Source: a virus
IMG/VR virus record: IMGVR_UViG_3300043389_000001
Location: 1-46,655 of that record
Reading direction: 5' to 3' (one strand)
Length of the DNA stretch: 46,655 nucleotides
A program made the translations under genes and the position numbers. Below the pieces are notes generated by a model. It was not told the DNA's origin, did no database searches, and saw only the letters and a list, made by a program, of their open reading frames with translations. Below, in pieces: positions 1 through 46,655 of the stretch. The first letter of the stretch is position 1; each line of letters opens with the position of its first letter.

Positions 1-88
1 CCACCCGGTACGCCCGTACCACCACAACTTCACACCACCCGGTTGAGGCGAGGCCGCAACCTGGGCACCACGACCCGTGGGGTCGAAT

Positions 89-138
89 GGGGCCGACACG
101 TACCGCATATTGCGGACGTGTCGGCCCCTTTCTGTTTT
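89..138 (+). terminator. Intrinsic terminator-like hairpin with U-tract just upstream of the replication operon
   Basis: GGGGCCGACACGT(A)CCGCA-TAT-TGCGGACGTGTCGGCCCC followed by TTTCTGTTTT. Confidence 0.65.
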
Positions 139-161
139 CCGGACACGAACAGGAAGGGCTC

Positions 162-1100
162 ATGGCGACGATCCACCAGAGTGACCTGTCCTCATGGATG
201 CGCTGCCCGACGCAGTTCATGTACCAAAAGGCCGGCCGCGAACGCCGTCAGACCTCGGCCCTGTCCTACGGGTCGGTCATGCACTACGCGATGGAGACGT
301 TCGAGCGCCTGCGCGCCGACCCCGACGTCACCCTCGACCAAGCCACCAAGATCGCCGTCGACACCTTCCAGTACTTCTGGCACCCCAGCAACATCCACGA
401 GGTCAGCGAGCCGGTACAGGCATGGCTGCGCGGGCAGACCTACTCCTCCCTGCGCGACCGGGGCACCGAGGTCATCCAGAAGTACGCCGCCGAGACGAAG
501 TTCGACGACTGCACCCTGCTGGCCACCGAGTACTCCTTCCAAGTACCCATCCCCGGAACGTGGGACCAGGCCCTCGGCCAGCCGCACATCCTCGCCGGCA
601 CCATCGACCGCCTCGCCCTGCGGCTGTACAAGGGCAAGCCCTTCGTGTCCGTCGAGGACTTCAAGACCGGCGCCCAGTACAGCTACCTGCGCCACAACCT
701 GCAGTTCACCGGGTACTGCATGGCCACCCACCTGCCGCACTTCTGGACCGGATGGAACGGTGAGGACGGATACGGCCAGGAGGACGGAACCGCCCTGCAT
801 GAACGGTTCCTCACCTTTCCCCGCCGGGGCACGTGGATCAACCTCAAGACCATCAAGTTCGTCGATGCGGGATTTCGCGGGCCGCTGGACTACCAGCGCT
901 TCGCCCTGGCCGTCGAACAGGTGCTCGCCTCCCAGAAGGCCGAGATCTACCCCCTGACCCTGTCCGGGGACGTCTGCGAGCACTGCGAGTTCCGCGACAT
1001 CTGCGCCGGGACCGGCGTGGCCGAGAACAACCACGGGCAGGCTGGAACCTACGAACCGGCCCGCGTCTTCGGTGAGAACACCCCGGCGGTGACGCCGTGA
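162..1100 (+). CDS. Cas4-like / RecB-family PD-(D/E)XK exonuclease
   Basis: N-terminal RCP plus C-terminal CEHCEFRDIC (1+3 Cys Fe-S pattern); GTIDR...EDFKTG nuclease motif and QFTGY; RBS AGGAAGGG before ATG 162. Confidence 0.85.
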   Translation: MATIHQSDLSSWMRCPTQFMYQKAGRERRQTSALSYGSVMHYAMETFERLRADPDVTLDQATKIAVDTFQYFWHPSNIHEVSEPVQAWLRGQTYSSLRDRGTEVIQKYAAETKFDDCTLLATEYSFQVPIPGTWDQALGQPHILAGTIDRLALRLYKGKPFVSVEDFKTGAQYSYLRHNLQFTGYCMATHLPHFWTGWNGEDGYGQEDGTALHERFLTFPRRGTWINLKTIKFVDAGFRGPLDYQRFALAVEQVLASQKAEIYPLTLSGDVCEHCEFRDICAGTGVAENNHGQAGTYEPARVFGENTPAVTP

Positions 1101-1774
1101 GCAAGAGGCTGTCCCTGCGGGTACGCCGACCCCTGCTGCTGGACCTGTGCTGCGGGCAGGGCGGCGCCTCGGCCGGCTACGTCTCGGCCGGGTTCGACGT
1201 GGTCGGCGTCGACATCAGCCCGCAGCCGAAGTACCCCTACCCCTTCGTCCAGGCCGACGCGCTGCAGTTCCTGGCCGATCACGGCTGGAAGTTCGACGCC
1301 ATCCACGCCAGCTTCCCCTGCCAGGCGTTCACCAAGGCCAGCCGCATCCGCAAGAACGTCCACCCCGACCTGATCACCCCCGGCCGGCCCCTGCTGAACG
1401 AGGTCGGCAAGCCGTGGGTGATGGAGAACGTGCCCGGCTCACCCCTGCTGTCCCCGGTGGAGGTGTGCGGGTGCATGTTCACCGGGCTGGGCGTGTACCG
1501 GGTGCGCTGGTTCGAAACCTCCTACGACATCGCCCTTCCCCAGCTTCCCCACGCGCCCCACACCGACCCGCAGGTGAAGATGGGCCGGATGCCCAAGCCG
1601 GGCCAGCGCATGCACGTGGTCGGCAACTTCTCCGGCATCCCCCAGGCCCGCGTGGCCATGGGCATCGACTGGATGAACCGCGAAGGACTGCGCGAGGCCA
1701 TCCCCCCGGTCTACACGCAGTACATCGGCGGACACGTCAGGGCCCTGCTGGACCTGATGGAGGACCCGACATGA
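1097..1774 (+). CDS. Short DNA cytosine-C5 methyltransferase
   Basis: LLDLCCGQGG (motif I), ASFPCQ (catalytic PC), ENV (motif VI), EAIPP near C-terminus; GTGA overlap with upstream gene. Confidence 0.8.
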   Translation: MSKRLSLRVRRPLLLDLCCGQGGASAGYVSAGFDVVGVDISPQPKYPYPFVQADALQFLADHGWKFDAIHASFPCQAFTKASRIRKNVHPDLITPGRPLLNEVGKPWVMENVPGSPLLSPVEVCGCMFTGLGVYRVRWFETSYDIALPQLPHAPHTDPQVKMGRMPKPGQRMHVVGNFSGIPQARVAMGIDWMNREGLREAIPPVYTQYIGGHVRALLDLMEDPT

Positions 1775-2769
1775 CCTTCGCCTACGACAGCATCCGCGCG
1801 CTGGACCTGTTCGCCGGCACCGGCTGGGGTGTGGCCTGCGACTGGCTCGGGGTGCGCGAGGACGGCGTGGACAACATGCCCGAAGTCATCGCCACCCGCG
1901 ACCGCAACGGCTTTCGCACCCCCTGGCACGACATCCGCGACATGCCCCCGCGCGTGGCCGCAGCCTACGACCTGCTGATCGCCTCACCGCCCTGCCAGTC
2001 CTTCTCCATCGCCGGTGCCGGGGAAGGCCGAGACGCGCTGACCGCCGTGCTGGACGGCGTGCAGGCCCTGTCCCAGGGTCGAGAGCCGTTGCGCACCACC
2101 CCTGACCCCCGCACATGGCTGGTGCTGGAGCCGCTGCGCTTCGCTCTGGCCGGGCATCCGCCTTACATCCTGTGGGAGCAGGTGCCCACCATCCTGCCGG
2201 TCTGGCAGGCGTGTGAGCGGGTCCTGAGCGCCCACGGGTACGTGGTGTGGACCGGGCTGATGCGCACCGAGCAGTACGGCATCCCCCAGACCCGCACCCG
2301 CGCAGTCCTGATGGCCACCAACACGCGCTCCACCATCCTGCCGCCACCGCCGACCACGTCCCGCTACTACGAACGTCAGCCACACCGGATGGACGCCGGG
2401 GTCGGGGCGTGGGTGACCATGCAGTCGACGCTGGGCCTTGACGACGCCGAGCCGTGGCTGGCCCTGCGCTCGAACTACGGCACCAACGGGGTCTCGGCCC
2501 AGCGGGGCCTGAGGTTCATCACCCAGCCGGCCCCGACGGTCACCACCAAGATCAACCGCAATCAGTGGGTTCTGGCCGATCCGGCGGGTAACCGGGAGAA
2601 GTTCACCCCGCTCAATCAGCGCGTCTCTGTCCTGCAGGCCCAAGAGCTGCAGACCTACCCCGAGGACTTCGTGTTCGTCGGGGGCTCCCAGAACCAGTAC
2701 CTGCAGATCGGCAACGCCGTGCCCCCGCTGTGGGGCTACCGGCTCATCGAGTCCGTCCTGACGCCCTGA
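1771..2769 (+). CDS. DNA cytosine-C5 methyltransferase
   Basis: LDLFAG, ASPPCQSFS, EQV (ENV variant), PQTRTR, QIGNAVPP (motif X); ATGA overlap at 1771. Confidence 0.88.
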   Translation: MTFAYDSIRALDLFAGTGWGVACDWLGVREDGVDNMPEVIATRDRNGFRTPWHDIRDMPPRVAAAYDLLIASPPCQSFSIAGAGEGRDALTAVLDGVQALSQGREPLRTTPDPRTWLVLEPLRFALAGHPPYILWEQVPTILPVWQACERVLSAHGYVVWTGLMRTEQYGIPQTRTRAVLMATNTRSTILPPPPTTSRYYERQPHRMDAGVGAWVTMQSTLGLDDAEPWLALRSNYGTNGVSAQRGLRFITQPAPTVTTKINRNQWVLADPAGNREKFTPLNQRVSVLQAQELQTYPEDFVFVGGSQNQYLQIGNAVPPLWGYRLIESVLTP

Positions 2770-2829
2770 CCCACACATTCGGTTCATTACTTCAAGCCGC
2801 ACCAAAGACGTTCAACAGGAAGGAAGCTC

Positions 2830-4395
2830 ATGGCGCTACTGATCAAGACCACCGGACTGGAGGACTACGCACCCGGTGGAACCGCCCGGGTGAAGGTCTT
2901 GGTGATCGGCGGCCCCGGCGCGGGAAAGACGCGCTGGTCCAGCTACTTCCCCAAGCCCATCTTCGCCGACTGCGAGAAGGGCCGCGCCTCCATCGCCGAC
3001 CGGCGCATGCCCTACGTCGAGATCACCAGCAGCCAGGACATGATCGACCTGCTGACGATGATGAAGCACGAGTGCCGTCAGCCCAAGGATGGGCGTAAGT
3101 ACGAAACCATCGTGATCGACACCCTCGACGCCTTCCAGCGCAAGGTGAAGAACGAGTGGATGGAACTCAACCGCAAGGACGTCTTCACCGGGTGGGAGGC
3201 GTGGGGCTACCTCAACTCCAAGATGCAGCTCCTGATGACGCGGCTGCTCAACCTCGACATGCACGTCATCGTGAACGTCCACTACAAGGACAAGACCGTT
3301 CACGACGACGAGACCGGGCGCGACGCCAAGGAACTCATGCTCCAGCTTCAGGGCGAAACGGCTGACACAGCTTTCAACGACTTCGACCTCGTGGGCTGGA
3401 TGGGCACTTTCTGGAAGCCGGGCGACGACGGCAAGCGGGTGCAGAAGCGTGGTCTGACGTTCAAGGCCGACCCCAAGCGCCCGTTCCTGAAGGATCGCCT
3501 GCACGTTACCCCCGACTGGCTGGAGGTGAACTTCGACGGCGATGACTACACCCGTCTGTTCGCACCCATCCAGGCCAAGGCCGAAACCCTCGGCGCCTCA
3601 CAGATCGTGGAGGAAGTTCCTCGCGCCGAACCCGAACGGGACACCTCCACCATCGTGGTGGCCCCCGGCGCCCTAGGTTCGGGACCGGTCGGAACCCACT
3701 CCTTCGCAGCCGCAGCCAAGGATCTGCCGCTGTCGCAGATGGACAAGCCCACGCTGGTGAAGATGGCCCGCGACCTCGGCGTCACCGCCGGGCCCAACGG
3801 GCCCCTGGCCGGCAACTCCACCAAGGCCGAGTACGTCGAAGCACTGGAGGCCCACCGTGACGGGAAGACACCCGCCCCTGCCGCGCCCGCCCGGCCCGAA
3901 CCAGCCCCAGCCGATCCGGTTCCCGAGCCCGCGAAGGTCACCGGAGAACCCGCCCGACCCGCCGCCGCCAAGCCTGCCGTCGCCAAGACCGCAGCCAACC
4001 CACGACGGACCAAGGCCAAGATCCAGTCCACCGAGGCCGGACTGGTCGACGTGTCCACCGGTGAGATCCACGACGAGCCCAAAGACCAGACAGAGCAGGC
4101 TATCCAGACCGTCAAGGACACCCTCGGCGGCGTCGTGATCGAAGACAGCAACGACGACAGCCATGACGATCAGGCCGAAAAGTCCAGCGAGCAGGCGCAG
4201 CACGAGGCCGACAAGGCCGTGGTCCTCAAGCCCGAGCCCGCCGAGGCCAAGAAGCCGGCACCGATTCAGGCCACGTGCGAGATCTGCGGCAAGAGCCTGG
4301 CCGGGGAACGTCCCGACATCGTGAAGATCGCCTTCATCCGGTTCCGCAAGCGCGTGTGCGAAGCCGACTACGACCAGCTCAAGTCCAAGCGCTGA
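2830..4395 (+). CDS. AAA_24-type (Sak4-like) ATPase with long C-terminal extension
   Basis: Walker A GGPGAGKT, Walker B IVIDT, D-x-E-x-G after the P-loop; RBS AGGAAGGA; sits between exonuclease and SSB-like genes. Confidence 0.75.
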   Translation: MALLIKTTGLEDYAPGGTARVKVLVIGGPGAGKTRWSSYFPKPIFADCEKGRASIADRRMPYVEITSSQDMIDLLTMMKHECRQPKDGRKYETIVIDTLDAFQRKVKNEWMELNRKDVFTGWEAWGYLNSKMQLLMTRLLNLDMHVIVNVHYKDKTVHDDETGRDAKELMLQLQGETADTAFNDFDLVGWMGTFWKPGDDGKRVQKRGLTFKADPKRPFLKDRLHVTPDWLEVNFDGDDYTRLFAPIQAKAETLGASQIVEEVPRAEPERDTSTIVVAPGALGSGPVGTHSFAAAAKDLPLSQMDKPTLVKMARDLGVTAGPNGPLAGNSTKAEYVEALEAHRDGKTPAPAAPARPEPAPADPVPEPAKVTGEPARPAAAKPAVAKTAANPRRTKAKIQSTEAGLVDVSTGEIHDEPKDQTEQAIQTVKDTLGGVVIEDSNDDSHDDQAEKSSEQAQHEADKAVVLKPEPAEAKKPAPIQATCEICGKSLAGERPDIVKIAFIRFRKRVCEADYDQLKSKR

Positions 4396-4426
4396 GCCCA
4401 GCAACCCAACTGACGAGGAGAATCCC

Positions 4427-4864
4427 TTGCTGATCGAAAACGAGCACGAAGAAGACACCCGCTTCCGCGACGACCAGATCTTCCGTGCCCGCCTGACCGA
4501 GATCAAGCTGCGCACCTACCCCTTCACCGACAGGGACGGCCACCCGGCCGAAGGCCAGTCGCTGGACTGGTGGTGGGAGATCACCGGCTCCACCGAGGGT
4601 CCTGCCTACATCGGGCGCAAGGTCAAGGGCGAGTGCCACCCCAAGATGACCAACCGCGAGGACAACAAGTTCCGCCAGTGGGCCGAGGCCCTGCTGAATC
4701 GGGAGATCCCGGTCGGGATGAAGCTGGACACAGATGATTTGGTGGGGCTCGAAGCCGACATCCTGATCAGACTGCGCCAGGACCGCAAGGAACGCGACAA
4801 GTGGTGGCCGCAGGTGGATGGAATCGCGCCGGTGGACGGGGCCCTTCAGGACGTGCCCTTCTGA
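4427..4864 (+). CDS. Putative phage single-stranded DNA-binding protein
   Basis: Beta-rich 145 aa ending in DVPF (SSB-type tail); follows the AAA_24 gene; RBS GAGGAG before TTG. Confidence 0.6.
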   Translation: MLIENEHEEDTRFRDDQIFRARLTEIKLRTYPFTDRDGHPAEGQSLDWWWEITGSTEGPAYIGRKVKGECHPKMTNREDNKFRQWAEALLNREIPVGMKLDTDDLVGLEADILIRLRQDRKERDKWWPQVDGIAPVDGALQDVPF

Positions 4865-4878
4865 CCGGCACCTTGATC

Positions 4879-5018
4879 GCCGCGCCTTGAGCCGTAGGAC
4901 CGACGCAGTGTCGGTGTGCTCGGCGCGGCCCGCCGGGAGTACGGCTTGGCTCCCTGGCGGACCCCGGACGGCTGAGGAACGGGGTGGGACTCAGCCGTCC
5001 GGGGGCAACCCCATCCCC
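4879..5018 (+). other. Three back-to-back hairpins in the SSB/primase intergenic region
   Basis: Stems 4879-86/4922-29, 4930-39/4950-60 and a perfect 15-bp stem 4962-76/4990-5004. Confidence 0.6.
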
Positions 5019-5064
5019 CTGCACATATCTGCACCCGCAGTACAGACCCGTGACCTGAGAAGGG

Positions 5065-7059
5065 GTGCGCGTGGAGTTCGACCCGGTCGCCTATCTGGCC
5101 ACCAAGGGACTACGCGGAAAGCCGGTCTCCGGCGGGCGAGAGATCACCTACGCCTGCTTCTTCGACTGCGGTGAGCCCGGCGACTCCAAGAAGAAGAAGC
5201 TCTACATCCAAGCCGACACCGGCCTGTACCAGTGCAAGGTGTGCGACGCCTCCGGCGGCTCCTACCTCCTGCAGAAGCACTTCGGCGACGCACCGAACGA
5301 CGCCCACCACGACAACCCCTTCGCCCGCCGCCGCATCCTCGACTCCGCCACCGAGGTCGGCGAGACCATCCTGCACAACAACGACGACGTCCTGACCTGG
5401 CTGGTCACCGAACGCGGCCTCGAAGCCGAAACCGTCATCGAACGCCGGCTCGGGTTCGTGGCCGGAGGCTGGTCCCTGACCGGGTCCCTGCCCCAGGACG
5501 TCACCAAGGACCAGCTTCTGGACACCGGGCTGGTCCACCGCGACGGCGACCGCAAGGGCCAGGACTTCTTCTGGCGTCACGTCCTGATCCCCTACATCTC
5601 CCGGGGCCACACCATCCAGATGCGCGGACGCGCCTGGGGGGAGACCAAGGGCGGCAAGTACCTCACCGGCCCCGGTGAGCCGGTGCGCCTGTACAACTCC
5701 GACGCCCTCGACGGCGCCGAGGACGTCATCATCACCGAGGGGGAATTCGACTGCATCATCCTGTCGCAGGCACTGTCGCGGGCCGACGAACGACGGGCGC
5801 GCGCGGTGGCCGTGGTCGGGCTGGCCGGCACCCACGCCCTACCCGATGAACTGCTCGACCTGCTCTCCGGCGCCAAGCGCATCTACCTGGGTTTCGACTC
5901 CGACGACTCCGGCCGCAAGGCCGCCGAAACCCTCGCGGAGAAGATCGGCTCACGAGCACGCGTTCTCACCCTGCCCTACGAGAACGGCCGCAAATGCGAC
6001 TGGACCGAATACCTGCTCCCGACCGGGCAGGTGGGCAGCGACTGGGCCGCCCGCCACCCCTACGCCGGGCACACTTGGCGCGACGTCATGCGGCTGCTGT
6101 CCTCCGCCAGCGGCAAACGCCTGTTCTCGGTGGCCGAGAGCGGCGAGGCGTTCCGCGCCTACCGCAACTCCAACCCCGGCCTGAAGACCGGGTACAAGAT
6201 GCTCGACGGGATCATTCGCCCCGGACTGCTGCCAGGCCAGGTGCTGATCTTCCTGGCCAAGACCGGCGCCGGTAAGACCACCCTGCTGTGCAACCTCGCG
6301 GTCAACATGCGCCAGTACAAGGTGCTGTTCATCTCGCTGGAGATGACCCGCGAGGAGGTCTACGACCGGCTGCGGAAGATCTACCTGTTCCACTACCCCC
6401 GCGCCAGCGACCACGACATCGACGACGCGCTGATCAACGTGTGGATCTGCGACGAGAACCGCCTGGGCGAGAACGACATGCGCGCCCTGATCAACGAGTT
6501 CGTCGTGGAGTCCGGTACCACCCCGGACCTAGTCATCGTGGATTACCTCGGCTACTACGCGCGCGGCGCCAAGGGCAACAGCCCCTACGAGAAGACCTCC
6601 AACGCCGTCATGCAGCTCAAGGCCGACGCCAAGGCCGGCCGGTACGTGCTGATCACCCCCAGCCAGGTCAACCGTGGCGCCAAGGAAGGCAAGGCCATCG
6701 ACCTGGACGACGCCCGCGACGCGGGGTCGGTGGAGGAGACGGCCGACTTCCTCATCTCCCTGTACCGGCCCGACGACGGTCTGGTCAACGACGCCTTGGC
6801 CGTCCAGAACCAGCAGCCCTCAGGGATTGTCAAAGGCGACGTCCTGAAATCCCGGCACGGCAACAAGGGCAAGTCCCTAAACCTGCAGATGGACCTGCTC
6901 ACCCTCGCGATCGTCGACGAGGCGCATCCGCTGAGCAAACGCGCCAAGCAGCACAACTACGACTACTGGCGTGGGAGCACGTGGGATGAACTCAGAGCCC
7001 GCGAAACCGCACCGCGTCAGATGAAATTCGACCAATTCGAAGGAGCGCAACGATCATGA
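5065..7059 (+). CDS. Bifunctional DNA primase-helicase (Zn finger + TOPRIM + DnaB-like SF4 helicase)
   Basis: CFFDC...CKVC Zn finger; ITEGEFD and FDSDDSG TOPRIM motifs; Walker A AKTGAGKT, SLEM, VIVDYL, SQVNR, KSRHG. Confidence 0.92.
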   Translation: MRVEFDPVAYLATKGLRGKPVSGGREITYACFFDCGEPGDSKKKKLYIQADTGLYQCKVCDASGGSYLLQKHFGDAPNDAHHDNPFARRRILDSATEVGETILHNNDDVLTWLVTERGLEAETVIERRLGFVAGGWSLTGSLPQDVTKDQLLDTGLVHRDGDRKGQDFFWRHVLIPYISRGHTIQMRGRAWGETKGGKYLTGPGEPVRLYNSDALDGAEDVIITEGEFDCIILSQALSRADERRARAVAVVGLAGTHALPDELLDLLSGAKRIYLGFDSDDSGRKAAETLAEKIGSRARVLTLPYENGRKCDWTEYLLPTGQVGSDWAARHPYAGHTWRDVMRLLSSASGKRLFSVAESGEAFRAYRNSNPGLKTGYKMLDGIIRPGLLPGQVLIFLAKTGAGKTTLLCNLAVNMRQYKVLFISLEMTREEVYDRLRKIYLFHYPRASDHDIDDALINVWICDENRLGENDMRALINEFVVESGTTPDLVIVDYLGYYARGAKGNSPYEKTSNAVMQLKADAKAGRYVLITPSQVNRGAKEGKAIDLDDARDAGSVEETADFLISLYRPDDGLVNDALAVQNQQPSGIVKGDVLKSRHGNKGKSLNLQMDLLTLAIVDEAHPLSKRAKQHNYDYWRGSTWDELRARETAPRQMKFDQFEGAQRS

Positions 7060-7658
7060 CCGAGAACGCCGACAACATCATCAACACTGTCACCGACACC
7101 GAGCCCACCTACACGCTGCCCTCGCGCAACGACACCCCCACCACGGTCGAGGATCTGCAGATCGACACCGACCTCGGCCTGCCGGACGTGGACCTGAACG
7201 AGGGCGAGAGCGGCGAGGCCACCCAGGGCCAGTACGTGGACGTCACCCACGTCATGAGTGACCTGTGGGTCGGCAGCATGGAACACGAGCTGGTGGACGC
7301 AGAATTCGACGCCGTGCTGACGCTGGCCAAGGACGCCGGCCACATCCCCGACACCATCCGCCACCGCCACGTCCCCCTCGGCACCCACGTGCTGGACACC
7401 GCCAAGCTCGACAAGGCCGTCAACTGGGCCTTCACCCAGTGGAAGCAGGACCGCACCGTGCTGGTGCGCTGCGACTACGAGATCGACCGCGCCGCCTTGG
7501 TCGTCGCGCTGGTGTGCGTGGAGATGGGCGGCAACGGCTACGACGCGATCGCCGCACTGGGCTCAGCCGACATCGCGATCAAGGACTTCCGCTACCGCAA
7601 GCACGTCTACGACGCCGGGGAGAAGAACCGCGTCGAGGGCGAGCCCTACGTCATGTGA
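7056..7658 (+). CDS. Dual-specificity/tyrosine phosphatase-like protein
   Basis: LWVGS, FDAVLTL and VLVRCDYEIDRAALV (CX5R) match the DSP fold; acidic N-terminus. Confidence 0.6.
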   Translation: MTENADNIINTVTDTEPTYTLPSRNDTPTTVEDLQIDTDLGLPDVDLNEGESGEATQGQYVDVTHVMSDLWVGSMEHELVDAEFDAVLTLAKDAGHIPDTIRHRHVPLGTHVLDTAKLDKAVNWAFTQWKQDRTVLVRCDYEIDRAALVVALVCVEMGGNGYDAIAALGSADIAIKDFRYRKHVYDAGEKNRVEGEPYVM

Positions 7659-7665
7659 GTCCCGC

Positions 7666-8079
7666 ATGCCCCAGACCGCCAAGCAATTGGCCGCCTGCAC
7701 GTGCGACGGCCAGCTCTCCATCGAAGAAGCCATCGAGGCAGCCATGACCGAAACAGCACCAACCGTCGAGTTCCGCAAGAAGCCCATCATCATCAAGGCC
7801 ATCCAGTTCACCGGCGAGAACTTCGACGAGATCGAGAAGTTCTGCGCCGTCACCAACGAGGAGGAACCGCCCCACTTTCGGGCCACCCGCCCCGATGAGC
7901 ACTTCCGCTACATGAAGGCCATCGTCTGGGACAAGCTGCACAGCTCGTGGGTCGGGGTCAAGGAAGGCCAGTGGATCGTGAGGGGCCTCAAGGGCGAGAA
8001 CTACCCCATCGACGAAGACATCTTGGCCAGCACGTACGAACGCCTCGACCAGCCCCGGGGTGCCGGCGTCCATGAGTGA
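7666..8079 (+). CDS. Conserved phage protein (RKKP..AIQFTG / GE.YP..DI..TYE family)
   Basis: Motifs typical of a widespread small phage family; alternative start at 7744. Confidence 0.65.
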   Translation: MPQTAKQLAACTCDGQLSIEEAIEAAMTETAPTVEFRKKPIIIKAIQFTGENFDEIEKFCAVTNEEEPPHFRATRPDEHFRYMKAIVWDKLHSSWVGVKEGQWIVRGLKGENYPIDEDILASTYERLDQPRGAGVHE

Positions 8080-8494
8080 GCTGATGGACATCATCACCGA
8101 CTGCGAGAACCGGCTGGGCTGCTACATCCCCTCCCGCCACTCCCCCTGGAAGGCCCGCGCCAGTCTGCACCGCCGCATGACCATCGTGATGGAACGCGGC
8201 AACTGGAGCGAGAAGGATCTGCGACTGGCCTTCGCCTATGTCCAGCGCAGCCACCGCGTCATCGACAACCCCATGGAACTGTTCGCGTTCATCGAGGCGG
8301 CCAAGGAGCTGGAGGTCGATGCCACCGTCTTGGACGCGGTCGGCGACCGGGTGAAGGAGGCCATCGCCACCGAGTACGAGCGTGGCGCACCGGACTCCGA
8401 CTACTGGATCGACCGGTTCTCCCGGTCGGTCGGGCCTTTCCGCGCTGAAGTGCTCACCGAGTGGGAGGAATCCCGGCTCCGGCAGGCATCGTGA
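8072..8494 (+). CDS. Hypothetical protein
   Basis: High-GC3 ORF overlapping both neighbours. Confidence 0.7.
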   Translation: MSELMDIITDCENRLGCYIPSRHSPWKARASLHRRMTIVMERGNWSEKDLRLAFAYVQRSHRVIDNPMELFAFIEAAKELEVDATVLDAVGDRVKEAIATEYERGAPDSDYWIDRFSRSVGPFRAEVLTEWEESRLRQAS

Positions 8495-8817
8495 GTCGTT
8501 CCGCTCAGCGGGTGTGGCCGGCGGAGTCACTGCGCGTGGAAGACATCGTCGATCTGCGCGAGCTGCAGTGGCGCCGCCGGGCCGCCTGCCAAGGAACTGA
8601 CCCAGACATGTGGTTCGCCGCCGAAAGCACCACAGAGCGGGCCGTACTGGAACGCATCTGCTCCACCTGCCCGGTCTTCACCGAGTGCCTCGACCACGCG
8701 ATCGCCTACGACGAGAAGGGGTTCTGGGCCGGGACCACCCGCATCGACCGGCACGAAATCGTGGCCGAAGAAACCGGGCAGGCGCCGAAGTACCACCGAT
8801 ACGAACCCAAGCACTGA
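8491..8817 (+). CDS. whiB: WhiB-family Fe-S transcription factor
   Basis: AAC...DMWF...ICSTCPVFTEC...GFWAG: four Cys plus G[IV]WGG-like turn; GTGA overlap. Confidence 0.88.
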   Translation: MSRSAQRVWPAESLRVEDIVDLRELQWRRRAACQGTDPDMWFAAESTTERAVLERICSTCPVFTECLDHAIAYDEKGFWAGTTRIDRHEIVAEETGQAPKYHRYEPKH

Positions 8818-8828
8818 GGCAGGAGCGT

Positions 8829-9131
8829 ATGGCCAAGAAGAAACTCATCGGCAGCCTGCACGCCCACGGCTGCAGCCAGTGCCACACCCGCTACGAGGAC
8901 GCCTGCCTCACCCCCGACGACGACGGCCCGTGCAGCCCCTGCCGGGGCCTGAAGGCATGGCAGCTCCTCATCGACAACATGGCCCCGCGCGAGTGCTGCC
9001 GCGAAACCGCCCGGCTGGTCAACAAGGACGACAAGGACCGGTACAAGCTGGCCGGCAAGCACCTGTGGTTCATCTGCAAGAAGTGCTCGCGCACCCACCC
9101 GTTCGACCCCAAGCCGAAGGCCAGAGCATGA
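8829..9131 (+). CDS. Cys-rich (multi-CxxC) hypothetical protein
   Basis: CSQC, CSPC, CC, CKKC; RBS AGGAG. Confidence 0.7.
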   Translation: MAKKKLIGSLHAHGCSQCHTRYEDACLTPDDDGPCSPCRGLKAWQLLIDNMAPRECCRETARLVNKDDKDRYKLAGKHLWFICKKCSRTHPFDPKPKARA

Positions 9132-9511
9132 GCGAGAACTACGACGGCTACGACGACGAGTACGACGTCGAACTACCCTCCGAGGAGGAAACCATGACCG
9201 AGGCCACCCCCACCCGCAACCTGTCCATCGTGCGGTTCCCCGAAGGCGCGCACCGCTCCGCCTCCGGCCTGCCCAAGTTCGAGGGCCAGGACGTCGACTT
9301 CGCCCGGCTGAAGCTGACCTCCGCCAGCGATCTGGAGGTCAACGACGAGGCCCACCACATCGACGACATCGTGCGCCTGCAGGTCGAAGGCCGCGTCGTG
9401 CGGGTGGATCACGTCGTGGACGAGCGCACCGGCCACCTCAAGCGCGTGCACACCGTCAAGGTCTCCGAAGCCATCGAGCTGACCTGGGACGACTCGGTCG
9501 ACAAGCTATGA
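9128..9511 (+). CDS. Hypothetical protein
   Basis: ATGA overlaps at both ends, strong codon bias. Confidence 0.7.
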   Translation: MSENYDGYDDEYDVELPSEEETMTEATPTRNLSIVRFPEGAHRSASGLPKFEGQDVDFARLKLTSASDLEVNDEAHHIDDIVRLQVEGRVVRVDHVVDERTGHLKRVHTVKVSEAIELTWDDSVDKL

Positions 9512-9804
9512 CCCCACCGTTCATCGGCGACCAATCCCCCATGGCCTACGCCGAATCGCTGGGCCTGTCAGCCGTCTACACCGCCTTCGGCAGGGTCACC
9601 CACTTCGCCCGCTACCAGCACCCCCAGATGGACCGGCTCGCCTTGTGCTCGGTTCATCCGCGCTGGCCATGGACGTGGTACGGCACCGGCAACCAGGACG
9701 AGATCGACAAGGCCGAGTCGATGCCGCTGTGCACCCGATGCTTGGAAAACCTCACCGGGCTCAAAGAATCTGACACAACCTCATGGGTCGGTGATCACGA
9801 GTGA
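9508..9804 (+). CDS. Hypothetical protein (H..C..CxxC)
   Basis: Coupled ORF; RVTH, ALC, LCTRC. Confidence 0.65.
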   Translation: MTPPFIGDQSPMAYAESLGLSAVYTAFGRVTHFARYQHPQMDRLALCSVHPRWPWTWYGTGNQDEIDKAESMPLCTRCLENLTGLKESDTTSWVGDHE

Positions 9805-10085
9805 GCGTCCCCTTCGACCCCGCCGGAATCGCCGAGTTCAAGCCGGCCCGCGCCCTGCCGTTCCACATCAGCTCCATCAACCTGAACCCCGATGGATCAC
9901 TGGAGATCCAGTACCTCGACAAAGAGGTGGATGTGAAGGCCATCGGCGCTGTCCTCATGCACAGCCTGCTCGTGCCACCGACCGAGGACTACGCCGACAA
10001 CATCCAATCCATCCGCGATGCAGCCGGTTTCCTCGTGGCGGACGTGACCGAGGACTGGGACAACCTCGAACCCGACATGGAGTAG
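9801..10085 (+). CDS. Hypothetical protein
   Basis: GTGA overlap, codon bias. Confidence 0.65.
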   Translation: MSVPFDPAGIAEFKPARALPFHISSINLNPDGSLEIQYLDKEVDVKAIGAVLMHSLLVPPTEDYADNIQSIRDAAGFLVADVTEDWDNLEPDME

Positions 10086-10087
10086 AC

Positions 10088-10435
10088 ATGACCCTCGTCC
10101 CCAGCATCCCCACGAACAAGGCGCCCCGCAGGATTGTGTGCCCCGCCTGCCGGGCCCTCGGTTCCGGCGAGGACTGCGTCGAGCGCATTGGACATGCCAG
10201 ACGCGAGAAGTCAGAGCCGGACATGAAGGTCACCGAGTACGACGAGCCCGAGTTCGCCGACCTTGAAGTGGTGGTCCGGTTCTCCGTATCCACCGAGGTC
10301 GACGGCGAACCGCTACGCCAGAAGGCGCTCGCCCTGCAGGCCGAGCTGGCCGACTCCCCGGACGCGCTGATCGCGTTCGTGGACGACTACAGCTCCTATG
10401 ACGTGCAGGTTCTCACCCCAGCCGAGCATGGCTGA
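10088..10435 (+). CDS. Hypothetical protein
   Basis: GGAG before ATG 10088; CPAC motif; acidic C-terminal half. Confidence 0.55.
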   Translation: MTLVPSIPTNKAPRRIVCPACRALGSGEDCVERIGHARREKSEPDMKVTEYDEPEFADLEVVVRFSVSTEVDGEPLRQKALALQAELADSPDALIAFVDDYSSYDVQVLTPAEHG

Positions 10436-10823
10436 AACCTCAAAGGAGCGGGCTGCCAGCGAAACGCTGGCCATCCCGCAGTGGGTCCGAGACGTCGTCG
10501 ATGAACGCGATCAGCAGACCTGCCGGGTCTGCGGCAGGCACCTCGGCGACGCTCGGGCCCTGCATCACATCCGCTTCGGGGGCAGCCGACAAGGCATGGG
10601 CGGGCGGCGCGACCACGACCCATCCAACCTGGTCACCGTTTGCTGGATGTACGGACCAGGCAAGGGATTGCCCCCCTGCCACGACCTCGTACACCGCGAA
10701 AAGGGCACATACCTGCCGCTGCTGGAGTACGTCGCCACCCACCCCGGAGTGACGGCCTTCCAGCTTCGGCGTTGGCGCAAAGCAGAAGGAGACCAGCGTG
10801 AGCACAGGACTGATCGCGGCTGA
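10428..10823 (+). CDS. HNH endonuclease
   Basis: RD..TCRVCG, LHHI, SNLVTVC...CHDLVH. Confidence 0.82.
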   Translation: MAETSKERAASETLAIPQWVRDVVDERDQQTCRVCGRHLGDARALHHIRFGGSRQGMGGRRDHDPSNLVTVCWMYGPGKGLPPCHDLVHREKGTYLPLLEYVATHPGVTAFQLRRWRKAEGDQREHRTDRG

Positions 10824-12786
10824 CGGCACCATCACCGACCCCTACCGCCAGTTCATCGCGGTCAGTCGCTACGCCCGATGGCTCGACAGCGCAGGCCGCC
10901 GGGAAACGTGGAGCGAAACCGTCACCCGATACGTCGACTTCTTCCGCGAGCACCTGGTCGAAGGCCACGGCTACGACCCGCTGGACCCCACCTTCCACGA
11001 GGTGCACGAGGCGATCCTGAACCACCGGGTCATGCCCTCCATGCGCGCCCTCATGACCGCCGGGCCGGCCCTGAAGCGCTCGCACATCGCCGGGTACAAC
11101 TGCTCCTTCATCGCCGTGGACGACCCCCGCGCCTTCGACGAGGCCATGTACATTTTGCTCAACGGCACCGGCGTCGGGTTCTCCGTAGAAGCACGCCACG
11201 TCGAGAAGCTGCCGCATGTGCCCGCCGCATTCTGGGCTTCGAAAACCACCATCACCGTGCAGGACAGCAAGGAGGGCTGGGCTGAGGCGTTCCGCGACCT
11301 GCTGGACGAACTGTGGACCGGCCTCATCCCCTCGATCGACTACAGCCAGATCCGACCTGCCGGAGCACGCCTGAAGACCTTCGGCGGCCGGGCATCAGGC
11401 CCCGAACCACTCCAGCGGCTCTTCGACTTTGCCATCAACCAGTTCAAGATCGCCGCTGGGCGTGCCCTGACACCGATCGAGGCACACGACCTGATGTGCT
11501 ACGTCGGCGACGTCGTCGTCTCAGGTGGAGTGCGCCGCTCAGCGCTGATCAGCCTCTCGGACCTGTCCGACCAGAACATGGCCACCGCCAAGTCCGGTGC
11601 CTGGTGGGAGAAGACCGGTCACCGCCGCCTGGCCAACAACAGCGCCGTCTACATGAACAAGCCCACCCCTGAGCAGTTCGAGCGCGAGTGGAACAACCTG
11701 ATCGAGTCCCAGTCCGGTGAGCGCGGCATCTACAACCTTGCCGGCGCCCGCGACCATGCCACCGCGCAGGGCCGCGACGGCTCCCGCATCGACGGGACTA
11801 ACCCGTGCGGGGAGATCCTGCTGCGCAACATGGAGTTCTGTAATCTCACCGAGGTCGTCATCGACCCCGATGACACGATGACCGAGCTGATCGACAAGGT
11901 TCGCATCGCCGCCATCATCGGCACGTGGCAGTCCACCCTCGTGGACTTTCAGCACCTGCGCCCGCAGTGGCGCGAGAACTGCGTCCAGGAACGGCTGCTG
12001 GGCGTCAGCCTCACCGGCATCTACGGTCACCCGGTCCTGTCCAACCCCGACGCCGCGTGCCTGCCCGAGGCGCTGAACGACATGCGCCAGATGGCCCACA
12101 TCACCAACCAGCGCGAAGCTCTCAAGGCCGGGATCGCCGCCTCCGCCGCCATCACCTGCGTCAAGCCCTCGGGCACCGTCAGCCAGCTCACGGGCGTCTC
12201 CTCCGGCATCCACCCGTGGCACGCCAAGCAGTACATCCGCACCGTGCGGGGCAACAACACCGACCCGCTGACCAAGATGATGACCGACTACGGCGTCCCC
12301 CACGAGCCGGACATCATGAAGCCCGACACCACCACCGTGTTCTCCTTCCCCGTCAAGGCCCCGGCCGGCGCCACCATCGGCGATGACATCACTGCGCTGG
12401 AGCACCTGAAGCTGTGGGCGCTGTACCGCAAGCACTGGACCGACCACAATCCCTCCATCACTGTCTCGGTGTTGCCCGAGGAGTGGGCCGAGGTCGCCGA
12501 CTGGGTGTACGAGAACTGGGACGCTGTCGGCGGGATCAGCTTCCTGCCCAAGGATCTGGGCATCTACCAGCAGGCCCCGTATCAGCCGTGCGACGAGGTC
12601 ACCTACGCCCGCATGGTCAAGAAGATGCCGGAGATCGACTGGACCTCGCTGTCGTTCTACGAGCAGACTGACTCCACCACCAGTTCACAGGAACTGGCGT
12701 GCACCGCCGGGGCTTGCGAGATCGTCGATATCGCGAGTGTCCCTGCAGTAGGGAGTATTCAGACATTGCAAGCGATCAGCGCATGA
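10798..12786 (+). CDS. nrdJ: Class II (adenosylcobalamin-dependent) ribonucleotide reductase
   Basis: MPSMRAL, YNCSF, GTGVGFS, GGVRRSA, TNPCGEI, FCNLTE, VKPSGT, C-terminal CTAGAC redox pair; no beta-subunit gene adjacent. Confidence 0.9.
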   Translation: MSTGLIAADGTITDPYRQFIAVSRYARWLDSAGRRETWSETVTRYVDFFREHLVEGHGYDPLDPTFHEVHEAILNHRVMPSMRALMTAGPALKRSHIAGYNCSFIAVDDPRAFDEAMYILLNGTGVGFSVEARHVEKLPHVPAAFWASKTTITVQDSKEGWAEAFRDLLDELWTGLIPSIDYSQIRPAGARLKTFGGRASGPEPLQRLFDFAINQFKIAAGRALTPIEAHDLMCYVGDVVVSGGVRRSALISLSDLSDQNMATAKSGAWWEKTGHRRLANNSAVYMNKPTPEQFEREWNNLIESQSGERGIYNLAGARDHATAQGRDGSRIDGTNPCGEILLRNMEFCNLTEVVIDPDDTMTELIDKVRIAAIIGTWQSTLVDFQHLRPQWRENCVQERLLGVSLTGIYGHPVLSNPDAACLPEALNDMRQMAHITNQREALKAGIAASAAITCVKPSGTVSQLTGVSSGIHPWHAKQYIRTVRGNNTDPLTKMMTDYGVPHEPDIMKPDTTTVFSFPVKAPAGATIGDDITALEHLKLWALYRKHWTDHNPSITVSVLPEEWAEVADWVYENWDAVGGISFLPKDLGIYQQAPYQPCDEVTYARMVKKMPEIDWTSLSFYEQTDSTTSSQELACTAGACEIVDIASVPAVGSIQTLQAISA

Positions 12787-13097
12787 TGCACTCGAACCCC
12801 TATCTTGCGTCAAGGACAGGCACATGGACCCCGACCGAGCCCGCGTGGCTGGCTCCGGTGACGTATATCAGCCCTCAAGCGGAGGCAGCCCACGTGATCG
12901 CGAACAGAAAGGCCAGCCAGAAGATCTCGCCGGCAGTGACGGCGGCTCTGGCAGTGCTGGGGACGGTGACAGCGATGGTGCTGGCGGTGCTCATCGCCTA
13001 CCGCAGTGGCCTGCGCCTGCAGACCCTGACCGGCGAACCGCCCTTCGGCGTCGGGGCCCTGGGGGACGACACCGAGAACGACACCGACCAGGAGTGA
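12783..13097 (+). CDS. Single-pass membrane protein
   Basis: ATGA overlap with RNR stop; hydrophobic AVTAALAVLGTVTAMVLAVLIAY. Confidence 0.6.
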   Translation: MMHSNPYLASRTGTWTPTEPAWLAPVTYISPQAEAAHVIANRKASQKISPAVTAALAVLGTVTAMVLAVLIAYRSGLRLQTLTGEPPFGVGALGDDTENDTDQE

Positions 13098-13237
13098 CCA
13101 GACCCGGGCGGGTGGGCCGCCACACACGGCGGCGGCCCACCCGCAAGGACTTCACCCTGTGGGGCACGTTCATCGTCGTGGTGTTCGCGCTGGTCGTGGT
13201 GGCGGCCGTGCTGATCTTCAGCCGCATGGTGCGCTGA
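13094..13237 (+). CDS. Small membrane protein (47 aa)
   Basis: GTGA overlap; basic N-terminus then FIVVVFALVVVAAVLIF. Confidence 0.55.
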   Translation: MTRPGRVGRHTRRRPTRKDFTLWGTFIVVVFALVVVAAVLIFSRMVR

Positions 13238-13240
13238 GGT

Positions 13241-14413
13241 TCAGACCCGCCGCCAGCGGGCCCACCCCTGCGGGGAGACCCAGCACTCATACTGGTTGCC
13301 GTACTTGTCCAAACCCCTTGTCGGGCCCTTGATGTCACAGGCGTGACCATTGATGACGTCGCGGGCGTAGGTGACCGTGGTGGGGTTGATGGCATCACGC
13401 GCGGTGGCACTCAGTGCCCCCGTCGGGGTGCGCAGGGCGGTGTTGGAGACGATCGGCACCGCCCGCAGGACGTCGTTGAGGGCCTCGATCACGCCGGTGT
13501 CGTACAGCCGGTAGTCCCCGGTGGCGCGTTCCTCGGGGCCGATGTGGAACCAGACGAAACCTCGGATGCGCGGGGTGGCCTCAAGGTAGCCGGCCAAGGA
13601 CTTGGTCCACTGCGGTGCGGGGACTCCGGCTTGGTTGATGCCGTTCTGGGCGCCCATCTCGGGGATCACGAAGTCCCGCTGGGTGATGGTGGCCAGCTTG
13701 GCGAACGTCTTGCCGTAGGTGGTGGCCGCGTCCTTGTCCCACCCGTACCCGGTGGTGCCGGCGAAGTCGACGCGGTCATCGCCGGGCCACACGGTGGACA
13801 GGTCCGGCGCCGTGATGCGCAGATTGTTGATCGCCGCGCACGCCCACACCCACCGGATCTTGGTGGCCTGAGCGAAGATCGCGCGCACCCGGTTCCAGAA
13901 CGCGATGTACTCAGCAGCGGTGTTGCCGTTCTGGCCCACCGCCCACGGGTACCAGTGCCCATTCATCTCGTGGGCCAAGCGCAGGTACACCGGCTTGTCG
14001 AACGCCGCGATCAGCGCGGCGATCTTGCCCAGTTCGGCGTCGTAGCGCCCGGCGATGAACTCGCGCAGCGCCAGCTCCGGGCCCATGTCCATGGGCTTGG
14101 AGTCCCAGAACCACGGCTCCAGCGTCAGGAACGGTGTCAGGCCCCGGGAGTCGAAGCGCTGCAGGGTCTCGATGCCGAAGCCGCCGGTGAGCTTGACGAA
14201 GTAGGCGCCCACGGCCGGGCGGCGCACCAGCGGGGCCGTGACCTGATCCAGCAGGGCTAGGTCACGGCCGGGCACGAACACCCCGTACCAGCGGTTGGGT
14301 GGATACACGGGCTCGTCCCCTCGAAGCACGGCGTAGGCGGCTGCACCAGTGATCGTCAGACCGGCAGCGGCAAGGAAGGCACGCCGGCTTCGAGGGGACT
14401 CGGGTTCGCTCAT
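13241..14413 (-). CDS. Glycoside hydrolase family 26 with Tat signal
   Basis: SRRAFL twin-arginine plus hydrophobic stretch; TLEPW, G.YD, YLRLAHEMNGHWYPW (acid/base), WPGDD.VD, IPEMG (nucleophile); ATGA-coupled to upstream GT2. Confidence 0.88.
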   Translation of the reverse strand: MSEPESPRSRRAFLAAAGLTITGAAAYAVLRGDEPVYPPNRWYGVFVPGRDLALLDQVTAPLVRRPAVGAYFVKLTGGFGIETLQRFDSRGLTPFLTLEPWFWDSKPMDMGPELALREFIAGRYDAELGKIAALIAAFDKPVYLRLAHEMNGHWYPWAVGQNGNTAAEYIAFWNRVRAIFAQATKIRWVWACAAINNLRITAPDLSTVWPGDDRVDFAGTTGYGWDKDAATTYGKTFAKLATITQRDFVIPEMGAQNGINQAGVPAPQWTKSLAGYLEATPRIRGFVWFHIGPEERATGDYRLYDTGVIEALNDVLRAVPIVSNTALRTPTGALSATARDAINPTTVTYARDVINGHACDIKGPTRGLDKYGNQYECWVSPQGWARWRRV

Positions 14414-17400
14414 GTGCTGACGAAAATCCTTCCCACCAGCGGGGCGAGGTAGTACGAGTACGCGGTGGAGATGTGCGACTCATCCCGGTACACCAGCAGG
14501 TTGCCCACGATCGAGGGGCAGTCCTCGCCCCCGCAGAACCAGTCCATCGGGTCGATGTAGGCGATGTGCGCCGCCGTCAGCGTCTCGGCCAGCCGATCCC
14601 CTCGACCGGAGTACGCCGCCGCGTACTGCCGCTTGACCGTGCACGAGCCCACATCATTCAGATTCAGCGCCACACAGTCCGGCACCGACTCCTGGTGGTA
14701 GGGGGTGTCCCCCACGTACACCACCGGAATGTCCGCCTGCTGCAACAAGTCCAAGCTGACGGCGGTCTGCTGCGCCCACTGCTGGTCCGAAACACCGTCA
14801 CCGGGGACCGAGTTCGACTGTGACACGATCACCAGGTCCGGGCCGGTCAGCTTGATCTTCTCGATGACCTCCTTGCGCCAGGTGTTGCACTCGGTGAAGT
14901 TGCGGGCCAGCACCGTGTTGAACACCGTGATGTCCGCCAGCGGGCACGCCGCCTTGGTCCACGCATACAGCTTCCACCCCTGATCGCGGGCGGCCTTGTC
15001 CAGACCCGGCAGCCACTGCTGGGCGTGGGAGTCGCCCACGAGGATGGCGGTGCGCTTGGGGTCCTCGCGGTCCCCGTAGACGCAGTCCGAGGGGATGGCG
15101 ATCTTGGTGTAGTCGAGGTGGCAGCCGTTCTTGGACGTGACCGGCTGGTCCTTGCCGGCCTCCTCCAGCGTCGGGGTCAGGTTCGAGGGCGCCGAGGTGA
15201 TCTGCGTGCCCTCCACCACCGCTCGCTGCACCGCCGCCAGACCGCCGGTGTCGAGGCTGACGGTCACCGCCGCAGCGCCCGATCCGATCAGCGGTGGCAT
15301 CGTCCACATTGCGATCAGCGCCACCACCGCCACGGTGGCTGACATGCCCAGGCCCAGTGAGGTCCACAGCAGCTTGCGCAGGTGGGTGCGGCGCACCGGG
15401 GACTCGATGACCCAGTACGACAGCGTGGCCACCCACAGGGCCAGCACCATGAGCTGCAGGTTGGTGCCCCACCCGAACTGGAACTTGAACAGGAACGGCG
15501 CCAGGATCACGAACGGCCAGTGCCACAGGTACCACGAGTAGCTGACCGCCCCGATGCCCTGCATGGGCCGGCGATCCAGCAGGATCTCTGCGCTGCCTGC
15601 CGTCTTGCGGCACCCGGCCGCGATCACCGCCACCGTGGCGGCCACCGGCCAGATCGCCGCCGAGCCCGGGAACGGGGTCTCGTCGGTGAACACGAACGCC
15701 GTGGCCAAGATCCCGATCAGGCCCACCCACGACAGGGCCACCGCCAGCCACGCGGGCTGACGCGACAGCCGCTGAGCGCCCAGCGCCAGCAGCGCACCGG
15801 CCGCCAGCTCCCACGCCCGGGTGTGCAGGGAGAAGTAGGCCAGCGGAGCGTTGGAGGCGGTCACCGTCACCGACAGGTACACGCCCGTGGCCACCACAGC
15901 CAGCAGCACGCCGGTCACCACGGTCTTGAAGTGCCGGCGTCCCAGCCACAGGCACGCCATCAGCAGCAGCGGCCACACGAAGTAGAACTGCTCCTCCACC
16001 CCCAGGGACCAGAAGTGCTGCAAGGGGCTCTCGGGGCCGGCGGCGTTCTGGTAGTCCACGCCCTCGTGGGCCAGCCGGTAGTTCAGCCCGTAGGCGGCGG
16101 TGTAGACCGCGTGCATGGCGATCTGCTTGAACTGGAACGGGCTGCCGAACTGGCGGGCCACCAGCACCGTGGTCACCAGCACCACGGCGGCCGGGGGGAT
16201 GAGGCGGCGGAAGCGGTTGGCGTAGAAGTGGCCGAAGTGGATGCGCCCGGTGCGCTCGACCTCGCGCATCAACTGCCCGGTGATCAGGAACCCGGAGATC
16301 ACAAAGAACACGTCCACGCCCACATAGCCGCCGGTCAGGTACGGCACCGAGGCGTGGTACAGCACCACCAGCAGCACACCGATAGCCCGCAACCCCTGAA
16401 TGTCGGGGCGGAAGCGCCGCACCCCAGCAGCCTCAGGGCGCAGGTCCATGGGCGGGCGGACCTCGGGCACCTCCAGCACCGGGATCGGCGCTGTCGTGGG
16501 CACCACGAACCGCTGAGCGGGGATCGTCGCGGTCACCGACCCCGCCGGTTCGCTGGTCGGGACCGGTGCGGGGGCCTTGACCTTCTTGCCGGTGGAGACG
16601 AACAGCAGCGGCAGGTGGATGTACGTGGCCAGCGATGCCAGCGCGAGCATCGCCCAGAACTTCTCGAAGCCGTAGACGTACGTGCCGTGCAGCAGACCGA
16701 TCCACAGCAGCGAGTACGTCGTGCCCACGTAGATCTTCATGGTGCGCCCGATGGTCACCGACAGCGGCGTGGTGCGGGTGTTCGCGGCCCCGGTGGCCAC
16801 CCACTCCTTGGTGCGCCCGGTCAGCAGGTGCACGATCGCCACCGCATGGGCGAAGGAGTACAGCACCTGGATGCGCAGCACCTCGATCCGCCAGCGGCCC
16901 TTCATCACGCTCGGCAGGATCACGAACCACAACAGCAGCGCACCCAGCAGCCAGATCGAGTTCATCGGCTCGATCCACTGCGGCAGGAAGAACAGCATCG
17001 CCAGCGCCGGCAGCGGCGCGGTGAACGCATTCAGGCCGGTGGAGATGTAGTACAGGAACCCGGCCCAGAAGCACAGACGCTGGCGGAAGGAGATGTGCTG
17101 GGCGGCGTGGAAGTTCTTGTCCGCCAGCAGCGACATCGAGCCCGTGCACCAGCGGTACTGCTGATTCAGGAACCCCGAGACCGTGTCCGGGCACAGGCCC
17201 TTGGAGATGATGATCGGCACGTACCGCACGTGGAAGCCGACCTTCATCAGGTTCACGCCGGTGTGCACGTCCTCGGAGTGGCCGATCTGCGCGAACCCGC
17301 CGGACTCCTCCAGCGCTGAACGCCGGTACACCGCACAGGTGCCCACGCAGATGGCCGCACGGGACTTGTCCCGGGAGGGCTGGATGAACCGGTAGAACAA

Positions 17401-18264
17401 CTCCTGCGTAGAGCCGGCGCAGCGCTGCAGCCAGTTCATTCGCTTGTCGGTGTCGAAGAACTGCGGGGTCTGCACGATCCCGACGGTGGGGTCCTCGAAG
17501 TACGGCAGGATCTCATCCAGTGCGTCATGGCGGGGCGCAAAGTCAGCGTCGAGGATCAGGATGAAGTCGCCGTCGGATCGGTCGTAGCCGAACTTCAGGT
17601 TCCCGGCCTTCTTCAGATAACCCCGGTTGGGCCGGGTCAGGTAGTGAAACCCGAACTCGTCGGCTATGTCCAGCACCTCGGGCCGGGCCGAATCATCCAG
17701 CACGTAGACGTTCAGCTCCGCCGGCCACGCCAGATGGGCGACGTACCAGTAGGTGTTGCGCAGGATGTCCAGCGGCTCACCGGCCGAGGGCAGGAAAACA
17801 TCCACGCTGGGCAGGTAATCCGGATTCCATGAGGACACCCGGTGCTCGTGGTCGAGCATGTCCGTGCGTTTCCTGCGCCCCGAGGACAGCAAGCTGATCA
17901 GCAGCGTCAGCGAATACAGGCTCATGGGCAACAGAAACAACAGCAGCCGCGTGTCGGCCGTGGCAAACCGGAAGATCGAGTACGCGATCAGAGCGAACGA
18001 CGTGGCCTGGGCAACCAGCAACCAGCGGTGCTGTTTGCCCATGTACCAGTACTTTTCCCGGTTCGACGGTGGACTGGGATACGGGGAGAGCTGTGGCCTG
18101 TGGACAGGCTTTTCCGTAGCGACATGAGAGGACACGAAAGAGGGGGCCTTCCCGAGAGATAGGTGCGCGTCAACCATCGAAGTGCACTTATCGGTGACCG
18201 GGCACAACTTTCGTGCAGAATCAGCAGAACTGGTGACTGGGTAGTCGTTCAGATGCTGCGCCAT
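14410..18264 (-). CDS. Fusion: cellulose-synthase-like GT2 + acyltransferase-3 + SGNH O-acetyltransferase domain
   Basis: GT2: DVFLP, LDDS, KAGNL, DADF, QTPQ, FYRFIQ, SED, QQYRW. AT3 from about 16420: RPDIQGLRA, GVDVFFVISGFLIT, HFWSLGVEEQFY, SYSWYLWHWP. SGNH: GDSH, DESH. Start may be ATG 18177. Confidence 0.92.
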   Translation of the reverse strand: MAQHLNDYPVTSSADSARKLCPVTDKCTSMVDAHLSLGKAPSFVSSHVATEKPVHRPQLSPYPSPPSNREKYWYMGKQHRWLLVAQATSFALIAYSIFRFATADTRLLLFLLPMSLYSLTLLISLLSSGRRKRTDMLDHEHRVSSWNPDYLPSVDVFLPSAGEPLDILRNTYWYVAHLAWPAELNVYVLDDSARPEVLDIADEFGFHYLTRPNRGYLKKAGNLKFGYDRSDGDFILILDADFAPRHDALDEILPYFEDPTVGIVQTPQFFDTDKRMNWLQRCAGSTQELFYRFIQPSRDKSRAAICVGTCAVYRRSALEESGGFAQIGHSEDVHTGVNLMKVGFHVRYVPIIISKGLCPDTVSGFLNQQYRWCTGSMSLLADKNFHAAQHISFRQRLCFWAGFLYYISTGLNAFTAPLPALAMLFFLPQWIEPMNSIWLLGALLLWFVILPSVMKGRWRIEVLRIQVLYSFAHAVAIVHLLTGRTKEWVATGAANTRTTPLSVTIGRTMKIYVGTTYSLLWIGLLHGTYVYGFEKFWAMLALASLATYIHLPLLFVSTGKKVKAPAPVPTSEPAGSVTATIPAQRFVVPTTAPIPVLEVPEVRPPMDLRPEAAGVRRFRPDIQGLRAIGVLLVVLYHASVPYLTGGYVGVDVFFVISGFLITGQLMREVERTGRIHFGHFYANRFRRLIPPAAVVLVTTVLVARQFGSPFQFKQIAMHAVYTAAYGLNYRLAHEGVDYQNAAGPESPLQHFWSLGVEEQFYFVWPLLLMACLWLGRRHFKTVVTGVLLAVVATGVYLSVTVTASNAPLAYFSLHTRAWELAAGALLALGAQRLSRQPAWLAVALSWVGLIGILATAFVFTDETPFPGSAAIWPVAATVAVIAAGCRKTAGSAEILLDRRPMQGIGAVSYSWYLWHWPFVILAPFLFKFQFGWGTNLQLMVLALWVATLSYWVIESPVRRTHLRKLLWTSLGLGMSATVAVVALIAMWTMPPLIGSGAAAVTVSLDTGGLAAVQRAVVEGTQITSAPSNLTPTLEEAGKDQPVTSKNGCHLDYTKIAIPSDCVYGDREDPKRTAILVGDSHAQQWLPGLDKAARDQGWKLYAWTKAACPLADITVFNTVLARNFTECNTWRKEVIEKIKLTGPDLVIVSQSNSVPGDGVSDQQWAQQTAVSLDLLQQADIPVVYVGDTPYHQESVPDCVALNLNDVGSCTVKRQYAAAYSGRGDRLAETLTAAHIAYIDPMDWFCGGEDCPSIVGNLLVYRDESHISTAYSYYLAPLVGRIFVST

Positions 18265-18267
18265 CTC

Positions 18268-18292
18268 GTCCGGATATCAGACATATCCGGAC
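18268..18292. promoter_or_regulatory. Operator-like inverted repeat GTCCGGATAT-N5-ATATCCGGAC
   Basis: Perfect 10-bp arms directly upstream of the GT2 fusion ORF. Confidence 0.45.
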
Positions 18293-18294
18293 AC

Positions 18295-18328
18295 GAGTAA
18301 GGCCCGGCACGAATGCCGGGCCTTACTC
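18295..18328. terminator. Perfect 15-bp hairpin between lsr2 and the GT2 cassette
   Basis: GAGTAAGGCCCGGCA-CGAA-TGCCGGGCCTTACTC; the minus-strand loop reads UUCG. Confidence 0.65.
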
Positions 18329-18356
18329 CTTCCCCTCCGATCGGCGATCTTAGCGC

Positions 18357-18776
18357 TCAGCTCTCCTGCGCCTGTTCGTAGGCGGCCATCACCTGCGCCG
18401 ACAGACGACCCCGGTCGGTCACGGTGAACCCGTTCTCCTTCGCCCATGCGCGCACGTGTGAGGAGTTCACCTCGTGGTTCGGCTTCCGCTTCGAACGGGT
18501 CTTCTGTTTGCGCTGCGGGCGCGGGGTCAACTGCTCGACCTTGTCCTCCAGCAGCGTCAGCTCCGTATCCAGATCGCCCTCGAACGCCGTGGCTTCCGGG
18601 TTGTAGTGGTGCTCACCGATGACCGCCGCCTTCGCCACGTATAAGGCCATCATCTCGTGAAACAATTTCTGGTTCTTTTCCGCCAGGTCGATCGAGTACG
18701 TCTTCCCCTCGTACCCGAACACCACCTGCTCGGCCCCGATCGTGCCGTCGAGGTCGTCGGTGCGCGTCCAGCCCAT
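18357..18776 (-). CDS. lsr2: Lsr2-family nucleoid-associated protein
   Basis: DDLDG...V.FG..G..Y.IDL dimerisation domain; VRAWAKENG..V..RGRL AT-hook domain; RBS AGGAGG. Confidence 0.9.
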   Translation of the reverse strand: MGWTRTDDLDGTIGAEQVVFGYEGKTYSIDLAEKNQKLFHEMMALYVAKAAVIGEHHYNPEATAFEGDLDTELTLLEDKVEQLTPRPQRKQKTRSKRKPNHEVNSSHVRAWAKENGFTVTDRGRLSAQVMAAYEQAQES

Positions 18777-18874
18777 GATTCCTCCTGTAGGTCGAGCCCA
18801 CAGTTTGACCATAAAGACGATGCCCCGGTAGCCACGAAGCAGCTATTCACCCACCCGGAGTAAACACGTCGACT

Positions 18875-19204
18875 TCAGGCATAGATCACGTCCAGCGCCG
18901 GGAACTCGTCCACGGCCAGTGGTGTCATGACCCGGCCCGGGTCCAGCACTGCGACGCGAACACAGTCATCGCAGCAGATCTGCACGGCTGGCAGCCACCG
19001 CTGGGTCTCGACGATGCCGAAGCAGAACATGCAGCGCAGGCCCCCGACCCACACATTGCAGCCATCAAGGTGCTGAAACTCGTGAAGGCGGCCAATCCAC
19101 AGCGCATGACTGCTACGAACGGCCCGTGCGAGAACGCCGTGGGTCTCGCACACCGACTGCCAAAGGGAAAGAGAACCCCGAGGTGGCGTGATGAGTAACG
19201 ACAT
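18875..19204 (-). CDS. Possible small CxxC protein (start uncertain)
   Basis: 3' part of ORF 18875..19885 reads CMFC...CCDDC...; the 5' extension looks spurious. Confidence 0.3.
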   Translation of the reverse strand: MSLLITPPRGSLSLWQSVCETHGVLARAVRSSHALWIGRLHEFQHLDGCNVWVGGLRCMFCFGIVETQRWLPAVQICCDDCVRVAVLDPGRVMTPLAVDEFPALDVIYA

Positions 19205-19513
19205 GTTGCCGAGTGTAACCACACGTATCTGACGAGTCACTGCCTCAGCCGCAGACTCAACCGTTTGACGAAGCTTCAAGCACACCCTCAACGCCCGCCA
19301 CACAAAGGAGGAAACAGCCCATGCGCGGACAGACCTGGGGCTAGGCTGCTCCAGTCGCAGGCGAGCAACGAGCCACCCCGTATCTGCGCTCGCCTGCGGC
19401 ACCCTCACCCGAACTACCGATACATGGCGCTGGACACTGATAAGTGCCGCCAGGTAGAAATAACGCCATGCACCGGGTGAGGCCCGGTGACTGAGCGGAC
19501 CGGTGAGGCCGGT

Positions 19514-19562
19514 TGCCCTCGGAACAAGCTGACCTCTAAACAGCTTGAGCCGAGGGCATTTT
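19514..19562 (+). terminator. Long hairpin followed by TTTT
   Basis: TGCCCTCGG/CCGAGGGCA plus inner CAAGCTG/CAGCTTG, then TTTT. Confidence 0.55.
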
Positions 19563-19616
19563 CGCGTCCAGACCCTGCACTCGAATGACCGTCTTCCGTC
19601 ATCCCTGAGGGTCGCC

Positions 19617-19925
19617 ATGCTCACCCGGGTCTCCAACGTCACCCGCCTGCCCAAGCACCGCCTCGGCGGTCCATCCGCCCTCGACCTCGAAGCCCTCTTC
19701 ACCGAACAGTGGCACGTCTCGCGCTCCTTCCCCGGCGAGGACCACACTCTCGAACGCACATGCCGATGCCTGAAAGCACCGTGCGGCATGGCCTTTCCCA
19801 CTGCCGGCGTGTCCTGCGACCAGCACCTAGGCCAGAAACCCATCCGCCAGTACCACCGCGCTCGCGACTGTAAGTACCTGCGCATCGGCGTGTTTCGCTG
19901 GTTCGGAAGGAATGACCATGGCTGA
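19617..19925 (+). CDS. Cys/His-rich hypothetical protein
   Basis: GAGGG before ATG; CRC...CG...CDQH...H...C. Confidence 0.6.
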   Translation: MLTRVSNVTRLPKHRLGGPSALDLEALFTEQWHVSRSFPGEDHTLERTCRCLKAPCGMAFPTAGVSCDQHLGQKPIRQYHRARDCKYLRIGVFRWFGRNDHG

Positions 19926-20412
19926 ACCCAAGATCGTCCTGCTGCGTGACGCTCGCAAATACGTACAGAACAAACGCTTCGAAGGCGTCATCTGCCCCTG
20001 CTGCGACCAGAACGCCCGCGTCTACAAACGCCGCCTCACCCACTCGATGGTCCAAGCCCTCATCGGCCTGTACCGCGCCGGTGGCATCAGCGAATGGGTC
20101 CACGGTCCCTCCATCACCCGCGAACACCGGGGCGAAGAAGCACGCCTACAGTACTGGGGACTCATCGAGCCGGCCACCGCCGAGAGCAAGCCGCTCGGCG
20201 CGCAGCGCGGCTACTGGCGCGTCACCCGCCGGGGCCAGCTCTTCCTGTCCAACAAGATCTCCGTCCCCGCCTACGCCCAGGTCTACAACGCCCGATCGTT
20301 CGGCCTGCGCGGCAAGCCCACGAAGATCACCGACATCCTCGGTAGCCGCTTCAGCCTCAAGAAGCTGCTCGCCGACGAAGTAGAACCCGAGGAATTCGAT
20401 GGCGCACCCTGA
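19912..20412 (+). CDS. Hypothetical protein (CPCC; possible winged-helix)
   Basis: RBS AAGGA, codon bias, WGLIE...GYWRVT.RG pattern. Confidence 0.7.
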   Translation: MTMAEPKIVLLRDARKYVQNKRFEGVICPCCDQNARVYKRRLTHSMVQALIGLYRAGGISEWVHGPSITREHRGEEARLQYWGLIEPATAESKPLGAQRGYWRVTRRGQLFLSNKISVPAYAQVYNARSFGLRGKPTKITDILGSRFSLKKLLADEVEPEEFDGAP

Positions 20413-20596
20413 CCCCATACCCGGCTCCAAGAAAGAGATCTGGGTCTTCCTCGTCGAATTCCCTGACCGACTCGTCGGGGACGCAGCCGTCACATACGTC
20501 CTCGACGGCGACAGCGACGACGTGCGAGTCCACCTCGTACAGCGCCTGCCCTTCCCCGCCCCGCCCAAGGCCCTCGACCTGACATTGGTGGACTGA
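20399..20596 (+). CDS. Hypothetical protein
   Basis: RBS GAGGA, fills the operon. Confidence 0.6.
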   Translation: MAHPDPIPGSKKEIWVFLVEFPDRLVGDAAVTYVLDGDSDDVRVHLVQRLPFPAPPKALDLTLVD

Positions 20597-20597
20597 C

Positions 20598-20876
20598 ATG
20601 CCCCTCGGCAAGATCGAAATCGCACGCTGGATGGTCCTGCAGGAACCCTTCGACGAACCCGCCGTCAGGATCACCGTCGACATGAGCGGACGAAAGGGTA
20701 GCCTCGACACCTACATTGGTGAACTCGACGAAGCCTACGCCAGCGCCACCCACGCCATCCGCCGCGAGCACGACCGCCGAGAAGCGCTGCGCCAGCGGGT
20801 GATCGACGCACAGCTCGCCGCCGCCAACGAGCAGACCCGGCTGGAGAACGAAGGCCAGCAGCAGGCAACCCCGTGA
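20598..20876 (+). CDS. Hypothetical protein
   Basis: Tightly packed, codon bias. Confidence 0.65.
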   Translation: MPLGKIEIARWMVLQEPFDEPAVRITVDMSGRKGSLDTYIGELDEAYASATHAIRREHDRREALRQRVIDAQLAAANEQTRLENEGQQQATP

Positions 20877-21094
20877 CCCCGTTCCGCTTCAACTTCCAGC
20901 ACTACTGGACCGGCACCGTCTTCCCCGAGAACGGACGCTCACCACTGCCGGGCATCAACATCTTCATCACCACCAACGAGACCCTCACCCCGGTCGAATT
21001 CACGGTGGTGTGGGACAGCGCTACCCGTGAGATCCGCGCCAAGATCCTCGCCGAGATGGACAAACAAGATGCTCAGCCGGCCCACCACCGATGA
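20873..21094 (+). CDS. Hypothetical protein
   Basis: GTGA overlap. Confidence 0.6.
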   Translation: MTPFRFNFQHYWTGTVFPENGRSPLPGINIFITTNETLTPVEFTVVWDSATREIRAKILAEMDKQDAQPAHHR

Positions 21095-21314
21095 CCTGAA
21101 CGTCGAACACCTCCTCATCAACGGCGACTTCTGGCTCACCGTCGACGAAGTCGCCACATGGCTACGCGTCACCCGCTCATGGCTGAAAACCGAATGCGAC
21201 AGCGGCCGAATCCCCCACCACAAATTCGGCGACCGCACCGTCCGGTTCCGCTACTCCGACCTTGAGGACTACCTCAGAACCGCCTGGAGGCCCCGCTATG
21301 CCTACGATTCCTGA
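21069..21314 (+). CDS. Excisionase-like HTH_17 DNA-binding protein
   Basis: WLTVDEVATWLRVTRSWL...GRIP..KFG.RTVRF...DLEDYL. Confidence 0.8.
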   Translation: MLSRPTTDDLNVEHLLINGDFWLTVDEVATWLRVTRSWLKTECDSGRIPHHKFGDRTVRFRYSDLEDYLRTAWRPRYAYDS

Positions 21315-21576
21315 CACCCTGCGCTTCTTCCCCGTCGACGCGCAGATCGCCCACCTGCACACCGTCACCCAGCGCACCGTGGCCCTGCCCGTCGGGTCCG
21401 TCATCGCCACCGTACCCAGCGAATTCGCCACCATGCGCGTGGCCCTGCACCTGACCGAAGAACCGTACGACCCCGAATGCGACATCCACTTCAGCCAGAT
21501 CACCAGCCTGCAGAGCGCCATCGTCGTGCAGTACATCAACGGCCTGTACCGCGTGGCCCCCACCTCTCAGCCATGA
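21298..21576 (+). CDS. Hypothetical protein
   Basis: RBS GGAGG before ATG 21298. Confidence 0.65.
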   Translation: MPTIPDTLRFFPVDAQIAHLHTVTQRTVALPVGSVIATVPSEFATMRVALHLTEEPYDPECDIHFSQITSLQSAIVVQYINGLYRVAPTSQP

Positions 21577-21857
21577 ACGATGCCGAACCCGACAACCGGA
21601 TCATCGGGTACCTGTTCAGGGTCAAGAACGACCAAGAGGGATTCGGGATCTACAAGGGCGACAAGATCGTCTGCGTCGCCAGCGACTGGGACCCCGTATA
21701 CAAGCTGACCGTCTGCTACCGAGAGAGCGACCTGTTCGACCCGCAGATGAACATCTACCGCGAAGACGTCCACCACCTCGAAAGCCTGATCTGGATCGAG
21801 TGGCGCGACGGACGCTACTGGCCAGCGGCAGCACCCGAACCATCCCCCCAGGAATGA
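21573..21857 (+). CDS. Hypothetical protein
   Basis: ATGA overlap. Confidence 0.65.
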   Translation: MNDAEPDNRIIGYLFRVKNDQEGFGIYKGDKIVCVASDWDPVYKLTVCYRESDLFDPQMNIYREDVHHLESLIWIEWRDGRYWPAAAPEPSPQE

Positions 21858-21875
21858 CCGCAACCGCGTGTGGGC

Positions 21876-22196
21876 ATGGACTGCACGCTCACACATGTCG
21901 ATGACACCGACATGTACAGGGTGCTGAGCGTGGTCGAAGAGATGAGCGCGACCTTGGCGGAGGCGGCCCAGAATTTAGGCAAAGCCCTACGCGCCATCGA
22001 CGCCGAAATGAGCAACCTTGAAAAGCGCCTGTCCGCCGACGCAGCAAAACTCGAAGAGGCCCTCCTTCGAGCTGAACTGTCCGAAGCTGACCGCGAGACC
22101 CTCATGGCTGCCCTCGCCCGCGTTGAAGGCACAGCCGCCGCCGTCGCCAACTTCACCCACAAGCGCGATGGGTCCATGCCACCGCACCACCCCTGA
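21876..22196 (+). CDS. Coiled-coil hypothetical protein
   Basis: Heptad-like Leu/Ala/Glu sequence; start uncertain (21876 or 21912). Confidence 0.5.
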   Translation: MDCTLTHVDDTDMYRVLSVVEEMSATLAEAAQNLGKALRAIDAEMSNLEKRLSADAAKLEEALLRAELSEADRETLMAALARVEGTAAAVANFTHKRDGSMPPHHP

Positions 22197-22218
22197 ACCA
22201 AGAAGCATCAGCAAGACT

Positions 22219-22291
22219 GCCGGCGTAGCTCAGCGGATAGAGCGACAGATTTCTAATCTGTGGGTCGCGGGTTCGAATCCTGCCGCCGGCA
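22219..22291 (+). tRNA. tRNA-Arg(UCU)
   Basis: Acceptor GCCGGCG/CGCCGGC, D-stem GCTC/GAGC, anticodon stem ACAGA/TCTGT with loop TT-TCT-AA, T-loop TTCGAAT; no encoded CCA. Confidence 0.92.
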
Positions 22292-22292
22292 C

Positions 22293-22487
22293 ATGAGCGA
22301 GAATTACCACGGGCGTAGGCCCACCGAGCAGGAATGCTGGGAGAACTACTGGCATGTCGTCTCCGCCCAGATCGGCCGGGCCTACGCCCGAGGCGTCAGA
22401 GCCCCTCAGGTTCCAGCTCCCAGAGCCCCAGAATCCGAACCTTCGCCTGCGGTTCTTCCGGGTTCCACGAGCCCGGAAGAACCGTGA
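22293..22487 (+). CDS. Small ORF convergently overlapping the integrase 3' end
   Basis: ATG two bases after the tRNA discriminator; first 35 codons look protein-like. Confidence 0.35.
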   Translation: MSENYHGRRPTEQECWENYWHVVSAQIGRAYARGVRAPQVPAPRAPESEPSPAVLPGSTSPEEP

Positions 22488-23907
22488 TGCGCCCGATCAC
22501 CTGACGAAGAGCAATCTGCTGTTCCTCGGGGCTGGCCAGCGTCTCCCAGTTCGCGTACAGATCTTGCAGGGCCGGACGCGGGTCAGCCTTCTTCGCCTTT
22601 TTCAGGCGCGCCACCTCGTCCAGACGGCTCTTGGCCATCGTCATCTGCGTCTCCAGCTCGCTGTACTTCTCCTCATAGTGATCCTCGGCAACGTTTCCCT
22701 TCACGAACAGCGTCAATAGCCGCTTCATCTGACCCTCAAGGTCGGACAACTGCTTGCGCAGAGATTCCGCATCCGCTTCAACCGCGCCGGCTGCCGCTTC
22801 GGCCTCCTCCGGGAACCATTCACCCTCCGCCCGCGATTCCAACCACGTCCGCAGCGCGACCATCGCACGGATATCCGAGATGTTCGCCCCCGGGCAGCCC
22901 AGCTCCCCCTGGTCGGCCTTTTTCTTGCACTTCCAGTACGGGTAGCCGTTGGAGTAGTTGACGACCATTGCCCAGCCGCACTGATCGCATTTCATCATTC
23001 CGGTCAGCACCCGGTTAGGGACCTTGGTGCGAGGGGCGACCAGTCGGTTCGCCAGCCGCATTCTCTTGTACCTCTCGAAGTCCTCCTCCGAGATGATGGT
23101 CTCCTGTCCACCGCGACGCCAGATGTCGAACGCCTCAAGCGTCTTCTGCGTCGGGTACTTCTTCCTCTGGTCCGCTGACTTCTCCCGGATAAACCCGGCT
23201 GCGAATCCGGTATCCAGCATGACCGTGACCGACTGCGGGGTGAATAGATTGCCCTGTGGATTGCGGATTCCCAGATGGTTCAGCTCCATCGAGAGCGTTC
23301 GGAAGCTGGTACCAGCGAGGGCCCGGCTGTACAGCGCGGCCAGAATGGGGCCGGTCTCTTCACTCACGATGTACGTCTTACGCCCCTTTATGGTCACGTA
23401 GTCGTACCCGAAGCGCGGAGCCCCACTGTGAGGTAGAGCGTGCTCCCGCCGGTGGTTGTGGGTCTCCTTCCAGCCCTCCGACTTCATGTTCGATTCCATG
23501 GCCGCGATGGTCAGCAGCATGTCCCGGGTGAACTGACCGATGATCGACTCGGGGTCGATGTCCTCGGTGGCCGAGTAGACCTCACCGCCAGCCTCCTGAA
23601 CCTGAGCAAGGTAGGCCCCGGACAGGACAGAGTTACGACCCCAGCGCGACCACTTCCACAAGATCACGGCCTCGTACTGGCCCTCCCTGATCTCGTCGAC
23701 CATCTGGCCAACCGCACGCTTCTCGAACCGCCGTCCGCTCTTGTTCAGGTCTTGGATGACCTTGACGATGCGGTACCGGTTCTTGGCCGCCCACTCGCGG
23801 GCCGCCGTCTCCTGGATCTCCGGCGAGATCATGTTCTCGCGGCCCTTCGAAACCCGGACATAGACGACAGCGCGGCGCCAGTTTGCCTGCGGTGCAACAA
23901 GATTCAT
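22396..23907 (-). CDS. int: Large serine integrase
   Basis: AVVYVRVSK (catalytic Ser), D..KSG, SRWGR, PRFGY recombinase domain, CDQCG...CK...C zinc ribbon, coiled coil. Confidence 0.95.
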   Translation of the reverse strand: MNLVAPQANWRRAVVYVRVSKGRENMISPEIQETAAREWAAKNRYRIVKVIQDLNKSGRRFEKRAVGQMVDEIREGQYEAVILWKWSRWGRNSVLSGAYLAQVQEAGGEVYSATEDIDPESIIGQFTRDMLLTIAAMESNMKSEGWKETHNHRREHALPHSGAPRFGYDYVTIKGRKTYIVSEETGPILAALYSRALAGTSFRTLSMELNHLGIRNPQGNLFTPQSVTVMLDTGFAAGFIREKSADQRKKYPTQKTLEAFDIWRRGGQETIISEEDFERYKRMRLANRLVAPRTKVPNRVLTGMMKCDQCGWAMVVNYSNGYPYWKCKKKADQGELGCPGANISDIRAMVALRTWLESRAEGEWFPEEAEAAAGAVEADAESLRKQLSDLEGQMKRLLTLFVKGNVAEDHYEEKYSELETQMTMAKSRLDEVARLKKAKKADPRPALQDLYANWETLASPEEQQIALRQVIGRITVLPGSWNPEEPQAKVRILGLWELEPEGL

Positions 23908-23947
23908 AGCGGTGGTCTCCGATCGCGTTGGGCTGATCGGACTATAT

Positions 23948-23987
23948 TAGTTTAGACGTACCGACGTTCGTCAAGGCGTCTAAACTA
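23948..23987. other. Putative attP site
   Basis: TAGTTTAGACG-tacc-GACG-TT-CGTC-aagg-CGTCTAAACTA: symmetric about TT (23967-68), 40 bp upstream of the int start. Confidence 0.75.
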
Positions 23988-24058
23988 CGCTTACGCTTAT
24001 CGGACATATTGCGGCCCGCTGCCCAGCTCGTAGCGGTAGCGGGTGGGACACTGTCGTC

Positions 24059-24367
24059 ATGACCACCATCCCCCTCGATGACGACGACATGGCCAAGCTG
24101 ACGGCGCTGTCCTTCATGTGGGACTGCTCGCCGCAGGAGGCGCTGAAGCGGGCGCTCGCGGCCAGCATGTCCGCCCAGTTGACGCCCGCCGGACCGGACG
24201 AGAAGGCGCCCAATGTGTGGCGGATGTTCGAGCACACGGTCTACACGGTGGCGGTCGCTCACGGGGTAGACAGGGGGCTGGCCGTGACCCTCGGGAGTGA
24301 CGCGGCGACGGCGGCCATGCTGCATCTGAAGGACATGATCCGGGCGGCCGAGGAGCCGCCAGCCTGA
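24059..24367 (+). CDS. Hypothetical protein (ribbon-helix-helix-like N-terminus)
   Basis: MTTIPLDDDDMAKL...SPQEALKRAL pattern; probably leaderless. Confidence 0.5.
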   Translation: MTTIPLDDDDMAKLTALSFMWDCSPQEALKRALAASMSAQLTPAGPDEKAPNVWRMFEHTVYTVAVAHGVDRGLAVTLGSDAATAAMLHLKDMIRAAEEPPA

Positions 24368-24418
24368 TCACCTGCTTGGCCTAGTGTGGCGGGCGCCGAG
24401 GATGGAGAGACTGGCGGT

Positions 24419-24613
24419 ATGGCTCAGCGATGTGACGTGTGTGGTTACCCCAGCGGTAAAGAGCGGGGCAAGGTCAAGAAGGTGCAGGGCGAGGTGAAGT
24501 GCGAGACCTGCGCTAAGGGTGCTGCGGAGCTGGCCGAGGAGAGGCCGGATGAGTTCTGGTTCGACAAGGACACGGGCGTGCTGATGTCGCTGGAAGGCGC
24601 GCCTCGCCGCTGA
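24419..24613 (+). CDS. Small zinc-finger protein
   Basis: CDVCG...CETC; GGAG upstream; followed by a terminator. Confidence 0.65.
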   Translation: MAQRCDVCGYPSGKERGKVKKVQGEVKCETCAKGAAELAEERPDEFWFDKDTGVLMSLEGAPRR

Positions 24614-24627
24614 TCGTTTGTTCGTGA

Positions 24628-24663
24628 AGGGCCCTCGACGTGATGTCGGGGGCTTTTCTTTTT
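24628..24663 (+). terminator. Intrinsic terminator
   Basis: GCCCTCGAC-GTGAT-GTCGGGGGC followed by TTTTCTTTTT. Confidence 0.8.
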
Positions 24664-24790
24664 GCCTCTTTGCCGGCGCGCTTCGAATGCAGCCGGCGAA
24701 TAGCCGGCCATACGATTGCCGGCAACGTCAATATCTGTCACCCGTTTGGGCTATCGCGGCAATGGTGCGGCAACAAGCAGACTCTCGTTC

Positions 24791-25003
24791 ATGCCCGACG
24801 ACAAGCAAGTCCGAGCCTTTCGCCGCATCGCCCCGATGTTCGAGATCTACCGGGAGATGATGCACAGCGATTTGACGGATGAATCCGAGCAGACCGACCT
24901 TGCCGATTTCTGCGGTGACCTCATTCATTACACGCAGTTTCGCGGGCTGAATATTGTTGCCGCCCTTGAGAGCGGTCGCAGGTATTTCGCTGAGGAGTCG
25001 TGA
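24791..25003 (+). CDS. Hypothetical protein
   Basis: DL.DF..DLIHY...YF.EE pattern; GTGA-coupled to the next gene. Confidence 0.65.
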   Translation: MPDDKQVRAFRRIAPMFEIYREMMHSDLTDESEQTDLADFCGDLIHYTQFRGLNIVAALESGRRYFAEES

Positions 25004-25491
25004 GCGAGCCTGACTACGACCCGGCGTGGACGGGTCAGGCCCGAACGTTTCTTCAGGCCCTGCTCAAGGACCGACCGTCGTTCAACAATCTGTTCACGGT
25101 GGTGGATGTTGAGCGCATTCAGCACGGCACGTTGTTGGTGACGTTGGATGACGGGACGACGATGCGTATCGACGTCGACCGGTATCCCACCAAGGACCAT
25201 GACCGTAAGCAGGCTCGCCTTGAGCAGGGTTTGCGTCCGAGAACGAACGCCCCGGGGGTGGGGAATGTTCTGCGGAAGGCGGGCTTCGCGCGACACGGGT
25301 CTTTGACGTTCGGCGGCAGCGGCTACACGGTGTCCGCTGTTCGGGGTGGAGGGGTGGAGCTGCACTGGATTGACGAGCGGGGCCAGCCCAAGCGCCGGGC
25401 TGAGCAGATCCCGAAGATTCGCGCCGCGCTGGAGCAGCGTGGGTATCTGGTGACGGGCGTGGCCAAGACCGGCGGGTTGATCGTCGGGTAG
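25000..25491 (+). CDS. Hypothetical protein
   Basis: RBS GAGGAG; ends at a terminator. Confidence 0.7.
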   Translation: MSEPDYDPAWTGQARTFLQALLKDRPSFNNLFTVVDVERIQHGTLLVTLDDGTTMRIDVDRYPTKDHDRKQARLEQGLRPRTNAPGVGNVLRKAGFARHGSLTFGGSGYTVSAVRGGGVELHWIDERGQPKRRAEQIPKIRAALEQRGYLVTGVAKTGGLIVG

Positions 25492-25495
25492 GCAG

Positions 25496-25535
25496 CAGAA
25501 AGCCCCCCGGCAGGCTGTGAACGGGGGGCTTTCTG
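25496..25535. terminator. Bidirectional terminator between convergent genes
   Basis: CAGAAAGCCCCCCG/CGGGGGGCTTTCTG 14-bp stem. Confidence 0.8.
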
Positions 25536-25594
25536 TCGTACAGGAGACCGTCGAGCACGTAGCACTTGTGCGCAACATGGCCAGGGTACCAGGG

Positions 25595-25933
25595 TTATGG
25601 GGCTTCTTGGCTACCGTCATAATCTGGACGTTTGTACTTTTCAGCCTTTACTTCCTCTCTTTGCTCTTCTGCCCAAATGTCCCCCACGGGGCCAATGCCG
25701 AATTCTTTGATGATGGCCGGCAACGAACCAAGATCGACGCTCAGGGTGTCGTAGTGGTTGTTGTCCGGGGTGATGAAGCTGCACTTGTAGCCGATGGTGC
25801 CCCGGGTGGCCATGATGATCTCGTAGACGTCATAGCTGTGCACCAGCGGGACGTCGATGTCGACCATGTGTCGGCTGTCCTCGACCCGCTGATGGTTTTT
25901 GATCGTGGCCGGCTTCTGCTCATCGTTCTTCAT
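25595..25933 (-). CDS. Hypothetical protein
   Basis: RBS GAGGGG, overlaps upstream gene. Confidence 0.6.
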   Translation of the reverse strand: MKNDEQKPATIKNHQRVEDSRHMVDIDVPLVHSYDVYEIIMATRGTIGYKCSFITPDNNHYDTLSVDLGSLPAIIKEFGIGPVGDIWAEEQREEVKAEKYKRPDYDGSQEAP

Positions 25934-26273
25934 AGCCGTGTTCCCCTCTTTCTTTCTCGCGCATGAGCTGCTGGGTGCGCTGGCTTTGGAGGACGAGCCC
26001 GTGCATGGTCAGTGCGTCGGCCTTGTTGGTGGTGCGCACCTCGTGGACGAGGTTGCCTTTGCCGGCGAAGACGGCGGTGCCGAAGATGCGGGGGTCGCCT
26101 TCGTGGTCGCCAACCCAGCGATCTTCGTCGTGCCCCAGCCACATGGTGACTACGACGCGGTCGCCGACGTCGTCGCGCCCGAGGGTGCGGGCTTCCTTGT
26201 CCTCGAACAGTCGGCCCCATTCGAGGACGTCGATGGGCTGGCCGTCCATGTCGAAGAAGTGGTCTTCAAGCAT
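25920..26273 (-). CDS. Hypothetical protein (V.T.WLG.D...P.IF.T.VF phage family)
   Basis: Codon bias and a motif recurrent in phage hypotheticals. Confidence 0.7.
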   Translation of the reverse strand: MLEDHFFDMDGQPIDVLEWGRLFEDKEARTLGRDDVGDRVVVTMWLGHDEDRWVGDHEGDPRIFGTAVFAGKGNLVHEVRTTNKADALTMHGLVLQSQRTQQLMREKERGEHGYEER

Positions 26274-26439
26274 GGGCGATCACCCCGGCGGCATCGAGGG
26301 CGGCTTCGACGGCGCGCCAGATGGTGGCGTTGCGGTGAACGCTGCCAGGCAGGGCTTCGATGACGGTGTAGACGGCGCGGTAGGCAGCCTCGCGGTCATG
26401 GGTGTGGTCGCAGCGGCACTCGCTGGTCTCTGGGCTCAT
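26266..26439 (-). CDS. Hypothetical protein, 57 aa (not in ORF track)
   Basis: Read manually: MSPETSECRCDHTHDREAAYRAVY...; RBS GAGGGG; overlaps the next start. Confidence 0.55.
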   Translation of the reverse strand: MSPETSECRCDHTHDREAAYRAVYTVIEALPGSVHRNATIWRAVEAALDAAGVIAHA

Positions 26440-26514
26440 CAGTCCCCTCAGTCACACGGGCCGGTCATGGGTGTGGCCCCCGGTGGGATACCGGGGGCCA
26501 CACTGGTGGGGCTG

Positions 26515-26754
26515 TCAGACCAGCCCGATGTTCTCTCGCAGGCATACATCGTGGTAGGGCACCCGGATCATCCGGTGGTCGCCGAGGCGAGGCAGGCTCC
26601 AGCCTTGCTCCCCTTCCGCGATGGGCAGCAGACAGTGCTGACACCTCTCACCGAGGGGGGTCGGGATCTTGGTGTCGGCGTGATGCAGGATGGGTTCGCG
26701 GGGTCCCCACCATTTGATGACGACGTTCTCTTCGGTGAGGCCGACGTCATCCAT
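26515..26754 (-). CDS. Small Cys/His protein
   Basis: CQHC...HDVC. Confidence 0.6.
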   Translation of the reverse strand: MDDVGLTEENVVIKWWGPREPILHHADTKIPTPLGERCQHCLLPIAEGEQGWSLPRLGDHRMIRVPYHDVCLRENIGLV

Positions 26755-26756
26755 GG

Positions 26757-26969
26757 TCAGTAGACGATGTGGTCGAACACGCCGTTCTTGGCTCCGCGCA
26801 GCAGCGCGTCGATCTCGATCAGGCTGTAGGTCTGCACCCCTGCCTCACGGTTCTTGGTGTCCCGGATCTCCACGTCGGTGCCGACGCGGCGCATCTCCAC
26901 GCAGGAGCCGTTGGTGTCCGAGGCGGTGACCCACTCGGTGGTCTTGGGGGTGGTGTCGATGATCTTCAT
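26757..26969 (-). CDS. DUF397 domain protein
   Basis: WVTAS...GSCVE...VEIRDTKN...GVFD; ATGA-coupled to the XRE gene. Confidence 0.88.
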   Translation of the reverse strand: MKIIDTTPKTTEWVTASDTNGSCVEMRRVGTDVEIRDTKNREAGVQTYSLIEIDALLRGAKNGVFDHIVY

Positions 26970-27775
26970 GGCAGTCGGTGCTCCTTGATTGGGATGCTCA
27001 GCTCTTGTAGCCGGCTGAAGGCCGCTTCGTATTCTCGGACATGGTCGGGACGGTCGAGGTACCGGGCATCAGCTAGGCCCTCCAGATAGACAACGCTGGG
27101 GTCGGCCTCATCAGCAAACTCCATGATGGTGAACGGTCCCCGGAAGCCGGGGTGTAGGCCGACACTGGGGGGCAGGATGCGGATATCGACTCCGGGTAGC
27201 CGGTCGTACGCCTGCAGTGCGCGGTGCTGGGCGGCGAGCACGTGGTCACCGAGGTTGACCTGAGTAAACGCGGCTTCGGCGAGTACAAGGCTGATCTCGG
27301 TGCCGGTCGCGAGTGCTCGTTTCTGCCGTTCGGCGCGCAGTCGTAGTCGTGCCTGGTTGACCTCCTCGTGTGCGCCATTGTCCGGGGTCAGGACACCGCG
27401 AGCATAGTCGTCTGTTTGCAGGACGGCATGGATCAGCCATGGGTGCCACCAGTGCAATGCGGTGGCGTCACGTTCGAGGTCGAGGTAGAGCGACAGCCAG
27501 GTGGCGATGTATTTGTCGTCGCCGTCGTCGGCTCCGGCCTTGGTGGCGTCGGCGAGTGCTACGAGCTGGTCGATGACGCTCTGTTCGGTTCCGTAGAGCT
27601 TGCACAGCTCGTAGATCTCGCCGGGTTTTGTTGCGCGTCGGCCGTTCTCGATGCGCCAGAGGGTTACTTCGCTCATGATGCCGGCTTCGGCGACGCCGAC
27701 GGTGGTGATGCCGACGCGCTTTCGCTCGGTTCGTAGGCGCCGGCCGAGCTGTCGGCGACTGGTCTGTACTGGCAC
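26966..27775 (-). CDS. XRE-family HTH regulator with DUF5753 domain
   Basis: RRQLGRRLR...LWRIENG HTH; LQT.DYAR, R..RQ, F.IMEF....P.VVYLE, Y..AF..L. Confidence 0.9.
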   Translation of the reverse strand: MPVQTSRRQLGRRLRTERKRVGITTVGVAEAGIMSEVTLWRIENGRRATKPGEIYELCKLYGTEQSVIDQLVALADATKAGADDGDDKYIATWLSLYLDLERDATALHWWHPWLIHAVLQTDDYARGVLTPDNGAHEEVNQARLRLRAERQKRALATGTEISLVLAEAAFTQVNLGDHVLAAQHRALQAYDRLPGVDIRILPPSVGLHPGFRGPFTIMEFADEADPSVVYLEGLADARYLDRPDHVREYEAAFSRLQELSIPIKEHRLP

Positions 27776-28089
27776 TGCAACCCCCGTTGCTCGCAGGCGT
27801 GTGTCCCTTATGGACCGATTAGCACCGCTATACCCGTTCTAGAAACCTTTCACACAGAAAGATTGCAGGTCGCTGAGCAGCGGGCAACCCTATGTGTATC
27901 GCCGCAGTCACGGAGGGCAGCCGAATCCCTCTTCGATTGCCTACAGCCCCCGTGCCTGCGGCGTACCCAAGAACGGCGGCGCCGTTGGGGAGAAGTCAGC
28001 CGGCCGACACCGACTGGTATGCGTGCAGCACTGACGGCGCCGCCCCACAAACCAAGCCCCAAACACCCCGCCACAGAACGGACTTCATC

Positions 28090-28410
28090 ATGCACATGAA
28101 GCTGATAGACACGTTCGGCAATGAGGTGATGGCCACCATCGTGGTCACCGCCAACGACGTTTACATCAGGGTCAAGGGTGACATCGTCGGCCAGTTCACC
28201 CGCTCCGAGCTGGCCGAATGGCTCGCCGATCCGGTCGAGGAGATCTCCAGCCAGAAGACCTCGTTCATGGCCGTACCCAACGGCATCGCCATCGCCGTGC
28301 GGGACATCGTGCCGATGTGGCCGCTGCGCGATGATGTCGAAAGGCGCCTCAAAGTCACCGTCCGGGAAGCCAACCGGGTGTTTCCACCTAGTCGGCTACC
28401 GACTCGCTGA
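28090..28410 (+). CDS. Hypothetical protein, divergent from the XRE gene
   Basis: Codon bias from MHMKLIDT onward. Confidence 0.6.
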   Translation: MHMKLIDTFGNEVMATIVVTANDVYIRVKGDIVGQFTRSELAEWLADPVEEISSQKTSFMAVPNGIAIAVRDIVPMWPLRDDVERRLKVTVREANRVFPPSRLPTR

Positions 28411-28876
28411 TCCCCAGCACCCGGCGAGTCTCGTCCATGAAGTGGTCCATGCAGATGAACTCGCGGTCACTTCGATGGTTGGTTGCCGGCCACAGCATGT
28501 TCCACCGGCTGGTGATCAGCATGGTCGAGCCGTCCTTAGGGACTGCCACGACGCTGCGCCTGCCGCACACGTGACAACGGCCCGGCCGAAGCCGCCACGC
28601 GAGCACCAGCAGCCACACCACCAGCAGGATCTGCACCAAGCGCTGCAGCCAGTCCGGGCCGACGAACATGGCCACCATCAACGGGACCATCACCGCCGCG
28701 TAGGTGAGCGCCTGCCGGCGGCTGGCCTGACGCTGGCGGCGACGCGACTCAATCAGCCGCGTCTTGTGCTCCTCGTACTCCGCCTTGATCTCCTGTAGGG
28801 CCCGGTTCTGCGGGTCCGTCATCGGGTCCTGCGGCCGGCTCGACGGGGTCGGCTCCGGCGGTTGCGTCGTTGCCAT
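28388..28876 (-). CDS. Membrane protein with C-terminal CxxC...CxxH
   Basis: Two hydrophobic segments then CHVC...RWNMLWP...ICMDHFM; RBS AGGGAGG. Confidence 0.65.
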   Translation of the reverse strand: MATTQPPEPTPSSRPQDPMTDPQNRALQEIKAEYEEHKTRLIESRRRQRQASRRQALTYAAVMVPLMVAMFVGPDWLQRLVQILLVVWLLVLAWRLRPGRCHVCGRRSVVAVPKDGSTMLITSRWNMLWPATNHRSDREFICMDHFMDETRRVLGISESVAD

Positions 28877-29150
28877 GAAGCACGGCCTCCCTTTGCTCGG
28901 CGGTCGGGTTGTAGATCGTGGTCAGTTCCGCAATGTCGATCTCATCGTGCTCGTCGCAGACCTTGACGTCTAGATCGTTGCGGATCTGACCCAGCTTGCG
29001 AAGGCACGACTGTACGGGGCGGGCGTGGGTGCCGGGGTAGGCGTGGAGCATCTGGCGGTTCAGTTCTTCCAGCTCGTCGTTGATCAGTGCGAGCTTCATG
29101 CCCCATTCGACGTGCTGCTCGATCGTGAAGGGAGGCTTCTTCGGTGGCAT
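28749..29150 (-). CDS. Hypothetical protein
   Basis: TACGCT-N6-ATG leaderless start; C-terminus overlaps the next gene. Confidence 0.6.
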   Translation of the reverse strand: MPPKKPPFTIEQHVEWGMKLALINDELEELNRQMLHAYPGTHARPVQSCLRKLGQIRNDLDVKVCDEHDEIDIAELTTIYNPTAEQREAVLHGNDATAGADPVEPAAGPDDGPAEPGPTGDQGGVRGAQDAAD

Positions 29151-29171
29151 GTTCGCAGCGTAGCCAGCCGG

Positions 29172-29375
29172 CTACGTGAACTTCTCCCACCGTTCGTCCC
29201 GGACCCCGATCGCATGTACGTCCGAGTCGGGGATCAGGAAGAGGTGCAGGCCGTTGGCCCGCAGCCAGCGTTGGTAGGCATCTGCGTGCACGGGGGTCAT
29301 GCAGACATCGACCATCTCCAGGTTGTCGGTCATCACCCAATGAGGATCATCGCGGTCCTTCTGATAGGCCGTCAT
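29172..29375 (-). CDS. Hypothetical protein
   Basis: Codon bias. Confidence 0.55.
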   Translation of the reverse strand: MTAYQKDRDDPHWVMTDNLEMVDVCMTPVHADAYQRWLRANGLHLFLIPDSDVHAIGVRDERWEKFT

Positions 29376-29632
29376 GGTCGATCAGTATGCACGACCGCCC
29401 TCGCACCCGAACCACCGAGCGGGTGGTGGATTCGGATGCGAGGGCGGCACTTTCAATAAGGAGGTGGTGCTGATGGCGGCACCCCACACCCAGGGCGTTG
29501 GGTGTGGCCCGGGGCGCGCCAGACAGGAACTACCCGTTGAACTCCAGAGGGGGGAGGGCCCTCGGTTCGGGAGGCCGGTTCCCGGGGTGAACTCCAGTGT
29601 GATCGGCAAATCCCCGGCTTCCCACTACCAGG

Positions 29633-29884
29633 TTAAGCCGGAGAATCGTCAGACGCCATAGCTGTTTCGCGTTCTCTTGCTGCACGTTCGGCTTCCTGGT
29701 ACTCGCGCCACTTGTTCTTGGCGCACACCCCGGGGTGCAGGAAGACCATGAAGTTCAGATCCGCCCAGTGTGTTGGCCCGTGGCAGTCCCAGCACCGTCC
29801 CGGCTGAGTGATCCACACCTGCTCGAAGTTCGTCCACAACGGCCACAGGAGCAACTCGTGACCCACACTCTCGACCGAACTCAT
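29633..29884 (-). CDS. Small Cys/His protein
   Basis: RBS GGAGGGG; CWDC...HPGVC. Confidence 0.55.
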   Translation of the reverse strand: MSSVESVGHELLLWPLWTNFEQVWITQPGRCWDCHGPTHWADLNFMVFLHPGVCAKNKWREYQEAERAARERETAMASDDSPA

Positions 29885-29974
29885 GCACCCCTCCGTTTGA
29901 CCAAGCTCATTTGGCCTCTTCGGACGACCCGATTCGACGGGCGCCCAACCACCGACCATGACTACCGTTTGTAC

Positions 29975-30499
29975 ATGTCGACACTACGGCTTCTCGCAAT
30001 TCTGACTGTCCTTGCCGGCTTCGATGTGGCCGCCACTGTCGCAGTCAAACAGGCTGTGGTGAAGGCAGAACCGATGTTCATGGTGATAGCCATCTTCTGC
30101 TTCATCGCCGTTGCCGGGGTGCTGGCCATAGCGATCGACAAGACCGAGCTGACCGTCGTGGCGCTGGGCTGGATCATCCTGTTCCAGGTACTGATCGTCG
30201 TGGTCGACCGGTTCATGTACGGCGTCACCCCCGGCACCGTGGAGACCATCGCCCTGGTCGTGGCCCTGCTCGCCCTGACCGTGGCCGCCGTGTACGGCAA
30301 GACCGAGCCACAGACCCGATCACTGGGCGGCCCCAAACACGCTGCCACATCTTTGGTTCCGCGCCCCCGATCAACGGTCGAGACGGTTGTAGCCGAGCGC
30401 GCCCATGTGTGGAAGAAGAAGCAGGCCCGTCGTCGCGTCGATGCCCGGGTGCAGGTGGACTACTGGAGCGGCGCCCCCCTGCTGCGGTCCAAGCGATGA
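29975..30499 (+). CDS. SMR/DMT-like 4-TM membrane protein with soluble tail
   Basis: Four hydrophobic helices; FDVAATVAVK aligns with SMR E-V-x-G-T-x-x-x-K; TACCGT-N6-ATG. Confidence 0.6.
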   Translation: MSTLRLLAILTVLAGFDVAATVAVKQAVVKAEPMFMVIAIFCFIAVAGVLAIAIDKTELTVVALGWIILFQVLIVVVDRFMYGVTPGTVETIALVVALLALTVAAVYGKTEPQTRSLGGPKHAATSLVPRPRSTVETVVAERAHVWKKKQARRRVDARVQVDYWSGAPLLRSKR

Positions 30500-30636
30500 A
30501 GTGGCCGTAGGACTAGAGCTTTTCCACCGAACAGCTACCCACTACCGCCCGGTAGTAAACCTGTCTGCAGATAGCCTTTGGTGGTGGGGGCGTGACCGTT
30601 TTCCGCTTTCACCGGCATCGTTACGACAGGACCATC

Positions 30637-31497
30637 ATGAACAAGCGAGCCCTTCTGGCCGCCATGGCCACCACCACTCTCACCATGACCGCACTGCTCA
30701 TCGCCGCGCCGGCCGAGGCCGCCGAAGACGAGGGCTGCTCCATTACCGACATCCTGCCCGAGCGGGCTGTCATCGGTGTCAACGGCAAGCGCGTGCCCTT
30801 CGATGTGCAGACCGACTGCCCCGACGAGGACATCAAGTTCGCCGTACGCGGTGAACCCATGGGCACCAGTCCCCACGTGGCCTGGTTCGCCGCCTGCAAC
30901 TACGACATGGACCAGGGCCCGGCGGTCTACGACTGCGAGCGCGACGGCTCCGGCATCATCAACCCCATCGGCGGACGCGACCAGGGCTATGACCACATCG
31001 AGGGCAACGACATCGCCGGTGAGAACACCGTGTACGCGTACGCCTTCATCGACGCCAACCACAACGGTCTCGACGACGACGAGGTGGCCTGCCAGGACGG
31101 GGACGAGGACTGCTACGGCAACCCCACCGACCGCGATCAGGACACCGGCGTCATCGAGCTGCTGCGCCAGACCCGCTGGGGCGGCACCTTCAACGCCGCT
31201 CCCGAGCCGCGCCGTAAGGGCCAGACCCTGAACCTGTCGGCCCGGCTGTGGACGGCCGACTGGAACACCGGCTCGTGGGCGGACAAGACCGCCTCGGTGA
31301 AGATCCAGTTCAAGGGTGCCGGCGAGTCCACGTTCCGCACCGTGAAGAGCACGACCGCCAAGAACGGCATGCTCGACTACGCCACCAAGGCCGTGCGCTC
31401 GGGCTACTGGCGCGCGTGGTACCCGGGCAACGACCAGATCGCTGCGGCTGTCTCCAACGCCGACTACGTCAAGGTCAACCCGGCGAAGAAGAAGTAG
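30637..31497 (+). CDS. Secreted protein, Asp/Cys-rich, with C-terminal Ig-like domain
   Basis: Sec signal MNKRALL...AEA; C-terminal V.IQFK...TVK...GYWR..YPG...S.ADYV.V. Confidence 0.75.
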   Translation: MNKRALLAAMATTTLTMTALLIAAPAEAAEDEGCSITDILPERAVIGVNGKRVPFDVQTDCPDEDIKFAVRGEPMGTSPHVAWFAACNYDMDQGPAVYDCERDGSGIINPIGGRDQGYDHIEGNDIAGENTVYAYAFIDANHNGLDDDEVACQDGDEDCYGNPTDRDQDTGVIELLRQTRWGGTFNAAPEPRRKGQTLNLSARLWTADWNTGSWADKTASVKIQFKGAGESTFRTVKSTTAKNGMLDYATKAVRSGYWRAWYPGNDQIAAAVSNADYVKVNPAKKK

Positions 31498-31527
31498 ATG
31501 GCATCTACCTAGATCGGATCTACCCAC

Positions 31528-31563
31528 GAACCCCGGTGGATGACTCATTGTCCGCCGGGGTTC
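31528..31563 (+). terminator. Terminator-like hairpin
   Basis: GAACCCCGG...CCGGGGTTC after the stop codon. Confidence 0.5.
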
Positions 31564-31580
31564 ACTGTTAGTGTTTGCCG

Positions 31581-31799
31581 ATGGGGATGTGGACCTACAC
31601 GATCTATCACCAGCCCGAACTGTGGCCGCCCTACCGCGTGCGCTCCTTCGCCATCGCCCCCGGCGTCTCCACACCCCGCGACGTCATCGGCGTAGCGGCC
31701 ACGCTGGAGCTGGCCCGCCTGTGCCTGCCCCCCGACGTCGGCATCCCCTTCGCCCGCTCCCCCAGTGACGCCCCTGAGATCGTGGAGACCTGGCTATGA
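31581..31799 (+). CDS. Hypothetical protein
   Basis: TAGTGT-N6-ATG; ends R.P.D.PEIVETWL. Confidence 0.65.
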   Translation: MGMWTYTIYHQPELWPPYRVRSFAIAPGVSTPRDVIGVAATLELARLCLPPDVGIPFARSPSDAPEIVETWL

Positions 31800-32044
31800 C
31801 CGAACGCAAGCGCCCCACCCACACCCTGTTCGTGCCGGACGAGGCGACCCTGGTCCGCGTCCTGCAGCCGCTGGTGGGCGGGCGCGAGACCTTCACCGTC
31901 GAGCCCGGCCCGACGCACACGTGGATGCTGGGCCTGTTCGAGTCCGGTCTGAACCTCGTGCGCCTAGAGCTGGGGCTGGGCGCCTATCGAGAGGTCGACT
32001 GGACCATCGGGGACATGCGTGCCCGGCGTGACAACCCGAACTGA
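31796..32044 (+). CDS. Hypothetical protein
   Basis: ATGA overlap. Confidence 0.6.
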   Translation: MTERKRPTHTLFVPDEATLVRVLQPLVGGRETFTVEPGPTHTWMLGLFESGLNLVRLELGLGAYREVDWTIGDMRARRDNPN

Positions 32045-32372
32045 TCCGGTCGTCCACCTGCTACGAGGTCAGGATCGGGGAGCCTGCGGCAAGCCCGCTC
32101 GCTGCACTACGGGGATCTCCGGCCGGGTGACGTGTCAGCGTTGTCGCCTGACGGTGGACTACCGCCAGACCCGAGCAAGGGAGACGATCGTGAAGTTCAA
32201 GCTGGTCTCGGCCCGCACCTCCGGCGGCTTGGAGGAGGGCGTCAACGAGATGCTGGAGGACGGCTGGGAGCTGCACGGCGTCACGATGATGGCCAGCACC
32301 CCGGTCGGGGACGGCAGCGTCGTCCACGAGTTCGTGCAGGCCATCAAGAAGGACACAAATCTTCACGAATAG
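32028..32372 (+). CDS. DUF1737-like protein with N-terminal Cys cluster
   Basis: L...VNEML.DGWELHG...FVQAI; an in-frame GTG at 32190 has its own RBS AAGGGAG and may be the true start. Confidence 0.6.
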   Translation: MTTRTDPVVHLLRGQDRGACGKPARCTTGISGRVTCQRCRLTVDYRQTRARETIVKFKLVSARTSGGLEEGVNEMLEDGWELHGVTMMASTPVGDGSVVHEFVQAIKKDTNLHE

Positions 32373-32449
32373 TGGAGGTTCTCGCGTCAGCGACCACGTA
32401 AAACCTACTGAATTCGTTAAGTTCGACATCCTACGGGGGATGAACAGGC

Positions 32450-32878
32450 ATGAAGCAAAGCGATTTGGACGATGCACTCGCTGCCTACCTTGAGTACGGC
32501 GACATCGAGCCATGGAGGAAAATCCTTGAAGCCGTCCTGGAAAAGGACGTACACGTTCAGAAGACAGACACCTCCATGACATTCCGAGTGTCGAGTCGCT
32601 TCAAGTCGTACGAATTCGCTCAGCGCCTAGCGGATCTGCGCGTGGAGTCGGGCATGACCTATCAAGCGCTGGCCATCGGAGCGCAGATCGGCATGACCCC
32701 GATCATCCGCCTCTTCCAAGGTCGATCGCTTCCTCAATGGCCTATCGTTGCCATGCTCGTCACCGCCATGGGCGGCAATCCCGATGACTACGCAGAGGGT
32801 TACTGGGCTGCTCGGAGCGAGCGCAAGTACCGGGGGCGAACACTGAACCCCACGCACGGCGCCGAAGGAACCTCGTGA
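32450..32878 (+). CDS. XRE-type HTH protein
   Basis: FAQRLADLR..SGMTYQALA......I.R...G..LP.W..V..LV.A. Confidence 0.7.
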   Translation: MKQSDLDDALAAYLEYGDIEPWRKILEAVLEKDVHVQKTDTSMTFRVSSRFKSYEFAQRLADLRVESGMTYQALAIGAQIGMTPIIRLFQGRSLPQWPIVAMLVTAMGGNPDDYAEGYWAARSERKYRGRTLNPTHGAEGTS

Positions 32879-32879
32879 A

Positions 32880-32899
32880 CTGATAACCCGGGTTATCAG
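32880..32899. promoter_or_regulatory. Perfect 20-bp palindrome (candidate operator)
   Basis: CTGATAACCCGGGTTATCAG is its own reverse complement. Confidence 0.5.
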
Positions 32900-32944
32900 C
32901 GTCTCGTTGGCAGTTCCATGCCCGGCTCAATTAGCCTGCCGGGC

Positions 32945-33241
32945 ATGGAACTTCGCCGCCGCAGCAAATACCGCATCGAAGCCATCGTGGACTTCAGCCT
33001 CGCGGAGAAAGATCTTGTAGGAATCTTTCTGCGCGAGGCTGAGCAGTACGACTCCGACCGGCTGCGCGTCACCCCCACAACCCGCGAGTGTGTCCGCACC
33101 CTACAGATCCACCTGTGGCTGTACGGGATGGAAGCGACCTCACCCCCCGCCGGCATCACTGCAGGCCAGCAGGACTACGCCCAGCGCTGCACTAAGCGCG
33201 TCCTGAACAGCCGCCTGGTCAAACCATCTGGTGCGCCCTGA
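32945..33241 (+). CDS. Hypothetical protein
   Basis: TAGCCT-N7-ATG; 3' end overlaps the convergent tRNA. Confidence 0.5.
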   Translation: MELRRRSKYRIEAIVDFSLAEKDLVGIFLREAEQYDSDRLRVTPTTRECVRTLQIHLWLYGMEATSPPAGITAGQQDYAQRCTKRVLNSRLVKPSGAP

Positions 33242-33304
33242 GGGAATCGAACCCCCGGCCCTCGCATCCGTAGTGCGACGCTCTGTCCTCTGAGCTAAGG
33301 GCGC
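33229..33304 (-). tRNA. tRNA-Arg(ACG)
   Basis: GCGCCCT/AGGGCGC acceptor, GCTC/GAGC D-stem, TCGCA-CT-ACG-GA-TGCGA, TTCGATT T-loop, encoded CCA; TATGGT 6 nt upstream. Confidence 0.93.
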
Positions 33305-33334
33305 ACTGCCACCATAACGGGCGGCACCAGCCAA

Positions 33335-33652
33335 TTACCGGTCTGGATCGTCCTCTTCGACCAACTGATGCAGCTCCAGTGCCAGCGAGAAGATCACATC
33401 AGACTTCGGGTCCGACCACCGCGAGTCGCCCGCTTCCTCCCGCGCCAAAAACTCCGCGTGCTCGGCCGCGCTACCCGGATACACCACGGGCACGTTGTAC
33501 ACGAACGGCCACAGCTCATCGTCGTACCGGTGCAGGCTCGGCACCAGCCCCATGTTCAACCACGTCGCGTTCCGGATCGCCAACCGCCGGCTTGCGCACG
33601 GCAGTAGGTCATCCATGCCCAGCACATGCACCGCCCACAACTCGCCACTCAC
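33335..33652 (-). CDS. Hypothetical protein
   Basis: GTGA overlap; WAVHV.G.DD...C. Confidence 0.65.
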   Translation of the reverse strand: MSGELWAVHVLGMDDLLPCASRRLAIRNATWLNMGLVPSLHRYDDELWPFVYNVPVVYPGSAAEHAEFLAREEAGDSRWSDPKSDVIFSLALELHQLVEEDDPDR

Positions 33653-34197
33653 GCCGGCACCTCGCCCTTCCCCAGGTCGTGAAGCTGCTCCGCCAGCGAC
33701 GTGACCTGGTCGTGCACGTACTTCTCGTCGCGGTACACGTCGTTCTCGTAGTAGCTCAGGCCATACCTGCTGGTCATCTCAGCCATCCCCGGCTGCAGGT
33801 CACCACCGTGAGCACAGTCGAAACCAAACCACCACGGCGCCTGTTCACGACCCGGCTCAGCGATATGGCAGATCCCGACGATCGGCTCCCCCGGCTCGCA
33901 CAGGCTGGCGAACGTCAGCCCACCGTGCGCATAGGCCGGGACATTGTCGTAGTCGTGCTGGTACAGCGGATGATCCTGCGGCACCCCCACATACCCACAC
34001 CACGCCCCAAAATGATTGCGCAGCATCAGACAATCCAAATCCGTTGCCTTGTCCACCCATTGAACCTTGTCAGGCTCAGAGTCCCACGGCCCCGCAGGCA
34101 CATTCTCGGCAATCGTCTTCGGAGTGAACTGCCACGTACGCCTAGCCGGGTCGGTCGTGGTCTCCGTCGCCACCCGTTCCCTGTTCCGTCGCGCCAT
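33649..34197 (-). CDS. Conserved phage protein (WCGYV...HGGLTF...WWFGFDCAH)
   Basis: Motif set recurrent in phage hypotheticals; RBS AAGGGG. Confidence 0.75.
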   Translation of the reverse strand: MARRNRERVATETTTDPARRTWQFTPKTIAENVPAGPWDSEPDKVQWVDKATDLDCLMLRNHFGAWCGYVGVPQDHPLYQHDYDNVPAYAHGGLTFASLCEPGEPIVGICHIAEPGREQAPWWFGFDCAHGGDLQPGMAEMTSRYGLSYYENDVYRDEKYVHDQVTSLAEQLHDLGKGEVPA

Positions 34198-34372
34198 GAT
34201 TCCCCTTGCCCGCAGCCGCTGTCGCGGCGCGAATGATGTAGCCGTCCTCGCGCATTTCCAGCACGAGTTCCCCCGACCGCAGCTCCTCACACATCCTGTG
34301 GAAGCCGGCTTCACTACGCCCTTCGGCGTAGGCCATGAACGCCTCATGCGTTTCCTGCGGTGTCATCGCCAT
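34142..34372 (-). CDS. Hypothetical protein
   Basis: TAATG coupling; GGAG RBS. Confidence 0.5.
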   Translation of the reverse strand: MAMTPQETHEAFMAYAEGRSEAGFHRMCEELRSGELVLEMREDGYIIRAATAAAGKGNHGATEQGTGGDGDHDRPG

Positions 34373-34536
34373 TACTTCTCTCCATCCATGGCATCGGCTG
34401 CCGACCTCAGCACCCGAATGATCTCCTCGTTCGTCAACGTCACCGGCCCGATGTCGACCACCTCGTACAGCACGCTGCCCGAGCCGGCCGGATAGATCTG
34501 CACCATCACCCCGGCCGTGCGCTCGCCGTTACTCAC
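34372..34536 (-). CDS. Hypothetical protein, 54 aa (not in ORF track)
   Basis: Read manually: MSNGERTAGVMVQIYP...AMDGEK; overlaps at both ends. Confidence 0.5.
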   Translation of the reverse strand: MSNGERTAGVMVQIYPAGSGSVLYEVVDIGPVTLTNEEIIRVLRSAADAMDGEK

Positions 34537-34679
34537 AGCACTCTGCGGCGCAGGTCATGCAGCTCGATCTCGGTGTCCATCAGCCGCCTCTTGATCCACG
34601 CCCGATCACGAAAGAACGCGCCGGTGCCCAGACTCAGAACGAGACCGACGAAACCCACTGTCACAAACTGAGACACCAC
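34533..34679 (-). CDS. Small single-TM protein (not in ORF track)
   Basis: Read manually: VSQFVTVGFVGLVLSLGTGAFF...; start uncertain. Confidence 0.4.
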   Translation of the reverse strand: MVSQFVTVGFVGLVLSLGTGAFFRDRAWIKRRLMDTEIELHDLRRRVL

Positions 34680-34681
34680 CT

Positions 34682-34879
34682 CTAACGGTCACCATCCTGT
34701 TCTTTAATCGGGTTAACGGTCAGCATCTCCACCCCTAGATCCGGCGTCGTTGCGGTCTCGGAACACGGGGCCGGACAGTTCATGTGCTCCCCGCACTCGA
34801 CGCAGCCGATGATGTAGTGGTCCGGCCAGCCCGAGATCCTGTCCCAGCACCAGCAATGTGCCTCAGCCGTCATGCCCAC
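34682..34879 (-). CDS. Cys-rich mini-protein
   Basis: HCWC...CVEC..H..C..PC. Confidence 0.5.
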   Translation of the reverse strand: MGMTAEAHCWCWDRISGWPDHYIIGCVECGEHMNCPAPCSETATTPDLGVEMLTVNPIKEQDGDR

Positions 34880-35097
34880 CCCCTGTTCGGTATTAACCGA
34901 ACACCGAACACGATGTGGTCGTTCGGCAACATTCCGGAAAGTGGTCGTACGGCAACATTAACGGGGTTTCTTGCCCATGATCCGCTTCCCGGACTTGCAC
35001 CGGATCGCTGATGGGAAGTAGCAGTGCCGCCACTTGCCCGACGGCGTGCGGTACACCCGCTCACCACAGTTCGCGCAGACCAGCGGGGCTCCCACGA

Positions 35098-35496
35098 TCA
35101 GTCCGCATTGGCTTCGTGCTCATTCCAGGCGTGCACCTGATGCTGATACTCCAAGGCTGCCTCGTTCATCGCCTCGGCGCTCGGGTCCTGCCCGCGCGCC
35201 TTGGCCTCGTTGTACCCGTGCGTCTCCTCCAGCAGGAGGGCGGCAGCCCTGTCCACGGGGTCGGCAGCGAAGTCCGAGCGGAACACCCCGTTAACCATGC
35301 CGGCCTCCCGCAGTGCCCGCAGCAGCTCGACGACCACCACGTCGCGACCCGGCCACGGCTCGATGGAATGATCAAACTTCCCTTGGCTCTGGCTGGGCCA
35401 TAGCGTGTTGATGTCCCACTCCGGCCAGTGGTGCAGCAGCACCTCCATGGCGAAATTGCGGATGCCGGGCTGGATCTCACTGAATTTGGTCATCAT
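35098..35496 (-). CDS. Hypothetical protein
   Basis: ATGA overlap, codon bias. Confidence 0.6.
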   Translation of the reverse strand: MMTKFSEIQPGIRNFAMEVLLHHWPEWDINTLWPSQSQGKFDHSIEPWPGRDVVVVELLRALREAGMVNGVFRSDFAADPVDRAAALLLEETHGYNEAKARGQDPSAEAMNEAALEYQHQVHAWNEHEANAD

Positions 35497-35678
35497 GCGT
35501 CCACCTGACGTGCAGGACAGGTCGTCTGGTGCACCGCGCACCGTACCTTCACGTCGGCCACCGTCATCTCATACAGCTCGGTCTGCATGTCCTCGCCACA
35601 AGTGGTGTGCGCGAGCCACAGTGGTTCGTCGTAGCCCCGTCGCTCGACCACGTACTCCCGCCAGACGATGTCAGTCAT
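35493..35678 (-). CDS. Hypothetical protein (HxxC...H)
   Basis: Overlaps both neighbours. Confidence 0.55.
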   Translation of the reverse strand: MTDIVWREYVVERRGYDEPLWLAHTTCGEDMQTELYEMTVADVKVRCAVHQTTCPARQVDA

Positions 35679-36213
35679 TATCGGCTTCGCGGTGTTTACC
35701 TAATTCACTGATGGCGTGTAACGCCAGCTTTCGCTCTAGGCCGGTTTTCTCCAAGGCCCGCAGGTATGCTCCGTCGAGGACGGCCACCTCAATGGCCATC
35801 AGCAAGGCCAAAGCATGTTGGCGTGCATCGTTCATCTCCCACTGCCCGACGGGTTCGCCGTCCAAGACCAATGTCAGGAAGCCCTGGCGCGTGCGCTGGG
35901 AAACGCCCGGTCTCATGGCCAATCCGGGGATCATCGACAGCGGAACCTCCGCCGCCCGGTCGACTCGCAGTTCGGTGACCATGAGTGCGGCACCTTCGTC
36001 GTCAGTCCCCAGATCAAGCATCTGCTTCAGGACGGCAGCGTCGTACTCGGCTGCGGCGACAGCCGACAGCACTTCGCGCGCCCAGGCGTAGGCGGTCGGC
36101 CCATCCATTGGGTAGGTCCGGTCCTTACCTACCTCGACATGGACGTGGTAGTAACCTTTTTCGTCAGGCTCGCTGCGAATCCAGACGTCACGGATAGCGT
36201 CAGGCCGGCTCAT
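35671..36213 (-). CDS. Hypothetical protein with internal duplication
   Basis: RBS AGGGAG; two similar helical halves. Confidence 0.7.
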   Translation of the reverse strand: MSRPDAIRDVWIRSEPDEKGYYHVHVEVGKDRTYPMDGPTAYAWAREVLSAVAAAEYDAAVLKQMLDLGTDDEGAALMVTELRVDRAAEVPLSMIPGLAMRPGVSQRTRQGFLTLVLDGEPVGQWEMNDARQHALALLMAIEVAVLDGAYLRALEKTGLERKLALHAISELGKHREADND

Positions 36214-36224
36214 CGTTCTCCCTG

Positions 36225-36446
36225 TCAGTAATTGCCGCTGTTGATCATGTTCAACCATGCCTCGCCGAGTGGCCCCTTCACCACCGCATGACCCAGCGGC
36301 GCAACGTCCAGTGGAACGTGCTCATGGCAGGTACCGCACAGGCCGTGACCTTTGCACAGGTACCACGACGGGAAGCTCCACCCACAGCCACCTTGGCAGT
36401 TCGCATACAACCATCCACCTGCATCTACGCAGGGATTTCCGGCCAT
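36225..36446 (-). CDS. Cys-rich mini-protein
   Basis: RBS GAGGAAGG; C..GC, C..H..CGTCH. Confidence 0.55.
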   Translation of the reverse strand: MAGNPCVDAGGWLYANCQGGCGWSFPSWYLCKGHGLCGTCHEHVPLDVAPLGHAVVKGPLGEAWLNMINSGNY

Positions 36447-36473
36447 CGCCTTCCTCTCAGCTATGATGGTCGT

Positions 36474-36588
36474 GCTGTGCAGGGTATGCCCGTAGTGGCC
36501 GTCGGGTGCCTCCCTGAACGCGATCAAGGACTAAGGCGGTGCCGCTATAGCGCCCCCTCGCGGGTTCGAATCCCGCTCCTGTACAGCA
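36474..36588 (+). ncRNA. Non-canonical tRNA-like RNA
   Basis: 11-bp closing stem GCTGTGCAGGG/TCCTGTACAGC, canonical T-arm GCGGG-TTCGAAT-CCCGC, D-arm-like GCCC/GGGT; TATGAT 6 nt upstream. Confidence 0.6.
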
Positions 36589-36902
36589 CTTGTCAGGTGG
36601 GTGGTGCCGATCACGGCCAGAGCAACACCGGGGTTCGGGAAATGGGTACTGGGCCACCAGCAGCCAGCCACCTGACATAGTCAGCGATTATCGACGAATG
36701 TCGTCGGGGAAGATGGTGTCAAAGCCGTGAACGCGCGTGGCCTTATTGACCATTTCCCTATCCGCGTCACTGACTTCTCTGCCAGCCATCATGTCCAGAA
36801 GGGCACCCAAGCAGGCGTCGAGGAACTGCTGGTTCTGCTCGTGCGTAGGGCGATCCCGACTATCGTCATCGTTCTCCTGGTCAGCGATTCATCCAGCCTG
36901 AA

Positions 36903-37640
36903 TCAGTCCGACACAAAGGCATCAACATCAACGCGCCCCGAAAGCACCTTAATGGTGAGGGTGTGGACCGCCGTTGTGTCTTGGTACCACGTCCACACGA
37001 CCTGTCGGTTGAGTGACGCAGGGTTGGAGAAGTCCACGGTGCCACGGTCAATGCCATCGACGAGCATTTGTGCCTTGCCACGACCGGGTGCCCTGGGGGC
37101 AATGAGGGCGACGGAATTACCGGAGTATTTGAACTCTGCGGTGTCTCCCACGACGGTGCTGTTGCGGTCGGTGCCGCCGGCAAAGCAGGTGCACGACGAA
37201 GTCTTCCATGTGCCGGTGAACGTGGCGGATTGATCGTCCTGTCCCGCATTGCGCTGGAAGGTCTGAGTCACGGTCCTTTCATTCTTCGCCGGGGAACAGT
37301 CCCTGAGCGTCATCTGAATACCCACGGTTCCCTTGTCCTGTAGGGAGCCGACATCCACACCGTATTTAAGTGGCGGGGCCACGACGTCGGGGCCGGAGTC
37401 GTCGTCGTTCCAAGTCTGCCCAGACTGGTAGCAGATGCCCGACAGGTCGCTCATCTGCCACGAGATGCGCATCGGCATTGAACCCCAAGGGTCAACCGGG
37501 CCACCGACTTTGAAGTGCACTGCTCGGTCGAAGCCGACATTGGGTGCGTCCTCGTCGGTGGGGGCCGCGATGGCGGCGGAGATACCGAGACCGAGGGTGA
37601 AGATGGTGGCCGAGGCAATGATGGCCGGTCGCACGCGCAT
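36903..37640 (-). CDS. Secreted protein with C-terminal carbohydrate-binding-like beta-sandwich
   Basis: Sec signal ending AIA; F.GTW...GG......G..A.F...G..V......PG.GKA...VDG.....VD...HTL.I.V....VDVDAF; RBS AGGAG. Confidence 0.7.
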   Translation of the reverse strand: MRVRPAIIASATIFTLGLGISAAIAAPTDEDAPNVGFDRAVHFKVGGPVDPWGSMPMRISWQMSDLSGICYQSGQTWNDDDSGPDVVAPPLKYGVDVGSLQDKGTVGIQMTLRDCSPAKNERTVTQTFQRNAGQDDQSATFTGTWKTSSCTCFAGGTDRNSTVVGDTAEFKYSGNSVALIAPRAPGRGKAQMLVDGIDRGTVDFSNPASLNRQVVWTWYQDTTAVHTLTIKVLSGRVDVDAFVSD

Positions 37641-37680
37641 GATTCTCCTGAGAGAGATGTTCAGATAAAGGGTGAGTGAG

Positions 37681-37968
37681 TTACAGTTCTTCGCCTTTGC
37701 GGTCTGCTTCTTGCAGGAAGGTCATGGCCACCATGGCGTCTTTGAATTCTTTGGCGATCTGTAAAGCCTTGCGGTCGGCCGGTGTTGGTGTGTAGTTCTG
37801 TGGGTGCGTGGCGAGGAGGCCGAATCGTGTCTGGCCGTTTCCTTGGTCTTCTCCTCCGAGGAACCAGTGCACCTGTCCGGGGTGGCCGGGTGGCCGGATG
37901 CAGGCGAATTCCTTCCCTTGCCGGTTGGCGATCGGGTGTCCGCATATGGGTGGGGGTGCATCGTCCAT
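37681..37968 (-). CDS. Hypothetical protein (C..C...H...H)
   Basis: RBS AAGGAG. Confidence 0.6.
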   Translation of the reverse strand: MDDAPPPICGHPIANRQGKEFACIRPPGHPGQVHWFLGGEDQGNGQTRFGLLATHPQNYTPTPADRKALQIAKEFKDAMVAMTFLQEADRKGEEL

Positions 37969-38009
37969 GCCACTGCTCCTTGATCAACTATCTAGAAGGT
38001 GCGTTCTCG

Positions 38010-38447
38010 TTACTTGTCGATGAGCTGGGCATCACCGACGTGAACGGTGGCGCCGTCGAACATGTCGTTGGCGTGATCCTTCTTGGCCTTGATCAGAGCC
38101 AAATCTTGTGCGTGCTCCGGTGTCTCGGCCGCGATGTTGAGGAACCCGGTGACCAGAGCGGGGACCGTCAGGGGCAGGCGGGAGTCGGTGATCTCGTAGG
38201 GCACGAGGTACTGCTGGGGCCAGAATCCCCGCACGACCTGCGAGGGTGGGTGGCCGGCCCCGCCGGGCTGGCAGTAGGACAGGTGCCGCAGTGGCAGGGC
38301 GCAGTCGGCCCGGTGCTCCCCGAAGGTCTCGCCCACCGGGCGCAGGGCGAAGGTGTAGCCCCAGCAGCCGGGCTCGGGGCACTGGGCGATGTCCTCGTTA
38401 GGGCCCTCGGGCATGCGGTGAGGGCGCGGGCAGTCGATCATGTTCAC
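38010..38447 (-). CDS. Cys/His-rich hypothetical protein
   Basis: GTGA overlap; CPEPGC, H..DC...H...C. Confidence 0.6.
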   Translation of the reverse strand: MNMIDCPRPHRMPEGPNEDIAQCPEPGCWGYTFALRPVGETFGEHRADCALPLRHLSYCQPGGAGHPPSQVVRGFWPQQYLVPYEITDSRLPLTVPALVTGFLNIAAETPEHAQDLALIKAKKDHANDMFDGATVHVGDAQLIDK

Positions 38448-38632
38448 GACTCGTCGTCGCTGACGTAGGGGTAGGCCACGTCGTCGGGGTTGCGGCGGAT
38501 GAAGATGCCGCTCCTGGTGGCGGCCCCGCACAGGCAGCAGCGCAGGGTCTCGGAGTCGCGAACGCGCACGGGCCGGCGTCCGGGTTCCTCGTTCATCCAG
38601 CAGGTGTCGCACAGGGGCTGGGTCCAGCTCAC
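38444..38632 (-). CDS. Zinc-finger mini-protein
   Basis: CDTC...CCLCG; GTGA overlap. Confidence 0.65.
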   Translation of the reverse strand: MSWTQPLCDTCWMNEEPGRRPVRVRDSETLRCCLCGAATRSGIFIRRNPDDVAYPYVSDDES

Positions 38633-38826
38633 GTCACGTCCCAGTTGCTCATGTCGATGTGGTGCATGGTCGCCAGATCGGCCTCGGTGTAGCGCTCCAT
38701 CGGGTTCCACGCCATGACCTTGCAGTCGCTGTTGTTGCCGCAGAACGCCTGCCCGGACATGGCTATGGCCGCGACCTGCCCGCAGCCGGGGCAGGTGTAA
38801 TCAGGGGTGTCGCGGGGTTCAGGCAT
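38629..38826 (-). CDS. Zinc-ribbon mini-protein
   Basis: CPGCG...FC....C; TGATG coupling. Confidence 0.65.
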   Translation of the reverse strand: MPEPRDTPDYTCPGCGQVAAIAMSGQAFCGNNSDCKVMAWNPMERYTEADLATMHHIDMSNWDVT

Positions 38827-39038
38827 CAGTCGCCTTTCCCGCGTAGGGCTGCAGCGATGCCGGCGAGTGATGCCCCTGCAGCACTGACCAAGAAGAAGCT
38901 GGCGACGGGGTGTTCGAATACCAGTTCCCAGAAACTCATGGGTGTGTGGGCTCCACAGTGGTAGCGACAGCCCTCGCAGGGGCATCGACAGGTGTTCGGG
39001 GAGCGCTCGATACCGTCGCATCTAGCGAACGTGCGCAT
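38826..39038 (-). CDS. Cys-rich, C-terminally anchored mini-protein
   Basis: CRCPCEGCRYHC then a hydrophobic segment. Confidence 0.5.
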   Translation of the reverse strand: MRTFARCDGIERSPNTCRCPCEGCRYHCGAHTPMSFWELVFEHPVASFFLVSAAGASLAGIAAALRGKGD

Positions 39039-39049
39039 GAGGAAACAGG

Positions 39050-39202
39050 TTACGGCTTGTAGCGGGTCTTGTGAGCCAGCCATTCGGCCAAGATGTCGAT
39101 CGCCTTTTCGATGGGCTCTTTCAGCAGAAAGACGATGGCCACCATGGCCACGGGCCAAGCGAGTGCTGCGACGAGGTCGGCGGCGAATTCGAGGCCGTCC
39201 AT
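39050..39202 (-). CDS. Small membrane protein, 50 aa (not in ORF track)
   Basis: Read manually: MDGLEFAADLVAALAWPVAMVAIVFLLKEPI...; TGATG coupling. Confidence 0.6.
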   Translation of the reverse strand: MDGLEFAADLVAALAWPVAMVAIVFLLKEPIEKAIDILAEWLAHKTRYKP

Positions 39203-39528
39203 CAGTCGGCCGCGATCCGTGCGACGCGGGTGATGCTGGGGTTCCTGACCGCAGTAGCCGAGTACAGCAACGCGTTTCGTTCGAAGTCCAGCTCGGGGCA
39301 GACGAAGATCACCGGGATCAGTTTCTGTCCGAGCTTGAAGAGGCAGTAGCTGCTGATGTCCATCTCGTAGTGAGGCTTGTCGTGGGCGTCGACGGGTCCG
39401 AACATGCGGGCCATGGCCCCGGGTTTGGCTCGCAGAACGTCGAAGACCTCGTAGAGACGGTCGGCGGGTACGAGGATGCGGGACAGGCCGACAAGGTAGG
39501 GGTCATCGTCGTAGGTCACCTCGTTCAT
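39202..39528 (-). CDS. Hypothetical protein
   Basis: ATGA overlap. Confidence 0.6.
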   Translation of the reverse strand: MNEVTYDDDPYLVGLSRILVPADRLYEVFDVLRAKPGAMARMFGPVDAHDKPHYEMDISSYCLFKLGQKLIPVIFVCPELDFERNALLYSATAVRNPSITRVARIAAD

Positions 39529-39905
39529 GCGGGGCTCGCGTGATCAAGGTTGATGCTGGTGGCCATGACGCAGGGGGTGCACATGTGGATCATCATGGGC
39601 GTGGTCTCCAGCCGCTGCTGGTCCTCCGGCAGCAGCCACATCTCCTCGTTGCACCGGTTGCAGCGGGCCACGGTGGCGCCCTCGCCCGGTTCGCTGAGGT
39701 CGGCCACGCGGGGGCAGGCCAGCATCAGCATCGGGGTGGCGGTCAGGGTGCCCTGCTCCAGCCGTTTGAGGCGCTCGTGCAGGGCGTCGTTGATCTCGAA
39801 CTGCTTGTTCAGCGTCAAGAACAGACGGCGCTGGGCCACCCCGAAGATGATGATCGCGATCACCATGATGCCGGCGGTGAAGAGCTGAAGCCCTGCTAGG
39901 AACAC
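39525..39905 (-). CDS. Membrane-anchored protein with CxxC pairs
   Basis: N-terminal TM; CNRC...CTPC; RBS AGGAG. Confidence 0.65.
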   Translation of the reverse strand: MFLAGLQLFTAGIMVIAIIIFGVAQRRLFLTLNKQFEINDALHERLKRLEQGTLTATPMLMLACPRVADLSEPGEGATVARCNRCNEEMWLLPEDQQRLETTPMMIHMCTPCVMATSINLDHASPA

Positions 39906-39907
39906 GG

Positions 39908-40591
39908 TTACTCCTGCGTCAGTGCGCTGTTGGGCCAGACGGCTATGAAGTCCTTCGTGCCGTTGGCGGCGCGTGAGTAGACGAACGGTGGGTAAGTCTT
40001 GGCGTGGGGCAGGTCCCAGAGAACCTTGGTGCCGTGGATCTTGTCGTTGCCGATCAGGACGTACTCCTGGCAGTGCGCGAGGACGTCCATCTCGTCCACG
40101 CCGATCTCGTTGCCGCCGGCCCAGTGGCGGGCCGGGTCGTACCGGTGGGTGATCCAGCAGCCGATGACGACCTCGGGTTCGTACCGGCGTACCGCCTCGT
40201 AGGCGTCGCGCTCGATGATGTTGCGCCCGTAGGTCACGGTGGGCTGGCCGGTCTGGGCGAAGATCCGCTTGTATTTGCTGCGGGCCTGCATGCGGTTGTC
40301 GGTGGCGGTGATGCCGAGAGCGTCGGCCAGGACGCCGTTGCCGGCGCCGATCTCGATGGCCTTACGTCCGGCGATGAACTGCCTCAGGTGTTCGACCAGC
40401 TCGGTGGTGGGGATGGCGTAGATGGCGTGGGTGTGGCCGAACAGGGCCCGCTCGGCCGGGGTGGTGCTGGCCCAGAACTCGCTGGGCAGGATCTTCATCC
40501 GCCCGCTGCCGTCGAGAACCTGCGGGGAGAGGTCTCGTATCCCGCGAGGGTCGAGAGCCACCGTGCTGAAGGGGTCTGCCTGGGACATCAC
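39908..40591 (-). CDS. Class I SAM-dependent methyltransferase-like protein
   Basis: AIEIGAGNG (motif I), ATD, DAYEAV, VVIGCW. Confidence 0.6.
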   Translation of the reverse strand: MMSQADPFSTVALDPRGIRDLSPQVLDGSGRMKILPSEFWASTTPAERALFGHTHAIYAIPTTELVEHLRQFIAGRKAIEIGAGNGVLADALGITATDNRMQARSKYKRIFAQTGQPTVTYGRNIIERDAYEAVRRYEPEVVIGCWITHRYDPARHWAGGNEIGVDEMDVLAHCQEYVLIGNDKIHGTKVLWDLPHAKTYPPFVYSRAANGTKDFIAVWPNSALTQE

Positions 40592-40624
40592 GCCAGGTTA
40601 GCGCCCGATAGCTGGTGGTGGGGG

Positions 40625-40771
40625 TCAGTAGTTGCGCCAGTGTCGGACGTGACGGCGGTGCAGGTATTCGCTGCGTCGGACCCAGCGCCGGTTCTGCAGC
40701 AGCGCTGCCGTGCCCATGAGCAGGGCCATGGCCAAGAAGGTGGCCGACACGGCGATGACGTATGCCGTCAA
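40625..40771 (-). CDS. Small single-TM protein, 48 aa (not in ORF track)
   Basis: Read manually from TTG: MTAYVIAVSATFLAMALLMGTAALL... Confidence 0.4.
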   Translation of the reverse strand: MTAYVIAVSATFLAMALLMGTAALLQNRRWVRRSEYLHRRHVRHWRNY

Positions 40772-40798
40772 GGAGGCCTGCCTGTAAGTTGCTGTTTC

Positions 40799-41107
40799 AT
40801 GGGACTATTCGTTGAGCGGTACTACGGGTGGGGCGAGGACGGCGGCCAGTTCAACCTGTACATGGTGTACCGGCAGCCGTGGTGGCGGTACGTGGTCGGG
40901 GAACTGGTCTCGGCGATTACGCTGCGCACCGGGAAGCTGGAACGTGTGGTGGAGCGGGCGTTCCCGGCCAAAGGCGAAAGGGACATGCCGTTCGGCGCAC
41001 GCGTGGACTGCTGGGTGTTCGAGTTCACGAACAAGGACAGGACCCCGGTGGCCGAGTGGGATGACGCCGGCCCGGACACCAAGGTCCCGCTTCCGCCCGA
41101 GGGTTAG
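40799..41107 (+). CDS. Hypothetical protein
   Basis: TAAGTT-N8-ATG; high-GC3 frame filling a gap between minus-strand genes. Confidence 0.55.
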   Translation: MGLFVERYYGWGEDGGQFNLYMVYRQPWWRYVVGELVSAITLRTGKLERVVERAFPAKGERDMPFGARVDCWVFEFTNKDRTPVAEWDDAGPDTKVPLPPEG

Positions 41108-41400
41108 TTCTGCTCGCCCTGCTTCCCGGACTCCTCGGGCTCCTCGGGCTGTTCGGCGCGCGCGGCGGCCTGCTGGGCGCGGATGCGGTCCTCGCGCCGG
41201 TAGAAGTCGCGCTCCAGCCGCCGGATGTAGCGCTCCAGCAGCATCACCAGCAGCGGCCGGCCATCCCTCGTAGCCATCTCGATGACCCGTTTGATGGCCA
41301 CCGTCTGGAACGCGAGGTCGACGTGCCGGGCCCCGACCCCACCCGGCGGGACGACCTCGGCGTCCATCTCGGCCCGTTCCTGAGCTGTAGGTTCCTGCAT
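41104..41400 (-). CDS. Hypothetical protein
   Basis: Codon bias. Confidence 0.6.
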   Translation of the reverse strand: MQEPTAQERAEMDAEVVPPGGVGARHVDLAFQTVAIKRVIEMATRDGRPLLVMLLERYIRRLERDFYRREDRIRAQQAAARAEQPEEPEESGKQGEQN

Positions 41401-41424
41401 GTCCCACGACCCTCTCGCTGAGTC

Positions 41425-41919
41425 CTAGTATCCGAAGTCGTACGTGGTGCCGACCAGCGCCGGTACCGACGAGGCGATGATGGTGACGTCGTACCACGAG
41501 TCGCCGTCGGTGTACCCGACGCCGGTGAAGCGGTCGATGATCTCCTGCTGCTGCCATTCCTCGTACTGCTCGGTGTCCCTCTCCGGCGGCAGGGTGATCA
41601 GCTCGTCGTGGAATTCGCAGTTGATCGTGCCGTAGTGCTCGTACCGGTTGGTGACATACACGCTGATGCGCACGAGCCCCAGCGTGGCGTTCTTGGCGTC
41701 GGCGTGCTCGCGGCTGATCTTCAATGCCTGCTGCTGGTTGCTGGCCAGCCCGGTGGAGCGCCACCCGCACGAGCAGGCCCCGGTCTTCAGCTCCGGGGAG
41801 TCCATCTTCGGGGCCTTGACCCACATCGGGTAGTGCCCCTCGTGCCCGCCGGTGCTCTCGCAGCGGGGCGCGGGCGTGGCGGGAGGTAGGTCGGCGAGGC
41901 GGTCATCGTCGCTGGTCAT
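41425..41919 (-). CDS. Hypothetical protein with C-x-C-G-W...H motif
   Basis: ATGA overlap; CSCGW...H. Confidence 0.65.
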   Translation of the reverse strand: MTSDDDRLADLPPATPAPRCESTGGHEGHYPMWVKAPKMDSPELKTGACSCGWRSTGLASNQQQALKISREHADAKNATLGLVRISVYVTNRYEHYGTINCEFHDELITLPPERDTEQYEEWQQQEIIDRFTGVGYTDGDSWYDVTIIASSVPALVGTTYDFGY

Positions 41920-42191
41920 GGCTGCATTACATCAGCACCCTGCTCGCCGGCATGAGGTTCGCCCGGACGGGTGAACACCCGGCGCAGTACCTGCTCGCGG
42001 TCATCGCGCAGTTCCTGCCAGTCCACCTGCGAGCGGCCGGAGACCAGCGCGAGGATGCGGGCCATGGATCTCCAGTGGATCTCGGGCGGCACGTCCTGGG
42101 TGATGGAGTCCTGCCCGACCTGATCCATCCACGCCATGAACGCGGTGAAGTTCTCCACGTCGGGGCCCTGGGGTGCGGTGTCAGTGCTCAT
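41916..42191 (-). CDS. Hypothetical protein
   Basis: Overlaps both neighbours. Confidence 0.6.
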   Translation of the reverse strand: MSTDTAPQGPDVENFTAFMAWMDQVGQDSITQDVPPEIHWRSMARILALVSGRSQVDWQELRDDREQVLRRVFTRPGEPHAGEQGADVMQP

Positions 42192-42378
42192 TGCCGTGGC
42201 GCCTCTCGGTGTACTCCATGAGCTTGCGCAGGCAGTAGAGGCGGAACTGCTCGCGGTGGCGGTCGTGGGCCAGCAGGTATCCGCCGCCGAAGACGACCAC
42301 GAGCAGGAACGTCATGGTGATGGCGGTGAAGGCGTAGCCGATGAACCTCAGGACATCGAAGATGAGGTCGAACGTCAT
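42181..42378 (-). CDS. Small membrane protein
   Basis: ATGA overlap; long hydrophobic stretch. Confidence 0.6.
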   Translation of the reverse strand: MTFDLIFDVLRFIGYAFTAITMTFLLVVVFGGGYLLAHDRHREQFRLYCLRKLMEYTERRHGNEH

Positions 42379-42536
42379 TCCCATATCTCTGGCTCCTCGA
42401 TCAGGCAGAACAGCCACTGGTGGCGCATGTCCTGGCCGGTGGGCGAGACGGTGAACTCGAAGGCCGGCCGGTCGCGGTGGCAGGTGGGGCAGTGGACCAG
42501 CGGCTGGTGGGGCCTGTCGGGTGTGCGTGCTGCCAT
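42375..42536 (-). CDS. CxxC mini-protein
   Basis: CPTC...H...C. Confidence 0.55.
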   Translation of the reverse strand: MAARTPDRPHQPLVHCPTCHRDRPAFEFTVSPTGQDMRHQWLFCLIEEPEIWE

Positions 42537-42543
42537 CTCAGTT

Positions 42544-42849
42544 CTACCTGCTCTGTGGTGGGAAGCGGCGGTTGAAGTCACGAAGCTGTACAAGGAAATG
42601 CGGGATGTGGGCTTCGGCCTCATCCTGCTGCGCTTGGGTCATGGCCTCCAGCGCGTAGCCCGCCGAGCCGGTGCGCCACGTCGAGCATTTGGCGCAGGCG
42701 AAGCAGACAGCGATGTCACCGTCCTGGGGTGCGCGTGCCTCGCCGTCGCGTTCGATGTCTTCGGTGGCGGAGACAAGGTACCCGCAGTAGGGGCAGGAGG
42801 CTTTGCTGGGCAGCTCGGTCATGACCCGTGTCCTCGTCATCGTTTTCAC
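42544..42849 (-). CDS. Zinc-ribbon protein
   Basis: CPYCG...P.DGD.AVCFAC. Confidence 0.65.
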   Translation of the reverse strand: MKTMTRTRVMTELPSKASCPYCGYLVSATEDIERDGEARAPQDGDIAVCFACAKCSTWRTGSAGYALEAMTQAQQDEAEAHIPHFLVQLRDFNRRFPPQSR

Positions 42850-43184
42850 AGCACGTCCCAGTTGTAGGCAGAGCGGATGAAGGTGTCGTAGGGCCCGGCA
42901 TCGCGGTGCTCCTGATCGAAGTGCGGCTGGAAACCAGCCACGACAGCGTCGCGGTACTGGGTGCGAATACGCGCAATGACCGCCGAAGTATGCTCTCCGG
43001 GTCGGGATTTCACTCGACCGTAGCTGATCCTGATCCTGTAGGTGTGGCAGGCCGGGCAGACGAAGACCTCCCCGCGTCCGGGTAGTGCCGGCGTGGCAGC
43101 AGGGTGGTCAATCGGCATCAGGGCCATCCGGATCAGCTCGCGTCTGCGCTGGTGTTCGGTCTCTTCGGGGTCGGCATCTCGCAC
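42846..43184 (-). CDS. Hypothetical protein (CPAC)
   Basis: RBS AGGAGG; GTGA overlap. Confidence 0.65.
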   Translation of the reverse strand: MRDADPEETEHQRRRELIRMALMPIDHPAATPALPGRGEVFVCPACHTYRIRISYGRVKSRPGEHTSAVIARIRTQYRDAVVAGFQPHFDQEHRDAGPYDTFIRSAYNWDVL

Positions 43185-43331
43185 GGGTGTCCTCCTGCGA
43201 AGGTGAGGAGGACGAGCCTAGGCAGAGTGCAGCGCCAGGACAGTCAGGTGAACGAACCATTCGACGACACCCTTGTCACAACTACATCAAGCTGAGGCTA
43301 AACCCGCTGGCCGGGACGTAATCTCAACCCC

Positions 43332-43715
43332 ATGCGAACCCTGCGACGCCTGACCAGTAGGGCCGCGCACCTTAAGCCCGACTCTGTCCCGCACGTGGTC
43401 ATCTGGATGGCTATGCGCCTGGTCCCCGGCAGCATTCTGGGCAGCGGCCTGGCCGTGGCGCCGGTGTTCGAGGATGCCTACCTGGCCGGATGGAACCTCG
43501 TGACCGTGGGCATCATGGCGTGGATTGCCGGCGACGTCCTGACCTGTGCCAAACCCGAAGGTGGGCAGTGTGTTTACTGCTTCTCCCGGGACACGTGGCT
43601 GATCTACGCCATCCCCCGGTGGTGGCGGATGCTACCCAGCCGGTGGGACGGGCGATACGTGTGCGACGAGCACTTCATGTACTGGCACGCCACGCACCCC
43701 GGCCGCCACCTGTAG
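43332..43715 (+). CDS. Membrane protein with C-terminal CxxC...CxxH
   Basis: TAATCT-N7-ATG; two hydrophobic segments; CVYC...RWWRMLP...VCDEHFM. Confidence 0.6.
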   Translation: MRTLRRLTSRAAHLKPDSVPHVVIWMAMRLVPGSILGSGLAVAPVFEDAYLAGWNLVTVGIMAWIAGDVLTCAKPEGGQCVYCFSRDTWLIYAIPRWWRMLPSRWDGRYVCDEHFMYWHATHPGRHL

Positions 43716-43716
43716 C

Positions 43717-44052
43717 TCAGCAGCTCGTGCAGCCGTAGTTCACGTCCAAGGAGTACTGCGGCTCCTCGTAGACCACGAAGAACGTGCCGTGATGTTTCAG
43801 GACGGCGTTGGGGAACTCCGCCACGAGGGCGTCGAAGATCTTGAGCAGCAGCCGGATCTCGATGGGACCCCTGACCATGGCCAAGATGCGGTCGAACTCG
43901 CCGGTGGCAGCCATGCTGGTCATCGCGTCACGGTTGACCGCGCGGGCGGCATCACCGGCGTCGATGGCTTCCTGTACCCACGGCGGGTGCTGCGGATCGT
44001 CGGCCTGTTCCTGAGCCGGCTGAGCGGCTGGTTTGTTCACCATCTGCGACAC
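43717..44052 (-). CDS. Hypothetical protein
   Basis: Codon bias; GGGG upstream. Confidence 0.55.
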   Translation of the reverse strand: MSQMVNKPAAQPAQEQADDPQHPPWVQEAIDAGDAARAVNRDAMTSMAATGEFDRILAMVRGPIEIRLLLKIFDALVAEFPNAVLKHHGTFFVVYEEPQYSLDVNYGCTSC

Positions 44053-44194
44053 CCCCGTGTGTCATGGCCATTCACTGCCGTGTCCGGTGGTCGGATGAGC
44101 ACCACTCAGCCAAAGTAACCCCCCGCCTCACCTGTTGTCACTACTTAGAATCAGGACTCGCTACGGGCGGTGATGTCTGGGTATGGTCGAGGGC

Positions 44195-44596
44195 ATGTCT
44201 GACCACGACCACCATCACGACCACGATGATGAAGACCACCGCCGTATCGCCGGCATCCTGTTCGGTGGCCTGTTCAACGGCGGCGACGAGGACTCCGACA
44301 CCCGCCGCCAGCGACGTGAACGTCACGCTGCCCAGAGCGATGACATGAAGAACCGTATGTTCGCGGCGCTGCGTTCAATGAACGCCGAGCAGCTCTTCAT
44401 GGTCCGGCACATCCTGATTACCGGCATGAACAATGCTCATGCGCTGCAGTGGTTCGACGGCATCATCAACGCCATCATGCAGGTACAGCACGGCGTCGAC
44501 CCCGACACCGGCAAGACCCCCGAGGAAATGCTGCTGGAGAACGCTGCCCCCGTGGACGTATCCGGCAGCACGGACAGCCCAGATGATCGTCCCTAG
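44195..44596 (+). CDS. Hypothetical protein with His/Asp-rich N-terminus
   Basis: TATGGT-N7-ATG; DHDHHHDHDDEDH. Confidence 0.65.
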   Translation: MSDHDHHHDHDDEDHRRIAGILFGGLFNGGDEDSDTRRQRRERHAAQSDDMKNRMFAALRSMNAEQLFMVRHILITGMNNAHALQWFDGIINAIMQVQHGVDPDTGKTPEEMLLENAAPVDVSGSTDSPDDRP

Positions 44597-44658
44597 CCCG
44601 AGCCGGTGAAGGTGTCGCAGGTGGCTGGACTGAGCATCCCCGAGGAGCAGGACCCGAC

Positions 44659-45024
44659 GTGAGCAGCTTGCAGCATGTGCGCCAGGTGGAGGCATCCGCG
44701 GAAGCGTGGCTGGCGGAGTTCGGTGAACGAATCCGTAGGCGCCGCGACGACTTAGGAATCAAGCAGACCGAGCTGGCCCGCCAGTTGGGCATCGCCCGCC
44801 CGACACTGGCGAACTTCGAGGCCGGCCGTCGTAGCCCCGATCTGATCATCGTCTTCTACGCCGCCCGCTACCTCGACACCACGGTCTCCACGCTGCTGGG
44901 CGAAGGTTCGCAACTGCGGGCACTGGACAGCGAGCGCGTGGTCGATGAGGCGGTAGACCTGGCACTGGGCGAATTCCGGATCGAGCTGAAGCGCACGCTA
45001 CGCCGGGGTGTTCAAGACACCTGA
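44659..45024 (+). CDS. XRE/Cro-CI HTH regulator (repressor candidate)
   Basis: FGERIRRRR..LGIKQTELARQLGIARPTLANFEAGRRSP; RBS AGGAG/AGGA. Confidence 0.88.
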   Translation: MSSLQHVRQVEASAEAWLAEFGERIRRRRDDLGIKQTELARQLGIARPTLANFEAGRRSPDLIIVFYAARYLDTTVSTLLGEGSQLRALDSERVVDEAVDLALGEFRIELKRTLRRGVQDT

Positions 45025-45104
45025 CGCAACCGCAGTGTTGGCGTGCACGCACTCCTCAGCCTTGTGGGTGCACGCGTTGAGGGCCGGTCGGCGAGAGGCC
45101 GGCA

Positions 45105-45142
45105 GGGGCCGGGCATCGTCGGGGTGATAGATGCCCGGCCCC
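45105..45142. terminator. 13-bp hairpin between convergent genes
   Basis: GGGGCCGGGCATC/GATGCCCGGCCCC. Confidence 0.6.
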
Positions 45143-45173
45143 GCTAACTACAGGCCCTTTCCCGCTCACTAGA

Positions 45174-46631
45174 TCACGGGAAGAGCCTGAGGTAGGCGTT
45201 CTTCGCCATGGGGTTACGGGCGAAGTCGTGCTTGAGGGTGTCGGGTGCGCCCTTGTCGTCGTAGGTGTTGTAGAACGCGTTGGTGTCCATGTAGCGGTCG
45301 ATGGTCTCGCGGACCTTGGCGATGTAGAAGGGGTTGTCGCCGCCGTAGGCATTGCCGTTGCCGTGGGTGGGGCCACCCTCGTCCCAGCTCCACTGAATGC
45401 CTTCGCGCGCAGCCAGTTCCGCAACAGATTTCACCGAGGGGTTCTTGTTCAGCTCGCCCTGCCACTGGGCGTCGTTGTAGGAGGGGCCCCACATGTCGTA
45501 CTGGTCGATGCCTACAACGTCGATGAACTCTGATCCGGCGAAAGCTTCGAGCCCGTTGGACGTCTGTCCGGGTCCCTTGTTCCAGCACTGGGAGTATCGG
45601 GCGTTGCCCATCCCGGCGGACCGGAAGTTCTTGACGAAGTTCTGCACTGATCTGCGGTACGCATCGACGCCTCCGGGTCGGTTGCACGACCACTTGTACC
45701 AGTTGCCGTTCATCTCCCAGCCGATGCGGAAGACGGCGTTGGGCACGTTGAATCCGGCGTTCAGCCAGTCCTTGGCCAGGTCGATCTGCTGGTTCTTGTA
45801 GGCATCGTTGGCGCCCCGGGAGTTCATCTGGTCGCCCTCGGACTCCGGCGCGACCGGCAGGGTGATGATGATGAGCCGGCCGGAGTCGAGCCAGTCCTTG
45901 TGCCCGGAGCCCCAGCGTCCCTTCAGGTCGCCCCAGGACTGGCGGGCGGTGAAGTACAGAAAGCCGTCGACCTTGACGCCCATGTCTTTCTCCCACTGGG
46001 CTGCAGCCTGGGGGGTGGTGCGAAAGACGGTGCGGTTGAACGGCAGTCCACTCTTGCCGGCCTTGGGTACGCCTCGCCCACGCACGGGTGCTGTGCCGCC
46101 GCCGGGGGTGGGGGTCGGCACGGCAGGGGTGGTGGGCCGGGTGGGCAGGGTGAAGACGGCCTTGGGTCCCTCGACCCACGTGTTGCCGTCCACGGAGTAG
46201 GCGACGTAGGTGGTGATCTGCCCGCTGGCGGTCTCCCACGTGGCCGAGAGGGTGTACTTCTGACCGGACTTCAGGGTGGTGCCCGGGGCGTGAGCCAGAT
46301 CCTTGGTGCCGGCGCCGCGCACGGCGAGCTGCAGGTAGGTGAACGTGACGTCCTTGGTGGCGGCCGGCTGCGCCCACAGGGAGAACGTGCCGTTCTTGCT
46401 GGCCACCACGACGGGGGCCTGGAGGACGACACCGTCAGGGGTGGTGACGGTGTCGGTGTCGGAGCCATTGGGGACACCCGTGGGACCGGATGATCCGGTG
46501 GGGCCCGATGATCCGGTGGGTCCGCTGGCGCCGGTGGGGCCGGTTGGACTGGTGGGGACAGCGGCCTTTGCCTCCAGCACGGAGACGCGGGCAGCAAGCG
46601 CGTCGAACTCTTTACGCGTTGGTGCGGCCAT
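45174..46631 (-). CDS. GH26-like glycoside hydrolase with collagen-like N-terminal stalk
   Basis: FRIGWEMNGNWYKW (acid/base), IDVVGIDQYD, WSWDEGG (nucleophile), GGDNPFYI; N-terminus has 8 Gly-X-Y triplets and no signal peptide. Confidence 0.82.
   Translation of the reverse strand: MAAPTRKEFDALAARVSVLEAKAAVPTSPTGPTGASGPTGSSGPTGSSGPTGVPNGSDTDTVTTPDGVVLQAPVVVASKNGTFSLWAQPAATKDVTFTYLQLAVRGAGTKDLAHAPGTTLKSGQKYTLSATWETASGQITTYVAYSVDGNTWVEGPKAVFTLPTRPTTPAVPTPTPGGGTAPVRGRGVPKAGKSGLPFNRTVFRTTPQAAAQWEKDMGVKVDGFLYFTARQSWGDLKGRWGSGHKDWLDSGRLIIITLPVAPESEGDQMNSRGANDAYKNQQIDLAKDWLNAGFNVPNAVFRIGWEMNGNWYKWSCNRPGGVDAYRRSVQNFVKNFRSAGMGNARYSQCWNKGPGQTSNGLEAFAGSEFIDVVGIDQYDMWGPSYNDAQWQGELNKNPSVKSVAELAAREGIQWSWDEGGPTHGNGNAYGGDNPFYIAKVRETIDRYMDTNAFYNTYDDKGAPDTLKHDFARNPMAKNAYLRLFP
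46470..46541 (-). repeat. 18-bp degenerate tandem repeat encoding (GPT-GxS)n
   Basis: GATGATCCGGTGGG recurs at 18-bp spacing; protein GPTGASGPTGSSGPTGSSGPTGVP. Confidence 0.8.
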
Positions 46632-46655
46632 GCAGTGGCATCGACACCGGTTTCG

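Follow-up and report, generated by a model that had tools for sequence, protein, structure and literature searches.

The closest described relatives of the locus reported here are synthase-dependent polysaccharide systems. In BcsA-BcsB with BcsZ, in Wss of Pseudomonas fluorescens and in Ccs of clostridia, a processive GT2 synthase is combined with an exported endoglucanase and, in the acetylating variants Wss and Ccs, with O-acylation of the chain after export, and acetylated cellulose systems also exist in Gram-positives, according to the available portion of PMC8892547. In CslA-GlxA-CslZ of Streptomyces, an actinobacterial GT2 enzyme that makes glucan is encoded together with a hydrolase, and the available part of PMC11022532 describes BcsB as needed by BcsA and GlxA as needed by CslA. 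The mixed-linkage glucan synthases BgsA, RiGT2 and AfTFT1 are likewise GT2 enzymes with the D,D,D,QxxRW motif set; in the excerpts available for them, BgsA has no PilZ domain, and RiGT2 and AfTFT1 function when expressed alone in yeasts.

We analysed a stretch of 46,655 nucleotides (the window) from a 138-kb integrase-bearing actinophage record (IMGVR_UViG_3300043389_000001), which contains a synthase-acyltransferase fusion gene followed by a glycanase gene. In our preferred reading, to which we give a probability of roughly 55%, the phage carries a two-gene cassette for an acylated beta-glucan, probably with mixed 1,3/1,4 linkages, that likely coats the host in the prophage state. The GT2 fold and motifs are common to the cassette and Bcs, Wss and Ccs, and an exported hydrolase and acylation after export, known from such systems, are predicted for the cassette as well. 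In contrast, the cassette is without PilZ, BcsB and BcsC, its hydrolase belongs to GH26 instead of GH8 or GH5, and its acylase is an AT3-SGNH protein fused to the synthase, whereas acetylation in Wss and Ccs is carried out by separate proteins (AlgI/WssH-type and SGNH). By description, it also differs from CslA-GlxA-CslZ, since GlxA is absent here and CslA has no fused acylase. The cassette GT2 resembles BgsA in having no PilZ, and the available descriptions of BgsA, RiGT2 and AfTFT1, on which this comparison is based, mention neither a fused acylase nor a phage location.

Layout and modules of the cassette

The features are listed in Table 1. Both ORFs of the initial annotation are present with intact catalytic motifs, and they share an ATGA overlap (bases 14410-14413, read on the minus strand). 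The exonuclease-Sak4-primase/helicase-WhiB-RNR block lies on the plus strand, and the pair is therefore antisense to the replication genes, as had been noted. For the fusion, the start at 18264 is to be corrected; the true start is probably ATG 18177 or GTG 18135, because the GC3 of the first 60 codons is 0.65 compared with 0.91 across the gene, most of the printed homolog N-termini begin at a conserved PxPP motif or within ~30 residues of it, and only ~30 bases separate 18264 from the upstream hairpin. A structure model of fusion residues 68-1267 had a pLDDT of 91.9 and a pTM of 0.88. The cassette is flanked by the genes for Lsr2, a 47-aa membrane ORF and RNR, and no BcsB or GlxA gene was found in the cassette or its flanks.

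Table 1 Positions of the cassette genes, their domains and neighbouring features in the window
Feature	Position	Strand	Remark
Class II ribonucleotide reductase (RNR)	10798..12786	plus	closes the plus-strand replication block
GH26 ORF	14413-13241	minus	390 aa
GH26 endo-glycanase with small C-terminal beta domain	13241..14413	minus	Pfam, motifs, profile, fold
GT2-AT3-SGNH fusion	18264-14410	minus	longest ORF, 1284 aa
Extracytoplasmic SGNH domain	14434..15123	minus	residues 1048-1277; Pfam E 4.4e-33
AT3 membrane acyltransferase domain	15412..16404	minus	residues 621-951; Pfam Acyl_transf_3 E 4.9e-30
BcsA-like processive GT2 module	16585..18087	minus	PDB sequence matches, fold comparison, model
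10-bp palindrome, 5-base spacer	18268..18292	unstranded	just upstream of ATG 18264
Perfect 15-bp hairpin	18295..18328	unstranded	just past the Lsr2 stop
Lsr2-like nucleoid protein	18357..18812	minus	upstream neighbour, co-oriented with the cassette
Excisionase-like gene	21027-21314
Large serine integrase (temperate marker)	22396..23907	minus	phrog_95, E 4.9e-86

Pfam places the GT2 domain at fusion residues 156-458, and the model shows two N-terminal TM helices, a GT-A domain, interface helices and four further TM helices, of which six helices a crude hydropathy scan recovered just three. The motifs DD190-191, KAGN, DAD239-241, QTPQ, SED330-332 and QQYRW368-372 are present, and the D,D,D,QxxRW set is invariant or nearly so in 41 aligned sequences. 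BcsA proteins were the top PDB sequence matches (E 1.6e-38), and the model aligned with R. sphaeroides BcsA 61-578 at Z 28.8 over 467 residues with an rmsd of 4.1 (VIA). With this motif set and a modelled membrane channel region with interface helices, the module is classed as a processive synthase. The non-polymerising mannosyltransferase PcManGT also matches the model (Z 25.6), the CelA-family model TIGR03030 scored 191 bits against a cut-off of 699.1, and WVATG stands at the gating-loop position after the third interface helix, compared with FxVTxK in BcsA. No PilZ match was found by Pfam in the fusion, whose alignment stops at residue 578 of BcsA, with a disordered linker coming next. An ESM Atlas search returned only generic actinobacterial GT2 clusters, and no characterised product was found for any member of this GT2 subfamily. 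According to the accessible part of PMC10374906, which says so of RiGT2, cellulose and mixed-linkage synthases are inseparable by sequence and structure.

The C-terminal half has the sequence motifs that define OafA/OafB-type O-acyltransferases in the available part of PMC7448272 (R/K-X10-H, FFxISG, RxxR and a Ser-Asp-His triad), and on these motifs it is an AT3-SGNH module. R626-X10-H637, FFVISG (F653-G658) and R684xxR687 are invariant across the 41 aligned sequences, as is the SGNH triad S1079/D1261/H1264 (GDSHA, DESH) in the alignment, and the SGNH domain matches the periplasmic domain of a Salmonella LPS acetyltransferase (6se1) at Z 18.9. The top NCBIfam match, the SucT model, lay far under its cut-off (253 vs 1275). 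AT3 enzymes are described in PMC9558356 as acting with several acyl groups, and the group need not be acetyl here.

The second gene belongs to family GH26, with a Pfam score of 32 bits (cut-off 20.2), a TIM barrel similar to that of CtLic26A (TM 0.79-0.84 by target), and the motifs HEMN (E149) and PEMG (E252), whose two catalytic glutamates are invariant in nine GH26 sequences. The lichenase CtLic26A is nearest by both profile and fold, yet at an identity of just ~20-21%; the lichenase scored E 3.5e-23 against E 4.4e-9 for a mannanase in the profile search, and 9e-20 against 2e-12 in Foldseek. Since the nearest relative is a lichenase, an O-acylated beta-glucan with mixed linkages is the most likely product. 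Among the substrates first suggested for the GH26, mixed-linkage glucan is thus retained, and mannan and xylan are disfavoured by the profile, the fold and the GH16 partners described below. An S/T-R-R-x-F-L motif (SRRAFL) followed by a hydrophobic region predicts export by the Tat pathway; the RR motif also occurs in four homologs (P0122, P0125, P0127 and P0128), and the other four close homologs begin downstream of it.

Phage context and relatives

The cassette lies in a temperate phage. In addition to the integrase and the excisionase-like gene, endolysin and tape-measure genes are present, and terminase and capsid genes were recognised through homology to phage GX15bay. The host is probably actinobacterial; a specifically Streptomyces host was set aside, as the evidence is neither for nor against it. 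A 65,380-base contig from run X1, a possible source of the record, spans 5001-24500 with zero differences and a single flat depth. Run X2, from another study, contains a variant phage that bridges both cassette junctions, with 18 synonymous changes among 23 and five replacements, where 25% synonymous changes were expected. The cassette is under purifying selection, and its GC3 (0.89-0.91) is similar to that of the phage core genes. Misassembly, which the initial annotation had named as a possible refutation, is very unlikely, since both junctions recur in a variant from an independent study that differs mainly by synonymous changes.

Rather than being confined to phages, the cassette represents a compact version of a modular, mainly chromosomal actinobacterial system, with the GT2 subfamily present in 33 of the 401 actinomycete genomes sampled. 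A hydrolase accompanied the synthase at 33/38 chromosomal loci (GH26 at 26, laminarinase-type GH16 at 7, never both) compared with 4/52 control loci, or 6/54 if two set-aside loci with GH26 and AT3 are counted back. Similarly, a decorator was found at 33/38 loci (AT3-SGNH at 13, GT-C/PMT_2 at 21, both in only one). The GH16 partner tested was of the laminarinase/1,3(4)-glucanase type, and enzymes of this type require 1,3 linkages. Among 50 long homologs scanned, GT2 was fused to GH26 in four and to GH8 in one, and one split locus (L061) carries GH6. The gene pair does recur in actinobacterial genomes, and at two chromosomal loci (L054 and G454) the two-gene order of the phage occurs alone. No hydrolase was found nearby at 5 of 10 fused chromosomal loci (L051, L052, L056, L058 and L071), and no BcsB- or GlxA-like neighbour among the 21 gap ORFs scanned. 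In a FastTree phylogeny, with SH support only, six close fusions formed one clade (SH 100) nested within the chromosomal fusions, and the other members of this clade are, by the length of their contigs, putative phage sequences. The gene kit appears to have been unstudied so far.

The phage collections searched contained no synthase-acylase fusion of full length. The fusion matched 81 phage records, none of which covered 80% of it, and among the 30 listed nearly all matched the C-terminal half only. Using the fusion, its alignment, a homolog (P0006) or the GT2 part as queries, IMG/VR scans, from which near genomes may be missing, returned only AT3-SGNH halves or nothing; the GH26 alignment found one distant locus, the portal no related locus, and RNR only relatives of 52-64% identity. 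Neither the GT2 half nor a terminase relative occurred in the 22 IMG/VR records having GH26. A single scan of metagenomes gave only distant GH26 (best segments 25-39%), and 0 of 1257 matching plasmid records covered 80% of the fusion.

The earlier statement that phage converters only modify a host polymer was too strong, because processive GT2 genes do occur in phage records, and phage-borne synthases have precedents at the annotation level in S-CBWM1 and GX15bay. GX15bay (MK557849), a mangrove-soil phage, likewise has GT2 beside GH26 (order GT2-GH26-GH26), a group that was counted with the degradative auxiliary genes when published (PMC6460857). Its terminase was the single relative found in 50,697 records (38.5%), and capsid and tail-tube homologs are common to both phages. 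However, its GT2 is of a different and shorter type (453 aa, 25% identity), and it has two GH26 genes without an adjacent acylase. Cyanophage S-CBWM1 (gp157-gp158), known from annotation, also has a cellulose-synthase-like GT2 (34.5% over 255 residues), but with PilZ and an HlyD partner and with no acylase or GH annotated nearby. The O-antigen and surface acylases of temperate phages (Pseudomonas D3, the Salmonella OafB/GtrC type, Gordonia BritBrat and LonelyBoi) have the same AT3-SGNH architecture and motifs at 26-35% identity, but match the C-terminal half only.

Product, role and competing explanations

By analogy with BcsA, the GT2 would polymerise host UDP-glucose and extrude the chain by way of a channel formed by its own six helices. 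The fused AT3 would then take an acyl group from acyl-CoA in the cytoplasm and hand it to the SGNH domain outside, which would attach it to the emerging chain, as in OafA/OafB, and the Tat-exported, lichenase-like GH26 may trim or release the chain, as is thought for BcsZ, CcsZ and CslZ. The lysogen would likely benefit because its phage receptors are masked or because it aggregates better. The proposal that two genes could supply a whole acetylated pathway is kept in part: the pair appears to be a single synthase-decorator-hydrolase unit for a beta-glycan, with an acyl group that may be other than acetyl.

The same machinery might build another backbone, acylated cellulose or (gluco)mannan, with matching GH26 specificity. 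The nearest solved synthases are cellulose synthases, most of the characterised GH26 enzymes in the match lists are mannanases, GH6 and GH8 partners occur, and acetylated cellulose is known from Gram-positives (PMC8892547, in part). Nevertheless, laminarinase-type GH16 replaces GH26 at 7/33 loci and the GH26 is far nearer to lichenase than to mannanases, and we regard this backbone change as rather unlikely. Slightly less probable is that the polymer is made during lytic infection, for phage exclusion, envelope stabilising or cell gluing, and not in the lysogen. The phage is large and rich in lytic-cycle metabolic genes and has the cassette next to its replication block, S-CBWM1 has its synthase among auxiliary genes, and the Chlorella virus hyaluronan synthase, a viral polymer synthase according to PDB titles, is an example of polymer synthesis in the lytic phase. 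Against such timing, the cassette has the same orientation as the integrase gene and the opposite one to the replication genes, and a strong hairpin sets it apart; a moron expressed independently would be expected to be arranged in this way. None of the sequencing runs listed as holding the sequence was an RNA dataset.

We consider it improbable that the two genes are insufficient, with the GT2 needing a host activator or adding short glucan to a wall polymer and the AT3-SGNH acylating a host structure in the manner of classical phage conversion. AT3-SGNH proteins on their own are frequent converters in phages (the 81 matching records; Sf6 Oac, PMC9558356), the BcsB and GlxA genes are absent, and PcManGT scores well without polymerising, but the fusion has QxxRW and a complete channel region, the scanned gap ORFs provided no partner, the decorator slot is tied to GT2 at most loci, and RiGT2 and AfTFT1 are active alone in yeasts in the excerpts available. 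A degradative role of the GH26 on plant polysaccharide, with an incidental neighbourhood, would suit a Tat signal and the way soil-virus GH26 genes are read in PMC6460857; it was rejected as very improbable on the ATGA coupling to the synthase, the recurrence beside GT2 and the direct GT2-GH26 fusions. That the block is a non-functional piece of host DNA, misassembled or captured recently, is largely refuted, and misassembly was rejected. The family is mostly chromosomal and no further phage record containing the entire fusion was retrieved, but the continuous X1 contig, the X2 variant spanning both junctions, the purifying selection and the phage-like GC3 make it the least probable explanation.

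If the acylated beta-glucan reading is right, two phage genes provide a whole new host surface polymer, whereas classical converters decorate an existing one, and the GT2 subfamily becomes a candidate source of mixed-linkage glucan. The one-chain synthase-acylase would then be a simple system for the coupling of polymerisation and O-acylation, which is elsewhere spread over several proteins. GH26 beside GT2 in soil viruses should not automatically be counted as carbon-degrading. We also propose, tentatively, that large temperate actinophages of one lineage convert their hosts with a self-sufficient, single-chain synthase-acylase that builds a coat of acylated mixed-linkage beta-glucan from scratch. 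If true, this would found a modular actinobacterial glucan system that has not been described before, with a GT2 core, an exchangeable decorator (acyl or glycosyl) and an exchangeable GH26 or GH16, and some soil-virus GH26 published as carbon-degrading would be parts of biosynthetic surface-coat cassettes.

Since PilZ is absent, control of the cassette would probably be transcriptional. No sigma-70-type promoter was found by a scan that is ill-suited to actinomycetes. The 15-bp hairpin is likely a terminator parting the cassette from Lsr2, and the region 18260-18360 has a z of -5.85. In the X2 variant, insertions break up the 10-bp palindrome. The phage genome is rich in perfect 10-bp inverted repeats (45 overlapping matches).

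The cassette and its carrier phage

The carrier is a phage. Its record (137,972 bases, classed as linear by IMG/VR and 89% complete, the window being its first 46.7 kb) has a 98-base repeat common to both ends with two mismatches, and codes for a large serine integrase, an excisionase-like protein, WhiB, Lsr2, Ku, an endolysin and a tape measure. Terminase, portal, capsid and tail-tube homologs were recognised via similarity to the mangrove-soil phage GX15bay (MK557849). Given the integrase, the excisionase-like protein, WhiB, Lsr2 and the other genes listed, the phage is predicted to be temperate and to infect an actinomycete. The two ORFs, their ATGA overlap and the domains named in the initial annotation were all borne out by ORF coordinates, the overlap bases as read and Pfam. 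The fusion gene probably starts at 18177 or 18135, since GC3 is 0.65 in its first 60 codons compared with 0.91 gene-wide and a hairpin follows the Lsr2 gene. The SRRAFL motif of the GH26 protein, set against the Tat consensus, is presumably a twin-arginine signal, with export predicted.

Features of the cassette and of other loci in the phage record (G000, whole record; other positions refer to the window)
Feature	Position	Strand	Detail
GT2-AT3-SGNH fusion ORF	14410-18264	(-)	1284 aa
GT2 domain of fusion	residues 156-458	(-)	Pfam
AT3 domain of fusion	residues 621-951	(-)	Pfam
SGNH domain of fusion	residues 1048-1277	(-)	Pfam
GH26 ORF	13241-14413	(-)	390 aa
GH26 protein motifs	SRRAFL residues 9-14; E149 in HEMN; E252 in PEMG	(-)	motif scan
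Perfect 15-bp hairpin	18295-18328		directly past Lsr2 stop
47-aa basic ORF	13094-13237	(+)	single membrane helix; stop 3 bases from GH26 stop
Second GH26	45174-46631	(-)	485 aa, without signal peptide
tRNA-Arg (TCT)	22219-22292	(+)	~100 bases from integrase stop
tRNA-Arg (ACG)	33229-33304	(-)	
End-joining-like set (L035)	G000 51257-54905		ATP-dependent ligase, AAA+ protein and Ku together
Glycosyltransferase phrog_3408	L038 9194-10303 (G000 111194-112303)		amid structural genes

The cassette is part of the phage. A single 65,380-base contig in run X1, a possible source, covers 5001-24500 with zero differences, and X2, a run of another study, holds a variant ~92-96% identical with pieces lying over the replication genes. 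Both cassette junctions are bridged in X2, by a 1,869-base contig (13104-14972) and a 1,265-base contig (17813-19045). The initial annotation had named misassembled host DNA as grounds for refutation, and these contigs speak against it; an artefact is scarcely credible. Among the X2 differences listed, with 297 further rows beyond them, 18 of 23 in GH26 positions 13271-13916 are synonymous (25% expected), as are 9 of 9 in the fusion. The cassette is real, selected and phage-linked, and its function is inferred throughout.

The 47-aa ORF beside the GH26 gene gave no match in a Pfam search. Elsewhere in the record, GC reaches 0.76 in 100001-105000, within a region (~98600-111000) where the ORF filter left few genes, and the phrog_3408 glycosyltransferase may serve virion glycosylation.

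Chromosomal relatives and modular organisation

All three domains were found in 64 of 120 proteins among the matches listed, the window's own included, and those triple-domain proteins that carry a name come from actinobacteria (Quadrisphaera, Actinotalea, Curtobacterium, Nocardioides, Pengzhenrongella). A FastTree phylogeny of 63 fusions groups P0001-P0006 in one clade (SH 100), with P0007/P0138 as sister and nested within chromosomal proteins. Equal contig sizes (12,639, 18,157, 23,995, 139,343 and 466,300 bases) suggest that fusion and GH26 relatives lie on common contigs, and the 18,157-base contig seemingly also bears a relative of the second GH26; because of this apparent sharing, P0001-P0006 are likely a phage clade. 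With a cut-off of E 1e-70, matches to the GT2 part turned up in 33 of 401 genomes drawn from G024's class (the unpublished G056 being counted in this tally and nowhere else) and in 21 of 401 drawn from G023's family. The gene pair, which the initial annotation had proposed to look for, is present in genome G454 as fusion then GH26 (76% in GT2), with aspS, hisS, secF and other housekeeping genes around it. Among phage records, none of the 81 with a match spans 80% of the fusion.

Flanks of ~5 kb in both directions were read for 32 of 36 class-level and 6 of 22 family-level places, giving 38 loci; outside these are G024 (L054, with the same two-gene layout), G056, two partial matches, G454 (taken apart) and 15 lower-ranked family matches. 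GH26 occurs in 26 of the 38 and GH16 in 7, both in none, and three of the five hydrolase-less loci are truncated by contig ends. By comparison, AT3-only control loci, spanning 2.6 times more DNA, have a hydrolase in 4 of 52, or in 6 of 54 with two GH26-bearing set-aside loci restored. Of the 38 loci, 33 have a decorator (AT3-SGNH in 13, PMT_2-type GT-C in 21, both in 1). Direct fusions of GT2 to GH26 (4), GH8 (1) and PMT_2 (2) were seen among 50 long homologs from 150 listed. Five of 10 fused loci from a separate set have no hydrolase nearby, which counts against a strict rule. A crude test finds a hydrophobic stretch at the N-terminus in 27 of the 33 hydrolases; since only 5 of 33 carry an RR motif, Tat export is predicted to be a feature of the phage cassette's branch.

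Further variations were observed. The PMT_2-type GT-C takes the AT3-SGNH slot beside the synthase in L388, L390, L395, L396, L402 and others, sometimes accompanied by a GT2-GtrA fusion, and UDP-glucose dehydrogenase lies nearby in 6 of the 38 loci. Chromosomal loci L062 and L077 combine a second GT2 type, similar to that of GX15bay, with AT3-SGNH and GH26, and P0217, P0220, P0260 and P0261 (1069-1216 aa) are tandem GT2-GT2 proteins of the fusion's GT2 subfamily.

Synthase, product and proposed role

Among solved structures, BcsA proteins come closest to fusion residues 60-560 (E 1.6e-38). Residues 68-1267 were modelled with AlphaFold2 from 105 sequences (pLDDT 91.9, pTM 0.88); the model gives two N-terminal membrane helices, a GT-A domain, interface helices and four membrane helices, with a disordered linker ahead of AT3. 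It aligns with R. sphaeroides BcsA 61-578 (Z 28.8, 467 residues, rmsd 4.1), ending just short of the PilZ arginine, numbered 580 in PMC10374906. The GT2 is accordingly modelled as one that would work like a processive synthase. It is not a BcsA member, because PilZ is absent, the CelA score is 191 against a cut-off of 699, and BcsB is absent from the cassette. The AT3-SGNH part retains R-X10-H, FFxISG, RxxR and the triad residues, as defined for OafA in PMC7448272. As the membrane helices after the GT domain are even in number, the AT3 N-terminus would be inside and SGNH outside.

With the GH26 profile, the lichenase CtLic26A scores E 3.5e-23 and mannanases score 4.4e-9; the model of the protein likewise ranks the lichenase higher, at only ~21% identity. 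The single GH16 partner examined is of the laminarinase/1,3(4)-glucanase type, five of the seven others have a bulged EIDVME-type motif, and GH6 and GH8 also occur as partners. By established specificities, the only backbone cut by all four families is mixed-linkage 1,3;1,4-glucan, which would therefore be the product; structure alone, as PMC10374906 states, cannot separate mixed-linkage from cellulose synthases. A beta-glucan polymer is highly probable and mixed linkage slightly favoured. That the same machinery makes another backbone is unlikely.

In our best reading, to which we give a probability of about 0.55 as a whole, the GT2 would synthesise and export a glycan chain, the fused AT3-SGNH would O-acylate it and the exported GH26 would trim it, with the cassette expressed in lysogens for receptor masking or aggregation. 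Lysogenic expression by itself is rather probable, and use in the lytic phase is doubtful, somewhat more so than another backbone. That a host activator or host polymer is needed is more doubtful again. A GH26 acting as a degradative gene, in line with the treatment of viral CAZymes as decomposition genes in the GX15bay paper (PMC6460857), is very improbable.

The second GH26 opens with a short coiled-coil-like segment, followed by Gly-Pro-Thr repeats, a beta domain, a Pro/Thr linker and the GH26 domain (WEMNG, WDEGG). It is weakly nearer mannanases than the lichenase, has 31 homologs, several on 137.9-139.5 kb contigs, and may be a virion-borne or lysis-released depolymerase of the phage group.

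Relation to known systems

Synthase-hydrolase-acylase pathways (Bcs, Wss, Ccs in PMC8892547; Csl in PMC11022532) and phage AT3-SGNH converters (PMC9558356) are already known. By annotation, a processive GT2 is carried by earlier phages: cyanophage S-CBWM1, with HlyD and a PilZ-bearing synthase, and GX15bay, whose GT2 differs from the fusion's and is accompanied by two GH26. The literature listings surveyed, mainly of non-subscription papers and reached by phrases other than the exact fused architecture, gave no description of the fusion or its GT2 subfamily. What is new is the joining of synthase and acylase in a single chain, together with modules that can be swapped; otherwise the cassette is kin to synthase-dependent polysaccharide systems. 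GX15bay is the sole terminase relative and the sole GH26 match among 50,697 phage records, and this suggests that the phage group acquired such cassettes more than once. GX15bay (L315 / MK557849 7105-10888 and 13126-18249), the nearest named head-tail relative, has the order GT2-GH26-GH26 and a run of further glycosyltransferases ahead of the terminase.
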